This document shows positions 1 through 64,000 of a DNA stretch of 64,000 nucleotides, piece by piece; positions within the stretch are counted from its first letter, which is position 1; every line of letters starts with the position of its first letter. Below the pieces are notes generated by a model. That model saw only the letters and a program-made list of their open reading frames with translations. It was not told where the DNA came from and did no database searches. Origin of the DNA: Podarcis liolepis (lineage: Eukaryota); assembly GCA_965112155.1 (NCBI GenBank), contig OZ218104.1; one strand, written 5' to 3'. Both the position numbers and the translations under genes were made by a program.

Positions 1-1580
1 AGCCCATGATTTGCATCTGAGTTAGCACTGGCTTTTGAGGTGTGAGATCAAGACCCTGCTTCAGCCAGGGCTCACTGGGTGGCCTTGGCATGTAAGGGCA
101 CATGGCAGCTGCTTGCACTCCTGGTTTGGCACTGCACAGCTGGAAACAGAGGACTTGTCTCTGGGAAAAAATCAGGTATGTCTCCTCCCAGGACACCCTA
201 CTGCCAAACTCAAAGAGCCAGCTCTGCAGACTATTGCCTGCACCGGCCCTGCTCAGTCACGCAAAAGGGCAGGGCTGATGCGTTCTGTAGCCTCTGTGGA
301 CCAGTGTGGATTAGGCCCATCACAAGACCACAGCCAGCTTCCCAAAACAAGCAGTCATAGAGGTAGCATGGATTGCTGTGTCTTCTGCTTTGTTCTCCAT
401 TGGTAAAATGGGAATATGTTGGGTCTATCTTAATGATGGCACGCTCAGAGATGCAGCTAACATTGGACCTCGGGGCTGAAGTCCAGGGCCCACAGACCAG
501 TCCCCCCCTCCAAAAAAATGATTAACCTGAGAGTGGCAGATGATAGAGGCAGCAGCAAACAGGACCAATGTAATGACCTGGGCCAGCACTGCTGTGCCGG
601 CAGTCACACATTCCACTGGCTGGGGCTGACACTAGTCACTGCAGTGCAGTATCTTCTTATTCAAAACAAACAAACCAAAAACCAAAAACATTTTATAGTC
701 CGGGGTCGGCTGGCCAAGCATGTGCATGATTACAGATGCTGACTTTATTGTGTTTGCTTTTCAAATGTATTATAATTCTCTACAACAGAATTGTGCTTTC
801 CCCAAAGTAAATGTGTTCATGGCATCAGGGCAACGGAAGCAAACTCCATTTTATACCTGCAGTCATGATGACACTGTGATTTAAGAGTGTATAATGTGAA
901 GCTGCACATGTTCAAGAGATCCCCCCCCCCAACGTATCAGGAATGTAGATGTACAGTAAGGCTGCAATTTACGTGCAGTTTTACACATGTGGCCAAAAAT
1001 CCCAAAAAAAATTTAAGCGGGGTGTTTGAGGTCATGGGGGAAATGACTTGGGCAATCCCACCCACCATTGAATCCAATGGGTTTTGAATATACACAATTT
1101 TGGCTTTAGGCACGATCCCCAGAACGTAACCCCCGCGGATGTTGCAGGCTTATTGTAGTTGCAAAGTATGTAATAATGATGTGGGGCTAAACAGTGGTTT
1201 TCTCTGAAAACAGCAGGACAAGTGGATGTGTGGATGAGCCCTCAATCTGCTCTCAGTCCACTCCCACCTACCTGTCACCAGCCCAGGGGGTGAATCTGGC
1301 TGTCTTTGGCTCTGGCTCCACCTATTGCTGGTCTCCCTATCAGTGGTGTCCAAACTTTTTTCAAAGAGGGCGAGATTTGATGAAGTCAAGGGCTGTGGGG
1401 GCTGACCAAGGGGCCAACCAAAGTTCTCAACCTTTTCTAGGATTGAAGTTTGGACATGCCTGCCTTGTTCCAGTGGACACCAGCCTACCCTCATTCTCAG
1501 TTGGCTCCTTACTGGTAGCCTCTTCTATAAACATTAATGCTTGGAATGCATCAAATGTTTTACTATTTTTTATGCTTCCA

Positions 1581-1800
1581 GTTACAGATGGGTAGCCGTG
1601 TTGGTCTGCCATAGTCCAAATAAAAAAATTCCTTCCTGTAGCACCTTAAAGACCAACTAAGTTAGTTCTTGGTATAAGCTTTCGTGTGCATGCACACTTC
1701 TTCAGATACACTGTATCTGAAGAAGTGTGCATGCACACGAAAGCTTATACCAAGAACTAATTTAGTTGGTCTTTAAGGTGCTACAGGAAGGATTTTTTTT
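1581..1800. mobile_element. Palindromic non-coding Penelope pLTR derivative
   Basis: Near-perfect hairpin centred on 1711 (arms ~1622-1710 and 1712-1800), nearly identical to the pLTR at 54852-54940 and 56277-56405. Direct repeat TATTTTTTATGC at 1564-75 and 1801-12. Confidence 0.9.
1713..1750 (+). ncRNA. Minimal hammerhead motif (mirror copy on - strand at 1672-1709)
   Basis: gtatCTGAAGAagtgtgcatgcacacGAAAgcttatac. Confidence 0.65.
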
Positions 1801-2754
1801 TATTTTTTATGCATTATTCCCATGATACAACTGAGGTATGTCTACCTTCCTTTTGTGCCACACTGTGCCAACTTTCCTTTTGTCTGAGATGCCAGTTGAT
1901 TAAAGCACTCTGATATATGTTTGTCAAATGTAAATGAATGTCTATACTGGGCAATTCACTCTCCGCTTATCTTGATGGCTCACCTATTTCTTTGAAGTGC
2001 CAAGAGATCTCGTTAGTATTGTAGTATTTCTAAAGGGATTTATGTTTTGAGATCTACATAGTAATTGAGTTTTAGCTCTAGAGAAAATTAATTTTACTAA
2101 CCGCCTGACCATGAGAATCTGTTCAATGTTAAGAACCCCATCATTTTTTAGGTCACCCACCTCTCCCAAGCATCGGAAGGCGATAGGAAGGGGGAAAGGC
2201 AAAGGAAGGGTGGAAGACTTGAGTTTGTCTGGATACTTGGAAGCTGCCTTTTGCTTTCCACGATATAGGCTGCATTTGCTTCAAGTCAAAGAACCCTAGA
2301 TTCTTAGCTCACAAAGGCTCTGTTCAGATGCCATGCAAAACCATGATTTGGTTCTAGGTGAACAAGCTTTCCAGCTTCTCAGATTTGTGTACAGTGATTC
2401 CCGACTTCCCAATCCTAATTTAGGGTAAACCGTAGTTTGCCTTTTTGTCCAAGCAGTCAAGCTGTGGGGTTGTGTTTGCCTGTAAATCAGGATCACAAAC
2501 CAATGTGTGTGTCCCCTGCCCCCCGGTTTCTGATCCTGGCTTGCAGGATCATCCCAGGCCAGAGTTTGCTGGTTTAGGTGCAATGACGAGCTGTAGTGTG
2601 GTGGATGGAGCAATCTATTTCTGGTCCATGTCAGTTTCACATGTGCTAATTCATAATTCTTTTACATTTCCCTTCTGTATTAATCTGTGGTTTTCTTTTT
2701 TTTAAAAAAATTCTCATGTATAAATAGTATTTTCTCACAAAATACACATTTCCA

Positions 2755-3420
2755 TTTTTATTCTTTATTATTATTATTAAATTTTAACAAACTGTCCAAA
2801 AATAAAATAAAAACCATATCAAAAACACACAAACAAAACTGTAAGTAAAAACCAATTTCAAATCTAAAATTAAGGATTCCCCAAATCCCGTGACTTCCCT
2901 CCACCCCATCCTCTGGGTCCTTAATTTTCCTTTCCAACTGCATATCATTATTACTAAAAAAAAAAATTTCATCCAATTTCTTCTATAGTTTCTCTAAAAT
3001 TACACTTGTTCTTAAAATCCTGCCAATGTTTTAACATGTTTACAATACTTTTGAAAATATACAATGAACATTTTCCAATCCTTTCTAAAATTCTTATCAT
3101 CTTGGTCTCTGAGCTTTACAGTTAATTTCACCATTTCAGCATATTCCATTAATTTATTTTGCCAATCTTCCTTGGTCGGGATGGTTTCTTTTTTACATCT
3201 TTGAGCTAACAGGTGCCGGTTGTAGCATACATAAACAAATTCTTCTGTTCTTTTGGCACCTACGCTCCTACAACTCCTAATAGAAAGGCTTCTGGCTATT
3301 TTACAAAAGGTATTCTAAACATTTTTTTCATTTCATTATAAATCATTTCCCAGAATTTTTTAACAATCTCACATTTCCACCACATATGATAAAATTGTTT
3401 ACATTTCCAACACTTGTTGG
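2755..3420 (-). mobile_element. L1/Tx1-like LINE 3' fragment
   Basis: Minus-strand translation FYHMWWKC...FWEMIYNEMKKMF...EAFLLG...EDWQNKLMEYAEM resembles the L1-clade ORF2 C-terminus. A-rich tail near 2755-2780. Confidence 0.7.
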
Positions 3421-4272
3421 ATCCTTCTCTGTACATTTCCATTTTTAATGTCTTGTGTACTTTGCATTATTTCATTGTCTTGTATGTTTATAATTTTATT
3501 TTATTTTCTAAAGTACAGATTTCTAAACCTTTTCTCTCAAACGTATTTCTAAATTTAATCCTAAAATGTGTATTTTTATATGCATTTTGGTACCATTTCT
3601 GAGCAGAGAAACACATCTCAAAATTTTAAGATGACTAACTGTTGAATAACTGTATTCATCCAGGAAGTCGATACATACCGAAATCCAAAAATAATGAATG
3701 AAATCATCAAGCGTCCCTAAACTGTAGTTTGCCTCAAACTAGATCTGGGAATTATGCACAAGAGAAGGGAACATGTGAACCTGAGCCTTCATACCACATC
3801 AAACTTGTAATGGCATAATTTTTAAAAATTATTAATAAAATATTTTTGTCCTGCCTTTTGACTTCACATGCCCATAAGCAGCTCAAAATCACAAGTTAAA
3901 AACATAACTTTATGTCTCCAGGGTATGGTCAGTACCAGGGTATGGTCAGACTACCTTGAAACTACATGTATGCCATCTTTGGTTCTGTTAAGGAAGAAAG
4001 TGGGATATAGATGTAATAAAATAATACAATACAATAGAAAGAATAAAAGCAAAATGTTTGTCAGTCTCAAGAACTGGTAAAAAAGAGAGAGGATTTAACA
4101 CTTGAAAGCCATCAGAAAGGAGACCATCCAGGCCTCCCAAGGTAGGAAGCTCCACCATCTGGCCATGCCCACCCAACTGGGCTCCTGAGCACAGCTGTAG
4201 GGCACAGAGCAAAGCTTCCATTGAAGAGCACCGTGGGCAGGCTCATGTGAGGGAAGGCTGACTCTTCACATA

Positions 4273-4476
4273 CAGTGGTACCTCGGAGGTCCGTTCTTAA
4301 CCTGAAACTGTTCTTAACCTGAAGCACCACTTTAGCTAATGGGGCCTCCTGCTGCCGCTGCGCCACAGGAGCACTATTTCTGTTCTCATCCTGAAGCAAA
4401 GTTCTTAACCCGAGGTACTATTTCTGGGCTAGCGGAGTCTGTAACCTGAAGCGTATGTAAACCTGAGGTACCACTG
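4273..4476. mobile_element. Tc1/mariner (Tigger/pogo-like) MITE
   Basis: TIR CAGTGGTACCTC...GAGGTACCACTG, TA on both sides. Confidence 0.88.
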
Positions 4477-4676
4477 TACACTGTTTAGGTCATTCATCTG
4501 GACATGCCAGAGGGGCTGTTTTATGACCTAAAAGCCAGAACTATCAAAACAAGTCAGACCATCACGTTGGCCAGCCAAATCCCAGAGAAGGAGGAGTTGG
4601 TGTGCAGAGGCTTTCTTTTTGTTTTTCAGAAGTAAGCGCCTGTAACTCTGTGCTATATTCGATTTTTTCAGAAATA

Positions 4677-4918
4677 CAGTGGTACCTCAGGTTAAGTACT
4701 TAATTCGTTCCGGAGGTCCGAACTTAACCTGAAACTGTTCTTAACCTGAAGCACCACTTTAGCTAATGGGGCCTCCCGCTGCCACTGTGCCACCGGAGCA
4801 CGATTTCTGTTCTCATCCTGAAGCAAAGTTCTTAACCCAAGGTACTATTTCTGGGTTAGCGGAGTCTGTAACCTGAAGTGTATGTAACCTGAAGTGTATG
4901 TAACCCGAGGTACCACTG
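4677..4918. mobile_element. Tc1/mariner MITE, same family
   Basis: Same TIRs and TA TSD; internal sequence nearly identical to 4273-4476. Confidence 0.9.
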
Positions 4919-6436
4919 TAATGCCTTTATTTTCTCTGTAAGTGTGTTTGTGTGTGTTTGTGATTCTTCACATTTCTTAGCCTTATACAACTGCTGGACA
5001 CGCTACCAAGTTGCGCTGTGTTTCCAGTTGGACTTCCTTTGTGGGTTAAATAGGAAACCAGTGGCAGGCTACAGTTTGGTGGGGTCTTGATAAAGGACTT
5101 TCAACTGGTGGGTGAGGGCAATGGTGCACATAGCCAATGTAATATTCTGCCAGGACTCATTTCTTGTGGCCATGCTTGCTGGGGCTAATGGGAGTTGAGA
5201 GCCCAGTGGCACCTAGAGAACCACAGGTTCCCTTATCCTTGCTTCACATCAGGAGTGGTTAACCTGTGGCTTTTCAGACGTTGCTGAACCGCAACTCCCA
5301 TGAACCCTAGTCAGTGTGTCCAGTGGCTAGGCATGATGGGAGTTGTAGTTCAGCAACATCTGGAAAGGTAACAAGTTCTCCACCTCTGCCTTAGATAATG
5401 TTGCATCTTTAAATAGTCCTACAGGGAGTGCTCTTTGGATGACAGTGTGTGCTGTTTCACTTGCTTCAATGTGCCCTGTTGCATTGGGGGTCTTCCTGAT
5501 GAGTGGGTACTTGATCTTCCGCCCCAAAGTCCTGCCCTGACAGCATCCAGATGTGTGACACCATGGGCACCACCAACTTTTCTTTTTCTTTCGGATTTTA
5601 TTTATCTTCTAAAAGAAGTAGGAAGAGAGAAGGAAACAAGGGGGTGGGGAGATCAGAAGTGGTTGGAAGAATGAATTCCATTCCTTTAAATGCCTGTGAA
5701 GATGAAATCATTTTGACAGGAACAGTTTTTCCCATCACTGCATAAGAAGCAGCAATTGCCAAAATTCTCTCTTCTGTACAGCAGTGAAAGATACAGGAGC
5801 GTTCTCTGCATAAGCAGAAGCAAATATGGGGACCACGTGACTTTTTTTTTAAAAAAGGAAATAAATTGAACCCTGTGATGTATCATCAGGTTACAGGTGG
5901 CCCCTGGGTCTGAAAAGGTCTTCATAACCCCAGCTCATTTATTTGGGAGTTGTTTAAAGTCAGTAACAGTAAACAACAAGGCTATAGAGAGCATATGACT
6001 TTGGGTGCAGCTGAGACTGTGTGTATGAAAGCCAAAGAGAGATGCTACACGGCAGGTGTAGAATATCTGTACGTACTGCAATGTCTGAGAACAATTTTTC
6101 ATTTCCTCCCCACGTCAAACTCTTGACCCAAATTCATACCACACCTTGATTTAAATATTGGTTAGGGTTATCAGAGGCATGATAAAACAGATTTGGGCAC
6201 TAGATCTGGCCCCCAGGCTGCCGATTGGCCATTCTTGATCACTCCTGATCTACCTTGCCAAGTAGTCATGAAGCTTGTCGAGTTGGAATTTTATGTCCTG
6301 TTCAATAAATAGACACACAGATGCATGCCTGCAAAATAGCACACATCCAGGCATGTAAGCAAAGGTGCAAAGCTGCATATCACCAACATTTAGTGACTCA
6401 AACAGGGATAACTTGCACAGAGATGCATGCCCCCCC

Positions 6437-6439
<3 letters not shown>

Positions 6440-6476
<37 letters not shown>
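6440..6476. repeat. (CA)n microsatellite
   Basis: Direct reading. Confidence 0.95.
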
Positions 6477-6481
<5 letters not shown>

Positions 6482-6983
6482 AGCTTGAGACAGCAGGATG
6501 ACTGTGGCTAATAGAGTTTGGCCGATCCCCCTGCAGGGCTATGATGAGATGGACAAAAAGGAGAGAGAGGGAAGGGAGGGGAGGGGAGGGGAGCCAGACA
6601 AGGAAGGAAAGGCCAAGAGAGCCTGGGCTGGAGATGAGGCGGATCTGATGAGTGACAGCCAGGCCTGGCATGCAGAAGGATGCACGGACATTTTGTCTGT
6701 CTGTTTATCAGGGCTGCAGAGACATCTGACCCACAGCATAATCCCTCTGGGTCGAGGTGGGGTTGCATTCTCCAGGAGCCAGGCCCCTTTGTGCACATCT
6801 GTTATAGACCAAAGCCAAGTCTCCCCACACCCTTTCCTTTTTTTGGTGACCTTGAGCAGGAGCCGTCTCAAACCTTGGACAGAGAGACGCAAGGTCCCCC
6901 CCTTATCTGGCTGTATCCTTGGCACAAACTTGTTTCGAAACAGAGATGTTGTGGTTCCGGCGGGAGGATGGCAGCAGGGAGAC

Positions 6984-6999
6984 ATGGCTGCGAATATGG
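6984..6999 (+). CDS. AHDC1: Predicted AHDC1 start (MAANM-D...) in candidate exon 6860-6999
   Basis: gacATGG strong Kozak context at 6984. Donor TGG|GTGGGC at 7000 (moderate strength) leaves a phase-1 G that completes GAT with the 7500 exon. Candidate acceptor cttgagcAG ends at 6859. Confidence 0.55.
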
Positions 7000-7499
7000 G
7001 TGGGCATGAATGGCATGGTATTCTCTATACCCTGCATGACACAGACAATAAATAACCCCAAGATGACCTGTATATGTGTTATTAGCAGTACAAAGTACAA
7101 TTCAGCAAAATGTCTTCCTGCACTTAGTGATGCCATATACATAACTCCCCTGCCTCACCCCCCCCCGTCCACTATCTTTACAAGGAGGCAGCATCAACTT
7201 ACTAAAAGCCTGCAAGATTGGACAGTGAGGGGGGGAGGGAGAGATACCACCACCCTTCTTCCTTATGCCCTGCCTGCCGCCACAAACACTTGCTCATCTG
7301 CCCTGTCACCTGCACACCCATAACCAAAGCACTGTTGGGCTTTTGTAGTCTTGCTGCCCACCACTCCCGTTGAAATTAAATTTCCTGGTTATTATTATTA
7401 ATATATAAATAAAAAAATCTGTCCCTTCCTCCTCCTTGTGCCTTCTGCCTGCTCTGTCGCTGCTTCACACGCCCGGGTCTGTGTGCTTCCATTTAACAG

Positions 7500-7671
7500 A
7501 TGGGAGCTCCATCGCCTGCCAGCCCATTGGACTGGAAAACGGAGCCAACCCTCCAGCTGAATGGTTCCCGCGCAGCCAGGGCCCGGGGCTGCGGCAGCCC
7601 AACAACAGCGAGGCGGACGGCAGCGAGAGAAACTTCAGGGTGAACCTCCACTGCAAATACGGGCGGCCCAG
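7500..7671 (+). CDS. AHDC1: AHDC1 upstream 172-nt exon (DGSSIACQPIGLENG...NLHCKYGRP), predicted coding
   Basis: Acceptor ttccatttaacAG, donor CCAG|GTAAGC, CpG-rich relative to flanks. Phase 1 in, phase 2 out, joins the 19362 exon as AG+A (Arg) with no stop. Confidence 0.78.
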
Positions 7672-8756
7672 GTAAGCAGGTGGGAACAAGGCAGAGAGTG
7701 GGCCCTCTCCGGCGCTGCTTGCCCCCTGCCGGTAATCAAACATGCTTTCGTGTGTGTGTGTTTCCAAAATGAATGGGGAAATATTTTGCAGCCCAGGGGC
7801 CACATTCCCTTCTGGACCACCACCTGTGGGCCATATGCTAATGGTGGGTGGGGCCACAGGCCAAAAGAGGTGGAGCAACGAATGTGAATTTCACCTTTGT
7901 TCATGAGAATCCTGATCAGAGTTCAAGGACATGTTCCGGACAGGCAAAATCATGTGAAGCAGGGGCAGTAGAGGGTGTGGTCTGGAGAAGGAGTGTGGCC
8001 TAGGGAGTGTTCCAAGGACCAGTTAGGGAAAGTAGGAGGGCTGCATCCAGCCCCTGATTCCTGAGGAGTCCTACCACTGCTCTAAAAATTCCATATCAAT
8101 TTGAACAGGCAAGCAAAGCTAAATAGGTGGGGGATGTGGGTTCACTGGATTGGGCTCAAACTCAAGCTTAGTCTATGTTTTCAGCAGCATCAGATAGTTG
8201 ATTGGTCTCTACCACTTGCAGACCAGAGAGGGGTGCTAATTTTGAATAGGCTTATCCAATGTTTAAAACACAGAGATCTACACAGAGTTCCCTGAAAGCA
8301 GAAAACTAGCAGATCAGAGAGGTCTTGACCTAGCTCTTTGCCTGCCATGCTAGTCTTTTATGTGCAGGGAAAGTTTGGGTTTTTTTAACATTAGTGTATA
8401 GAACCATTAAGAAAAAAGGTGCTGTCTTGCATGCTGCCCCAAGTAGTGCCATGCATTCATCTACAAGTATTTTGCCACCCTTTCTTCTGTAAATTTGTGT
8501 AGTGTCGACCAAATCTCAGCCCAGGGTAGAGCTGTGACTTCGTGATGCTTTCACTTCCTAGACATGTCATGACTCAGTCCCATGTTTGCCACTTCATAAG
8601 CAAATATCGTCTTGGTTGCAGGCTTGTGTATGTTGTTGGAAGGGACCTGGGCCTCACTGCATGCCAAATGTAATTCCCCATGCCAGTTTGCTCACATTGG
8701 TTGACCCTTAACCAGATCAGGTGAAGGGGCCCCTGAAATGAAAGTACTGCAGATAA

Positions 8757-8757
<1 letters not shown>

Positions 8758-8794
<37 letters not shown>
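8758..8794. repeat. (TG)n microsatellite
   Basis: Direct reading. Confidence 0.95.
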
Positions 8795-8798
<4 letters not shown>

Positions 8799-11700
8799 AC
8801 ATGTGTGTGTGCTTAGAATCCCCTGGCTCTCCTTTGTGCCATGGCAGGAAATACGTTTTCATTCCTGTGTTGCCGTGTATGTAAATGCCTACTTTTCATA
8901 GAGCAGAAATGCTTTTATTACCAATTCCTAAGTAGCCCTATGCATTTGGTGTACAAGTGGAAAGAGGATTAGATTTAGACAGGGGTGAGTCTAATCCCCA
9001 TGCAGCCACAAAGCTTGCTTTCTCAGCATAACCTACATCGCAGGATGGTTGTGAAGGTAAAATTTTGTCTCATTGGAGGGAGGAGATATATTTTGAAGCT
9101 CAGTGCAACCAGACATCTAGGAGATTTCCCAATACTGATCCTGAGCATCGAAACACAAGGCTACAAACAAACTATTTAAAACTGCAAGAAAAACCAGGAT
9201 CTCTGTATAGACCTCTCCTGGCTGCCTTAGGGACTAGAAACTTGGGTTTTTCTTTAGAAAGTGAGCAGAGTCTAAGAATTCTGAATGCTCAGTAGTACTG
9301 GGTTTATTCTTTGCACAGTGTAATGATTGAATACACACATCCCTGTTCTTGGCTCCCTAAAGAGCCCTCCCTTTCCTCCTGTTATCTTCAGCCCTTTTGA
9401 TAGAAAGGGGGAGGGGGCTGAGGAAGTGCTCTGGAAGAGAGAGATCTTGGTTCCTCCAACACCCTCCCTCCCTGCTGCCCTCAAGGGCTCTGTGGATCCC
9501 TGCTGTGCACAGCTACTGCCTCCCTGACCCTTCTCACTCCACATCTGGCCAAGAGTTGCCTGGAAACAGCGAAGCAGAGGTGGGGAGGGGAGCGAAAGAA
9601 GGAGTGTTCTCATAAGAAGCGGGTGGGAGTGTACGGAAAATCAGGAGGAAAGCCAGGTCTGCGGCAGACATGGGAGTCCTTCCTTCTTTCCCGTACTGGA
9701 CAGTGTCAGGAAGTTTGGAGGCAGGGGACGGAAAAATCGGAGAATCTAAAAAATGAAGCAAAAACAGCACTTTTGAAAAGATCTGAGCAGATCTAAGGCG
9801 GAAGGGTGATGGTCCTTCACAAAGTGGGGAGGAGGAGAGAGGAGTCTGCTGAATGGTGCAGATGGCTCCTGTAGGTGCAACATGGCAAAGCCTGCCAAAG
9901 AACTGAGGTCACTTCCTGTAGAGGCGCTCTGAGCTGTGGAGCCCTCCTGGAGCTGAGTGAGGGGGAAGGAGGGAAGGCTGTGCCTCGCTAGCCGGCTGGC
10001 TGGGGCCTGCGGTGGAAAAGGTTTCAGTGCCAAGACTGAAGGGAAGAGGAACAAGAAGAGGCTGGACATACAGTATGTGAAACAACATGGGAGAGATGTT
10101 TATGGGTGGGGGGTTGAGAGTGCAGGCACGGGAGGAGAGAATGGAAGGAGGCTGGACTGCCTCCCTCCCAGCCGCCCAGTTGAAGAGGCACATCTTGACC
10201 CATACTTCTCCATCTCCAAAAATACAATGTGAGCCTCTCTGAGTGATAATGCAGCATAGCGCATACCTGTTCTCTGCCCTTCTTGTTTCGTAAGGAATGG
10301 TGTGCGTTGGGAGTCAAAGCCATTAATGCCTTCCCCCTCCCACATGCAGGTTAACCCTTTCCCATATTAGCATCTTTCCAAATACAAATAAATAGCTCAG
10401 AGTACCCATCACCTTGCATGAGGTGGTAAATCGCCCTGTGATCCTCAGATGAAGGGCAGTGTAGAAATGTAATTAATGATAATAAATAATCCAGCCAGAG
10501 TTTAGCATTATTTTAAAACAATTCCTGGGATTTCAGCAGCAGAGACTTTAATTCCCATATTGAAATCTGTAGGATTTGAAAATATGTTTAACTGTGCTTT
10601 CGTTGAGCCCCATTGTATGGATTAAGCTTTTTCTTTTAGGGGAAAAAGTCAGGATAGCATGCCACTTATCATTTACCCATGCACCCTTATGTTTTGGCTA
10701 AAAGAATTGTACCACTTGCTACATCAACATATTATGGTTGAGTAGAGCTATACCTCCCTTCCATTCTATTTATTGCAGTATTTATTTCAAGTGGAAACTG
10801 CAGCAAAATTTTGCAGTGTGGAATGGTCCTGTTCAAAAAGCCTGCCAGCCATGTCCTTTCCCAGGATACTCTATTCTCCCTCCCTACTAGTTTCTCTACC
10901 CCGCCCCCCCAGCCCATCAGCATTCCATGCCCATAGAGCACACTCCGTCCTCATTGAACTTTTGTTGGGAGTGCCTCCCCACAACATCAAGCAGAATTTG
11001 TCTTCTTCTAAATTTGTGTTTTTTCTGTATTCTTTGTTGTTGTCACTTCTCTCCTGTGCATGGGTGGTGCTGTTTTGGCTACAAAAGGATAAGCACTTGG
11101 CTAATGCATTTGCTATTAGTATATAACAGGGGTGTGGAATTTGCTGCCCTCCAGATGTTGCTGAGCTGCAGCTTCAAACATCTCTGACCATTGACCAAGC
11201 TGGCTGGGCTGATGAGAGATGTCCAACAATATCTACAGATCCATAGGTTCTCTACTCCTGGTATATAGGATGTATCTGATTGTTTTATTTCTTTAAGATA
11301 GTTGCATGCTGCATCTCCCGCTCTCAGAACGGCATGAAAAACCAACACTTTGTAAGGCAGAAGGCAGCTGTAAATTAAAAGCATTAAACAGTACGCAATT
11401 GCATTTTTGCAGCACAGAGTGGGAAAGGGAGAAAGGAGGCATTCTGTTGAGCTGGGCTGGCTTGTTCTCAGGGGAAATGTTCTTCCCTTCTGTGCTTGCT
11501 GTGGCTCAGCCTCTTTCTCCAGCACCAGGCCTGGAACCATCTCAGCCTCCTTTTAGTGCAGCCTACAAGCCTGGAGCTGCTACCCACCAGACTGGAGCCT
11601 GAGGGCATAACCACATGGCATTTTCCCATCAGGGCTTGGATGCACTCATTCAGAATGGCAACTGTGCCAATCCCCCATTGGTCCACATGGCAGGTTTTGC

Positions 11701-12094
11701 AGAGTAGAGATGGGGATCATTGGGTCAGTGGAGGTGGCGCAGTCCACCCAGAGAAATTGCATGTAACCTTGGTGGGGGCTGCTTCCCACCTCCAGCTTAG
11801 CTCTTTAACAAGAAATTCCTTCAACACGTTCCTGTGTTTCCCAGTTGTACATTGCAATATTCAGCCACAGAATCAGTGGAAGTGTCAAGACTAGGTTGCA
11901 TTAGTGAATTTCTCTGAATCTAGATCTGGAGAATAACATTTCCAGTCCAGGACCCCTTTGGTCAGGAGCTGGGAAAGAGAATTTACCAGGAGAGGCACGC
12001 GGCCACTATTTATAGTAGGCCAGGCCAGGCCAGAGGCTTTGTGCTACCTACTAATGACAAGGGTTGATATTTCACACACTCTATTTCCTAAGTC

Positions 12095-12390
12095 CTGAAG
12101 AACATGCATACGGCCCGTCTAGCTCAGTATCTTCTTCTCACAGTGGCCAACTAGGTGTCTGTGGGAAGCCTACAAGCTGGACCAGAGTTCAACAGCACTG
12201 CCCCACTTGTGAGCCCCAGCAAATGGTATTCAGAGATATACTGCCTCCCAACAGCTGAGGCAGAAAGTAGCCACTTTGGCTAGTAGCCACTGACAGTCTT
12301 ATCCTCCATGAATTTATGTCTACTCTTTTAAAGCCATGCAGGTTGGTGGCCATCACTACTTCTTGAGAGAGCTAATTCCATAGTTTAACC
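12095..12390 (-). mobile_element. CR1 3' fragment
   Basis: Similar to CR1 ends at 39750-39970 and 47205-47510. Confidence 0.6.
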
Positions 12391-15300
12391 AGTGCAAAGA
12401 CCTTGCTAGGTCACAGCTGTCAGAAACAGCTCTATCTGTGTGCATTTGCTCCATGTGGTGAATCACAAGTTGTTCCTGCAACACTTATGGGGCAAGTGTC
12501 CCAATGCCTACCACTGTCAGCGCTTTTACAGAAAGTCCTTGCAACACACTGGACTGGTGGATTCTTTGTTCTATTCCGTTTTTAACAAATAATAGAACTG
12601 ACAGAACCACACAAAAGGAGTTAGAATATATTCTGTTAGCTGTGAGATATACAGTGTAAAGTATAAATACCTGAACTCATTAAATGTGCTTCCTGGGGAA
12701 CCATGCACAACTTCCAATCTGGTGGAATCTTGACCCACCAGTTGGGAGTCTCTGGACTGGAAACATACCTTGTTAAAAACTGAAAGGCAAAAAGTTTCTC
12801 ATATCACTCATTGAGGTTTTAAAGGAAACTGCCCAGGTTTGGGGAAACAAGGTTAAATCATCATACAAGGGCACACACCAGGCTAGTTGGCTTTAAAACA
12901 CAGGGTGCATAATGACGAAACATTGCTTGAGCAGTAGGACACTCTGGAAGCGCATTCAGTACAGTCTGTTTTAAACAAAACAGATTTTCTCCCAGGTCAA
13001 ACTTAGGCGAAATTGCTTCTTCTGCTTTGCAACAGAAGTGGGTTGTGCACAGCGCTGATGGTCCAGTGTTTGTGGCAATATGAATCTACTTTCCCAGCCC
13101 AACCCCCAGTTCTGTTACTTAAAAACAACAACAATATTTTAAAAGCCTTGAATTGAGTTTCATTGACGTGAACTTACGACACTTGACATAAAAAGGCAGA
13201 TAGCCTGTCTGAAACATGGGGAAAGAGGCAAAACAAATGACTAATCAGTGTTTGAACTGGTGGCATGTACCCCTGCAGATCAAACTGTAAAGGTCAGAGA
13301 AGGTATGTATTTGTGCACAGTCACAGATTCAAGCACCCTGTTGTTCAAAGAGAGCACAGTGCACCAGGAGCTTTTTCAGCACATCTTGTGGAACATCTCA
13401 TAAGTAGTTTATTTCAGAATGAAGGCAGGTCTAACACCACAGATAGTTTAACAAAGTCCCTCCCCACAGGCTCATTACAAAGACTCGTCTTCCTCTTTTG
13501 GGAATGACCTCTGCTAAACTAGCTCTGCAAATTTCCAGCATGGTGAATATAGACTGGGGAGAAGGCAGCGGAAGAAAGTACCAATTGTCTAGCACCTATA
13601 TTATGGCCAGCATATCTCTCTCACTCCAGTTCCTCCATCGGTATTTCAAACTTTAATGATGTTTCATGAAGTATGGAGAATAGATGCAAAAACAAACATT
13701 CATGAACCAGTTTTTTAAAAATGCAAACATAACAATGGAAAGGGCAAGGGGGGGAGATGTGCTTCCTTTGTACGTTTTGACTGTATGACTTAAGAGAGGA
13801 GAAGTCTCAACCATCTCAGCCCATAGCGGCCACAGGAAAGTGCTGACCTCTGCTGACTTCCAGCCACTTCCGTGGCAGTGCTGTGAAAAGATCCAGCTGG
13901 CACATGTGGTACCCGGTCTGCATCCTGCCATTGGCATCCTGCCAGCACCACATGTGTAGAGTGGTTTGTGGCAGTGTGTAAAAACAGAGCCAGACTTTGA
14001 TTATCACTAGAAGTAATCCCACCACTTCCATTGTTAACCTCTGAGCGCCATCAGAAGTTTGGGCTTCTGATTTACGCCCATTGCAACTAATATAAATCTA
14101 GCAACAACAACAAAGTTACCTTCAAAGTTGCTTTTACCTTGGTGGTATCAGTTGCCCTATAAATGGGAAAGCAAAGTAGGTTTATGGCCCTGGAAACAGA
14201 AAGTAAGGCCCCCTGGCAAGCTATCCAGTTCTTCCTTTGTTATGTGTGCTTGAATCCACTAATGGCTGAGTAAGGTGAAAGATTTGCAGGAGTCTTTGCC
14301 AACCTGATGCCCTCTGGATGTTTTGGACTACAACTCCCATCAGCCCCAGCTCTCCTGGACCCTCAGTTAAAGAGGCTGGTGAGAAAGGAAAGTCCCAATG
14401 GCTCTTTCTGCCATTTTGGGAATGTATTTCTTTCCTTGAGCAAAACTTACTTTTATATTTTATGTCCTCTACTTTTTATTCATAGCCTGTCCTACCAATA
14501 AGAGCTCAAGATGCTACTGTGTTGTTGTTTTTTTTTAAAAAGAATATTGCTGCATAAACACATCACTTACACAACAGTAAACTTTTAATACGTGTTTTTA
14601 TTATTTTAAAGTTTACTGTTTTGTTGAACTTAATTGTGCTGTTATTCCCCACCCCCCACTCCAGGGCACTCAGACATCTTAGTAATCAAGGACTCTATCT
14701 AGCTTAGTAGTAAAGTACTACTTTGCATGCAGAAGATCCCTGATTCCCGCTCTGGCATCCCCATTTGAAAGGCTCAGGCACAGGTAATATGAAAGACCTC
14801 TCTGTTTCTGAGACCCTGGAGAGCTGCTGCCAGTCAAAGCAGACAATACTTGGCTAGATGGACAAATAAACTGACCTAGTGTAAGGCAGATTACTACGTT
14901 CCTATACTTGTTCCTCAAAAGATGATCTCAGGGTACAGGTAGACCATTGTGGATTGAATCTGGAACATTTTGCATGCAAGGCAGATCTTCAGCACTGATC
15001 TACAGCCCCTGACTCATATTCCCACACATAATTGCATGGGGGTATACAGTATGTTTGAACCAGGCAGCTTGGCTGATCTCTGATTATCATATGATATTCT
15101 TTCTTTTATATCTATGTATCCATCTACTTATTTGAAAATTATATTCCACCCTTCTAATGCATATGCATGAGTCAGGGTGACTTACAACAATTAAAAATCA
15201 CAATATCATAATAAAACAATAAAAACAATATAAAATGGAGACAGGCTCAGCAGATAAAAACTGAGTTCATCCCATTAAAACAGTTTACCTGCCAAGCAAC

Positions 15301-15439
15301 GCAAAAAACTCTATTTGCCTGGCAGTATTTAGGGAGCCAGTCTCAGTGTTTAGGGTCTGAAGCACACACCACACAGCTTAGTTAGAGCCAGCTCAGATTT
15401 CCTTAAGGAGTTTGGACTGTACAATTTTTAACTCCAATT

Positions 15440-15830
15440 ATTTATTCATTAGATTTGCATACTACCCTTTATGCATAAAACTCAGGGCAGTTCACAATAT
15501 AAAATTACAATATAAAAAACACAATATATATAATATTAAGAAGAAGAAAACCAAACCAATAATCTCCCCTCCCACAACACGTTTGAAAGGGTATCAGATG
15601 TCACTCAATCAAAGGACTTTTTCCTTGTGCCTAAATGTGTATAATGAAGGTGCCAGATGAACTTCCCTGGAGAGAGCATTCCACAAACGGGGAGCCACTG
15701 CAGAAAAGGCCCATTCTTATGTTGCCACCCTCTGGACCTCTCATGGAAGAGGCACATGAAGAAGGGCCTCAGAAGATGATCTCAGGGTACAGGTAGGTTC
15801 ATGTGGAGAGAGGCAATCCCTGAGACTATA
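15440..15830 (-). mobile_element. L2 LINE 3' fragment
   Basis: agagcattccacaaacggggagccactgcagaaaaggccc, typical reptile L2 3' region. Confidence 0.6.
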
Positions 15831-16976
15831 ATGACCAAATGCTCCTCCACAACAACACAGAAAAGTAGCTCTTAAGAGAATCTTAGAATCTCTTCCCACT
15901 AACATGCTAGGCTTTCATCAGCAGGGAATGCTTTTGAATGAAGGAACATTCCGTCATATGAGCCTCTACTGACAGTCTAAAGTGATGCAATTCAGGCATA
16001 AGAAGAGCCTTGCTGGATCAGACCAAATGCCAATCCAGTCCTGCCTTCTTTTCTCACAGTTGCCAACCAGATGCCCATGGGAAGACAATATGGTTGCTCA
16101 ACCCTGTGAGGACTAGGCCTTCGAGAGAACCAGGACCTGTCCCTACCATTAGGCAGAGATAGGGCTGCCATATATTGAAGCACAGAAAAGAGGACAGTCC
16201 GAGCCACTGCCAGCCCAAGCTGGGGAAAGAGGCGCGTGGGCATGTGGGCTGCCGCCATGCCTGCACCCCTCTTTCCCTTGCTCGGGTTGGCAGTGGCCAC
16301 TGCGTGCAGAGCAGCCCCAAACCTGAGCTGCCACACCCGAGCCGAAAAACTCCCCCTAAAAGCCAGACATTTCCTTTAAAATGTAAAAATCCCCCTGGAT
16401 GGGAATATTGGCCCCCCAAAAGAGGATGTGTCCAGGATTTCCCAGATGTATGGCAACCCTAGGCAGAGATTGTGGAAGCTGATGCTCAGGCGGCCAGTAG
16501 TTGGATCATCTGTAGGACCACCTCTACCCGATGAAGCAACCTAGACCCTGCACTCTTCATCTGAGATCCTTCTCTGTCTGCCTCCTCCCAAAGAAGGTGC
16601 AGAGGATAGTGGCACAAAGCAGGGCTTCTCCGTGGTGGCTCTTTGGTTGATGAATGCTCTCCCTGGGAAGCCATGGCTGGTTCCATCACTACCTGTGTTA
16701 AGGTGCCAGGCAAAAACATGTTTATTCAGCTATGCCTTTGGACCTTAATTTCCTGCATATATTCCAAGAGGGGAGGTTGAGTTGGACCTGCTCCTTTATT
16801 TGTATTACAGTGACCATTTGGGGTTCTTCTTCCTCTACATTTTCTATTTGTTTTCAGGGCTTGGTTTTTGGGGTGGTTTTTTTTAAAAAAAAAAACTACT
16901 GATAAATATAACAAATAACTGCAACAACAGTAGGTGACACCAACTAACCCTGCTGTTGCCACCATTCTCTGCAAAG

Positions 16977-17037
16977 GCAACACTGAGACTCAGGAGGAGG
17001 ATGCAAGCAGTCGGTGCCACTCCCAGAATGGCTGTGT
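16977..17037 (+). other. Candidate 61-nt AHDC1 cassette exon
   Basis: Branch-point-like ACTAAC (16943-48), tract ending ctctgcaaAG, donor TGT|GTAAGC. Confidence 0.5.
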
Positions 17038-18689
17038 GTAAGCTGGGCGCTGGCTGAAGGCAGGCTGAAGTTGCCCAAATGGACCAGCCTCTACTGGGGA
17101 GAGCGAAACAGTCCACCCAGGCAGCTGGCTTTGTGGTGTCATGACAGGACAGCAAATTATTACTGGGGTGTTTTGTTTGTTTTGTTTTTTAGTGCCGGGT
17201 GGGGCACTTGTGGAGTTTTCTATCTCAGGGGCCACAAAAGCATGACGCTCTTTGGGTTCTGTGTTTTTGGGCTGGTGGGGTTGGAGCAGAGGACGAAGAC
17301 GCCATTTGCTGCTCGCCTCCAACAGGAAAGCCTGCGAAGGCAGAGACGATACACATGTTCTGCTTCATGTGTAGTCATAGCTCCCTTGGCCTCAGCGTAG
17401 GCCGGTTATCATCCGTGCGGCCAGTCTGAAGCAAGGCTTCCCCAGACAGACTAGGGTTGCCACAGTCTGAGGGAGGAGACTCGTTTGAAGTGGAGGCTGG
17501 CCCTTTGGGGCTAGGCTGGAATGATGAATGTTCAGTTTGGGCCTCCCTTCTCCCTGCCAAGGGGAAAGTTGCACACAAAGAACTTCCATTCTTTCCCTCA
17601 GCGTCACTCTCTTTCTCTGTGTCCTTCCTTCCTTCCTTCTTTCCTTCCTTCTGTCACCCTTTCTTCCAGAGTGTGGGGAGGCACAGACTGTGTAACTGAT
17701 ACTATATATATAAAAAGGGGGGGGGGACCCTTCTGGTGCCAGGTGTGCGTTCCCTCAGCCAGCTCTGGGCAAGGAAAGTGCTCTGCTGCTGTCGCACAAA
17801 AAGGGGAACTGCACAAAGAGGGCTTTCTGTCAGGCCAGAGAAGTAGCACAGCCAGGTCAGAAAGTTTAAACAGAAAGTGGGAATAACTTTGGGAGGGGGT
17901 TTTAACCATTTGACAGACATGGCGGCTTGGAAGGGGATCTGTAGCTCATCAGGGACACCTAGTGGAGACGTGGCTGCAAGAGCCTGTAGCCAAAAATGAC
18001 TTGTGCTACATATACCAGGTACTTGACTTTCTGTTAATACATCCAGAATATCTGCCTTCCTCCACCATCATAACAATCCATGCTTATAGTTTCCATTTCT
18101 CCCATTGGCATGCATCTGAAATACCCACTTTTTTATTTTTTTTATTTCTGTCAGAGTTACCCACCTCCACTCTGAACAGAGGCTCTGAGCTTTTAAATGA
18201 CAGACAGAAATAAAAACAATTCAATTCCCTCATGACTGCACCTGTTGAATGTCTGTCTGTCTGAATGTGAGTGAAAGCTGGGTAGTAAGAGCTACCTGAT
18301 CCACATTAAAGAGTGCCGCCCTAAACACACCTACCAGGCAGTAACCACCACTGAGCTCAATGGCGCTTCTGAGTAAGCGGTCATAGTTAAAATCTTCATA
18401 AGATGAAGCAGCCATGTTTGGGAGAGGTGGATTTTCCTCAGAATCTCCACTGTAGTGGAACCTCACAATGACTCGTTTTATTCCCTTTGAGAATCAGGGC
18501 CAAAACAGGCATGATGTGGGAGAGTTGTTATATTTGCCTATAAAGCAGCCAGGGGTGAATTGAATGCTTAACCCTTTCCTTGGTGCCATATTCTCAATCT
18601 AAATAGCTCCCCCTCCCACTTAATTAGCTACAGAAATAGCTTCTATTAGCTCTGCATTAGAACGAAATGCAGATACCTGTGCTGGGCTA

Positions 18690-18738
18690 GTGTGTGTGTG
18701 TTTGTTTGTTTGTTTGTTTGTTTGTTTGTTTGTTTGTT
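18690..18738. repeat. (TG)n(TTTG)n microsatellite
   Basis: Direct reading. Confidence 0.9.
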
Positions 18739-19361
18739 ACTTTAGGGGTAATAGCAGCATTTGAGGGATATTAGACAGCAAAAACAACACTTGTTCTCTG
18801 AGCACATCTGCTCCAGTCTAAAAAGGGCATTGTAGCTGCTTTAAAGTGCTTGGGGGTCCCCCTCCAAAAAAGAAATCCCCCATCATACCTATTTTGGGGC
18901 CCGCAAGGGCGACTGGTGAAGTATAAAGCTGTTCCAGCAATTCGTTATCAGTCATAGCCCAGAAACACTGTTAAGAGCAACCCTCTCAAAAGAAGGTATT
19001 GGTTTGAGGTGCAAAGGCACAGTGCTAATGAGAGAGAACCCTTCTGAGGTGGGATAATAATCAGAACCACAGGTGGGACCAGCAAAATAATATGGTGGAG
19101 TGCTCCTGTTCAAGGTGTCAGCCGGCCATGCCTTCTTTCATTAAGTCACCTTTCCACCCCCACACTGCTTGTCTGTGCAGAACTGGGGCACCAGAAAACA
19201 CAGAGGATATTTGTACAACTAAATGCCCAGCTGTAGATTTGGGTCCCTTGTTGCAGAACAAGATTGACATGAGTGAGCCACCGACAGGAAGGACTGCAAA
19301 GGGTGGCTCTGATTGTTCTCTAGGCTAAACTTCTTCTTTTTTTTGTCTTCCTTCTCCACAG

Positions 19362-19399
19362 AGAACTCAAGTGTAACAGCAGGAACAGCAAAGCAGAAG
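19362..19399 (+). CDS. AHDC1: AHDC1 upstream 38-nt exon (ELKCNSRNSKAE), predicted coding
   Basis: Long pyrimidine tract ending ctccacAG (19360-61), donor GAAG|GTGAGT. Phase 2 in, phase 1 out, stop-free and in frame with the main exon. Confidence 0.8.
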
Positions 19400-19559
19400 G
19401 TGAGTTCTATGCTGTGGACTTTGTAATTTCACCCCACTCTTCTCTTGCAAAGCAGCAGTGAAACAAATGGTGCTGAGGACCCTTCTGTACAGGTCATTTG
19501 TTGTGTAACACATGCACATTTGTTCTCCTGCATTGGGCTCTGTCTGCATGGCTTTCATC

Positions 19560-20205
19560 TGGACAGGAATAGCCTAACTTCTGCCATCTATGCTCTGGTA
19601 ACCCCTAGGTTAGATTACTGCAATGTGTGGTAAATGGGGCTGCTTCCGAAGACAGTCCAGAAACTGGTGCAGAATTTGGCATCTAGGTTGATCACCAGGG
19701 CAAGATGGTTTGAGCATATAACACTAATCCTGACCCAATTGCACTGGCTGTCAATCAGTTTCTGGGCCAATTCAGGCTGCTGGCTTTGACCTATAATGCC
19801 TTAAACTGCTTAGGGCCACAATACCCCAAGGACCAGTTCTCCCCATGTGAGCCCTACTCAGACACTGTGCTCATCATCTGAGGACCATCTGGAGGGTGAC
19901 AACATGAGAATGAGCCTTTTCTGCAGTGGCGTCCCATTTGTGGAATGCTCTCACCTACTGCCTTCACTACAAATTTTTAGGCACCGGGCAAAAACTTTCC
20001 TCTACATTAATCAGGACTTTATTTGTGGCCTTTTAGAAGTGGGTGGGATATTTTTAATGTATTTCTCTTTCCTCTTGGTTTTAACGTATCTATGTTGGGT
20101 TTATTGTCTGTCTTGTTTGTTTGTTTGTTTGTTTGGCCATAAGTTGCTTTGGGTTGCCCTGGGCAAGATAAAATGACTTAACAAATTTAAATAATAACAA
20201 TAATA
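19560..20205 (+). mobile_element. L2 LINE 3' fragment
   Basis: AIYALVTPRLDYCN motif, LHWL-like segment (ttgcactggctg), A-rich tail. Confidence 0.75.
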
Positions 20206-20319
20206 GCGTCCTCCATGAAGCCCCAGAAATGAATGCTGTCTTATATTGAAGTCTATCACACACTTCTACATGAACCAATTAACATGAAAAACTTAATGTC
20301 TCCTCTTTGCCTGTTCCAG

Positions 20320-23300
20320 GTCCAGGTTCCACGTTTGCAGATGTACATCCCAGCAACTGTTCTGCCAAGAGGCATGCCGGTGAAGAAGAATTTAGGAAGC
20401 GCCTGAAATCACAGGGCCCGTCAGTCCCACCAGCAGGAGGCGCCATCCGCAGTTCTTCTGATTACTCCCAAGAGCCAAAGTTATACCAGGCAGGGCACCC
20501 TGGTCAAAAGGTTTCAGCGTGTCTGGCTGAAAAAGCCTTGTCATTTGGCATGCTCAGCTTTCCTGAAGGTTCCTGTTCAGCATTAGGCCGTGAGCACAAG
20601 TCTAGCTCACTGCGTCATGCTGAGACGGCTGACCGGTACAAGAGCTTTCACGCCCATGGCAGCACCAAGGCAGAGGATTTGCCGCCGGCCAATGTTCTGG
20701 GCTGCCCTGTTGACACCCGGGGCCTAGATGAGACAGCCACGCACGACAGAGCTGCCAAGACCTTCTCCAATGCCACTCTGGCCTCAGGAAGGTGCAACAT
20801 TGACAACATCATCTCGCTGCTAAAGAGCAAGTGTGGAAATGGCCGTATCAACCTCTACCCTGTGGTGCAGCTCATAGACATCATGAAGGACATCAACCGC
20901 CTCTCCCAGGACCTGAAGAGCTGTGGTGTTCACCTGGACTGCAGTGGCCTAGAGCTTAACAGCCACCCACCACTCAACGAGGAAGGCCAGGATCAGGGCC
21001 TGCAGTACAGCTTCTACTCCTCACCCATGCTTGCCAGCAGCATCCGTAGCCCCGAGGAGGTAGCAGTGCAGGGCAGCACCAAAGCTGAGCTGCCCAAGCA
21101 GACCCGACCCACTGGCATCTGTGAAGGAGAGTCAGAGGGGGACACTCAGAGTGCCCAGTACCCAGCCACCCAGAGTAGCCCTGCTTTGAAGGCATCATCA
21201 AGCAGCATAGATGAAGCTAGCAGCTTGGAATCTGATACCACTGATTATCCCGAACTGGCTGATACAGATATCCTGAGCGAACTGGCTTCTTTGGCATGCC
21301 CAGGCCCCCAGTTAATAGATCATCAACATCTGGAGCCCCACTCCCAGTTGCTGCAAAGCCAGGGGCTAGATTCAAGGTCCCAGTTAATTGGTTCACAGTC
21401 TCTGGAACACCAGCCTCAGCTAGTAGACTCTAAGTCTTTAGAGCCTCCTCCAGAACCGCTAGCATTGCAGACGGTGGAGCCACTGCCTGCGCCACTGGGG
21501 CTGCAGACTCTGGAGCATTTGGAGCTGCAGAATCTGGAGCCCTTGTCTGAATCACTATCACTTCAGTCCCTGGAACCCCTTTCTGAGCCACTAGGGCTCC
21601 AGTCTTTAGGGACTCTGGACCACCAATTGCTCGACTCCCAAGCCCAGCTTCTGGATCCGGAAGCCCAGCTGCTAGGCTCCCTGCCCAAGTTGTTAGACTC
21701 CCAGCCCCAGCTAGAGACAGACGAGTCCCTAGGAGCACATTCGCTGCAGCCCAGCTCCCACCTTGGAGGCTGCTCCCTGAGAGGAGTAGTAAGGCGAGGA
21801 GGAGGGCGGGGAAGGGATGATCACAGGAAATATGCTCTACGTAGAACAGATAAACCAAAGATGCTCTGCCGCCGGCGGAGAGGTGGCCGGGGCCGGCGAG
21901 CAGAGATTGTAGCTGAGAACAGAGTCCTCCCCATGGCTGTACCAGTGGAGGTGGTGATGGCACAACCAGATGAAGTCAGGATGCCGGTGACAGCAGAAGT
22001 GATGGAGCCCATCGTTTCCCCACTGGAACCTGAAGATGGCCAGAAACCAGCCGCCAACCTGCAGGTCCAAAAACCCAAGTGCCGTGGAGTGCGAAGGATG
22101 GTGGTGAAGATGGCCAAGATCCCTGTCTCCCTTGGGAGGAGGAACAAGACGACATACAAAGTGTCCTCTCTCAACAGCAACTTGAACCTGGAAGGCAAAG
22201 AGCTCACAACCTGCAGCTCATTGGAGCCAACTCCGCTGCTGAAGATGAAGAACAATGGTCGTAATGTGGTGGTGGTCTTTCCTCCAGGTGAAATGCCTAT
22301 TATCCTGAAGCGCAAGCGGGGGAGACCCCCAAAAAACCTGATGCTGGGTCCCTGCAAACCCAAGGAACCCACCCCAGAAGTGAAAAAGCGGAGGAGGAGG
22401 AAACAGAAACTGGCATCACCACAGCCCTCCTATGTCGCCGACACCAATGATAGTAAAGCTGACTACTCTGATGTCCTGGCAAAGCTTGCCTTCCTAAACC
22501 GCCAGAGCCAGTGCTCGGCTCGTTGCTCCCCGCCTCGCTGCTGGACCCCAAGTGAGCCAGACTCCATCCACCAAGCCCCAGACACTCAAAGCATCTCCCA
22601 CTTTTTGCACCGGGTCCAAGGTTTCCGCAGACGTGGTGGTAAAGGAGGCGGGTTTGGACGTGGAGGGGGCCACTCTGCCCGGTCACCTCGCTGCTCCTTT
22701 AGTGATTTTTTTGAAGGCATCGGCAAGAAGAAGAAGGCAGCCCCAGGGGCAGCCATGCATGCTGACCCTGTTCACCCACGAAAAAGGGGCCGGCCAGAGC
22801 CTGACTCCATGGAGAAGCCGAAGAGGAAGAGGCGGTCCCGCAAGAATGGGGCGCTGTTTCCTGAGCAAAACCTTGGCCAGAACTTCAGTGATGGGACCTC
22901 CGAGTGGGGCGGAGACAAAGAAAGTCTTTGGATGTCCCATCATGGACACCTCTCCAGCCAAGCCAACAGGAACTGCAGTTACCAAGACTCTCGGACCTTC
23001 CACTCTTCGACGCTGGAGTCAAGTTCATCCAGTAGGACTGGTTTTTATGGTGGGAGCAACCCATCATCACAGTCCGAGCTAAGCCAGGAGAGACAGAGCC
23101 TCTTCACAGGCTATTTCCGCTCCCTGCTGGATTCAGATGATTCCTCTGACTTGCTAGACTTTGCCCTCTCAAATACACGCTCTGAGTCACGGAAATCTGC
23201 TCCTTCGTACACGGCTCCTCCTAATGCCATTGCTACACAGAGGGGCATGGCATCTTACCCAAGCAGAGGGGGTAAAGTCACGCCCTCCTCCACCACCACT

Positions 23301-25331
23301 ACTGCTACTACTGAGGCACCCTTTCACACAGCCATGACAAGCCGGCAGTCGTTCCCTCCCAGCCGATCAGCGGGATACAGCCTTTCTCAGGCTGCTTCGG
23401 AATGCCGCAGCACAGATGCCTTTCAGAAGCTGGCGCCTCTCTCAGCTGTCTCCAGGTCACCCACCGCCCACTCCACAGCAGCCTCCAGCTATGCACAGTA
23501 CGGCAACTTCAGCAACAGTGGTGGGCAGAGCGTGACACCTTCTAGCTTGTTCCAGCAAGGGAAGCCATACCATGCCACACAGGACTGCCCCAACAACAAA
23601 GACTGCAGCTTCACATATGGCAGTGGCAACAGCTTGCCCTCATCACCGAGCAGTGCCCATAGTGCCAGCTATGCCCAGCAGACTTCGGGGCCCAGCTTGC
23701 CATTGAATAAGGCCTCCTTCTTCAACAGCTCGGATCCCAGCCAGTTCTCCAGCTCCTCCCACACGCCCATGAGGTGCGACAGCCGGGCAAGCACTGTGTC
23801 CCCAGGTGGCTACATGGTCCCTAAGGGCTCAGTCTCCTTTCAGCCCTCCCCAGAGAACTGCCGGCAGTTTCCCAGTGCCTCCCAGTGGGCTTTCCGGCAA
23901 GGCTACAGCAACCTGGACTGGAACTCTGAAACCTTCAGCCAGCTTTACAACCCAGGCTTTGACTGCCATATCAACGAACCCAATGTTATCCTGGATATCT
24001 CCAACTACACACCCCAGAAGGCCAAGCAGCAGACCGTCTCTGAGACCTTCTCCGAGTCCTCATCGGACAGTACCCAGTTCAACCAGCCAGCTGGCTACAG
24101 AAGGGCCAACAGCGAGGCTTCGTCTAGTGAGGGCCAGTCCAGCCTCTCTAGCCTGGAGAAGCTGATGATGGACTGGAATGAGTCATCTTCGGCCCCAGGT
24201 TACAACTGGAACCAGAGTGTCTTATTTCAGAGCAGCTCCAAGCCGGGACGTGGTAGGCGGAAGAAAGTGGACATATTTGATGCTGCTCATCTGAACTTCT
24301 CGACAGGTGCCTACCCTTCCAAGAGGGGCACGGGGGCCAGGCAGCCACGAGGCTCCCGAGGTGCCTGTGCCTCCAAGAAGGAGAGAGGCACTGGCAAGAC
24401 CAAGTTCCCTACCAAATCCCAGCAAGTGAACCCCATGTTTCAAGACAGTACAGATTTGGGCCTGGACTACTACAGTGGAGACAGCAGCATGTCCCCACTG
24501 CCCTCCCAGTCGCGGGGCTTTGGGCTCAGCGAAAGGGACCCCTGCGACTTTGCTGGGCCCTATTCCATGAACCCCTCCACCCCTTCAGACGGCACCTTTG
24601 GGCAAGGCTTCCAGAGTGACTCCCCTGGCCTAGGGCAGGCAGACCTGGACAGCAAGCATTTCCCCGCCCTGCCCCACCAGCTTGCTGCCCCGCCCCCTCA
24701 GCAGACTGTGTTTGAAGCAAGCTTACAGAAAGCCTTCTCGCCCAACTGCTCCCCAACCCTGGCCTTCAAAGAGGACTTGAGGCCCAGCGACATCCGCAAG
24801 CTCCCGGCCTGCGACTCGCTCAAACACAGCATGCAAGGGGCTGGTGGCATGCCCCACCCAGCCGCGCACATGTCTTGCCGGGACCTGCCCATGTCCCAGC
24901 CACACTACGACTCGCCCAGCTGCAAAAACCCCAACTATTGGTACTCCCCCACCTCCAGCACCCGCAGCCCTCCATACGACAACAAAGCCGGGGTTGGGAT
25001 GCTAGTGGACTTCATGGGGAGAAGCCCAGATGTCTCCTGCCTCAACCCCCACCTGACCAGCCCCCCCAACACCAACCCTTCCAAGAGCGAGAAGGAGCCT
25101 ATGGACATGGCAAGGGCCCACCACCGAGGGGCCTACATTTGCCCCTTGATGAACGACTTGAATATCTCCCCAGTCCCAAGAGACTCTATGCTGCCGCTGC
25201 AGGACAACTATAGGTACCCCAGTTTTGCACCCCAAGGGCACCCCATCATGACTGCAGCCCAGAAGAGCGCGTTTTTGGGTCCAATGCTAGAGCAACATCC
25301 TGAGGACACATTCACAGTCACCTCATTGTAG
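20320..25331 (+). CDS. AHDC1: AHDC1 / transcription factor Gibbin, main coding exon
   Basis: 5-kb uninterrupted ORF. Recognisable AHDC1 segments: [19 protein letters not shown]-hook [54 protein letters not shown]-terminal [11 protein letters not shown]. Acceptor tctttgcctgttccAG ends at 20319 (phase 1). The TTG 'start' at 20307 lies in the intron's polypyrimidine tract. Confidence 0.97.
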
Positions 25332-26780
25332 TGTCATCTGAAGTGCCAACCAGACAACGAGGTTTTGTTTCAGGGTAGGTGCTGGAGGAAAAGGGGGGAG
25401 GGGGAGGGGACATGCTTTAGTGGGAGGAAGGGTGTCTTGGGCTTGTTGTGTAACTCAGCTTCATCACAGCTGTGCCGGGAGAGGGCTTCCTGGCACATGA
25501 AAGGTGGGACGAGGGGGAGTCAAGCCTGGGATGCACTGTGGCAAAGGGAGGGGAGAAAGGTGGTGGCTTTGAGATCCTTGAAGCCCCTTGCCTTAAAGCA
25601 GATGTCTGTGTGCCAGCAGTTACTGCATAGGAATGAGGCCTTTGTATGACACGGGTGTGCATGTTATACAGCTGCAGGCAGAGGTGTAAATAAGCAGATA
25701 TGTATTCTGCATCTTATGGCAAAATGTAGGCGGGATAACTCTGTGCTAATGATGACTTCACATGTAACAGCAAAGTGCAGTTCCCTGTGTCTTTGTCCCA
25801 GGTTGGAGTTGTCGCTTTCTGTAACTTCTGTAGGGTGCTTATGGCTGTTTCCAAGAAGTCATGGTCAGCAGAAGTTCCTGGACACACATTTTCAGACACA
25901 CAAACGCCCTTCAGATATTATAGAAAGGATGCTGTCACACTGGGGTAGAAACACAGGGACCTGTGAATCGTCCCTCAAGTTAGCAAAAAGCAAAATGCTG
26001 TAAATATAGGAACTATGTGTACATAGCCTCTGCTTCCAGATGCATGCCTGAACTTGAAGGGCCTTTCACTACTTCCGAAATGCACTTCATCCTGAGCTCT
26101 AAAGAACCTCTAGGTGAAAGAAGCTCCATGAATGAGGGGCAGGTATTGAGAATGCCTTTCCACAAGCTCTAGAGGTGAAAACTGTTAACAGGAGATTTGG
26201 GGGTGATTTTAGAGAGGGAAAGTAGCTATAAAGCAAGATGGATCCAAGCTATTTGGTTTATTATAATTCTGTTATTGCTGTGTTAGCCACCTTGGGGACT
26301 ATATGCAGAAAGGCAAGAAATAAACTGAATAAATAGATAAATAAATAATATTAAGGGAGGAATTCAGCATAACGCTAAGCTGAACGCCTCTGCCAACACT
26401 AGCATCTCTGGTGGAATGTTCTGCCCTTTCCTCTTATGTGCTGTTCCAAGGATTCTCCTGAACCAATTCTGGGTATGTGCATGGGGGTGGGGACCCCATT
26501 GTGCCAGCAGAAGTTCTTGTACAGCCTTCCATTGTCAGGGCTCATTAGTTGAATGCTGCCCAAAGTGCTGGTTAGGTGGTCACCAAAAGCTAACAGAAGC
26601 AAGTGCAGGCCTCTCAAGCACAAGTTTACTATTATTCTGTTGTGCTCTGAACATTGTTCAATTGGAGGCAAAAGGTTTTCATTTGCAAATCTTGCTGGGT
26701 TTTATAATGGGTATGATTGTGAGTGTATAGACCCTTGTAGAAGCAAGGAACTAACACAGCTAGATGCTGTTTCACATTTT

Positions 26781-27605
26781 GAATCATAGAATTACAGAGT
26801 TGGAAGTGACCCTGTGGGTCATTGAGTCCAAGCCCCTGCAATACAGGAATCTCAACTAAAGCATCCATGACAGAAGGCCATCCAACCTCTGCTTTAAAAC
26901 CACCTAGGAAAGAGAGTCCACCACCTCCCAAGGGAGAGTGTTCCACAGTTGAACAGCTCTTACTGTCAGCAGTGGCGGACTTCCAAATTTCAGTGGCACC
27001 CTGTGCAACACCAAATTCGGCACCACCACCACCACAGTCATTGTTGCAGCACCCTCTCAGCTTGGCGCCCAGTTTGGGCCAACCGGCCATGCTCCCCAAA
27101 GTTTGCCTCTGCTATAAAGTTCTTCCTGATGTTTCGACAGAATCTCCTTTCTTGTAACTTGAAGCAATCATGGATAGCTCAGTTGGCTAGAGTGTGGTGC
27201 TGATAACGCCAAGGTTTCGGGTTTGATGCACGTATGGGATAGCTGCATATTCCTACACTGCTGGGGGGAGGACTAGATGATCCTCAGGGTCCCTTCCAAC
27301 TCTACGATTCCAACTCTGTGATCATATCTCCTCTCAGTTTCCTCTAATGCAAGCTAAACATACCCAACTCCCTCAACCATTCCTCATAAGGCTTCGTTTC
27401 CAGACACTTGATCATCTTGGTCGCCCTCCTCTGCACACATTCTGGCTTGTCAATATCTTTCTTAAACAGTGATGCCCAGAAATGGCTACAGGATTCCAGG
27501 TGTGTTCTGACCAAGGCAGAATAGAGCACTACTCTGTTATTTCCCACGATCTGGACACTATATTTTTGTTGATGCAGCCTAGAATAGCATTAGCTTTTTT
27601 GCTGC
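26781..27605 (-). mobile_element. CR1 LINE 3' fragment with nested insertions
   Basis: LYSALVRTHLE...FW...KKDIDK.ECVQRRATKMIK.LE...YEE.LRELGMFSL is the CR1 ORF2 C-terminus; (ATTCTATG)-type tail at ~26781-26792. Confidence 0.85.
27172..27325 (+). mobile_element. tRNA-Ile-derived SINE with CR1-type 3' tail
   Basis: tagctcagttggctagagtgtggtgctgataacgccaagg head, then gggtcccttccaactctacgattc. Confidence 0.75.
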
Positions 27606-28632
27606 TGCCTCACACTGGCCATGCTGGCTGTGGCTCATGGGAGTTGGAGTCCAATAACATCCAGAGAGCCACAGGTTTCCCCATTCCTGGTCCAGTGTAA
27701 TTTAGAAAAATGTGTGCTGTTATATCATTGCCATGTGAGTTTCCCCACCCACGCTCCACGTCATTTGCTGTTTACAGGGATAGTGAATCTTACCATGCAA
27801 TGACGTCTTGTCATGTGTTTTGTCTTATAGGACTTTGTGGAACAGAAAGGATGGAAAACCAATCTGTGGCTTTCCATCTCTCTCTCTCTCTCTTTCTCAC
27901 TCCCCACCACCACCACCATAATGTCCAGTTTCTACCAAGCGTGCAGTGCTAAACTATGGAACATCTCTTTCACAAATATTTGAACATAGCTTTTTAAAGC
28001 AATTTTCTAAAACACAAACCCATATACAGGCAACTCCTGTTTTGCGTGCATTCAAAGAACATGCAGCCATGCATGTGTGGGCCATTTTCAGACCCAGAAG
28101 GGGACGGAATGGGGGCGGGGTGGGCTTATGCAGGCTCCTCTGACAGGCACAATGATCTGCAATGCAACCTGACACAAATGGTCTGTGTAACCTTGGTGGA
28201 AGGGTTGGGGACATAAATTGAATAGGTAATTTTTCCTCTATAGAAAAAAAACTTTAGACTTTTTTTTAAAGTGACAGGTTAATTAAATTTAAGTAGGCCC
28301 AGTAAGGGTCAGATAAAACTGACCCTGTGGATAGGTCAGTTAGCAGGATACATGGCCATAATATGTATAGACCATAAATTATCTATCAAATCTTTACTCT
28401 AAATAAAAGCAACAAGCATATGTACCAGGAGAGGTTTAGTCGGTTCTTTTAAAGGCCTACTAAACTGAAGATTCAAATAAGGGGATTTGTCGGACAAAAG
28501 GCTATTGGTCCCTCGGGCTCCATGCTCCATGCTCCAGAATGAATGTGCATGCTCTGATGGAATGGGCCATGTTTTGATACATGTCTCTCTCTTTTTCTTT
28601 TTTTTCTCCTCCCTTCCCCCTCTCTTTTTCAG

Positions 28633-29421
28633 AGCTACTTTAGCCAGCACTTTTTCTGGAACACTTTTCAAGTTCTGTATTTAATGGAAATCAAAAACTG
28701 ATCTTTTTGTTCGTTTGTTTGTTGGTTCTTTTGGGGGGGTTTTCTAAGAAAAAAATAGAGAGAGAGAAAGGAAAAGAGGGGGAAAGGAGAGAGATAAACA
28801 CCCCCTTTTTAAAAAAAAGAAAGAAAGAAAAAAGAAAATATATTAAAAAAATAAAAATAAAAAACTCGCTTTCTTTGAGAACGGCATGGAGACGATTTTT
28901 GAACCAGACCATGTTGTCAGCCCTCCTCTCCTCCCACCCTGCAGTCCAGCAAAAAGACAATCGAACGATCACAGCCACTGCCCACGTGGAGTGCGAGAGC
29001 CAGGGGAGCACCCGTGATGCCCAGCACCACCCACCCACCCACAGCATGCATACGAGAAACACACCGGAAGGCAATGGACAACCTACATGGATAGCCATGG
29101 GAAGGGGAAATTTATTTTTGTTTCTTTTTGGGAGAGGGAAAAGAGAACCGTCTAATCTGTGAACTCAAAATGAAAACTCAGTAATGAAGATTGGAGACTC
29201 AGCATTTTCCTCCTCCTCGTAGCTCTTTTTCTTTTTTCTTCTCATCTTTCTCTTGTGCAGTTTTTATTATTATATTATTATCATTATTTTTCTCCCAGGT
29301 TGTTTGTTTGCATTTTTTTTATTAAAAAAGAACATTTTTGTTGTCGTTGCTTAATTTCTTTGGAGAGCCCAGAAGATTTTACAAGTCTGTGAACGGGCCT
29401 TGGGGACACCGTCATCTGCCA
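28633..29421 (+). other. AHDC1: AHDC1 3'UTR exon (alternative internal acceptors at 29261 and 29299)
   Basis: ~45-nt pyrimidine tract ending ttttcAG (28631-32), donor CCA|GTAAGT at 29422. The preceding donor CAGG|GTAGGT is at 25375, 43 nt after the stop. Confidence 0.6.
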
Positions 29422-32400
29422 GTAAGTAACAATCTCAGTCTCCTACAATGCTAGCAGTCTAATGTCCTTTCAGGGCCTTGTGGGAAACTAAAATGTCTCA
29501 CTGTGAGATGCATGAGAGCACAGCTGGTGGAGTTCCAATGGCACAACAGGACTGCCTTTTCCTCTCCTCCCACTGCATGTCCCCACCCCACCCCATTAAT
29601 GTCTGAAGGGTCACCCAACCATCTGCAGCTGATTTTGAGGGCACATGGAGGCTGCAGATGAAGGGGAAGTTCTCTTCCACTAGTGCACATGCCTTATGCT
29701 AATGGAGCAGGAGTACTGGACACCACCCTAAGTACTTCCAAGAGGGTCAGCCATCAAGTGGTGTGGCATATGCAGCCATATCCTGGGAATCAGGATCAGG
29801 AGGATCAGCCAATGCCCTCCCTAGCATTCACTGCCTGAGCATCTGCTTCTCTCTACCTAAAGACAGGATTGGCCTTGCATTGGGTCCAAGTGGAACATAA
29901 TTTATGGGTGTATGCCCCCCCAAGTGACGATGCTACTGTTTTGTCACCAACTTTACCTCTTAAATCAATTGCCCGTTTCCAGGCTCGGGTCATCCTGAAC
30001 TCTCGTTCAGCCCAACCCTTGTTCAGTTTTTTCTCTGGCTAAACCATGTCTAGACGCACACCTGTTTCTTTAATCCTCTTGATTGTGCTGCTGCACCTTT
30101 TGCACACCTCCTCCCTGCTGAGAGTTTGCCACCATCAGAAAGCGTTTTCCTGGAGTGCAGGTGTCTGTCTGGAATTTGCCCCTTTCCACGTGAGTTTCCA
30201 GCTCTAATCAGGATGCACTCAAAGCCATCAGGGCCTGGGTAATTTGGCACTAATTGCATGCCAGGTCTGTTTCTCACTGGCTTGTTCAATTTCAGAGAGG
30301 GCGTCCCTTTTTACAATCAATCGATATTGGATTAGCATACTGAAACAGCCATATTAAAGTCACATTAAGTGCTCATTTAAGCCCATTCAATGGAAAGTGT
30401 GTTGTGTGGGGGAGAGATGGGTCTGTTTATTTCCTTAACCCTTTCCTTGATGTTTATCCTTTTATCTCTGCCACTGAGCTCTCAGGAATCCACAGAACAC
30501 TAGGCATTGAAAACCTGACTTTAAAAAAATAATAATCAAGGAAGTAGGTTGTTGCTTACTTATTTGTTCTAACAGGCTTTTGGGGATTGGCTGCTTTTAA
30601 TGAAACGGCTGGTGCCGTGCTGCTTTTATTGTAATTATTCGTATGATTTTAAAAGATTTTATATATGTATATGGTTTTATTTCTATCCATGTTTAATTGC
30701 TTTTTAATGAAGATTTTTTTCTTTGCTTTTAGCAGTTCTTATTTTTATATGCAAGCTGCCTTGAGCCCTGTCAGGAAAAAATATGGGGAATAATCATCAT
30801 CATGATCATCACCATCATAAAGCCTGGAAGCTGCCTTATACTGAGTCAGACCCCATTGGTCCATCTAGCTTAGTATTGTCTACACTGACCGGAAATCTCT
30901 AGCGTTTGTGACAGGAGTCCTCCTCAGCTCTACCTGAAGATGTGGAGGATTGAACGCAGGACCTTTGGCATGCAAAGCTCCCCCACTGAGCTACAGCCCC
31001 TCTTCAAAGATCAAGGCAGTGTACAAAATGTGTAAGCAGGCCCTGCCCAAGTACATTTTCCAGTTGATACATGAAATAATCAAGAAACGGACTGCAGAAA
31101 GGAGTGCATTCCACGGCCCCCCTGCACAAATGCAGAAATTGGCACAGGATATAGAATTCAGCACACAGATAATCTTCACTCTCTTTTTAAGAGCATGTTT
31201 ATACATCACTCAAGGCTATGTAGATTGGAAAGTGTGTGGGCTGAGCAAGGCTCAAAAGCTAGAGGGGAGCCTGCTGAATCAGATCTGCAGTGGTCAGGGA
31301 GCATGGCTGCTGTATCCGGCATAGCTCTGTGCTGCAAATCTTGAAGCAGGACCAATGATGGAGAGTAAGGAAATGCATAGAAATTGTGGCAGGACTCAGA
31401 GGAGGATTATGGCTATCTCTCTGACATTGTAGCTTTACATATGAAAGTGTTTTTTGACTTGAATGAACATACAAAGGGGCCTCCTTCCATCATAACTCTT
31501 GAAAGGCACATTCTAGGAGGATTCATTTACCTATTATTATTTATTAGGTTCATTTAATATGGAAAATTCTGGTTCAAAAATTATGTGGGGTCTCATTCCT
31601 TTTATCATTTTCCTGCTCCTCTGTCCTATCTTTTCATACGTCTGGTTGGCAAGTAGGCAAGCAGTCCTCAACCAGTGTGACCGCTGGGGGCACTGAGAAG
31701 AACAGGATGGCGGGGGGCTGCAGCTCATGACAGCTTGTCCCCTTTCTGGATCCAGTTTCAGTAGTGGCCTGAAAACAACTAGCTGGCAATAATATCTATG
31801 TTGCAGACAGAACTGCACCCGCACGGTTTGCTATGCAGTGCAGGCTGCAGAGTTTTTGAGGGGGCTTTGGGGCGAGATGCCCTCGTGAGGCCTCTCTGTG
31901 AGTGGGCTCACTTCCTCCTTGCTGTTCACTGATGCCTATTTGCTTGCTATCTGCACAGCTGCTCCGAGAGGTCACTGAACAGACAGTGTCAGCAAAGAGG
32001 AAGAGGAAGAGCAGGGCCCAGGGGAGCCAGAAATCCACAGTGGGGCGTCTTTTGGGGTCCCCACAGTGCCGATCCCTGACACCTGCTCTAGGAACCAAGT
32101 TGTGAGCGCAGTCTCAGCTCATCAGGTCTCCTGCTGCTGAATGAGAGACTTAACAATGGAGTAGAAGAGTGTGTTTTTCCCCTGCACACCCATCTTCCAT
32201 TGCTCTGAGACAGAGGTGGCGACAGCAGAGCAAAACGATGACTTGTGAGTGGCCACTGTGGACTTGCTCCTGCATGCACCTCTATATGTAGCTTCTTCTC
32301 CCCACACTAAAAAAGTTGCCGAAAAGCTTTGGGTTGTGGGTTGTTTGTTTGCTTACTTGCTTCTTTTTTCACTGCAGGGTGGGACATGGTGGGCACCCAC

Positions 32401-33848
32401 CTTTTGATAGAAAGGAGGGCTTGGAGGAATACCTGATTGAGCATACTGGGATGGAAAGGTTGACATATACAGAAGCTGACTTAGCAGCTCTGCACCTTAA
32501 AATCTCAAGCTGTGTGCAGACTGGCTTATCGTTACTCACTACTGAACAGGGCTGGTGTCAAGGGTCTCCATGGTCAGGTTTGAAGTGCAAAAAGCTCAGC
32601 TTCTGTCAGAAACCACTAGGCTGCAGCCCTGCCCAGAATCCATGGTTTTTAAAATGAATAGGGCAGAGCTGGGAGAAAGGTTTCAGAGGCAGGCCTTAGC
32701 TAGGGCATCCGCTCCCACCCGCCCTTTAAACGTGTTTCTAGGGCTGCTGTGGTCAGCACAGTCCCCCCTTTTCCTCCTGTTGCTGCTCCTCATTCCCTTC
32801 CTACTAGCATCCATTTTGATGCCACTTCTGAGAGCCTCTCAGCGGTAGCTGTCCAATGGGCACCTTCTCCTGCTCTCCCATGCTAACTAAGCTGAACAAG
32901 TCTTAGCAGTAACAGTCTCTATGACAACTGATCCCTTAGCTCTCCTCATCCTTTGCCTCGCTAGGATGCCTGTCACTCTGTTTCTTCTGCCTGAGGGCCT
33001 CCAGCATCTGTCACGGGAGGGTTGAACGCGCCATTCCTCTGCATTTTTATGCCTCTTGATCCCCAGGTGGCTCTGCCTCTGGAACTACAAAGCTAGGTCC
33101 CTTGGACTCGGAAGCAGTGCCTGCTGTTTTTGTTTAGGCATGGCTGGAAAGATCTCCATGGTGTGACCAGGGCTAAATTCCGAGCTTGGATTCAGTCCCG
33201 GAACATGTATGTGAACACCTTGGAACCACACAGTCGGTGCCTCTAACCACACATGACGTGGCTGCGGTACCACTGGTGGCTCCATGTTTTGGAGGATCCT
33301 TGATCCTTGGTCAAGACAGTTTCCGTGGCAGCCCAGTTCAGGACTGAGTAAGGACAGTCCACCTGCATATATCTTGAGATTTTTAAGGTGCAAAGCTGCC
33401 AGGCCAGCTCTTGTGCATATCAGCCCTTCAACCTCCACAAACACTCAAACATTCAGGTATTCCTAAGCTCTCTTTTCTGTCCAAAGGAAGGTGGCCACAA
33501 TCTCTCACTCAGCTGGTAATGCACTCTACCAATCCACCCAAGGGCCAGTCTATTTCTCCCTTTTGTTTTCAGGGGCCGACTGCATGCGTTTAAACTACAA
33601 GTGCTCTTAACTAGGTCGTTCTGACCTTGAATGCAGCATTTCCCCCTTACAAATTGCCTGTGTGCAGGCCCCATTCCAGACTGGAACTCTTCTGTGAGGG
33701 GTAGGGGGCCTTTAACCCTTTGCCACCCCATTGCAGTCTTCATCCAAATCGGGGGCCCTATACTAGCAATATAATTTGCAAAAAAGTGAGGGGGTGGGTA
33801 GGCAGAATAGACATCCCATTAACAAATAGGGGCACTTTATTCTGCAAG

Positions 33849-34085
33849 GCCCATAGCTCAGTGGTAGAGCATCTGCCTTGCATGCAGAAAGCCCAAAGTT
33901 CAATCTGTGACACCTCCAGGTCAGGCTAGGAGAGAACCTTATCTGAAACCATGAAGAGCTGCTGTCAGTCACTGTAAACAATGCTGAGCTAGATGGACCA
34001 GTGGTCTGATAGGCAGGATTCCTGCATTGTGGGTGGTTGGACCAGATGACCCCTTGGGTCTCTACAATTCTATAAGTCTATGAGC
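33849..34085 (+). mobile_element. tRNA-derived SINE (Squam3-like); further copies ~14700-14900, 30820-31000(-), 34450-34600, 40135-40230, 58795-59200
   Basis: A/B box head tagctcagtggtagagcat...ttgcatgcagaa...gttcaatc, body ending gagctagatggaccagtggtctga. Confidence 0.7.
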
Positions 34086-34929
34086 TCTATGTTCCAATGA
34101 TCCGGTACGAGAACAAACAGGGGCAAAGTGTTAAAAACAACATGCAAGGATTTAAATCCCCTATCAATAAATAATAACAAGAGCTATGCACAATTCACAA
34201 TTGTTCACTTCAGGGCTGGACAAAAAACCCTGGACCCAGGAGCAGAGCTACACCATTACAGTCACAAATAGCTTGGTCCTTATACTGAAAGATTTGTTGA
34301 ATGGCATCAAGAGACATCGTAGGCTAATATAATACACTTCTCATAGATGGGCATAGATTGCAACGTGCCATGAGTAGATAGCAGATCTGTGGCTGAACAA
34401 TGCCCTGATACCTCTAGTAAGAAAGAAAAGCCATACACTGGCATGATATGGTAGCTCAGTGGTAGAGTACATGCGCTGCCTGCAGAAGATCCTGCGTTCA
34501 GTCCCTGGAATCCCTAAGTAAAAGAATTTCAGGCCACCAAACAAAGGAGACAACAGTGAGTCAGATGGAGCAGGGGTTTGACTCGTACAAGACAGCTTCA
34601 TGTGTTCAAGGCAAACACTGCGTATGTTCAGAGGCTTTCTAAAACCATCACATTCTGAATCGGAGGCTACTTTTGAAAAACCTCATACTCGGGAGCCTCT
34701 TGGCTGCACTGACCTGCTGTTGTTATGCTGGTGTTATTTACCCGAAGGTGGGGAACCTGTGGCCCCCCATATATTGCCGGAGTACAACTCCCATCTTTCC
34801 TAACAACCAACCGATGCTGGCTGGGACTGATCAGAGTTAACATCCAGCATGATTTGGAGGGCACCAGGTTCCTCAAGCCTAGCTTCCTTGTCATTGCTGC
34901 TAATTCTTTCCCTTTGTTTCTGTTCCCAG

Positions 34930-36385
34930 TTCCCACAACCAACAGGAAGATCCTCCCCCGACCACACTGGCTATGCTCTTGTGACAAACGGAAATGCACC
35001 CTTCTTGGTTCCTCTTGACATTGCTCCTTCAGGAGGCTGGGTAGAGAGAAGGAGGACTTCCCCCTTGAAGAATCCTCAGCCACTGAGAAGTCCCAGCAAG
35101 AAGACAGAAGCCTCGTGTTGCCTTTCCCTCCCTGCCCCCCTGCCCAACCCCAATACACACCTGTATTACTGTGGCCCTCTATGTTACTGCCTCTCCTGCC
35201 TCTCCCTGCTGCCCCCAACCCCAGGTCTGTCACTGAGATGCTTGTGTCTCCTTTGTTGAGAAGCAAGGTGGGGTGGAGGGTGGGAAAATGGGGCTTTTCT
35301 TTCTGCACAAAACCAGCAATTGTAAATACTTTTCAAAAATATATGAAAAAATGAAAAAAAAATACAAAAGAGCAAACACAATGAAAACACACAAACACAC
35401 ACACACGCACACAGCGCGTTTTCAAAATCAGAAATATATATTGAGAGGAGAAGAAGAAGAAAAAAAGGAGTCCAGAGAGAGTCAAAGCAGGAGAGAAGCT
35501 AATTGTGTCAGATATGCACTGAGAAATCTATTTGCAGATTGATTGACAAAAAGTAACAAGAAGCTATTTATTGTATATAATGTTTTATTATAAATCGTGT
35601 ATTGTATATTGCATCTGTACATCTGCTGTGGTTTTGTGATGTGCAAATTTCAGCATGGGTTTCCTTGAGGTTTTAAGTTGCTTTTTTATTGTTTGTTGAG
35701 GGGGGGCGGGATTTTTATTTTTTTGTTTTTTGTTTTGTTTTGTTTTTTGGCAGTACGCACCCAAAGATCCAAATTTGTATTTTAAAAAGAAAAGTGGGAG
35801 GGGGGAGAGATTAAAGACAAGCAAATGCACCCTCTTTTGTTAGGGAGAGGGAGGGGAGCAACGGCATTTTCTGAGTTCTCATTGGCCACTTGTAAACCGT
35901 ATTTCTTCCATGTGTGCCCCGTTGCGCCAGTGCTGAGCTCAGGGTGTATGTGTGTGTGCGTGTGAGCGAGTGACTTCTTTTTCCACCTTTGTCCTGCCCT
36001 CTCTATTCCCTCCCTTTCCTGGATTTGGAAACTTATGTACAGCTTTGTGGATTGTGCAAAAACAAAAAAAGAAAGAAACTTAAAAAAAGAGGAAGACCCC
36101 CACCCCTGTTCTGTGTTACCCATTACTGATCTGAACTGTACAACTAAATATACCAGACTTGGTAGTCGACTGGAGACAGAACACACCTGATTTGTCACCA
36201 TATAAGCTCCTGCTTGCTTGATTCCTTCCCCAGGCCACGTTGCCTTCATCCACACCACCCCTCAAAGCCCCTCTTTTTATTTTGCTTCCCCTCCCCCCTC
36301 CCTGTGCCCCAACTGGTCTTTTTGTGTATTTAGGAAGGAATTTTTAATAGACACTTTTTTATATTAAAAGAAACCTATATATTGA
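34930..36385 (+). other. AHDC1: AHDC1 terminal 3'UTR exon
   Basis: Acceptor cctttgtttctgttcccAG ends at 34929. Typical AU/U-rich UTR sequence ending at an ATTAAA signal. Confidence 0.65.
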
Positions 36386-36415
36386 GTGACGAGGCTGCTT
36401 TGTGTGCTTCTGTTG
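36363..36415 (+). terminator. Polyadenylation signal ATTAAA with downstream GU-rich element
   Basis: ATTAAA at 36363-68, U-rich upstream, gctgctttgtgtgcttctgttg about 25-45 nt downstream. Confidence 0.6.
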
Positions 36416-39400
36416 ACAACTGAATGGATGCCTAGGGTATCTAGGGAGCGTCTGTTGCCAGCACTTGGGGATTGGGGAGGGGAGGGGCTGGAACTAATGC
36501 TTAGCTCATGCACTTCAGATGCTGTGCTTAGTTATGCGTTGGGGTGGGGGTGGGAGAGGCACTTCTAAGGCCAAATCCAGGAACAATGGGTTGCAAAGGC
36601 TGCCATTCTGACATTTGGGCTGCAATCAAAGGGCATCATCAGATGGAGAGCATAAGCGTTTGCTCTTTGCAGTTCTGTAGGATCCTGATTTCCAGCTTGC
36701 TGCCACTTGGCTCTAGGCTCCCAGCCCCTCTGTTGGCGGCATGAAAATAGCTCGCTTGTTTTTCTCGACTGAGAGGCCTCCGCACCAGAACACCAGAATA
36801 AGCTTGGCGGGGCGGATGAGATTTTTTCTGGCCTGCATTTCAAAGCGGGAAGCTTTGTCTGTGCGACTTTGTCTGCCGTTGCTCCCACTGTGGTTGGAAG
36901 ACAAGGTGCCCTAAAAAATGCTGTGCTGCTGGGAAGCCAGGAGGAAACTGAAGGGCACTTCAAGATGGCAACTAACACACACAGAGAGTTCAGCATTTGT
37001 GTGCTAATTCAGGGGAAGGTGGGTGCCATCACAATGCACAGGTAACTTTTTTTTTTGCTTGTGCACAATGACCGACAGGCAGATTTTTTGTGTGCATTTT
37101 AATATGCCAGTGTCTGCTATGTGGGACAAACCAGGGAAGATGGGGTAAGTGAACAACTACATCACGAACAAAGGGGGAATAAAGATCTTCATTGGAAACA
37201 AGTGGAAGACCAGCAGCAGCTCCTATTCACCAAGAGGCCACTATAGAGGCGGCATTAGGGGTGCTGCCGAGGAGAGAGCAGATCCAGCCTCCAAGGAGTG
37301 TGCTGCTGCGGTCACTGCCATCCAAGCAGCAGAAGTGGACAAAACATTCCTTGGTGGCCAAATCTGCTGCCCTATGCCTCCTGCCATCTGTGGCAGTTGC
37401 CTCACCTTGCCTCATGGGTGGCCAGCCCTGCACTATTCTAAAGGTTTCTATATTAGATGGAATAACTCTTGCATGCAGATCTGTTCTCCTTTCAAAGGGA
37501 GCAAATGGGCATTATAATTTTGCATCCAAAGCCTACCCTGGATGCTAGCAAATAGTGGCTTAACCATCCATCAAGCTTCTCTCCTCTTGGATCTTAAAAA
37601 AAGTGCCATGTGTGTATTCAGAAGTGGCTTTGTTCATCCTTCACTTTACCATCCCCACCATAACAAAAAATATGGGCAATAGGAACACAGAAATATTTTT
37701 ATACTAAGATCATTGGTCCATCTAGCTCCACATTTGTCTATAATGGGATGAGGAATCCCATCAGCCCCAGCCCCCACGGCCAATGGGAGTTGTAGTTCAG
37801 CCAGTGCAGAATGCACAGAGTGCAAGCTTCCTTCCCACCTCTCACCCCTTGTTAGCCCCCAAATAAAGCAGAGCTTCTAAAAAATGTTCAGCCATCAGCA
37901 AGTCCGCATGGGAAATATGATCCATAATCAAACAAGCGCTGCCACAAGTTTCTTGCCATGTTGCAGAAACACTACAAAGTGGTGCAGGTTATGGGGGTTT
38001 CCCCCTGTTTTTTCTTTTTAAAAAAGATAAATGGCTGGATAGGCAATAAACGCATAGCTAAGTCCCTGCAATCCACACACTCCCAAGCTGTTTATATGAT
38101 GAGGAACAAATCTGATTTGGATGACATTTTAATATGAATCCACCTAATCAGAAACAATATGCAAACTAAAAGATCTCTCTTAAAATACGTACACATTTCC
38201 TACACAAAAATGTGTGCAAAAATGCATATATTGGGGAAAGTTTGGAGTTTTTAATGCATGCATTCATTAAAATACCTAGAACGTGTTCTGTTGCAGGAAA
38301 ATGCTTGAAGAAATGCATATTAGACAAAATGGCATACAGAAAAATGTTTGGATTAGGAGAAATGTGCAGTAAAGTGCTGTCCTGCACCATCCCCTGAGCT
38401 AGCCCATTGATCTCAAGTGCGCTGGAGGCCGTGGCCTGGCTGTCAGTGTTGAAGGAAGATTCGGCTGCCTGTCTGGTCAGCTTTGTTCATGGAATTGGGG
38501 TGTGTGCTTGGAGGAATGAGAGGCCGATGCCCCAGTTTAAATAGGATGCCAGGCACACAAAAAACTGCATGGGTAGGTTTGACCACATTTCATACAGTTG
38601 GGGGTAATCAAGAAGGAAGTGATCTGGAGCGGGACAACCCCAAAAAAGCCAAAATAGAGTGATGGAAGGAGAAGAAAGGGAAAGCCCCCTGCAAATGATC
38701 AATTCAGATCTCTTGAAATAGTGATCTGTCCCTTTACCATCAGCCTGTCTGGGATGGGCAGGTGGGCAAAAAAGGTAGCAGGAAGAGAGACAAAGGGGGT
38801 GGCACAGAAAGAGAAAATGGGGTAGCCACACCTACTTTGGGGTCATGCAGGAAAAAGGATCCCTCCTAGCATAGGACACCTCTTTTTTTGGGAAGGGGAT
38901 ACCTGATTCAATTCCACAATTTTTCCTGGAATACTCAGGGCTGGCCTGCCATTCAACTGGGCAATTGGTGCTAGAATGAAGGCAGGAACTGGTGGTGTAG
39001 CAAGACCTTTCCTTTTCTTTCTGAAGCGCTGCAGCAGGGAGGGAAGAGTGCCATTTAGGCTCTGCTTCAGGAAGGCAAATGTCTTGGGCCAGCACTGAGC
39101 TTCCTCCCACGGTTTCCATCTCTGCATCTGCTGCCAGAACTCATCCTCGTCCCCCGCCCTTGCCCCTGCAGCTGGGCTCCAGGACCAAAAATAAGCCTGG
39201 CGAGGAGTTAACGTGCTGGGCAGGAAGGAGCGATAGGAGATAATCTGCAGGAGGGGGCAGACTCAGATCCTCTCACCAACAGGCTTTGTTTGCTCTTAAA
39301 ATCCAGCCACAACTCTCATGTTTTTACCGACTCCCTTTTCCTTCCTTCCTTTCTCTACCCTTCGGAAGAAAGCAAAAGGAGATGCCCCTTGGGTCACTGT

Positions 39401-40409
39401 GTGCTTATTTCATTGGCAATCAACTGTTTAGGACAGGGGTGGGGAGCCCTAAATGCCTCCCTATCAGTAAATAGCTAACTTCCCCACAAACAAATCAAGA
39501 AGGCTCAATAAACAATAAACTTCAACCTTGGCCTGATCACTCTTTTTCAAGGGAGCTGTCCCACATTCCTCTTGCTTCAGTTCTCCTTGTAAATATATCT
39601 TTATCTGTTGAAGAATCTCTTTGATACTCAGTTGGGAGATAAGGCTTAGTATAGTCCTAACCTGAGTAAGCAGGAGTTTCCAAAATGGTCTAGTAGGGAG
39701 TGCAAACTGGTTGCAGGCTGAAGTCAACTGGGAAATTACATGTTCTTCTCATGTAAGAACATAAGAGACATGCTGGATCCATCTGGTCCAGGATCCAGAG
39801 CTCACAGTGGCCAACCAGATGCACATGAGATACCCACAAGCATAACCTGAGCACAACAGCAAATGTCCCTACTTGTGATTTCCAGCGGCTGGCATTCAGC
39901 AGCATTCACTGTCTCTGTCAGTGAAGGTAGAATATTGTCATCAGGGTTAGTAGCCAATGATAGCCATGGTGCTGAGTGCTGATTTGTCCCCATGGTATTG
40001 ATAAAAATCGGCGAGAGGATATAGAACCTTAGCAGCCATTGCGGTGGTTGACATTACCAACACACACACACACACACACCCCACCAGTTCCTAGTCTTGT
40101 GCAAGTCACTTTTCTCCCTCTTGTCTTGGCAAGGGGCTACAGCTGAATGGTAGAGTACATGCCTGATGTGCAGAAGGCCATGGGTTCAATGCCTGTCATT
40201 TCCAAATAGGGTTGGAAAAGACTCTTGTCTGTGGTAGTCTTTGAGTTTCTCCAGATGATGTATTTATCAAATATTCACTCTGATTTGCTTAAACAAAGGT
40301 TACAGTCATTGTATATTGAGCATTCATTCTGATTTGTTTGTGGGGAAGTTATACACCATGAGCACTGATTGAATGATTTAAGTTATACCCTCCCTCCCTC
40401 CCTCCCTCC

Positions 40410-40600
40410 CTCCAAGGAGCCCAAGGTGGCATGCACGGTTCCCCCCCTCCCCATTTTATCCTCACAGCAACCTTGGGAAGTGGGTTAGGTTAGGAGACAG
40501 CCCGAGGTCACCCAGTGAGTTTCATGGCTGGTTGGCAGTTTGAACCCTGGTCTACCAGGTCCTAGTGCAACACTCTAACCACTACACCACACTGGCTCTC
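40410..40600 (-). mobile_element. MIR/CORE-like SINE (similar copy ~57125-57300)
   Basis: ccccattttatcctcacagcaacc...gaggtcacccag...tttgaaccctggtct...ctctaaccactacaccacactgg. Confidence 0.6.
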
Positions 40601-43600
40601 TTAGGCCATGTAAACCCCACACTTTTAAAGCACATTCCCACCCCACCCCTGCAATAATCCTGGGAACAGAAGTTTATCCTTCACAAACTATAATTCCCAG
40701 CACCACAGTTCCCAGAATTATTTGGGGCAGAGCAGGGGAATATGCTTTAAATGCATGGTGTATACACAACCTCAGTCAATGGAAATGTGTGAATGTGAGT
40801 GTGGGTGATAGGAGAATGATGGGGCTATGGCTTTGGGGGGTGGATGTGGGTGGGTGTAAGCATGTGTTTAGATTCTTATGAGAGCTGCACCCGCTAGCCC
40901 TAGCTGAAGAAACTTCCACTGTGGTTCCTCCTCTACAGACTCTCCTAACTGTCAACTCCATAAGATCGCTCCACCCAGTAGCTATTACTACAGTTTCCTT
41001 GAATAGAAGGATGCAGGCAACCTCTGCTGCCAACAAGCACGTTAAGTCTAGGTGGGATTCCTTCTTGTGCGTCCCTTAAGCTTGGATCCTCATTTCTCAA
41101 ATCCTCTGCTGCTTCCAGCATCGCACCCTGTGCTCAAAAGTGCACAGTTGGAGTTCAGGGTACAGCTGGATGTTTCCTGACTCAGCATTCCCAATGCAAA
41201 TAAAGCGGGTGGAGACGGAGGAGGGCAGCAAACTGAGAGTGACCCCCGTGAATGCATGCTTATTTTCTCTCAACTAAAGAAGTAGAAGTAAAAAGTAGAT
41301 TTGCATAATTTATCACTGTTTTGATTCAGGCAAACACAAAGTGTGAAACAGAGGCCTGTCTTGCAGACCAATCCTGTTTGTGCCAGAGCAGTGCGCTTCT
41401 GTCTCCAACAGTTATGTAGGCAGAGACCTGGCCCTTGGCCTACGTGGCATCTCTCTTGGGCATGAGCAAACAGCGCGGCATGCGCTCCTCTCCTGCTAGG
41501 CAGCCTCTCACTCTTGCTTGTGGGCGCATGAATCATTGTGGGAAAGTTGTCACCTAGCAGGAGCACCACCCGCCCTTTGCTGTCCTTCAGCATCAGGGGG
41601 AGAGAAAGAAGCTGAGGCAAAGCTTCCTCCTTCCTAGCCATTAACGCAGACTGCAGATCCTAGCAAGGCGACAGGTCTCCTAGCACCTGCAGGCCACAGC
41701 TTCCCTGGATGGGGGGGGGGGGGGACTTGATAGATCGCTGTGAGGGTAGCTGTTGTGTACCAACCAGCAAAAGGAAGAAGGAGGCAGCAGCATTGACTCT
41801 GGACTGCAGACAGGTTAAGAGAGACAGATGGGTGGGTGCAGGGGGGGGCGGTGGCGGGAGAATGCCAGTGCCATAAACACCGCCTGGCGTGAAAGTTCCA
41901 GGAATCGAAAGACAGCCCTGTCAGTGTCCTTACTCTAGGAGGGGATGCAGCAGCCTTGCGGGGGGGGGGTGGAGGTGGAGGGGGCCACAGAGGTGGGAGA
42001 GACAGGCAGGCAGGCTGGGAGAGCAGAGGAGGGAGGAGGAGGCGCAAGGCCGCCTCTACCTGTGGGTGGTGAGGAGAGGTTAGCAATATCCACAGGGTCA
42101 TGGGTATTGCTACTAAGTGCTTTTGGAAAGCTGGGGGGGGGGCTGGGGAGGGAGAAAGGAGGTTGCCATGGTGAAAAAAAACACATGATGCATACTGATG
42201 GACTGGTGGGGAAGGAGAAGGGGGGGTGAGAACTGCCACAGCAAATATGAGAGGCTTGAGAGCCATCTGTACAGTGAAAGAAGAAAGCTAGGAGGAATTG
42301 GGGGGGGTGGAGAGGGAGGAAACAGGGAGGGGAATGTGGCTTTTGCCGCAAAGCCTCTTTCCTTTGGGGATGGCATTTCTGAACAATCTCCTTTGCTGAA
42401 GCAATGCTCTCCCCAGCCTCTCTCTGCCAGGCTCACCCTCCTTCTATCCGTTGCTATTCCTCTTCCTCTCCCCCCCCCCCCTTCTCATGAGAAAGGAGAA
42501 GGACACAAAACAGGCATTTCCCTTTGCTGAGCTTCTCTGAGCGCAGGGAGGGAGAGAGAAAAACCCGACCCCAAAATGTTCCCCACCTCCCTTCTCCTGT
42601 GATCTTGGCCAACTCAAACAATGAGCCTGGAAAAAGATCAGAAAAAGCCAGCCACCTGCCAAACCAACTGTGACCTTGCAGGGTCTGATTTAAAGGATCC
42701 GTGCTCTTTATTTTCACAGCACCAACCAGGCTGACAGCTGGGGGCGGGGGAGAGAGAGAGAGAGAAGGCTACAGGCCCTCATATTTATAGGAGTAGCAAG
42801 CAAAAAAGGAGAAAGGGGTGAGCCCAAGTATGTTGCAGAAGCAAGCAAGATACTGGAGACTGAAAGATAAGAGACAGGAGAGAGGGTGCTTCTTCTTGCT
42901 GAATCAGAAATTCCAGGTCAAAAGTATCCGTCAACAGATAGCATTTCCATTTGATTCTCTCCAATTGGGAGAGATTAGGGCTGGCTCCAGGTTTGAAGGG
43001 GTCACCAGCTCAATGGGGGGCGGGGCTAGCAACCCTGCAGCTGGCAGCTGTGAACTGCCACCTTAAATTCCCCCCCGGGGATCCCCACTGGGTGGTGCTA
43101 TCTTGTGGGCATTGTGGGAAATTTAAAATGGCAGCTCACAGACCCAGCTGCTCAGCATGGAGAAGAGTGGGCAGGGCAGGGGTTTGCGTCCCACCAGGGT
43201 GCTGAGGGTGCAGCAGTTGCCGGCTCTGAATGCAGAACTAGTTTTAGCATTAGGTGCTAGCGCAGGCCAGCAATCAGAAAAAAATGGGCTCTGTGTTTGT
43301 GAGTGGTCTCTAACAGTATAGTGGGGGGACATTATATGTCCCCAAAATCCTAAACAAGGGCTGCTAAAGGGAGATGGTGGCAGAGGCGGTTTTCCTGCCT
43401 GCTTTATTAATGCACAAATGTCTTCCATCTCAACAGAGGTCACACCTGCACCACACATTTAAAGAAGCATCATGCCACTTTAAACAGCCATGGCTCCTCC
43501 CACCTCACCCCCCAAATCCTGGGGACTGTCATTTGTTAAGGGTAATGAAAGTTGTTAGGAGAGGAGACCCCTGTTCCCCTCACAGCACTACCATTCCTAA

Positions 43601-44846
43601 GGGAGAGGGATTGACCACTAAACCACTCTGGAGAGGGTAGCTCTGTGAGGGGACTAGGGGTCTCCTAACAACTCTCAGCATCTTTAACAAACTACAGTTC
43701 CCAGGATGCTTTGGGGAAAGCCATGACCATTAAAGTGATATAAGAGCACTTTAAATGGTGCATATGTGGCCAGGGTGCCCCTTGCACCTTCAGTAGTTGT
43801 GTAGCAGAGGGAACTTCAGCAGGCGCCGTTTGACATGAAAGTGAGGCCCCCTGAAATTCTGTCTTCTGCATCACTCATAAAGGGGCAAGAGCCCCGTCCC
43901 CTTTTGCACCTGCTCATTCTCAGCTGAGCACTTTAAAGAGGGTGGCCGCTTAGGCAGCACTGAAAAAGAGGGCGAAATAAAGCAATGAATTAGCAAATGC
44001 TAATGCCAATTTATATATCCAGATGCAATTTAGAAAAGATTGCTATAATTTATATCATCTCACCATAGTGGGAAAGACTGTGTGACCAGGTGCCCTTTGA
44101 GCCTGTTCAACATTCTGCTGCCCGGTTCTGTGGATGGGAACATGAAGGCATCTCCTGTCCTCCCTAATTCTTTACCTTAGAACAGGACTTGACCAGACGG
44201 TTCTTCAGAAGGCGCCTTTCAATAGAGAACTGTCCTTCGTAAAATAGAGAGCCCTCCAGACTGGCATTTCTTCTCCAGGTGAATCCTGCAACATGCAATT
44301 GACACAATAGTAGAGCATTAGTAGACAGTCAACACATCATTCCACTTTGCTAGTTGTTCTGCAATGCTTCCCCAGTGTTGTTGCATGATTGCTGTCTGGA
44401 CTAGCTCTCTTGTACTATAACACAACAATAACAGGAGATAAAGAGTAAACTGGGAGTAAACTGGGATATCTGTGGCATTAAAAAAAGGGGGGGGGGTTCA
44501 GCAAGAAGCTATGGGATGTGTCCCTATTGAAAGCAAAGCCAGGTTTCCACCCTGAAATCTTTGCAGACTCAAACAGTGTCATGAAAGTGGGATTGCATAT
44601 AACTACCCTGATACCATCATGAGAGCAAATAATCACAAATGAGCAATAAAAAGACCGCCTTTCCTGTGAAACACATTTTGTGCAGTTTCAGCCTGGAGGA
44701 GTTGAACGGGGAAGATCTACCTGTGGAGGGCGCCTATTGGCTAGTGCTTATGACAAATGTAACACATAGTAGTTTCACAACTACAAAAAACTTTTGTATT
44801 GAAGACTATTTTTTTTAAAAAAGAAAGTTTGATGGATTAACATATG

Positions 44847-45077
44847 CAGTGGTACCTCGGGTTACAGACGCTTCAGGTTACAGACTCCGCTAACCAAGAA
44901 ACAGGTTAAGAACTCAGATTAAGAACTTTGCTTCAGGATGAGAACAGAAATCGCGCAGCGGCGGTGCAGCGGCAGCGGGAGGCCCCATTAGCTAAAGTGG
45001 TACCTCAGGTTAAGAACTGTTTCAGGTTAAGAACGGACCTCGAGAACGAATTAAGTTCTTAACCCCAGGTACCACTG
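44847..45077. mobile_element. Tc1/mariner MITE, same family, opposite orientation
   Basis: Reverse complement of 4677-4918; TIR cagtggtacc. Confidence 0.88.
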
Positions 45078-46600
45078 TAAATGAGTAACCATACAGGTGG
45101 TATCCCTGAACCAGAGTAAGAGGGAGAGGGGCAAAACAGCCAGATGAATCAGCATTTGATTTCCAGGTATGTACATCTGTTGTGCCAATTGTGAAGCTAG
45201 GAGGAAGATAGTTCTGCAAAAAAAAATAAGTGGCTGCCTGATGAGACCTCTCTTTTTCTTATATCTGCCTTCCCCTAGACATTTCTAAATTAAATAGTAC
45301 TTCCTGCAAAATGTAATATAATCTTCATAAAAGTTAACAAAAATCAATGCTGAGGACCCATACCTTCACATTCATTGGTATGAGGAGCAGAAGCAGAGAG
45401 CCACTTTACTTCTTAACTCAGCTGCTAGGTAGAACTTTCCTTTCAAACTTCCCCTTTTATGCCTGTAAATGAAAGGGACTAGAAACTTGGCTTTTTTAAA
45501 ATAAAAAACCAGAGCTTCTGGGAATATCCCCATGACATCCCAGCTCCCACAAGCCCTCCCATGGCTATGGCGCTACTCTGGAGAGGTTCGGTTCGGTAAA
45601 TAAAGTTGCAAGCTCATGTTAGCACCTTGACTCTCTCAGTCAGTTCAATGCCCTCTTGGTTTTCAAAGGTAGCATGTATGGTTGAATCCTACCAACACTG
45701 ATTAATTTAGCATTTGCACATGGGACGGCAGACTGCTTCTTTGTCCCAAAAGACTACAGTCATTGTTTGGGAAGCTTTAACAGCATTTTCCTATTTAGTT
45801 GCTGTTGGTTTTTCTCTCTGAACATCTAAGCCCAGAGTTTTTTTCCATGAGTCAGGAAGCCTGCTTTCAGCATTTTAAACACCAATTGTTCCAAATGTTT
45901 ATTTGTGCCTCACCCTCCCCTGTACTTCCCCAGGACCTCAGGGCAGCTATAGGCATGCCTCACAACAACCTCGTGAGGTAGGTGAAGTTTTTCTCAAGGC
46001 CATCTACCTGAGCATGGATTTGAAGGTACTCTGCCTCACTATAGTTTTGGAATGTGTGATGCATTGAACCAAAGGCAGCCTGTTCAGATCAGGTCAGGTT
46101 CCATTTATTCCAAAAACAATACAGTGAGAAATTAATGGGTATGAATAAAATCCCTGTGCCATTCAGGGGATAGGGAGCTCACCTGTTCAGGTAGCAGCGG
46201 CCTCTCAGAGGCAGTCTCCTGGCCATTTTCTCCACCATTATGCCCCAGAATGACACAAGGTCTGAGGCCCTGTAGGTGAGTATAATAGTGGCTGCCAGGA
46301 GGACACAGACCACAGCAAAAATAACAATATAAATTAGTTCAAAAAACAAAACAAACTACCCAATGTAAGACAATGGAATTTCTATGACAGAACCAGATTG
46401 AACAGGAGTTTCACAAATGAATACTGAAAGAAAGGTGGTAATGACGAAAATGACTGGAGGAGCAAAACATGGGGGGGGGATTCTTGCACACACTGTTTTG
46501 TTTGTTTGTTTGTTTGAATCAAATTTCAAAGAATCATAGAATTGCAGAGTTTGAAGGGATTACAAGGGTCAACTAGTCCAACCCTCTGCAATGCAGGAAT

Positions 46601-46691
46601 TGTTGTTGTCTAGTCGTTTAGTTGTGTCCGACTCTTCGTGACCCCATGGACCAGGCACTTCTATCTTCCACTGCCTCCCGCAGTTTGGTCA
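46601..46691 (-). mobile_element. RTE/BovB-like LINE 3' end
   Basis: gttgttg...gtgtccgactcttcgtgaccccatggacca 3' signature; 11-bp TSD AATGCAGGAAT at 46590-600 and 46692-702. Confidence 0.75.
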
Positions 46692-46867
46692 AATGCAGGA
46701 ATACTTTGCCTTAAATTTATATGCCACTTTAATGTCCATCATTTGTGTTTGTGTTTGTGTGTGTGTGTGTATGTACATACAGCCATAAAATCACAATAAA
46801 AACAACCTATAAAACAACAACAGTATACCAGTCAGAGCAACTAAGCGGCGCCTACATCTAGGATTAG

Positions 46868-47134
46868 TGACATATGCTTGGAGCCGAGTGTGAATTTCAT
46901 GCTCTTTATTCAGCTCATAGTAGCAATGAATGAATCTTTCCCCAAAACGTCTAGCTATACATACATTATTTACACAATGGGCCCCGTGTGATTGGCTAAT
47001 TGCGGGCTGCTCCTGTAGGCCAATCAGGTTGCGGATTCACTTCCACCTGGAGCTGGATTGGGTGGCTCCTGCGGACCAATCATGCTGCTGCATTCTGGAT
47101 CCTATTGTTCTAGGATTCAGCTCAGCACATAACA
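46868..47134 (-). mobile_element. Solo LTR
   Basis: TG...CA ends with imperfect terminal IR (tgacatatgc / gcacataaca), 5-bp TSD ATTAG, four CCAAT boxes, minus-strand AATAAA near 46905. Confidence 0.75.
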
Positions 47135-47204
47135 ATTAGCTTAGCATTTGTGGTCACACTGTGGTAACCACAAGGTTAGACTACTGCAATGCGTTATAAC
47201 AGCA

Positions 47205-47690
47205 TGCATAAGAAGAGCCTATCAGGCCAATAGCCCATATAATCCAGCATCCTGTTGTCACAGCAACCAACCAGATACCTGCTAGCCGGACAGGAGAGCA
47301 TCAGCACTGCCCACCTTCAATTCCCAGCTACTGGTATTCAGAGGTATAATGAATCTGACAGTGGATGCAAAACACACCCGTTTTGGCTAGCAGCCGTTGG
47401 TAGCCTTAACCTCCAGGAACCTGTCTAAGCCTCTTTGAAAGCCATACCAGTTGGTGGCCATCACAGCCTCCCGTGGGGGAGCAAGTTCCATAGTTTAACT
47501 ACGCACTGCATGGAGCACTTTCTTTCATCTGTCCTGAATCTCCCAACATTCAGCTTCATTGGATGTTCACAAGTGCCAGTGTTATGAAAGGGGGGTGCGC
47601 ATTTCTCTATCTACTTTCTTCACGCCAGGGATCATCTTATACATTTCTGTCCTGTCACCTCTTCTTCGCCTTTTCTCTAAACTAGAAAAG
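47205..47690 (-). mobile_element. CR1 3' fragment inserted in an L2 fragment (~47150-48090)
   Basis: FSSLEKRRRRGDRTEMYKMI CR1-like motif; flanking L2 motif ggttagactactgcaatgcg (RLDYCNA). Confidence 0.75.
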
Positions 47691-48799
47691 AGGCTGCCTT
47701 TGAAGATAGTTTGGAGAGGGCAGAATTCAGAGGACAGGTTGTTGACTGAACCAGACAGTCTGAACATCTTACACTAATTTTGGTCCGACTGCATTAGCTG
47801 CCAGCTAGTTCCTGGGACTCAATTCAAAGTGCTGGTTTTTACCTATAAAGCCTTATAGGACATTGATACCTCAGGGACTGTCGCTCCCCATATGAACCAA
47901 CCTGCACCCTGCCTTCATCATCAGAGGCCCTTCTCCATCTGCCCCCACCCAGGGAGGGACAAAGGGCAGCAACAACAGGCCACTCTGCATTTGTGGTCAC
48001 TCTGCATTTGTGGAAACATGTCTGGTGCCTTCAATGTCAGCTTTCAGGAGATAGGTCAAGACCTTCCTGTTTATCCAGGCTTTGGGGAGAGTAATTAGGA
48101 TCAAACTGCAGGATGATTTCCAGCCTGTTTGTGGTGTTCATCTTTTAGTTGGGTGGGGTAGGGCAGGCTTTGTTCTTTTTTTCCAGTATTGCTGAAAAAT
48201 ACAACCTGTGTTTTATTGGGATTTTTTTAAACAAACAAACCCAATGTATTTGTTTTTAAATGTTGGTAAGCCTTATGCATTTTATGGATCTCTAAGTCTC
48301 TCTCTGCCATCTTTTTTTTTTGTGTGTGTGTGGAAAGTGATGAACAAGTAAATAAATAATGGTGGCCAGGGAAACACCTGGGTGAACAGGTATGCATTTA
48401 GTGGGCAGAAACTACCTCACCTCAGTGGGAAAGTCATTCCGCATGGTAGGTGCCACCACAAAAAAGGCCCTTCTCACCACCACCACCAGATGAACATCTC
48501 TTGGCTGTGGCATGGTTAAATATAGTTGTCAACGTTTCCCTTTTTTAAAGGGAAATTCCCTTATTCTGAATAGGATTCCTCGCAAGAAAATGGAAAAATT
48601 GACAGCTATGTGGTTAAAAGATCAACACCCTCAGGCCACGGAGACTGGGATCAACTATACAAGAGTAGGCACTCTCAGATAGATTGGTCCTGAGATGTTT
48701 AGGGCCTCAAAAACCAAAATTAACACCTTGAACTTGGCTCAGTAACTATCTAGCAGCTTCTAAATTCATTATGAAATGGTGTAAAATAACTAGTAAAAT

Positions 48800-49123
48800 G
48801 TAAAGGGACCCCTGACTATTAGGTCCAGTCGTGGCCGACTCTGGGGTTGCGGCGCTCATCTCGCTTTATTGGCCGAGGGAGCCGGCGTTCAGCTTCCGGG
48901 TCATGTGGCCAGCATGACTAAGCCGCTTCTGGCGAACCAGAGCAGCGCACAGAAACGCTGTTTACCCTCCTGCCGGAGCGGTACCTATTTATCTACTTGC
49001 ACTTTGACATGCTTTCAAACTGCTAGGTTGGCAGGAGCAGGGACCAAGCAACGGGAGCTCACCCCGTTGCGGGAATTCAAACCGCCAACCTTCTGATCGG
49101 CAAGCCCTAGGCTCTGTGGTTTA
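48800..49123 (-). mobile_element. Sauria SINE, slightly 5'-truncated
   Basis: taaagggacccctgac...ggtcatgtggccagcatgact...ctaggctctgtggttta; highly similar to 58283-58637. Confidence 0.85.
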
Positions 49124-50011
49124 GGTGAATACAAATATAATTCATAACACTAAGAATTGTCAAACAACTTAATAAAAGCAATCTAAGCGGAAATCCCTAT
49201 GCAAAACATGCTTTGCAATACAGGTGTGTTAGGCACAGGGTAGAGCAGGGGTCACAAACACGGTGCCCGTAGATGCCCTTGTGCCCACCAATGCCCCCTA
49301 TGATACCAGGCAGTTTCCTATGTATCAGAGGCAGCTCTCAACTCTCTGGCACCTCTCCCTGGTGAAATGCCATCTCTGACATTTCTGAAATCCTGTCAGT
49401 GTGCCACACCAGCAAGCGTTTCCCTGTTCAGCCCCTCCTGTCAGTCTCTTGAAGTTTCCGTGTATGTCACCAAATGAAACACAGGTACAAACCAAGGGCA
49501 GCTCACGCACCAGATGGTGAAATGCAGCCCTCAATGTGTGATGCGAGGAAGGGAAACCGGAGCCGTGGTATTCGGTGAGAGAAATGTCCATAGCTATGAG
49601 GCGCTACAGCAATCAGCACTCTCCTTTTCAGATCCTGCACAATCTCGGAAGGCCTAGGAAGCGAAGCTGCGGCCTGTGGTGCCCTCTGCGCAGGCCGCAG
49701 CCTCTTCCCCCTCTTCCTTCGAGAAGTGAGAGCGTGCAAATCCTGCCTCGCTTAATTGGCCTCCTCGGCGGCGTGGTGGAGGCCATCTCCCCGGTTGGTG
49801 ACCTTGCTCCTGCACAAGGCGCTGTGAAGAGCCTGGCACTGCTGAGGCTGGAGGGGAGGAAGAGCCCAGGCCCCGTTGCCTGGCAACCACACAGCTGTCT
49901 GTTGACCTAAAAGGAGCTGCTCACTCTTGACACAGCTGGTGTTTACATGGAGCCAAATCTTTCTCCTTCGTGTTTGCATGGAACGAAAGCAAGGCACACA
50001 GACACAAGCGC

Positions 50012-50013
<2 letters not shown>

Positions 50014-50054
<41 letters not shown>

Positions 50055-50187
50055 GTAGACAAAAAGGAGAGAGAAAGAATGTGGAAAACAGAGAGAACAG
50101 ACTTCCCCCGCCCGCACTGCCCTTCATTGCTAGCTGGAAGAGAAGATGGGGGGGGGGAGAATGTGTGTGTGTGTGTGTGTGTGTGTG
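50014..50187. repeat. (CA)n at 50014-50051 and (TG)n at 50162-50187
   Basis: Direct reading; the two tracts are mutually complementary. Confidence 0.9.
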
Positions 50188-51324
50188 CAGAAAGGGGTCA
50201 GGGACATCGCAAATCCCTTGGAGGGCCAGATACATCTTTATCCACTGCAGCACAAAGGAATGTGTTATGGAAAGCACCATGTGCCTTGGTATTATCTGAG
50301 GCTGTGTGTATGCCTTTAAAGCACATCCAAAGCACATTCCCTGCCTCAAAGAATCCTGGGCACTGAACTGTGAGGCTATCCTGGGTTCTTGGCGCAGCAA
50401 CAGAGCAGGCCGGAGGGGTAGGGAGTCAGGAAACCCTTTCGGTCTAGGGTAGGATTTGAGGCCTTAGCACCTCACCTTGGGCCAGAAAGAGACAGAGTGG
50501 GGGTGCCAGTGGTGTGTTGCCCACCCTGCTGCCCAGCAGTGAGACTGTTCATGGGGAGGTACTGAGCAGTCTGCCAGGAGACATGACCGCCCGGCTGCTG
50601 CTGGATGGCCTAGCACAGGAAGGAGAATCCTGTGAGCCAGCCATCACCCTGCCTCCACAGAGTGAGGTTGCCCTGGCAACCGAGGAAGCACATAGGCCTG
50701 AGTAGGACAGTGAGCTGGCCAAGGATTCATGTGCCATCTCCAAGGATGGATCCTCAGATGCACTAGCGCAAGCAGGCGCAGCCTACTGGCAGGAGTGCCC
50801 ATTTGCATGCACAGTCCCAGTGGGAACTGTGTGAAAGATTGTGCCCAACTCACTCTTTGAAAGTGGGTGGGGTGGGGTCAGGCATTGGGACAACATCTTA
50901 GCTTCTATGTTAAGAGCTCAGCTTCTGAACCAATGCTTCTCAACTATGACTAATATTGTTGTTATTATATTTATTTATATCCTGCCTTTCCCCCCAGGCC
51001 TAGACTCAAGGCAGCTTACACAAATTAAAATGACACAGATAAAATTCAAAAACTAAAAACATATAAAAGTTAATTCTTAAAATGTAATTAAATTCTAATA
51101 GAATTAAAACAATATTTAAAACACAGACAGTAAAAACAGCATAGCACATTTAAAAGCCACTTCCTAAAAAAAAAAAAACCAGCTAGTTTCCAAAGGCCTG
51201 CCAGAATAAAACATTCTCCACCTGCCAGCAGAAGGACAACAAGGAGGGAGCCAGTCTAGCTTCTCTAGAAGTTCCAAAGTCTGGGAGATGCCACTGAGAA
51301 AGCCCTCTTCCATTGGATCCCCAA

Positions 51325-51880
51325 TGTAATGAACTGGCAGCTCAACTGGGAGGAGGAAGAAGAGGATCCCAGCAAGGGGTGTAGCCGGGACTGGGACACA
51401 CCGGGGAGGCAAGCAGGGGATGGGGAAGGAAAGGTTGGTGTAGGAAGTACTCACGGGGTGAAAGAGGATGGCGAGGGGAGGGAGTCAGTGCAGAGGAACC
51501 AGAGCAGAGGACCCATCACCAGAGCCAGAGGGGGCCCTGTTTCCACGAACACAATGGGCTCTGAGGCATAAGGAGCAGCAGACAGGGTGCTCTAGGAGGC
51601 TGAGGCAGGCAAGGGTCCACAGCCCAGCTCCCTAGCTGGCCAGGTGGGGCTCGCTAGCTCTGGGAAGATGTGATTCCTCAGATGGAGCAGGCTTAGAACA
51701 GGTGAGGGTCACCTGCCTCGTCAAGCCCAGATGCTGCAATCAGCATGCAACGTACCAAAGGGAAGCAGAGCTGAGGTGCTGTTTCTGCTCAACTGCCCAT
51801 GTTGATGGACCTTGGCTTGGACCCTAGACTGAGAACTTGACATACCGACTTGCCAGGAGGTAGGCCAGGGCTTCAGGACA
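51325..51880 (+). mobile_element. Probable old solo LTR inserted in an L2 fragment
   Basis: TGTAATG...CAGGACA ends; splits an L2-like sequence (~50970-52000); TSD degenerate. Confidence 0.4.
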
Positions 51881-52382
51881 CCCGCCAAGCATTCCTGTGG
51901 GGGTGGTGGGACTGCTAGAAGGGCCTCCCCTAATGATCCCAGAGCCCCAAGCAGGTTCGTATGGAAGCTTCAGATAGGCTGGGCCTAAACTGTGTGCTGA
52001 TTCTTGGAATAAAGCCTTTGGGAATTTTCGAGCTGAGTGTCCAATTGTTGTATCCAAAAGTGGGAGCCCAGGCACTTGCTGGCTCAATGCATCTTTCAGG
52101 GCACTTGGAAGATAAAGTGATTTAGCACAAATTTTAAAATTGATTGTCACAATAAACAGGCTGCTAAAATGGCACGATCAGGTGTTTTGCCCCTTCCTTA
52201 TCCACGTGGTTAAGTTATGCCCTCTCGGTCTGAACAAGACATAATTAATCGCATTCATATCCTGCCTTCATATCCCAGGAGTTCAAGGCATCATACACAA
52301 TGGGGTGTATATTGCCCTGTTCCTTCTGATGTGTTCGAAAGTCCGTTGCAATTCCACATGCGGCTCACAGTGGAAGTGCAAT

Positions 52383-52765
52383 CAGGGGCATAGGAATGAC
52401 AAGCAGTGGGGGCGGACTGCCCCGGGTGCCCTCACTGAGGGGGGTGACATTCGGCGTGCTGCCTGCCCACAACTCCCAAGCCTACCCCAAGCCGTTGGGG
52501 TAAGGGGGGAAGCTGCATTGCTTTTCCGGCAGCATTCCCCCCCTTCCCCCTTCATTTTGACAGCTTGGGGAAGGTTTGGCAGTCGCGGGTGGGCGGCGGG
52601 CTGAATGTCCCCCATGAGTGGCTCGCTTTGTCCCCGGCTGCAGGGCGCGTGCACCGCTCTGGGGCACCTGAGCAGCTATCCTGTGCCTGGAAGGGCACCC
52701 TCTGTGCCACACACCCCTCGGGAGCGTGCCCGCCCTGGGCAGTACGGGCACATGCTCCGCCACTG
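52383..52765. mobile_element. GC-rich hAT-type MITE
   Basis: Perfect 8-bp TSD AGTGCAAT (52375-82, 52766-73); imperfect TIR caggggcatag / ctccgccactg. Confidence 0.8.
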
Positions 52766-54898
52766 AGTGCAATGAGCAAACAGGGTTTCTAGCCCTCTGG
52801 AAGCATCTTTGTTTTGAATCGTCTCATTTCTTTGTCGGTGATATTTGACAGGGTAGGGGGGCTGCCGTACGTCCGGAATTTCCCAGGCATTACTGGGATT
52901 TCAAAGGCAGAATGGATGTCCAGGGGGAATTCTAAAAAAAGATCTACAATTTTGGGGGTGCCCTGGTTTTTACTTGTTGAAATATGGCAACCCTATGATG
53001 GAGCCATTGCAGCTGATGTGCTTGGCAGACTTTTGCAAATCTAGGTGACTCCAGATTAAATGGAGGGGAAATCGTCTCGCATTTGTCATACTGGCATTGC
53101 ATGGGTGCTGTGAAATACTTGCATGCATTGAGGTATTAGGTTGTCTGTAGCAATTTCCTGTTACCCTGAATCCTGGAACTGTCTATGCTGTTTCTTAAAC
53201 ACGGGTTATAACCCTGCTTAGGGCAACTGTTAGACTGAGCTTAAGGCAGCTGCTGAAATTGATTCCCACACCAAAACACCCACTAGCTGAGTGTGAACAC
53301 CAGAACTTTCCCGCTGTGTCTATGTTTGACGTCTATTCGCGAGCGCACTTAAAAACAAAAATTCTAACACAGCATGGGTTCCCTGTTACTTATCAGAGAA
53401 GGCATTCCCATTATGGGAGAAGCTGCAATTGTCATCAGTCTATGCCTCATGCTTCCTGGCTTTTACTTATGCAATGACAGTCAAATGTCTGGTGCTCTGC
53501 TCAGCCAATGGAAAGAATCCACTTAAATTCAGGTGTGGGAATATTTTCCAGCTTGAGGGCCACATTCCCATCTGGGGGCCACATGCCGGTGGTGGGCAGG
53601 ACCAGGGGCAAAAGTGGGCAGAACAACATATGTAAATTTTGCCTTTGTACACTAGGCTACTTCCTGCACACACATGTCTCTGTCTTCCATCCAGGTTAGC
53701 AAGAGGCATCATCAGAGCTCAAGGACAGGCAAAAATAGTTGGGTGTGAAGCACAGCTAGTGAGGGGTGCAGCCCAGAGAGAGAGTCCCAAGGGCCACTCT
53801 CTGGCCCTCTGATTTACTTGATGCCAGGCCAGGCATAGGAATGGGAGAGAAACTTGGTTTAGTTTGGATTTTAATACAAACCTTCTTAATTCACACTTCC
53901 TGAAACAAGACATGGAATATATTTGAATACACAGAATATATTTGAAATTCACTCATCTCTGAATTTTGCAATGCAGTTCTCCAACCCAAAAATGTGTAGG
54001 GGGGGAAACTTACATTAGAGGAAAGTTTGAATAACAATAATGCACAATTGGTAAAAATGACATACAAAATGCATTATATAGGGGGACGTCATTTGCAAAA
54101 AGTATGCATATTAAGCCAAATTGCATACAGAAATGTATGTGTCAGGAAAATTTTGCACTAAAATGCTGATGAATTTTCATGAGGAACCTTTTAAAAAAAT
54201 CACAAAGGGGTGTAGAAATGTGGGGAACAAACTTTAAGACTGGGAAAAATGAGAAACTGAAACTGAATAGATTTGTTCTTTCTTATCCACTGGTTATTGC
54301 AGGGGATAGCTTCTACTATTCCAATCCCAGATTGTTGGACTGGAATGTTCTCATTTAAGCTGTCATAAATTAAGTTCCTTTAAAAATTAAAAAGTGTAAC
54401 TGACTCTCTTTTTTACACAAACCCACACACGAAAAACCAAACACATCTCACTGCTTCTCAGTGGACACATGAACATCTCATATCTCAAACTGAAATGCAC
54501 ATGTTTGGCATAGAGACTAAAGCAATATATTAGTATCTAGAAAGAAGTTGGAATTTTTAAAGCATGATTTCAAGTTTGTTCAGACAAACCATACTTAAAA
54601 CTAACCATAGTTTGTTGTGGTTAAAATATAACTATAAACTGCGGCTTGTTGAAAACAGACAAGTGCTTCCAAAGTGCTACTCATTGCTATATCAAAAAAG
54701 GAAAAGGGAGGTGGGCGGGTGAGAGGCCAAGGCTCACCAGACTTGTTCCCATAGCACTAATCTATGGCTTAGCATTGACTAAATGGAGCTCCTATGTTCC
54801 TGTCAGACAGTTTTCTTGCTTGTTTGATTTTTAAAAGCCTTTGAAACTACAAAAATTCCTTCCAGTAGCACCTTAAAGACCAACTAAGTTAGTTCTTG

Positions 54899-54936
54899 GT
54901 ATGAGCTTTCGTGTGCATGCACACTTCTTCAGATAC
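54899..54936 (-). ncRNA. Minimal type I hammerhead ribozyme motif in 3' pLTR (sense to the ORF)
   Basis: GUAU-CUGAAGA-A-GUGUGCAUGCACAC-GAAA-GCUC-AUAC: conserved core, palindromic stem II, palindromic AGCU stem III. Confidence 0.75.
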
Positions 54937-55116
54937 ACTGAAACAGAAGTTGCCAGATCCTTCTATATAGTGAGAAGGTGGGGAGGGGTATTACTCAGAA
55001 GGGTGGTGGGAATGGGTGATTGGCAGATAGCTGAGATGAGCCTGTTGACGACTCTTAACGACTGCAATAGGTCTTACAGGAAAAGGCAAGGGGTGAGAAG
55101 GTGAAAAATGGCTTAG

Positions 55117-56190
55117 TCATGTATAATGAGATAAGAATCCAATGTCTCTGTTCAGACCAGGTCTCTCCATGGTTTTAAGTTTGGTAATGAGTTGCAATTC
55201 AGCAGCTTCTCTTTCCAGTCTATTTCTGAAATTCCTTTGTAGTAAAACAGCTACTTTGAGATCTTGTATAGAATGTCCTGGGAGACTGAAGTGTTCTCCT
55301 ACTGGTTTCTCTGTTTTGTGATTCTTGATGTCTGATTTATGTCCGTTTATTCTTTGGCGTAAGGTTTGGCCTGTTTGTCCAATATAGAGAGCTGAAGGAC
55401 ACTGTTGGCATTTGATGGCATACACAATGTTAGGCGATGAGCAATTAAATAGTCCCGAGATGGTATGTGTGATGTTGTTGGGGCCAGTAATGGTGTTGTC
55501 CGGGTGTATGTGGCAGCAAAGTTGGCATCTGGGTTTATTGCAGGCTCTGGTGCCAGTGTCCGTGTTAAGTCTGGTTGTAGTATTATTGTGAGTTAGGAGT
55601 TGTTTAAGATTGGGTGGCTGTCTGTAGGCAATGAAAGGTCTTCCTCCCAGAGCTTGAGAAAGAGAACTGTCATTGTCCAGGAGAGGTTGTAGGTCTCTGA
55701 TGATGCGTTGTACTGTTTTAACTTGGGAGCTGTATGTGATGACTAGAGGTGTTCTGTTATTTTCTTTTTTGGGTCTGTCTTGCAGCAAGTTCTCTCTGGG
55801 TATTAGTCTGGCTCTGTTGATCTGTTGTCTAACTTCATCTGCTGGGTATTTTAGTTCTAAAAAGGTTTGCTGTAGATCTCTTAGGTGAGAGTCTCTGTCT
55901 GTAGAATTGGAACAGATGCGGCTGTAACGTAGTGCCTGGCTATATACAATGGACTGTTTGGTATGTTTGGGATGGTAGCTAGAGGCATGTAGATATGTTT
56001 GTCGGTCAGTTGGTTTACGGTATAAGGTGGTGTCTATGCGCCCATCCTGTATTTTTATAGTAGTGTCCAAAAAATGTATTTCTTGCATAGATTGATTCAT
56101 TGTTAGGTTGATTGTGGGGTGAAAATCATTAAATTTCTGGTGAAAGGTGTCCAGGGTCTGTTGACCATGTGTCCAGATGATAAAAATATC
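55117..56190 (-). pseudogene. Penelope-like ORF fragment: RT C-terminus/thumb, Cys-rich linker, GIY-YIG endonuclease
   Basis: DIFIIWTHG (end of the YxDD motif), FLDTTI, LYRKPTD, YLHASSYHP, CNKPRCQLC, VYAIKC..LYIGQTGQTLRQRINGH. No internal stops, but truncated inside the RT. Confidence 0.92.
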
Positions 56191-56278
56191 GTTACAGACC
56201 CATTCCCACCACCCTTCTGAGTAATACCCCTCCCCACCTTCTCACTATATAGAAGGATCTGGCAACTTCTGTTTCAGT

Positions 56279-56316
56279 GTATCTGAAGAAGTGTGCATGC
56301 ACACGAAAGCTCATAC
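56279..56316 (+). ncRNA. Minimal hammerhead ribozyme motif in inverted pLTR
   Basis: gtatCTGAAGAagtgtgcatgcacacGAAAgctcatac. Confidence 0.75.
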
Positions 56317-56695
56317 CAAGAACTAACTTAGTTGGTCTTTAAGGTGCTACTGGAAGGAATTTTTTTATTTGGACTATGGCAGACGAACACGGCTACCTAT
56401 CTGTATTTGAAACTACAAACATTTGTATTTCTGTGTACCTAGGATGCTTTCTGAGTTAGGTAGAAGCCACCACCTTCTTTCAGGGTGGCTCCTTACCACT
56501 TCTGTATTGACAGGCATTCAAAGGCAGATCCACAGTATACATTCAAATCACATGACTTTCCCCAAAGGATCCTGGGAACTGTCATTTGTTAAGGGTGCTA
56601 GGAGCTACGTCTCTGTGAGGGAGAAATCATAGCTCCCAGGATTATTTGGGGGGAGTCATGTCCTTTTAAAATGTTTGTCAGATGTGCTTTAAATA

Positions 56696-56932
56696 CAGTC
56701 ATACCTCGGGTTGAAGTAGCTTCAAGTTAAGTATTTTCGGGTTGCGCTCTGTGGTGACCCAGAAGTAACGGAGCAGGTTACTTCTGGGTTTCGCGGCTTG
56801 TGCATGCTCAGATGCACAAAATGACGTCACGAGCATGCACGAAAGTGGCGAAATGCGACCCACACATGCGCAGACATGCAGATGCATGTTACGTTTACTT
56901 CAGGATCCTGTTCGTATCCAGAGGTACCACTC
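56696..56932. mobile_element. Tc1/mariner MITE, second subfamily
   Basis: ta|CAGTCATACCTC...GAGGTACCACTc|ta; related to 58935-59180. Confidence 0.75.
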
Positions 56933-58282
56933 TATACAGTATGGATCTGCCCTCAACCATTCGAGTTTACTATTAGAGTGAACAAGTGGGAACTGCAACA
57001 AAGTTATGCAAAATGGGGTGCTTCTGTTTAGGGTGCAAGCGAGGCATTCTGAATCAACACCCCCAATATTGCCTAGCCCCACACTTGAAAGTACCTTAAA
57101 TTTTACTGTTTATTGCATTTTTATCCTGCAAGGAACTCAAGGCATTGTAAAGGTCTTCCTCTGATTTTTGTCTTCACAACAGTCTATGTGGTAGGTTTGA
57201 CTGAGAGATAATGACTGCCTTCAAACCACCCATTGGGAAGGTGTGTTTCAACCTGGGTCTCCCCAGTCCTAATGCAGTACTCTAACTGACTACATTGGCA
57301 TTGTCTCCATCTGTCCCCCCCCAAAAAATCTCAACCCTCATGGCGTCCCCTTTAAGCAGGTCAGTTTGCCCTTCTGAGTGGTAGAGACTGCCCTGCTATT
57401 CATTGCTACAGAAACCCTCACTTGTCCCATTTTGCCCATGCTGAATCTAAACTCTCTCTCTCTCTTGTCATTCTTCCAACAGCTCCAGTTTCTCAGTCAC
57501 TTCTCCATGAAATGAAAGGCAAGACAACTGACCTTGGGAGGCTCTTGAGAGGCTGGGGGTGGAATTGGTACAGTGACACCACCTCCTCTTCTTTCCTTGG
57601 CATTCCCTCCACAGTGGCTCAATTCCGAGACAGAGTCCCGGGCAGAGAGAATTACACCAAGTGAGCCATAAGGTACAAGCAAAGCATCTGTGATTTGAGG
57701 CCAGCTAGGATCAAGCAGGGGAGAGTTTTGGAGGCTAATGTGTCCAACCCAGACGATTTTGGAACTGTTTATTTCAGTTTCTCTCATATTCTCATGTTGT
57801 TCAACCTTAATTTCAGTGCTCCATATTTCAACAACAATTTGCCATTTTTGTTTAAATTCTCATGAAAATCCAGCAGCATTTTAGTGCACATTTCTCCTAA
57901 CAGACTTTTTTTTGCCGAATATTCACATTTTTGCACACACACCCCAGTATCGTGTGCATTTATATGCACACTTTACCCTAGTATATGCATTTTTGTAAAC
58001 TTCACTGGGCTAAAAAAAACTGCATTGAAAAATCTGGACAAGTGCAAATTTAAAATGATGACCATGTTTTCCGTTCTCAGATTGTTTTGGAAAGTGCAAA
58101 TTAGGGAGATTTGACTTTAAGTGGGAACTGAATTGAGTTTCTCCCCAGTCCCTTCTTGGGAGAGGCATGAACAGAGAGATGTTTTTCTCCCTTTCTCATA
58201 ATATTAGAGATTGGAGTCACCTGATGAAGCTAAATTGCAGGAGATCCATGATGACACAGAAAAGGAAGCACAACTTCACATA

Positions 58283-58637
58283 AGGTAAAGGGCCCCCTGA
58301 CCATTAGGTCCAGGCGTGGCCGACTCTGGGGTTGGGGTTTCAGCGCTCATCTTCCTTCACTGGCCGAGGGAGCCGGCTTACAGCTTCCGGGTCATGTGGC
58401 CAGCATGACTAAGCCACTTCTGGCGAACCAGAGCAGCGCACGGAAACGCCGTTTAGCTTCCCGCCGGAGCGATACCTATTTATCTACTTGCACTTTGACG
58501 TGCTTTTGAACTGCTAGGTTGGCAGGAGCAGGGACCGAGGAACGGGAGCTCACCCCGTCGTAGGGATTCAAACCGCCGACCTTCTGATCGGCAAGTCCTA
58601 GGCTCTGTGGTTTAACCCACAGCCCAACCCGCGTCCC
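58283..58637 (-). mobile_element. Full-length Sauria SINE inside a CR1 fragment
   Basis: 5' end gggacgcggg on the - strand; TSD CTTCACATA at 58274-82 and 58637-45. Confidence 0.88.
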
Positions 58638-58934
58638 TTCACATAGTACATAGTTAAACTAGACACAGTTATGTCCACCAATTTGAATGGATTTCAAAGG
58701 GGAGCAGACGGACCAATGTTTAACATGGGTACTTTAGGGATGCCTTGGGTTTTTAAAAAAATGGTTCGTGTGCTATCCTTCAGGTTTCCTAAGGGGATGG
58801 GTTCTGGCTCAGTGGTAGGGAACTTGCATTGCATACAGAAGGTCCCAGGTTCAAACCCTGTCAGAAACCCTGACAAGCACTGCCCGTCTGTGAAGACAAT
58901 ACTCAGCTAGATGAATCAGTGGTCTGACTCAGTA

Positions 58935-59180
58935 CAGTGGTACCTCTGGTTGCGAATGGGATCCATTCCGGAGCCCCATTCGCAACATGAGCAGAACACA
59001 ACCCGCGTCTGCGCGTGTCACAATTTGCTGCTTCTGTGCATGCGCACGACATCATTTTGAGCATCTGCGCATGCGTGAGCGGCAAAACCCAGAAGTAACC
59101 TGTTCCGTTACTTCCGGGTTGCTGCGTGATGTATCCTGAAAGAACGTAACCTGAACCAGACGTAACAAGAGGTATGACTG
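58935..59180. mobile_element. Tc1/mariner MITE nested in a SINE tail
   Basis: ta|CAGTGGTACCTC...GAGGTATGACTG|ta, interrupting ggtctgactcagta/tcaggtagcttcct. Confidence 0.85.
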
Positions 59181-59697
59181 TATCAGGTAGCTTCCTGCAT
59201 AAGGATCCTGAAGTGAGAGCGGGGGGGGGGGGAGACAGAGCCCCTGTGAGGTAGGAAATGTATGGTGTATGTGAGCCCCTAACTGACAGGGTGATTGTTA
59301 CACTTTCCCCAACACTTACTGGATGTTCCAATTGATGTATCCTACTGAAGATACCTGGAATATATTCTGGCCATGGATATGGTGTTTTTGGAAGGGAATA
59401 GGCTCCCAGCTGCCTCTCGTTTTGTCCTGGGGTTGATGAAAGATACTTGGGATATACCTCAGCACCGAGTTTAATTGGACTTATTTCCAGGTAAATCTCT
59501 GTAGGACTGCATCCTTAGATACACAGGGGAAAAGGGAGCTTTGACTGCATCAACTCCAACTCTAGAAGAGTTGGACCCAGCTCCCATGGTTCTTGAAGTT
59601 CTTTAGCTTTAGACTGGACTTGGACTCAGCAGCTCTTCAGGCAGAGGACTGTCTTCTGTAAGGTTAGGCACCTGGCCACCATTTAAAGGCCTTATAC

Positions 59698-59946
59698 CAG
59701 GGGTTGGCAAACTTTTTCAGCAGGGGGCCAGTCCACTGTCCCTCAGACCTTGTGGGGGGCTGGACTATATGGAGGCGGGTGGAATGAACGAATTCCTATG
59801 CCCCACAAATAACCCAGAGATGCATTTTAAATAAAAGGACACATTCTACTCATGTAAAAACATGTGATTCCCAGACCGTCCGCAGGCCAGATTTAGAAGG
59901 CGATTAGGCTGGATCCAGACCCTGGGCCATAGTTTGCCTACCCATG
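59698..59946. mobile_element. hAT (Charlie-like) MITE
   Basis: TIR caggggttggcaaact / agtttgcctacccatg; 8-bp TSD ccttatac/ccttatag. Confidence 0.8.
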
Positions 59947-61338
59947 CCTTATAGTAAGTGTACTTAAGACTGCAGTCTTCATCTGCTACCAAGGCCTCTG
60001 CTCTGAACAGATTTTGGCTTCCTCCGGGCTGAGCTTTTCAAGCAACCGAGCAATCTAAGGAGGGTTTTGTTATTTTGCATAAAATGGAATGGCAATCTCC
60101 TACTTTTTTTAAACTAGCATTTCAGATAATACTATAACAAGAGAGAGAGGGAGGGGAGAAAATAAAACAAGAAAGCATTTTTTTAAAAAGAGCAAACAAA
60201 AACTTATTCAAGTAGGTAACAGTTTCTCCCACTACGGTGAAATGTAGTTCTGTTTAAATTATGGTAACTATTCCTAAATGTGTGTGTGTGTGTGTGTGTG
60301 TATTAGCATATGCACATTTTGTGCAAATCTGTGTCTTCCCTTTTTGGGTACATGTAAGTGGCCACCCTAGAAACAAGCCTGATGCCTTCTCTGAGTAATA
60401 TTGCAAACTGATTCAGGGGGTGGTTGTGAGCAAAAGAACCTTTTAAGCCATGGCCTTCACAGATAGACACACTTTGCCCTTTTGCTTGCTTTCCAGGTGC
60501 TAGGCAAATAACGTTTGTTTTTAAGGTCTTTTAAACCTCATCCTGTGTTGCACTTTTTTCACAGTTGTTCAGCTCTGTTAATATACATTGGGCCCCAGGT
60601 CCGTGGGCAACCCTATTTTTTTTGGTTTTATGGCAGAGCAGTCACAAGTTGCAAAGGAGTAACTAATCTGTGCCAGATGATCTTGGGTATGGACTCTTGC
60701 ACATGGCTACTAAGAGCAGACAGCAAATCAAGTGGAAGTGAGATAAGGGTATGTCATTAAGAGGAAGAGGCTGGCAGAGGCCTGATGTGTGGTTTTGCAG
60801 CTCCTCCATCTGACTCTTCTCATCCGCCTCACCCGGGCAGCTAAAATCTCCAGCCGCGTCTGTGCCATTGCAAGCAGCCAAGGAGCTCCCAGCAAAGGGT
60901 TCATTGTGCTGATGGCGTCTCAAGAGCAGAGCAGAGAGGATGGCCACCGTCTTGCAGCCCCCGTTTCTATACCGTTTGCCAATTGGAGGCTCTGGTGACA
61001 ACACAAGAAAGATTAAGGAGAGTGGGGTGGAATGGCCAGAAAGCTCATCTCGTGGGCTTTAGGACACGGGAAGCAAATTGGCGGGTAGGAGCAGCTTCTT
61101 AAGAGTGGCCTCATGTGCAATTTTTCTTTTCTTTTAAAAATGACACTTCCCGGCCTCTCTTTGTGCACTAGGCTATTTCTGTGAACACTGGATCAATGTG
61201 GGCGAGAAGGGCAAAAGGGAGGCATTTGTTATGCAGACAAGCAGCATGGCACAAGGTGGTTCCATATTCACACTACAAAAAGATTACTGATTAAGATGAG
61301 AGTTAATACTCCATCCAGCCCACTGTTCTATTCAAATA

Positions 61339-61563
61339 CAGTGGTACCTCGGTTTACGAACTTAAACCGAGTTCTGGAAGTCTGTTCTTAAACTGAGGTG
61401 CACTTTCCCTAATGAGGCATCCCAGCGCCGGTGCCCTTCCACCGTTTGGCTTCCGTTCTTAGACCGAAGTAAACTTCGCAAACCGGGACACTACGTCCGG
61501 TTTTGAGGAGTTCTTAAGCCAATAGTTCGTAAACAGGGCTGTTCTTAAACCGAGGTACCACTG
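61339..61563. mobile_element. Tc1/mariner MITE, third subfamily
   Basis: ta|CAGTGGTACCTCGGTTTA...TAAACCGAGGTACCACTG|ta. Confidence 0.88.
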
Positions 61564-63159
61564 TAACACTCAAAGCATACTTTTGTTGTATATTGTATTG
61601 TAGGACAATATATACTAATAAAATTATATATTGGATATAATCATATCAAGAACAAGAATATATTCCATTTGCTATATTCCACTTCTTGTCTCCATCAGAG
61701 CAGGGTATGACTAACACTCACATTGTTTGCAAGCAGTAGCTCCTAATATAATGCATATTCCTGTTATGTTTAATGAATAGATTCTTTTTTATGCACACTT
61801 CCCCTAATAGATGCATTTTTGTACACATTGACTGGTTTGAGAACTGCATTGCAAAATTCAGATGAATGTGAATTTTGAAGGATGGCTGTTTTTTGTTCTC
61901 ATATTGTTTTGGAAATGGGTAGATTTACCTTTAAATGCAAACTTTCATATCTGTATAAATGTACTGCATCTATGTGCTGGCGAGGATGTGGGGGGAGAGG
62001 ATAGGTACTTTGGATGGACATGTCCAAAAGTGGCAAATTTGGGGGAACAAGTGTTTAATGAGATACGTAACATTACAACATCAGCGCTTCACAATGTCTC
62101 CAGAGCTTGTGGTACTGAATCTGTATTTAAATGAGAATCGGGACCTGGTAGATAAATCTCTGTTTGCCTCTCCTTTGCCTTACTGCCCACTGGCCAGATG
62201 GAGCAAGTAGCAGGCAGCTGCTCTGGCTATGGAGGAGTTTTTGGAATGTGTTAAATGAAAAAGCACAGGACCCCCCTATTTTCTGCTTGATTCATTTTGT
62301 TTTGCTGCCTGTCAGCCACATGGAGCTCTAGGCAGCATCTACTTTTTAAAAAAGCTTCTTCTGGGGTGTGGAAAGCATGAGAATCGCATGTTGCTCATTT
62401 TGTTGCCTGCCAGGTACATAGCAGGCAGCTGCTTGAGGGGATATTTGGAAAGGGTGGTGGTGGAGGAAGAAACATGGGAATCCAGCAATTGTCTTTTTGC
62501 TGCTGTGTTTGTTTTGGTTCTGCTTGTATGTTGAGAGCTACCTTAGAGGTTGGAACATAAGGATGAAGGGAAGATGCGGCAATGCTTTCCTGCACTCCAT
62601 ATAACAGAGATTGTTCCCAAGCTGTTGGAGTGGGGGGAGCCCAGTGCAGAGGCACCATAATAATCATACCCGCTTTTTCCTGATTATTCTCCTTGTATAC
62701 TCTTAATTTGGAAATATCACTGTTTATGTTTAGGTTGCCATGAATAGGGCCCTTAAAAAGTGTTGTGCACAGAGCCCCACCAACCAGAAATCCACCACTG
62801 ATGAAAGCAGCAGCAAATGGCTACTTGTCTAATGTGTCATTGCTGGCTTTTGTTTCCTGCCAAGGAGAGGTACTTTGGGGGGTTTTCTGCGTCAGGTGCC
62901 AAAATAGAGTGTCTAGCCTCTGCATCCCCTCCTCATCCTGCAAATGTCTTGGCGTGTCCTTGTTCTAAGGATGCAGTTCTGAGCACTCAGTGGAATATAT
63001 GTGCACAGGATCAGGCAATAATTCCCCAAGAAAACACATTGCTTTTCTCTGACACTTGAAAAAGCAGGCATGTCTGATGCATGCACAACACAGCTTGGGA
63101 AGACGTCCCACTGAATTTATGTTTCTAAACATCCCTAGTGCATTCCACTGCACCTGTGG

Positions 63160-63298
63160 CAGATGTGGGGAACCTTTGCCCTCCACAGCTGTTTCTGAAC
63201 TACAGCTTCCATCACCCCTGGCTATTGGCCAAGCTTGCTGAGGCTGATGGGAGTTGTTGTTCAGCAACCACTGGAGGGTCCAAGGTTCCCCAAACCCC
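63160..63298. repeat. Short ~130-bp palindromic MITE family (also ~5250-5385, 11128-11260, 34746-34880)
   Basis: gtggggaacct...actacagcttccatca...tgatgggagttgttgt...aggttcccca inverted structure recurring across the window. Confidence 0.6.
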
Positions 63299-64000
63299 AA
63301 CGTAGGGTATCTTCCCTTCATGTTGGATGGCCAGTTGCAAAAAGGGAAAGGGCTCGTGCACCTTTAATAGTTATGTGGAATGTGGAAATCTGGGGCTTCT
63401 GCACCTTTAATAATTGTGTGGAAGAGGAAATTTCAGCAGGTAATGCTTGCATGACAGGCTACGTACATCAACTGAAGTTCTCTCTTCTACACAATGATTA
63501 GAGGTGCAGGAGCCCTGTTTTGCATCTGGTTACCCTCCTGCCATGTGCATATGAATTGGCCCTGAATCACCAGAGTGGTTTCAGGGTTAGGCAGAATGCT
63601 GAGAAGTGCAGAACTGGTTAGGTGATCAAGAAACAGTCACTAAATGTGAGCTGCTAAATAGCTCTGATCTAAAAGCTTTAACGTCTCATTGCAAGCCCTA
63701 ATACTTGCACTCTCCAGCAGATATCATATTTATCAAACTTTGGTCACCTCCAGGCTCATAAAATTAAAATACATGGCTTCCCCCAAGAATCCTAGGAACT
63801 ATAGTTTGTTACAGACTCCCAGGAAGTGTGCTTTTGTAAAGGGGTAAACTACAATTCCCAGGATTCTTGGGGGAGGTAGTCCTGTGCTTTAAAAGCATGG
63901 CGCAGATGTGACCTTTCTTAATTCAATCCTAAGCAGCTCCTTAGGTTCCCCTTCCTTGCTCTAAGGGAATCTCACGTCTGGTGCAACGGTGAGTGGGCTG

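Follow-up and report, generated by a model that had tools for sequence, protein, structure and literature searches.

The AHDC1/Gibbin locus of a lacertid lizard raises the question of how many exons encode this protein. AHDC1 is the Xia-Gibbs syndrome gene and a leading neurodevelopmental disease gene. According to a 2025 review it has one coding exon, in all vertebrates (PMC12476444). An initial annotation of the 64,000-nt stretch of DNA analysed here (the window) proposed that Gibbin is a multi-exon protein with an overlooked, possibly ancestral N-terminal module of ~101 residues, starting at an ATG at 6984. We find that in lacertids, as in birds, turtles and amphibians, additional coding exons upstream very probably contribute to Gibbin, but that the proposed first exon is unlikely to be one of them.

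Three coding exons of Gibbin in the window

The gene in the window is AHDC1/Gibbin. Its large exon (Table 1) is 99.6% identical to Podarcis models and 98.3% identical to Zootoca Gibbin (P0001), on which the PF15735 (DUF4683) family scores 45.8 bits, and nearly all matches of the exon-4 query list this family. The translated exon 4 contains two AT-hook cores (RKRGRP), at residues 664 and 820; it ends in TVTSL followed by the stop codon and so fits the PDZ-binding-type C terminus (...TFTVTSL) expected of AHDC1/Gibbin. AHDC1 is described as lying in synteny between FGR and WASF2 (PMC12476444).

Table 1. Positions in the window bearing on the coding structure of Gibbin
Feature	Coordinates	Strand	Evidence or remark
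Intron portion 5' of exon 2	1..7499	+	tblastn of first-exon peptides gives chance-level matches only
Candidate first exon of the initial annotation (MAANM), most likely intron sequence	6984..6999	+	Donor 0.44 bits; 1 of 125 mechanical candidates
Exon 2, coding in the long form of Gibbin	7500..7671	+	AG/GT ends; donor 7.3 bits
38-nt coding exon (exon 3)	19362..19399	+	AG/GT ends; donor 8.2 bits
Large coding exon (exon 4), homologue of mammals' only coding exon	20320..25331	+	Open for 1669 codons; stop codon 25329-25331
Lys codon AAG aligned with the initiator Met of mammals (MRVKPQG)	20397..20399	+	Seen in sequence, ...FRKRLKSQG
First in-frame ATG of exons 2-4, predicted short-isoform start (MLSFPEGSC...)	20550..20552	+	Sequence; lacertid RefSeq isoforms

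The four intervals proposed as exons have the GT/AG ends ascribed to them and together comprise 5238 nt, or 1745 codons plus a stop, with zero internal stop codons; the frame said to be open upstream to 6498 was recovered as an open reading frame at 6498-7055. Three of the four intervals recur in orthologues, whereas 6984-6999 is without support. Exon 2, entered in phase 1, codes for (D)GSSIACQP...LENG...NLHCKYGRP(R), identical to residues 53-110 of P0001. Exon 3 encodes (R)ELKCNSRNSKAE(G), a peptide that is 100% identical to residues 110-123 of P0001 and conserved in every sauropsid and caecilian model. Of the large exon, 77 nt (20320-20396) precede the point where the mammalian protein starts, and the peptides of exons 2, 3 and 4 together are identical to residues 53-200 of the Zootoca protein. 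In this way the window exons join in one frame the LENG, PAEWF and NLHCK..RPRELKCNSR motifs of the long non-mammalian form. Judged by the recurrence of the predicted peptides in orthologue models, exons 2, 3 and 4 are more than chance.

The module is conserved outside mammals

The exon 2-4 peptides and their junctions are found again in the Gibbin models of lizards, a snake, turtles, a crocodilian, birds, caecilians, a salamander and frogs, and more weakly in lungfish. Extended models of 1770-1840 aa are found in the lizards, snake, turtles, crocodilian and birds, and extended models also exist in caecilians, salamander, frogs, lungfish and sturgeon. LENG together with NLHCK-like motifs is present in 53 of the 147 proteins compared, and a M(xM)LS.KV start in 22 models. 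All of these proteins are gene models produced computationally (Gnomon, Ensembl or ab initio), and the N termini of three (P0014, P0019 and P0034) are visibly wrong from intron read-through. When exon 2 (56 aa) was searched on its own against 1.84 billion representatives, 11 matches at E<=1e-10 were obtained, all sauropsid-like, a result that understated the breadth of the module: the amphibian, lungfish and sturgeon models were reached with a turtle N-terminal query.

We compared conservation of the 95-aa segment formed by exons 2 and 3 and the start of exon 4 with that of the adjoining protein. In eight of nine non-mammal pairs the segment is conserved at least as well as the 150 and the 450 aa that come after it, with 1-4 gap positions; for duck and chicken, the closest pair compared, the values are 88% for the extension versus 97% and 94% for the main protein. 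The residues L-E-N-G and several arginines are invariant across 28 sequences. The module is thus probably ancestral, a possibility raised by the initial annotation, dating back to bony vertebrates, and is probably under purifying selection in non-mammals; the first-exon motif described below is the part found in sturgeon.

Pfam scans of exon 2 and of a turtle N-terminal fragment gave zero matches. An AlphaFold2 model of a 620-aa turtle fragment, computed from an alignment of 28 sequences, predicts the module to be disordered (pLDDT below about 55), and only residues 264-304 are helical. The module may therefore be a disordered segment with short invariant motifs (LENG, NLHCKH.RPRELKC), and we infer a disordered or linear-motif role for it.

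The first coding exon probably lies outside the window

The long isoforms of 'transcription factor Gibbin' in Zootoca vivipara (XP_034974164.1), Podarcis muralis (X2, XP_028594524.2) and Podarcis raffonei (X2, XP_053254606.1) have the same exon 2, 3 and 4 peptides and junctions as the window and large-exon identities to it of 98.3-99.6%. They differ at the beginning, where each has a ~52-aa first coding exon (MNMLSLKV...) that is outside the window, and none starts with MAANM. This first exon, M(NM)LSLKV.SGAEGS..., is conserved among relatives and recognisable as far as sturgeon. When peptides from the first exons of P0001 and P0095-P0098, together with six alternative lacertid N termini, served as tblastn queries against the window, only chance-level matches were obtained. 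Because close relatives have this exon and the window does not, it is presumably located upstream of the window start, and the extension would therefore be ~148 aa rather than 101.

The interval 6984-6999 could nevertheless be a genuine first exon, either starting at its ATG or as the end of a longer exon spliced to 7500, or at least a minor alternative one. An open frame begins at 6498, and the GT at 7000 provides the phase 1 that exon 2 needs; lacertids, moreover, use several alternative first exons, all of which end in phase 1. However, its donor scores 0.44 bits, compared with 7.3 and 8.2 bits for the GTs at 7672 and 19400, and it ranks 14th of 125 equivalent phase-1 open ATG...GT candidates within positions 1-7480, some 7.5 kb. 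The MAANM N terminus occurs in none of the orthologue models, including the 13 lacertid or amphisbaenian isoforms, the open reading frame at 6498-7055 has zero matches in a Pfam scan, and no GC-rich, promoter-like composition was found around the interval. Exon 1 at 6984-6999 is thus not more than chance, and for this reason the 1745-aa product and the 101-aa extension are mechanical results and not the likely protein. We consider it very unlikely that the interval serves as a first exon in any of these ways.

The best explanation of the data as a whole, which we hold with high confidence, is a long Gibbin of ~1790 aa with four coding exons and an ancestral N-terminal module. The ~52-aa first exon (MNMLSLKV) would be spliced in phase 1 to 7500-7671, followed by 19362-19399 and 20320-25331, so that the upstream exons add ~148 residues ahead of the mammalian AHDC1 start position. 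Among the lacertid RefSeq isoforms a single conserved first exon stands beside several alternatives, and there is also a short form of 1593 aa; alternative first exons, through alternative promoters, could give rise to variant N termini. The exon anatomy and the ortholog models bear out the multi-exon gene with an N-terminal module that had been proposed, and we infer that the long form is spliced and translated in this species.

The mammalian start codon is absent in squamates

The residue that aligns with the initiator Met of mammals is Lys in the window, as had been noted, and Lys or Arg in 19 of 19 squamate models. Elsewhere it is Met in turtles, the crocodilian and birds, Ile in caecilians and Arg in the salamander. 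The internal Met used by mammals is thus probably confined to amniotes and was probably exchanged for Lys or Arg in squamates. There is no in-frame Met between the beginning of exon 2 and position 20550, which agrees with the assignment of the next ATG to that position. The replacement of Met by Lys or Arg in squamates means that the conserved segment before 20550 could be translated in lizards only if initiation took place in an exon further upstream. Where the first exon of a transcript gives no in-frame ATG, initiation would be at 20550 and yield the short form, and the 1593-aa lacertid RefSeq isoforms (P0094, P0100 and P0103) start exactly at the equivalent position.

These short isoforms are also what would be expected if exons 2 and 3 were 5'UTR, as in mammals, the open frame were an artefact of longest-ORF prediction and lizard Gibbin started only at 20550; translation of the module is, moreover, deduced from sequence comparison. 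Against this, conservation of the protein extends from caecilians to birds with the frame intact, the protein is recognisable in frogs and lungfish, and the extension matches or exceeds the adjoining accepted coding sequence in conservation in most of the pairs compared. A start at 20550 would also forfeit 76 residues encoded from 20322 to 20550, which include the homologue of the canonical mammalian N terminus. A purely untranslated role for exons 2 and 3 is therefore extremely unlikely.

Databases and the literature

Whether the module has been overlooked depends on where one looks. RefSeq and Ensembl/UniProt models of many non-mammals, including the closest lacertids, carry the extension, which is already known at the database level and is not a discovery there. 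The literature, however, keeps to a single coding exon, and in the collection of papers searched no publication pairs AHDC1 with 'N-terminal extension'. The public gene models contradict this one-coding-exon view in that, outside mammals, they contain a conserved module of ~150 aa from three further exons. This concerns the design of knock-outs, morpholinos and expression constructs in chicken, Xenopus, fish and reptiles, and the orthologue alignments that are used for judging constraint.

Comparison with mammalian AHDC1

The upstream exons of mammalian AHDC1 are annotated as 5'UTR; they appear to be homologous to those of the lizard but seem to have diverged, and their frames are inconsistent. 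Mammalian leader peptides give only weak matches in the window, at exon 2 and the start of exon 4. Conservation of the leader-derived peptides is 70%, with 35 gap positions, compared with 97-98% for the main protein. This divergence and inconsistency of frame suggests that the leader exons have decayed in mammals.

Alternatively, the extension could be functional in mammals too, with leader exons that are translated but have been overlooked. Extended models in Rhinolophus ferrumequinum (X1, 1687 aa), Gracilinanus agilis (XP_044523865.1, RefSeq, 1646 aa) and Ursus americanus (LOW QUALITY, 1810 aa) share a frame just upstream of the Met (GPG.GF..PHVS...RMRVKP), and Hipposideros has a 1687-aa model like that of Rhinolophus. 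The Gracilinanus model adds an exon-3-like peptide in frame with the exon-4-start-like one, and the bear and marmot models contain an exon-2-like peptide (DGSLP.CL.IGLD). However, almost all mammalian models begin with MRVKPQG, and the extended models of Rhinolophus, Gracilinanus and Ursus have differing, non-conserved starts and frame problems and are without LENG. In the bear model the large exon begins in a different frame, that of the marmot requires an odd internal skip, and the conserved first exon is at most faintly recognisable, in these two models only. The low conservation of the leader peptides relative to the main protein also argues against function, which we judge to be quite improbable.

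A broader scenario, which we advance as a doubtful one, is that the mammalian 5'UTR exons are decayed ancestral coding exons. An internal Met would have been acquired on the amniote stem, mammals would later have dropped the ~150-aa module, and squamates would have lost this Met and come to depend on the module; an extended Gibbin proteoform might still be made from an in-frame upstream open reading frame in certain mammals (rhinolophoid bats and a marsupial) and, conceivably, in humans. This scenario would give a concrete evolutionary route to the mammalian single-exon form. Under this scenario, certain variants counted as '5'UTR' would fall in coding sequence, although any relevance to human variants is speculative.

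In summary, the mammalian protein (~1600 aa, from a single coding exon beginning MRVKPQG) and that of the lizard have homologous large exons and share DUF4683, two AT-hooks and the TVTSL terminus, but mammalian AHDC1 starts at an internal Met that squamates do not have.

Anatomy and identity of the Gibbin locus

We computed the joined translation of the four exons proposed for AHDC1/Gibbin in the initial annotation as a check on its residue count; the database searches were made exon by exon. The window sequence contains 0 N, and the mechanical description is accurate: the four intervals have GT/AG ends and total 5238 nt, encoding 1745 residues and a stop with zero internal stops, and the AAG at 20397, the ATG at 20550 and the ORF at 6498-7055 are all where they had been placed. 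The large exon encodes two AT-hook cores (RKRGRP) and a C-terminal TVTSL. When its first 160 residues were used as a protein query the best match was Zootoca vivipara, whose ortholog carries DUF4683 (Pfam). Full-length identity of the exon is 99.6% with the models of Podarcis muralis and P. raffonei, and 98.3% with that of Zootoca; the window is therefore lacertid.

Many of the matches to the large exon are longer (1770-1840 aa) than its 1669 codons. Their N-termini consist of the exon 2 peptide, ELKCNSRNSKAEG from exon 3 and PGSTF... from exon 4, joined exactly as had been proposed, and in tblastn searches exons 2, 3 and the start of exon 4 of the window are identical to Zootoca residues 53-200. 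The peptides and junctions of exons 2-4 thus recur in ortholog models, by which measure these are real coding exons.

Features of the window (donors scored with a simple donor matrix)
Feature	Coordinates	Strand	Description
Exon 2, coding	7500-7671	+	DGSSIACQP...LENG...NLHCKYGRPR; donor at 7672, 7.3 bits
Exon 3, coding	19362-19399	+	ELKCNSRNSKAEG; donor at 19400, 8.2 bits
Exon 4, large coding exon	20320-25331	+	1669 codons; begins PGSTF...
(CA)n microsatellite	6443-6477	+	just 5' of the ORF at 6498-7055
Candidate cassette exon	16977-17037	+	61 nt; AG / GTAAGC flanks; 2/3 frames open
Partial tRNA match (Rfam)	33854-33909	+	36.8 bits; model positions 8-63 of 71
ORF with GIY-YIG nuclease domain	55117-56100	-	327 aa; Pfam PF01541, 25.8 bits

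The tRNA match may be a tRNA-derived SINE or pseudogene, and the 327-aa ORF contains a GIY-YIG nuclease domain, as in the endonucleases borne by Penelope-like retroelements.

RefSeq already includes the long form of Gibbin in lacertids and in many other sauropsids and amphibians, as do the UniProt entries derived from Ensembl for Pelusios and Salvator, so the finding is known at the database level. In the literature searched, no paper pairs AHDC1 with an 'N-terminal extension'.

Start of translation

The proposed exon 1 (6984-6999), which would start the protein with MAANM, did not hold up. Its donor at 7000 scores 0.44 bits, compared with 7.3 and 8.2 bits for exons 2 and 3, and it ranks 14th among 125 GT sites in 1-7480 that likewise offer an in-frame ATG, an open frame and phase 1. 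No extended model starts with MAANM. The ORF at 6498-7055, which contains this start, has no Pfam match, and no promoter-like GC rise was found around it.

The conserved start is instead a separate exon of ~45-52 aa, M(NM)LSLKV(G/A)SGAEGS...QQ(P)A, which occurs in lizards, an amphisbaenian, turtles, birds and caecilians and is recognisable in frogs, lungfish and sturgeon (MLSVKVVRAADGSMN). Neither this first exon nor any of six alternative first exons of lacertid RefSeq isoforms was found in the window by tblastn; all must therefore lie >7.5 kb 5' of exon 2. In the closest annotated relative the extension is 148 aa, made up of 52 from the first exon and 96 from exons 2, 3 and the start of 4, rather than the 101 aa first estimated.

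In the Ensembl-derived model of the tegu Salvator merianae (P0011 among the fetched proteins), ~36 extra aa separate the conserved first exon from exon 2. This points to a further cassette exon in some squamates; nothing corresponding to it was seen in the window. Inclusion of the 61-nt candidate at 16977-17037 between exons 2 and 3 would break the frame, and 8-residue words from its translations are absent from all 147 fetched Gibbin-related proteins.

At the position of the mammalian start MRVKPQG the window has the AAG at 20397, within ...FRKRLKSQG. All 19 of 19 squamate models have K or R here. The residue is M in turtles, a crocodilian and birds, and in tuatara and mammals, whose models start there; it is I in caecilians and R in a salamander. 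The simplest reading of this distribution is that the Met was gained in the amniote stem and then lost in squamates. From exon 2 onwards the first in-frame ATG is the one at 20550, and a lizard therefore needs an upstream first exon if the 152 conserved residues ahead of 20550 are to be translated. RefSeq also predicts lacertid isoforms of 1593 aa that start at 20550.

Conservation and nature of the extension

With a turtle N-terminus as query, the module was also recovered from several frogs, two caecilians, a salamander and a lungfish; a sturgeon yielded the first-exon motif. The comparative evidence consists of predicted proteins throughout, of which some (P0014, P0019 and P0034) have plainly wrong N-termini from intron read-through. 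We compared the 95-aa segment encoded by exons 2, 3 and the start of 4 with the next 150 aa and the following 450 aa of accepted coding sequence. The segment has just 1-4 gap positions and is at least as conserved as both comparators in 8 of 9 non-mammal pairs, with values of 76%, 58% and 64%, respectively, for Zootoca and duck and 62%, 54% and 52% for turtle and caecilian. The sole exception is the closest pair compared, duck and chicken (88%, 97% and 94%). An alignment of 28 sequences shows no variation at L-E-N-G or at several Arg. As judged from these alignments, the pattern is that given by purifying selection on protein, and is hard to reconcile with exons 2-3 being untranslated. The N-terminal extension encoded by exons 2, 3 and the start of 4 thus appears real and conserved, and is probably ancestral.

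No Pfam domain was found in the module. In an AlphaFold2 model of a turtle fragment, built with the 28-sequence alignment, the module is predicted to be unstructured (pLDDT below about 55), and confident prediction starts with a helical pair at residues 264-304, inside the canonical part. The module is most likely to act as a disordered region with short linear motifs.

Mammalian leader exons

With few exceptions, mammalian models have MRVKPQG as their start and a length of ~1550-1603 aa. A few begin further upstream, among them P0122 and P0125 (bats), P0106 (marsupial), P0126 (bear) and P0137 (marmot), with N-terminal extensions of 87-200 aa. These extensions include recognisable, diverged homologs of sauropsid exons 2, 3 and the start of 4. 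An exon-2-like peptide (DGSLP.CL.IGLD..A.PA..VQRA) occurs in the models of bear and marmot, and the Gracilinanus RefSeq model (marsupial; 1646 aa) has an exon-3-like peptide alongside the sequence just before MRVKPQG. The mammalian leader exons are thus homologous to sauropsid coding exons, as had been suggested. The bear model carries a LOW QUALITY flag and reads the beginning of the large exon in a different frame, and the marmot model has an odd skip. LENG is lost from the leader-derived peptides. Between Rhinolophus and bear these peptides are 70% conserved and have 35 gap positions, whereas the main protein reaches 97-98%. We infer that the module decayed to 5'UTR in therian mammals. The main ORF of the two rhinolophoid bats can be read in frame from an ATG further upstream (MPGQLPAQ...). 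The mammalian angle is interesting but unproven. Bat and whale models extend upstream of the usual start as GPGPGFSHPHVS...VRMRVKPQG, a sequence homologous to the sauropsid GP..(F/I). stretch and differing from it by one codon.
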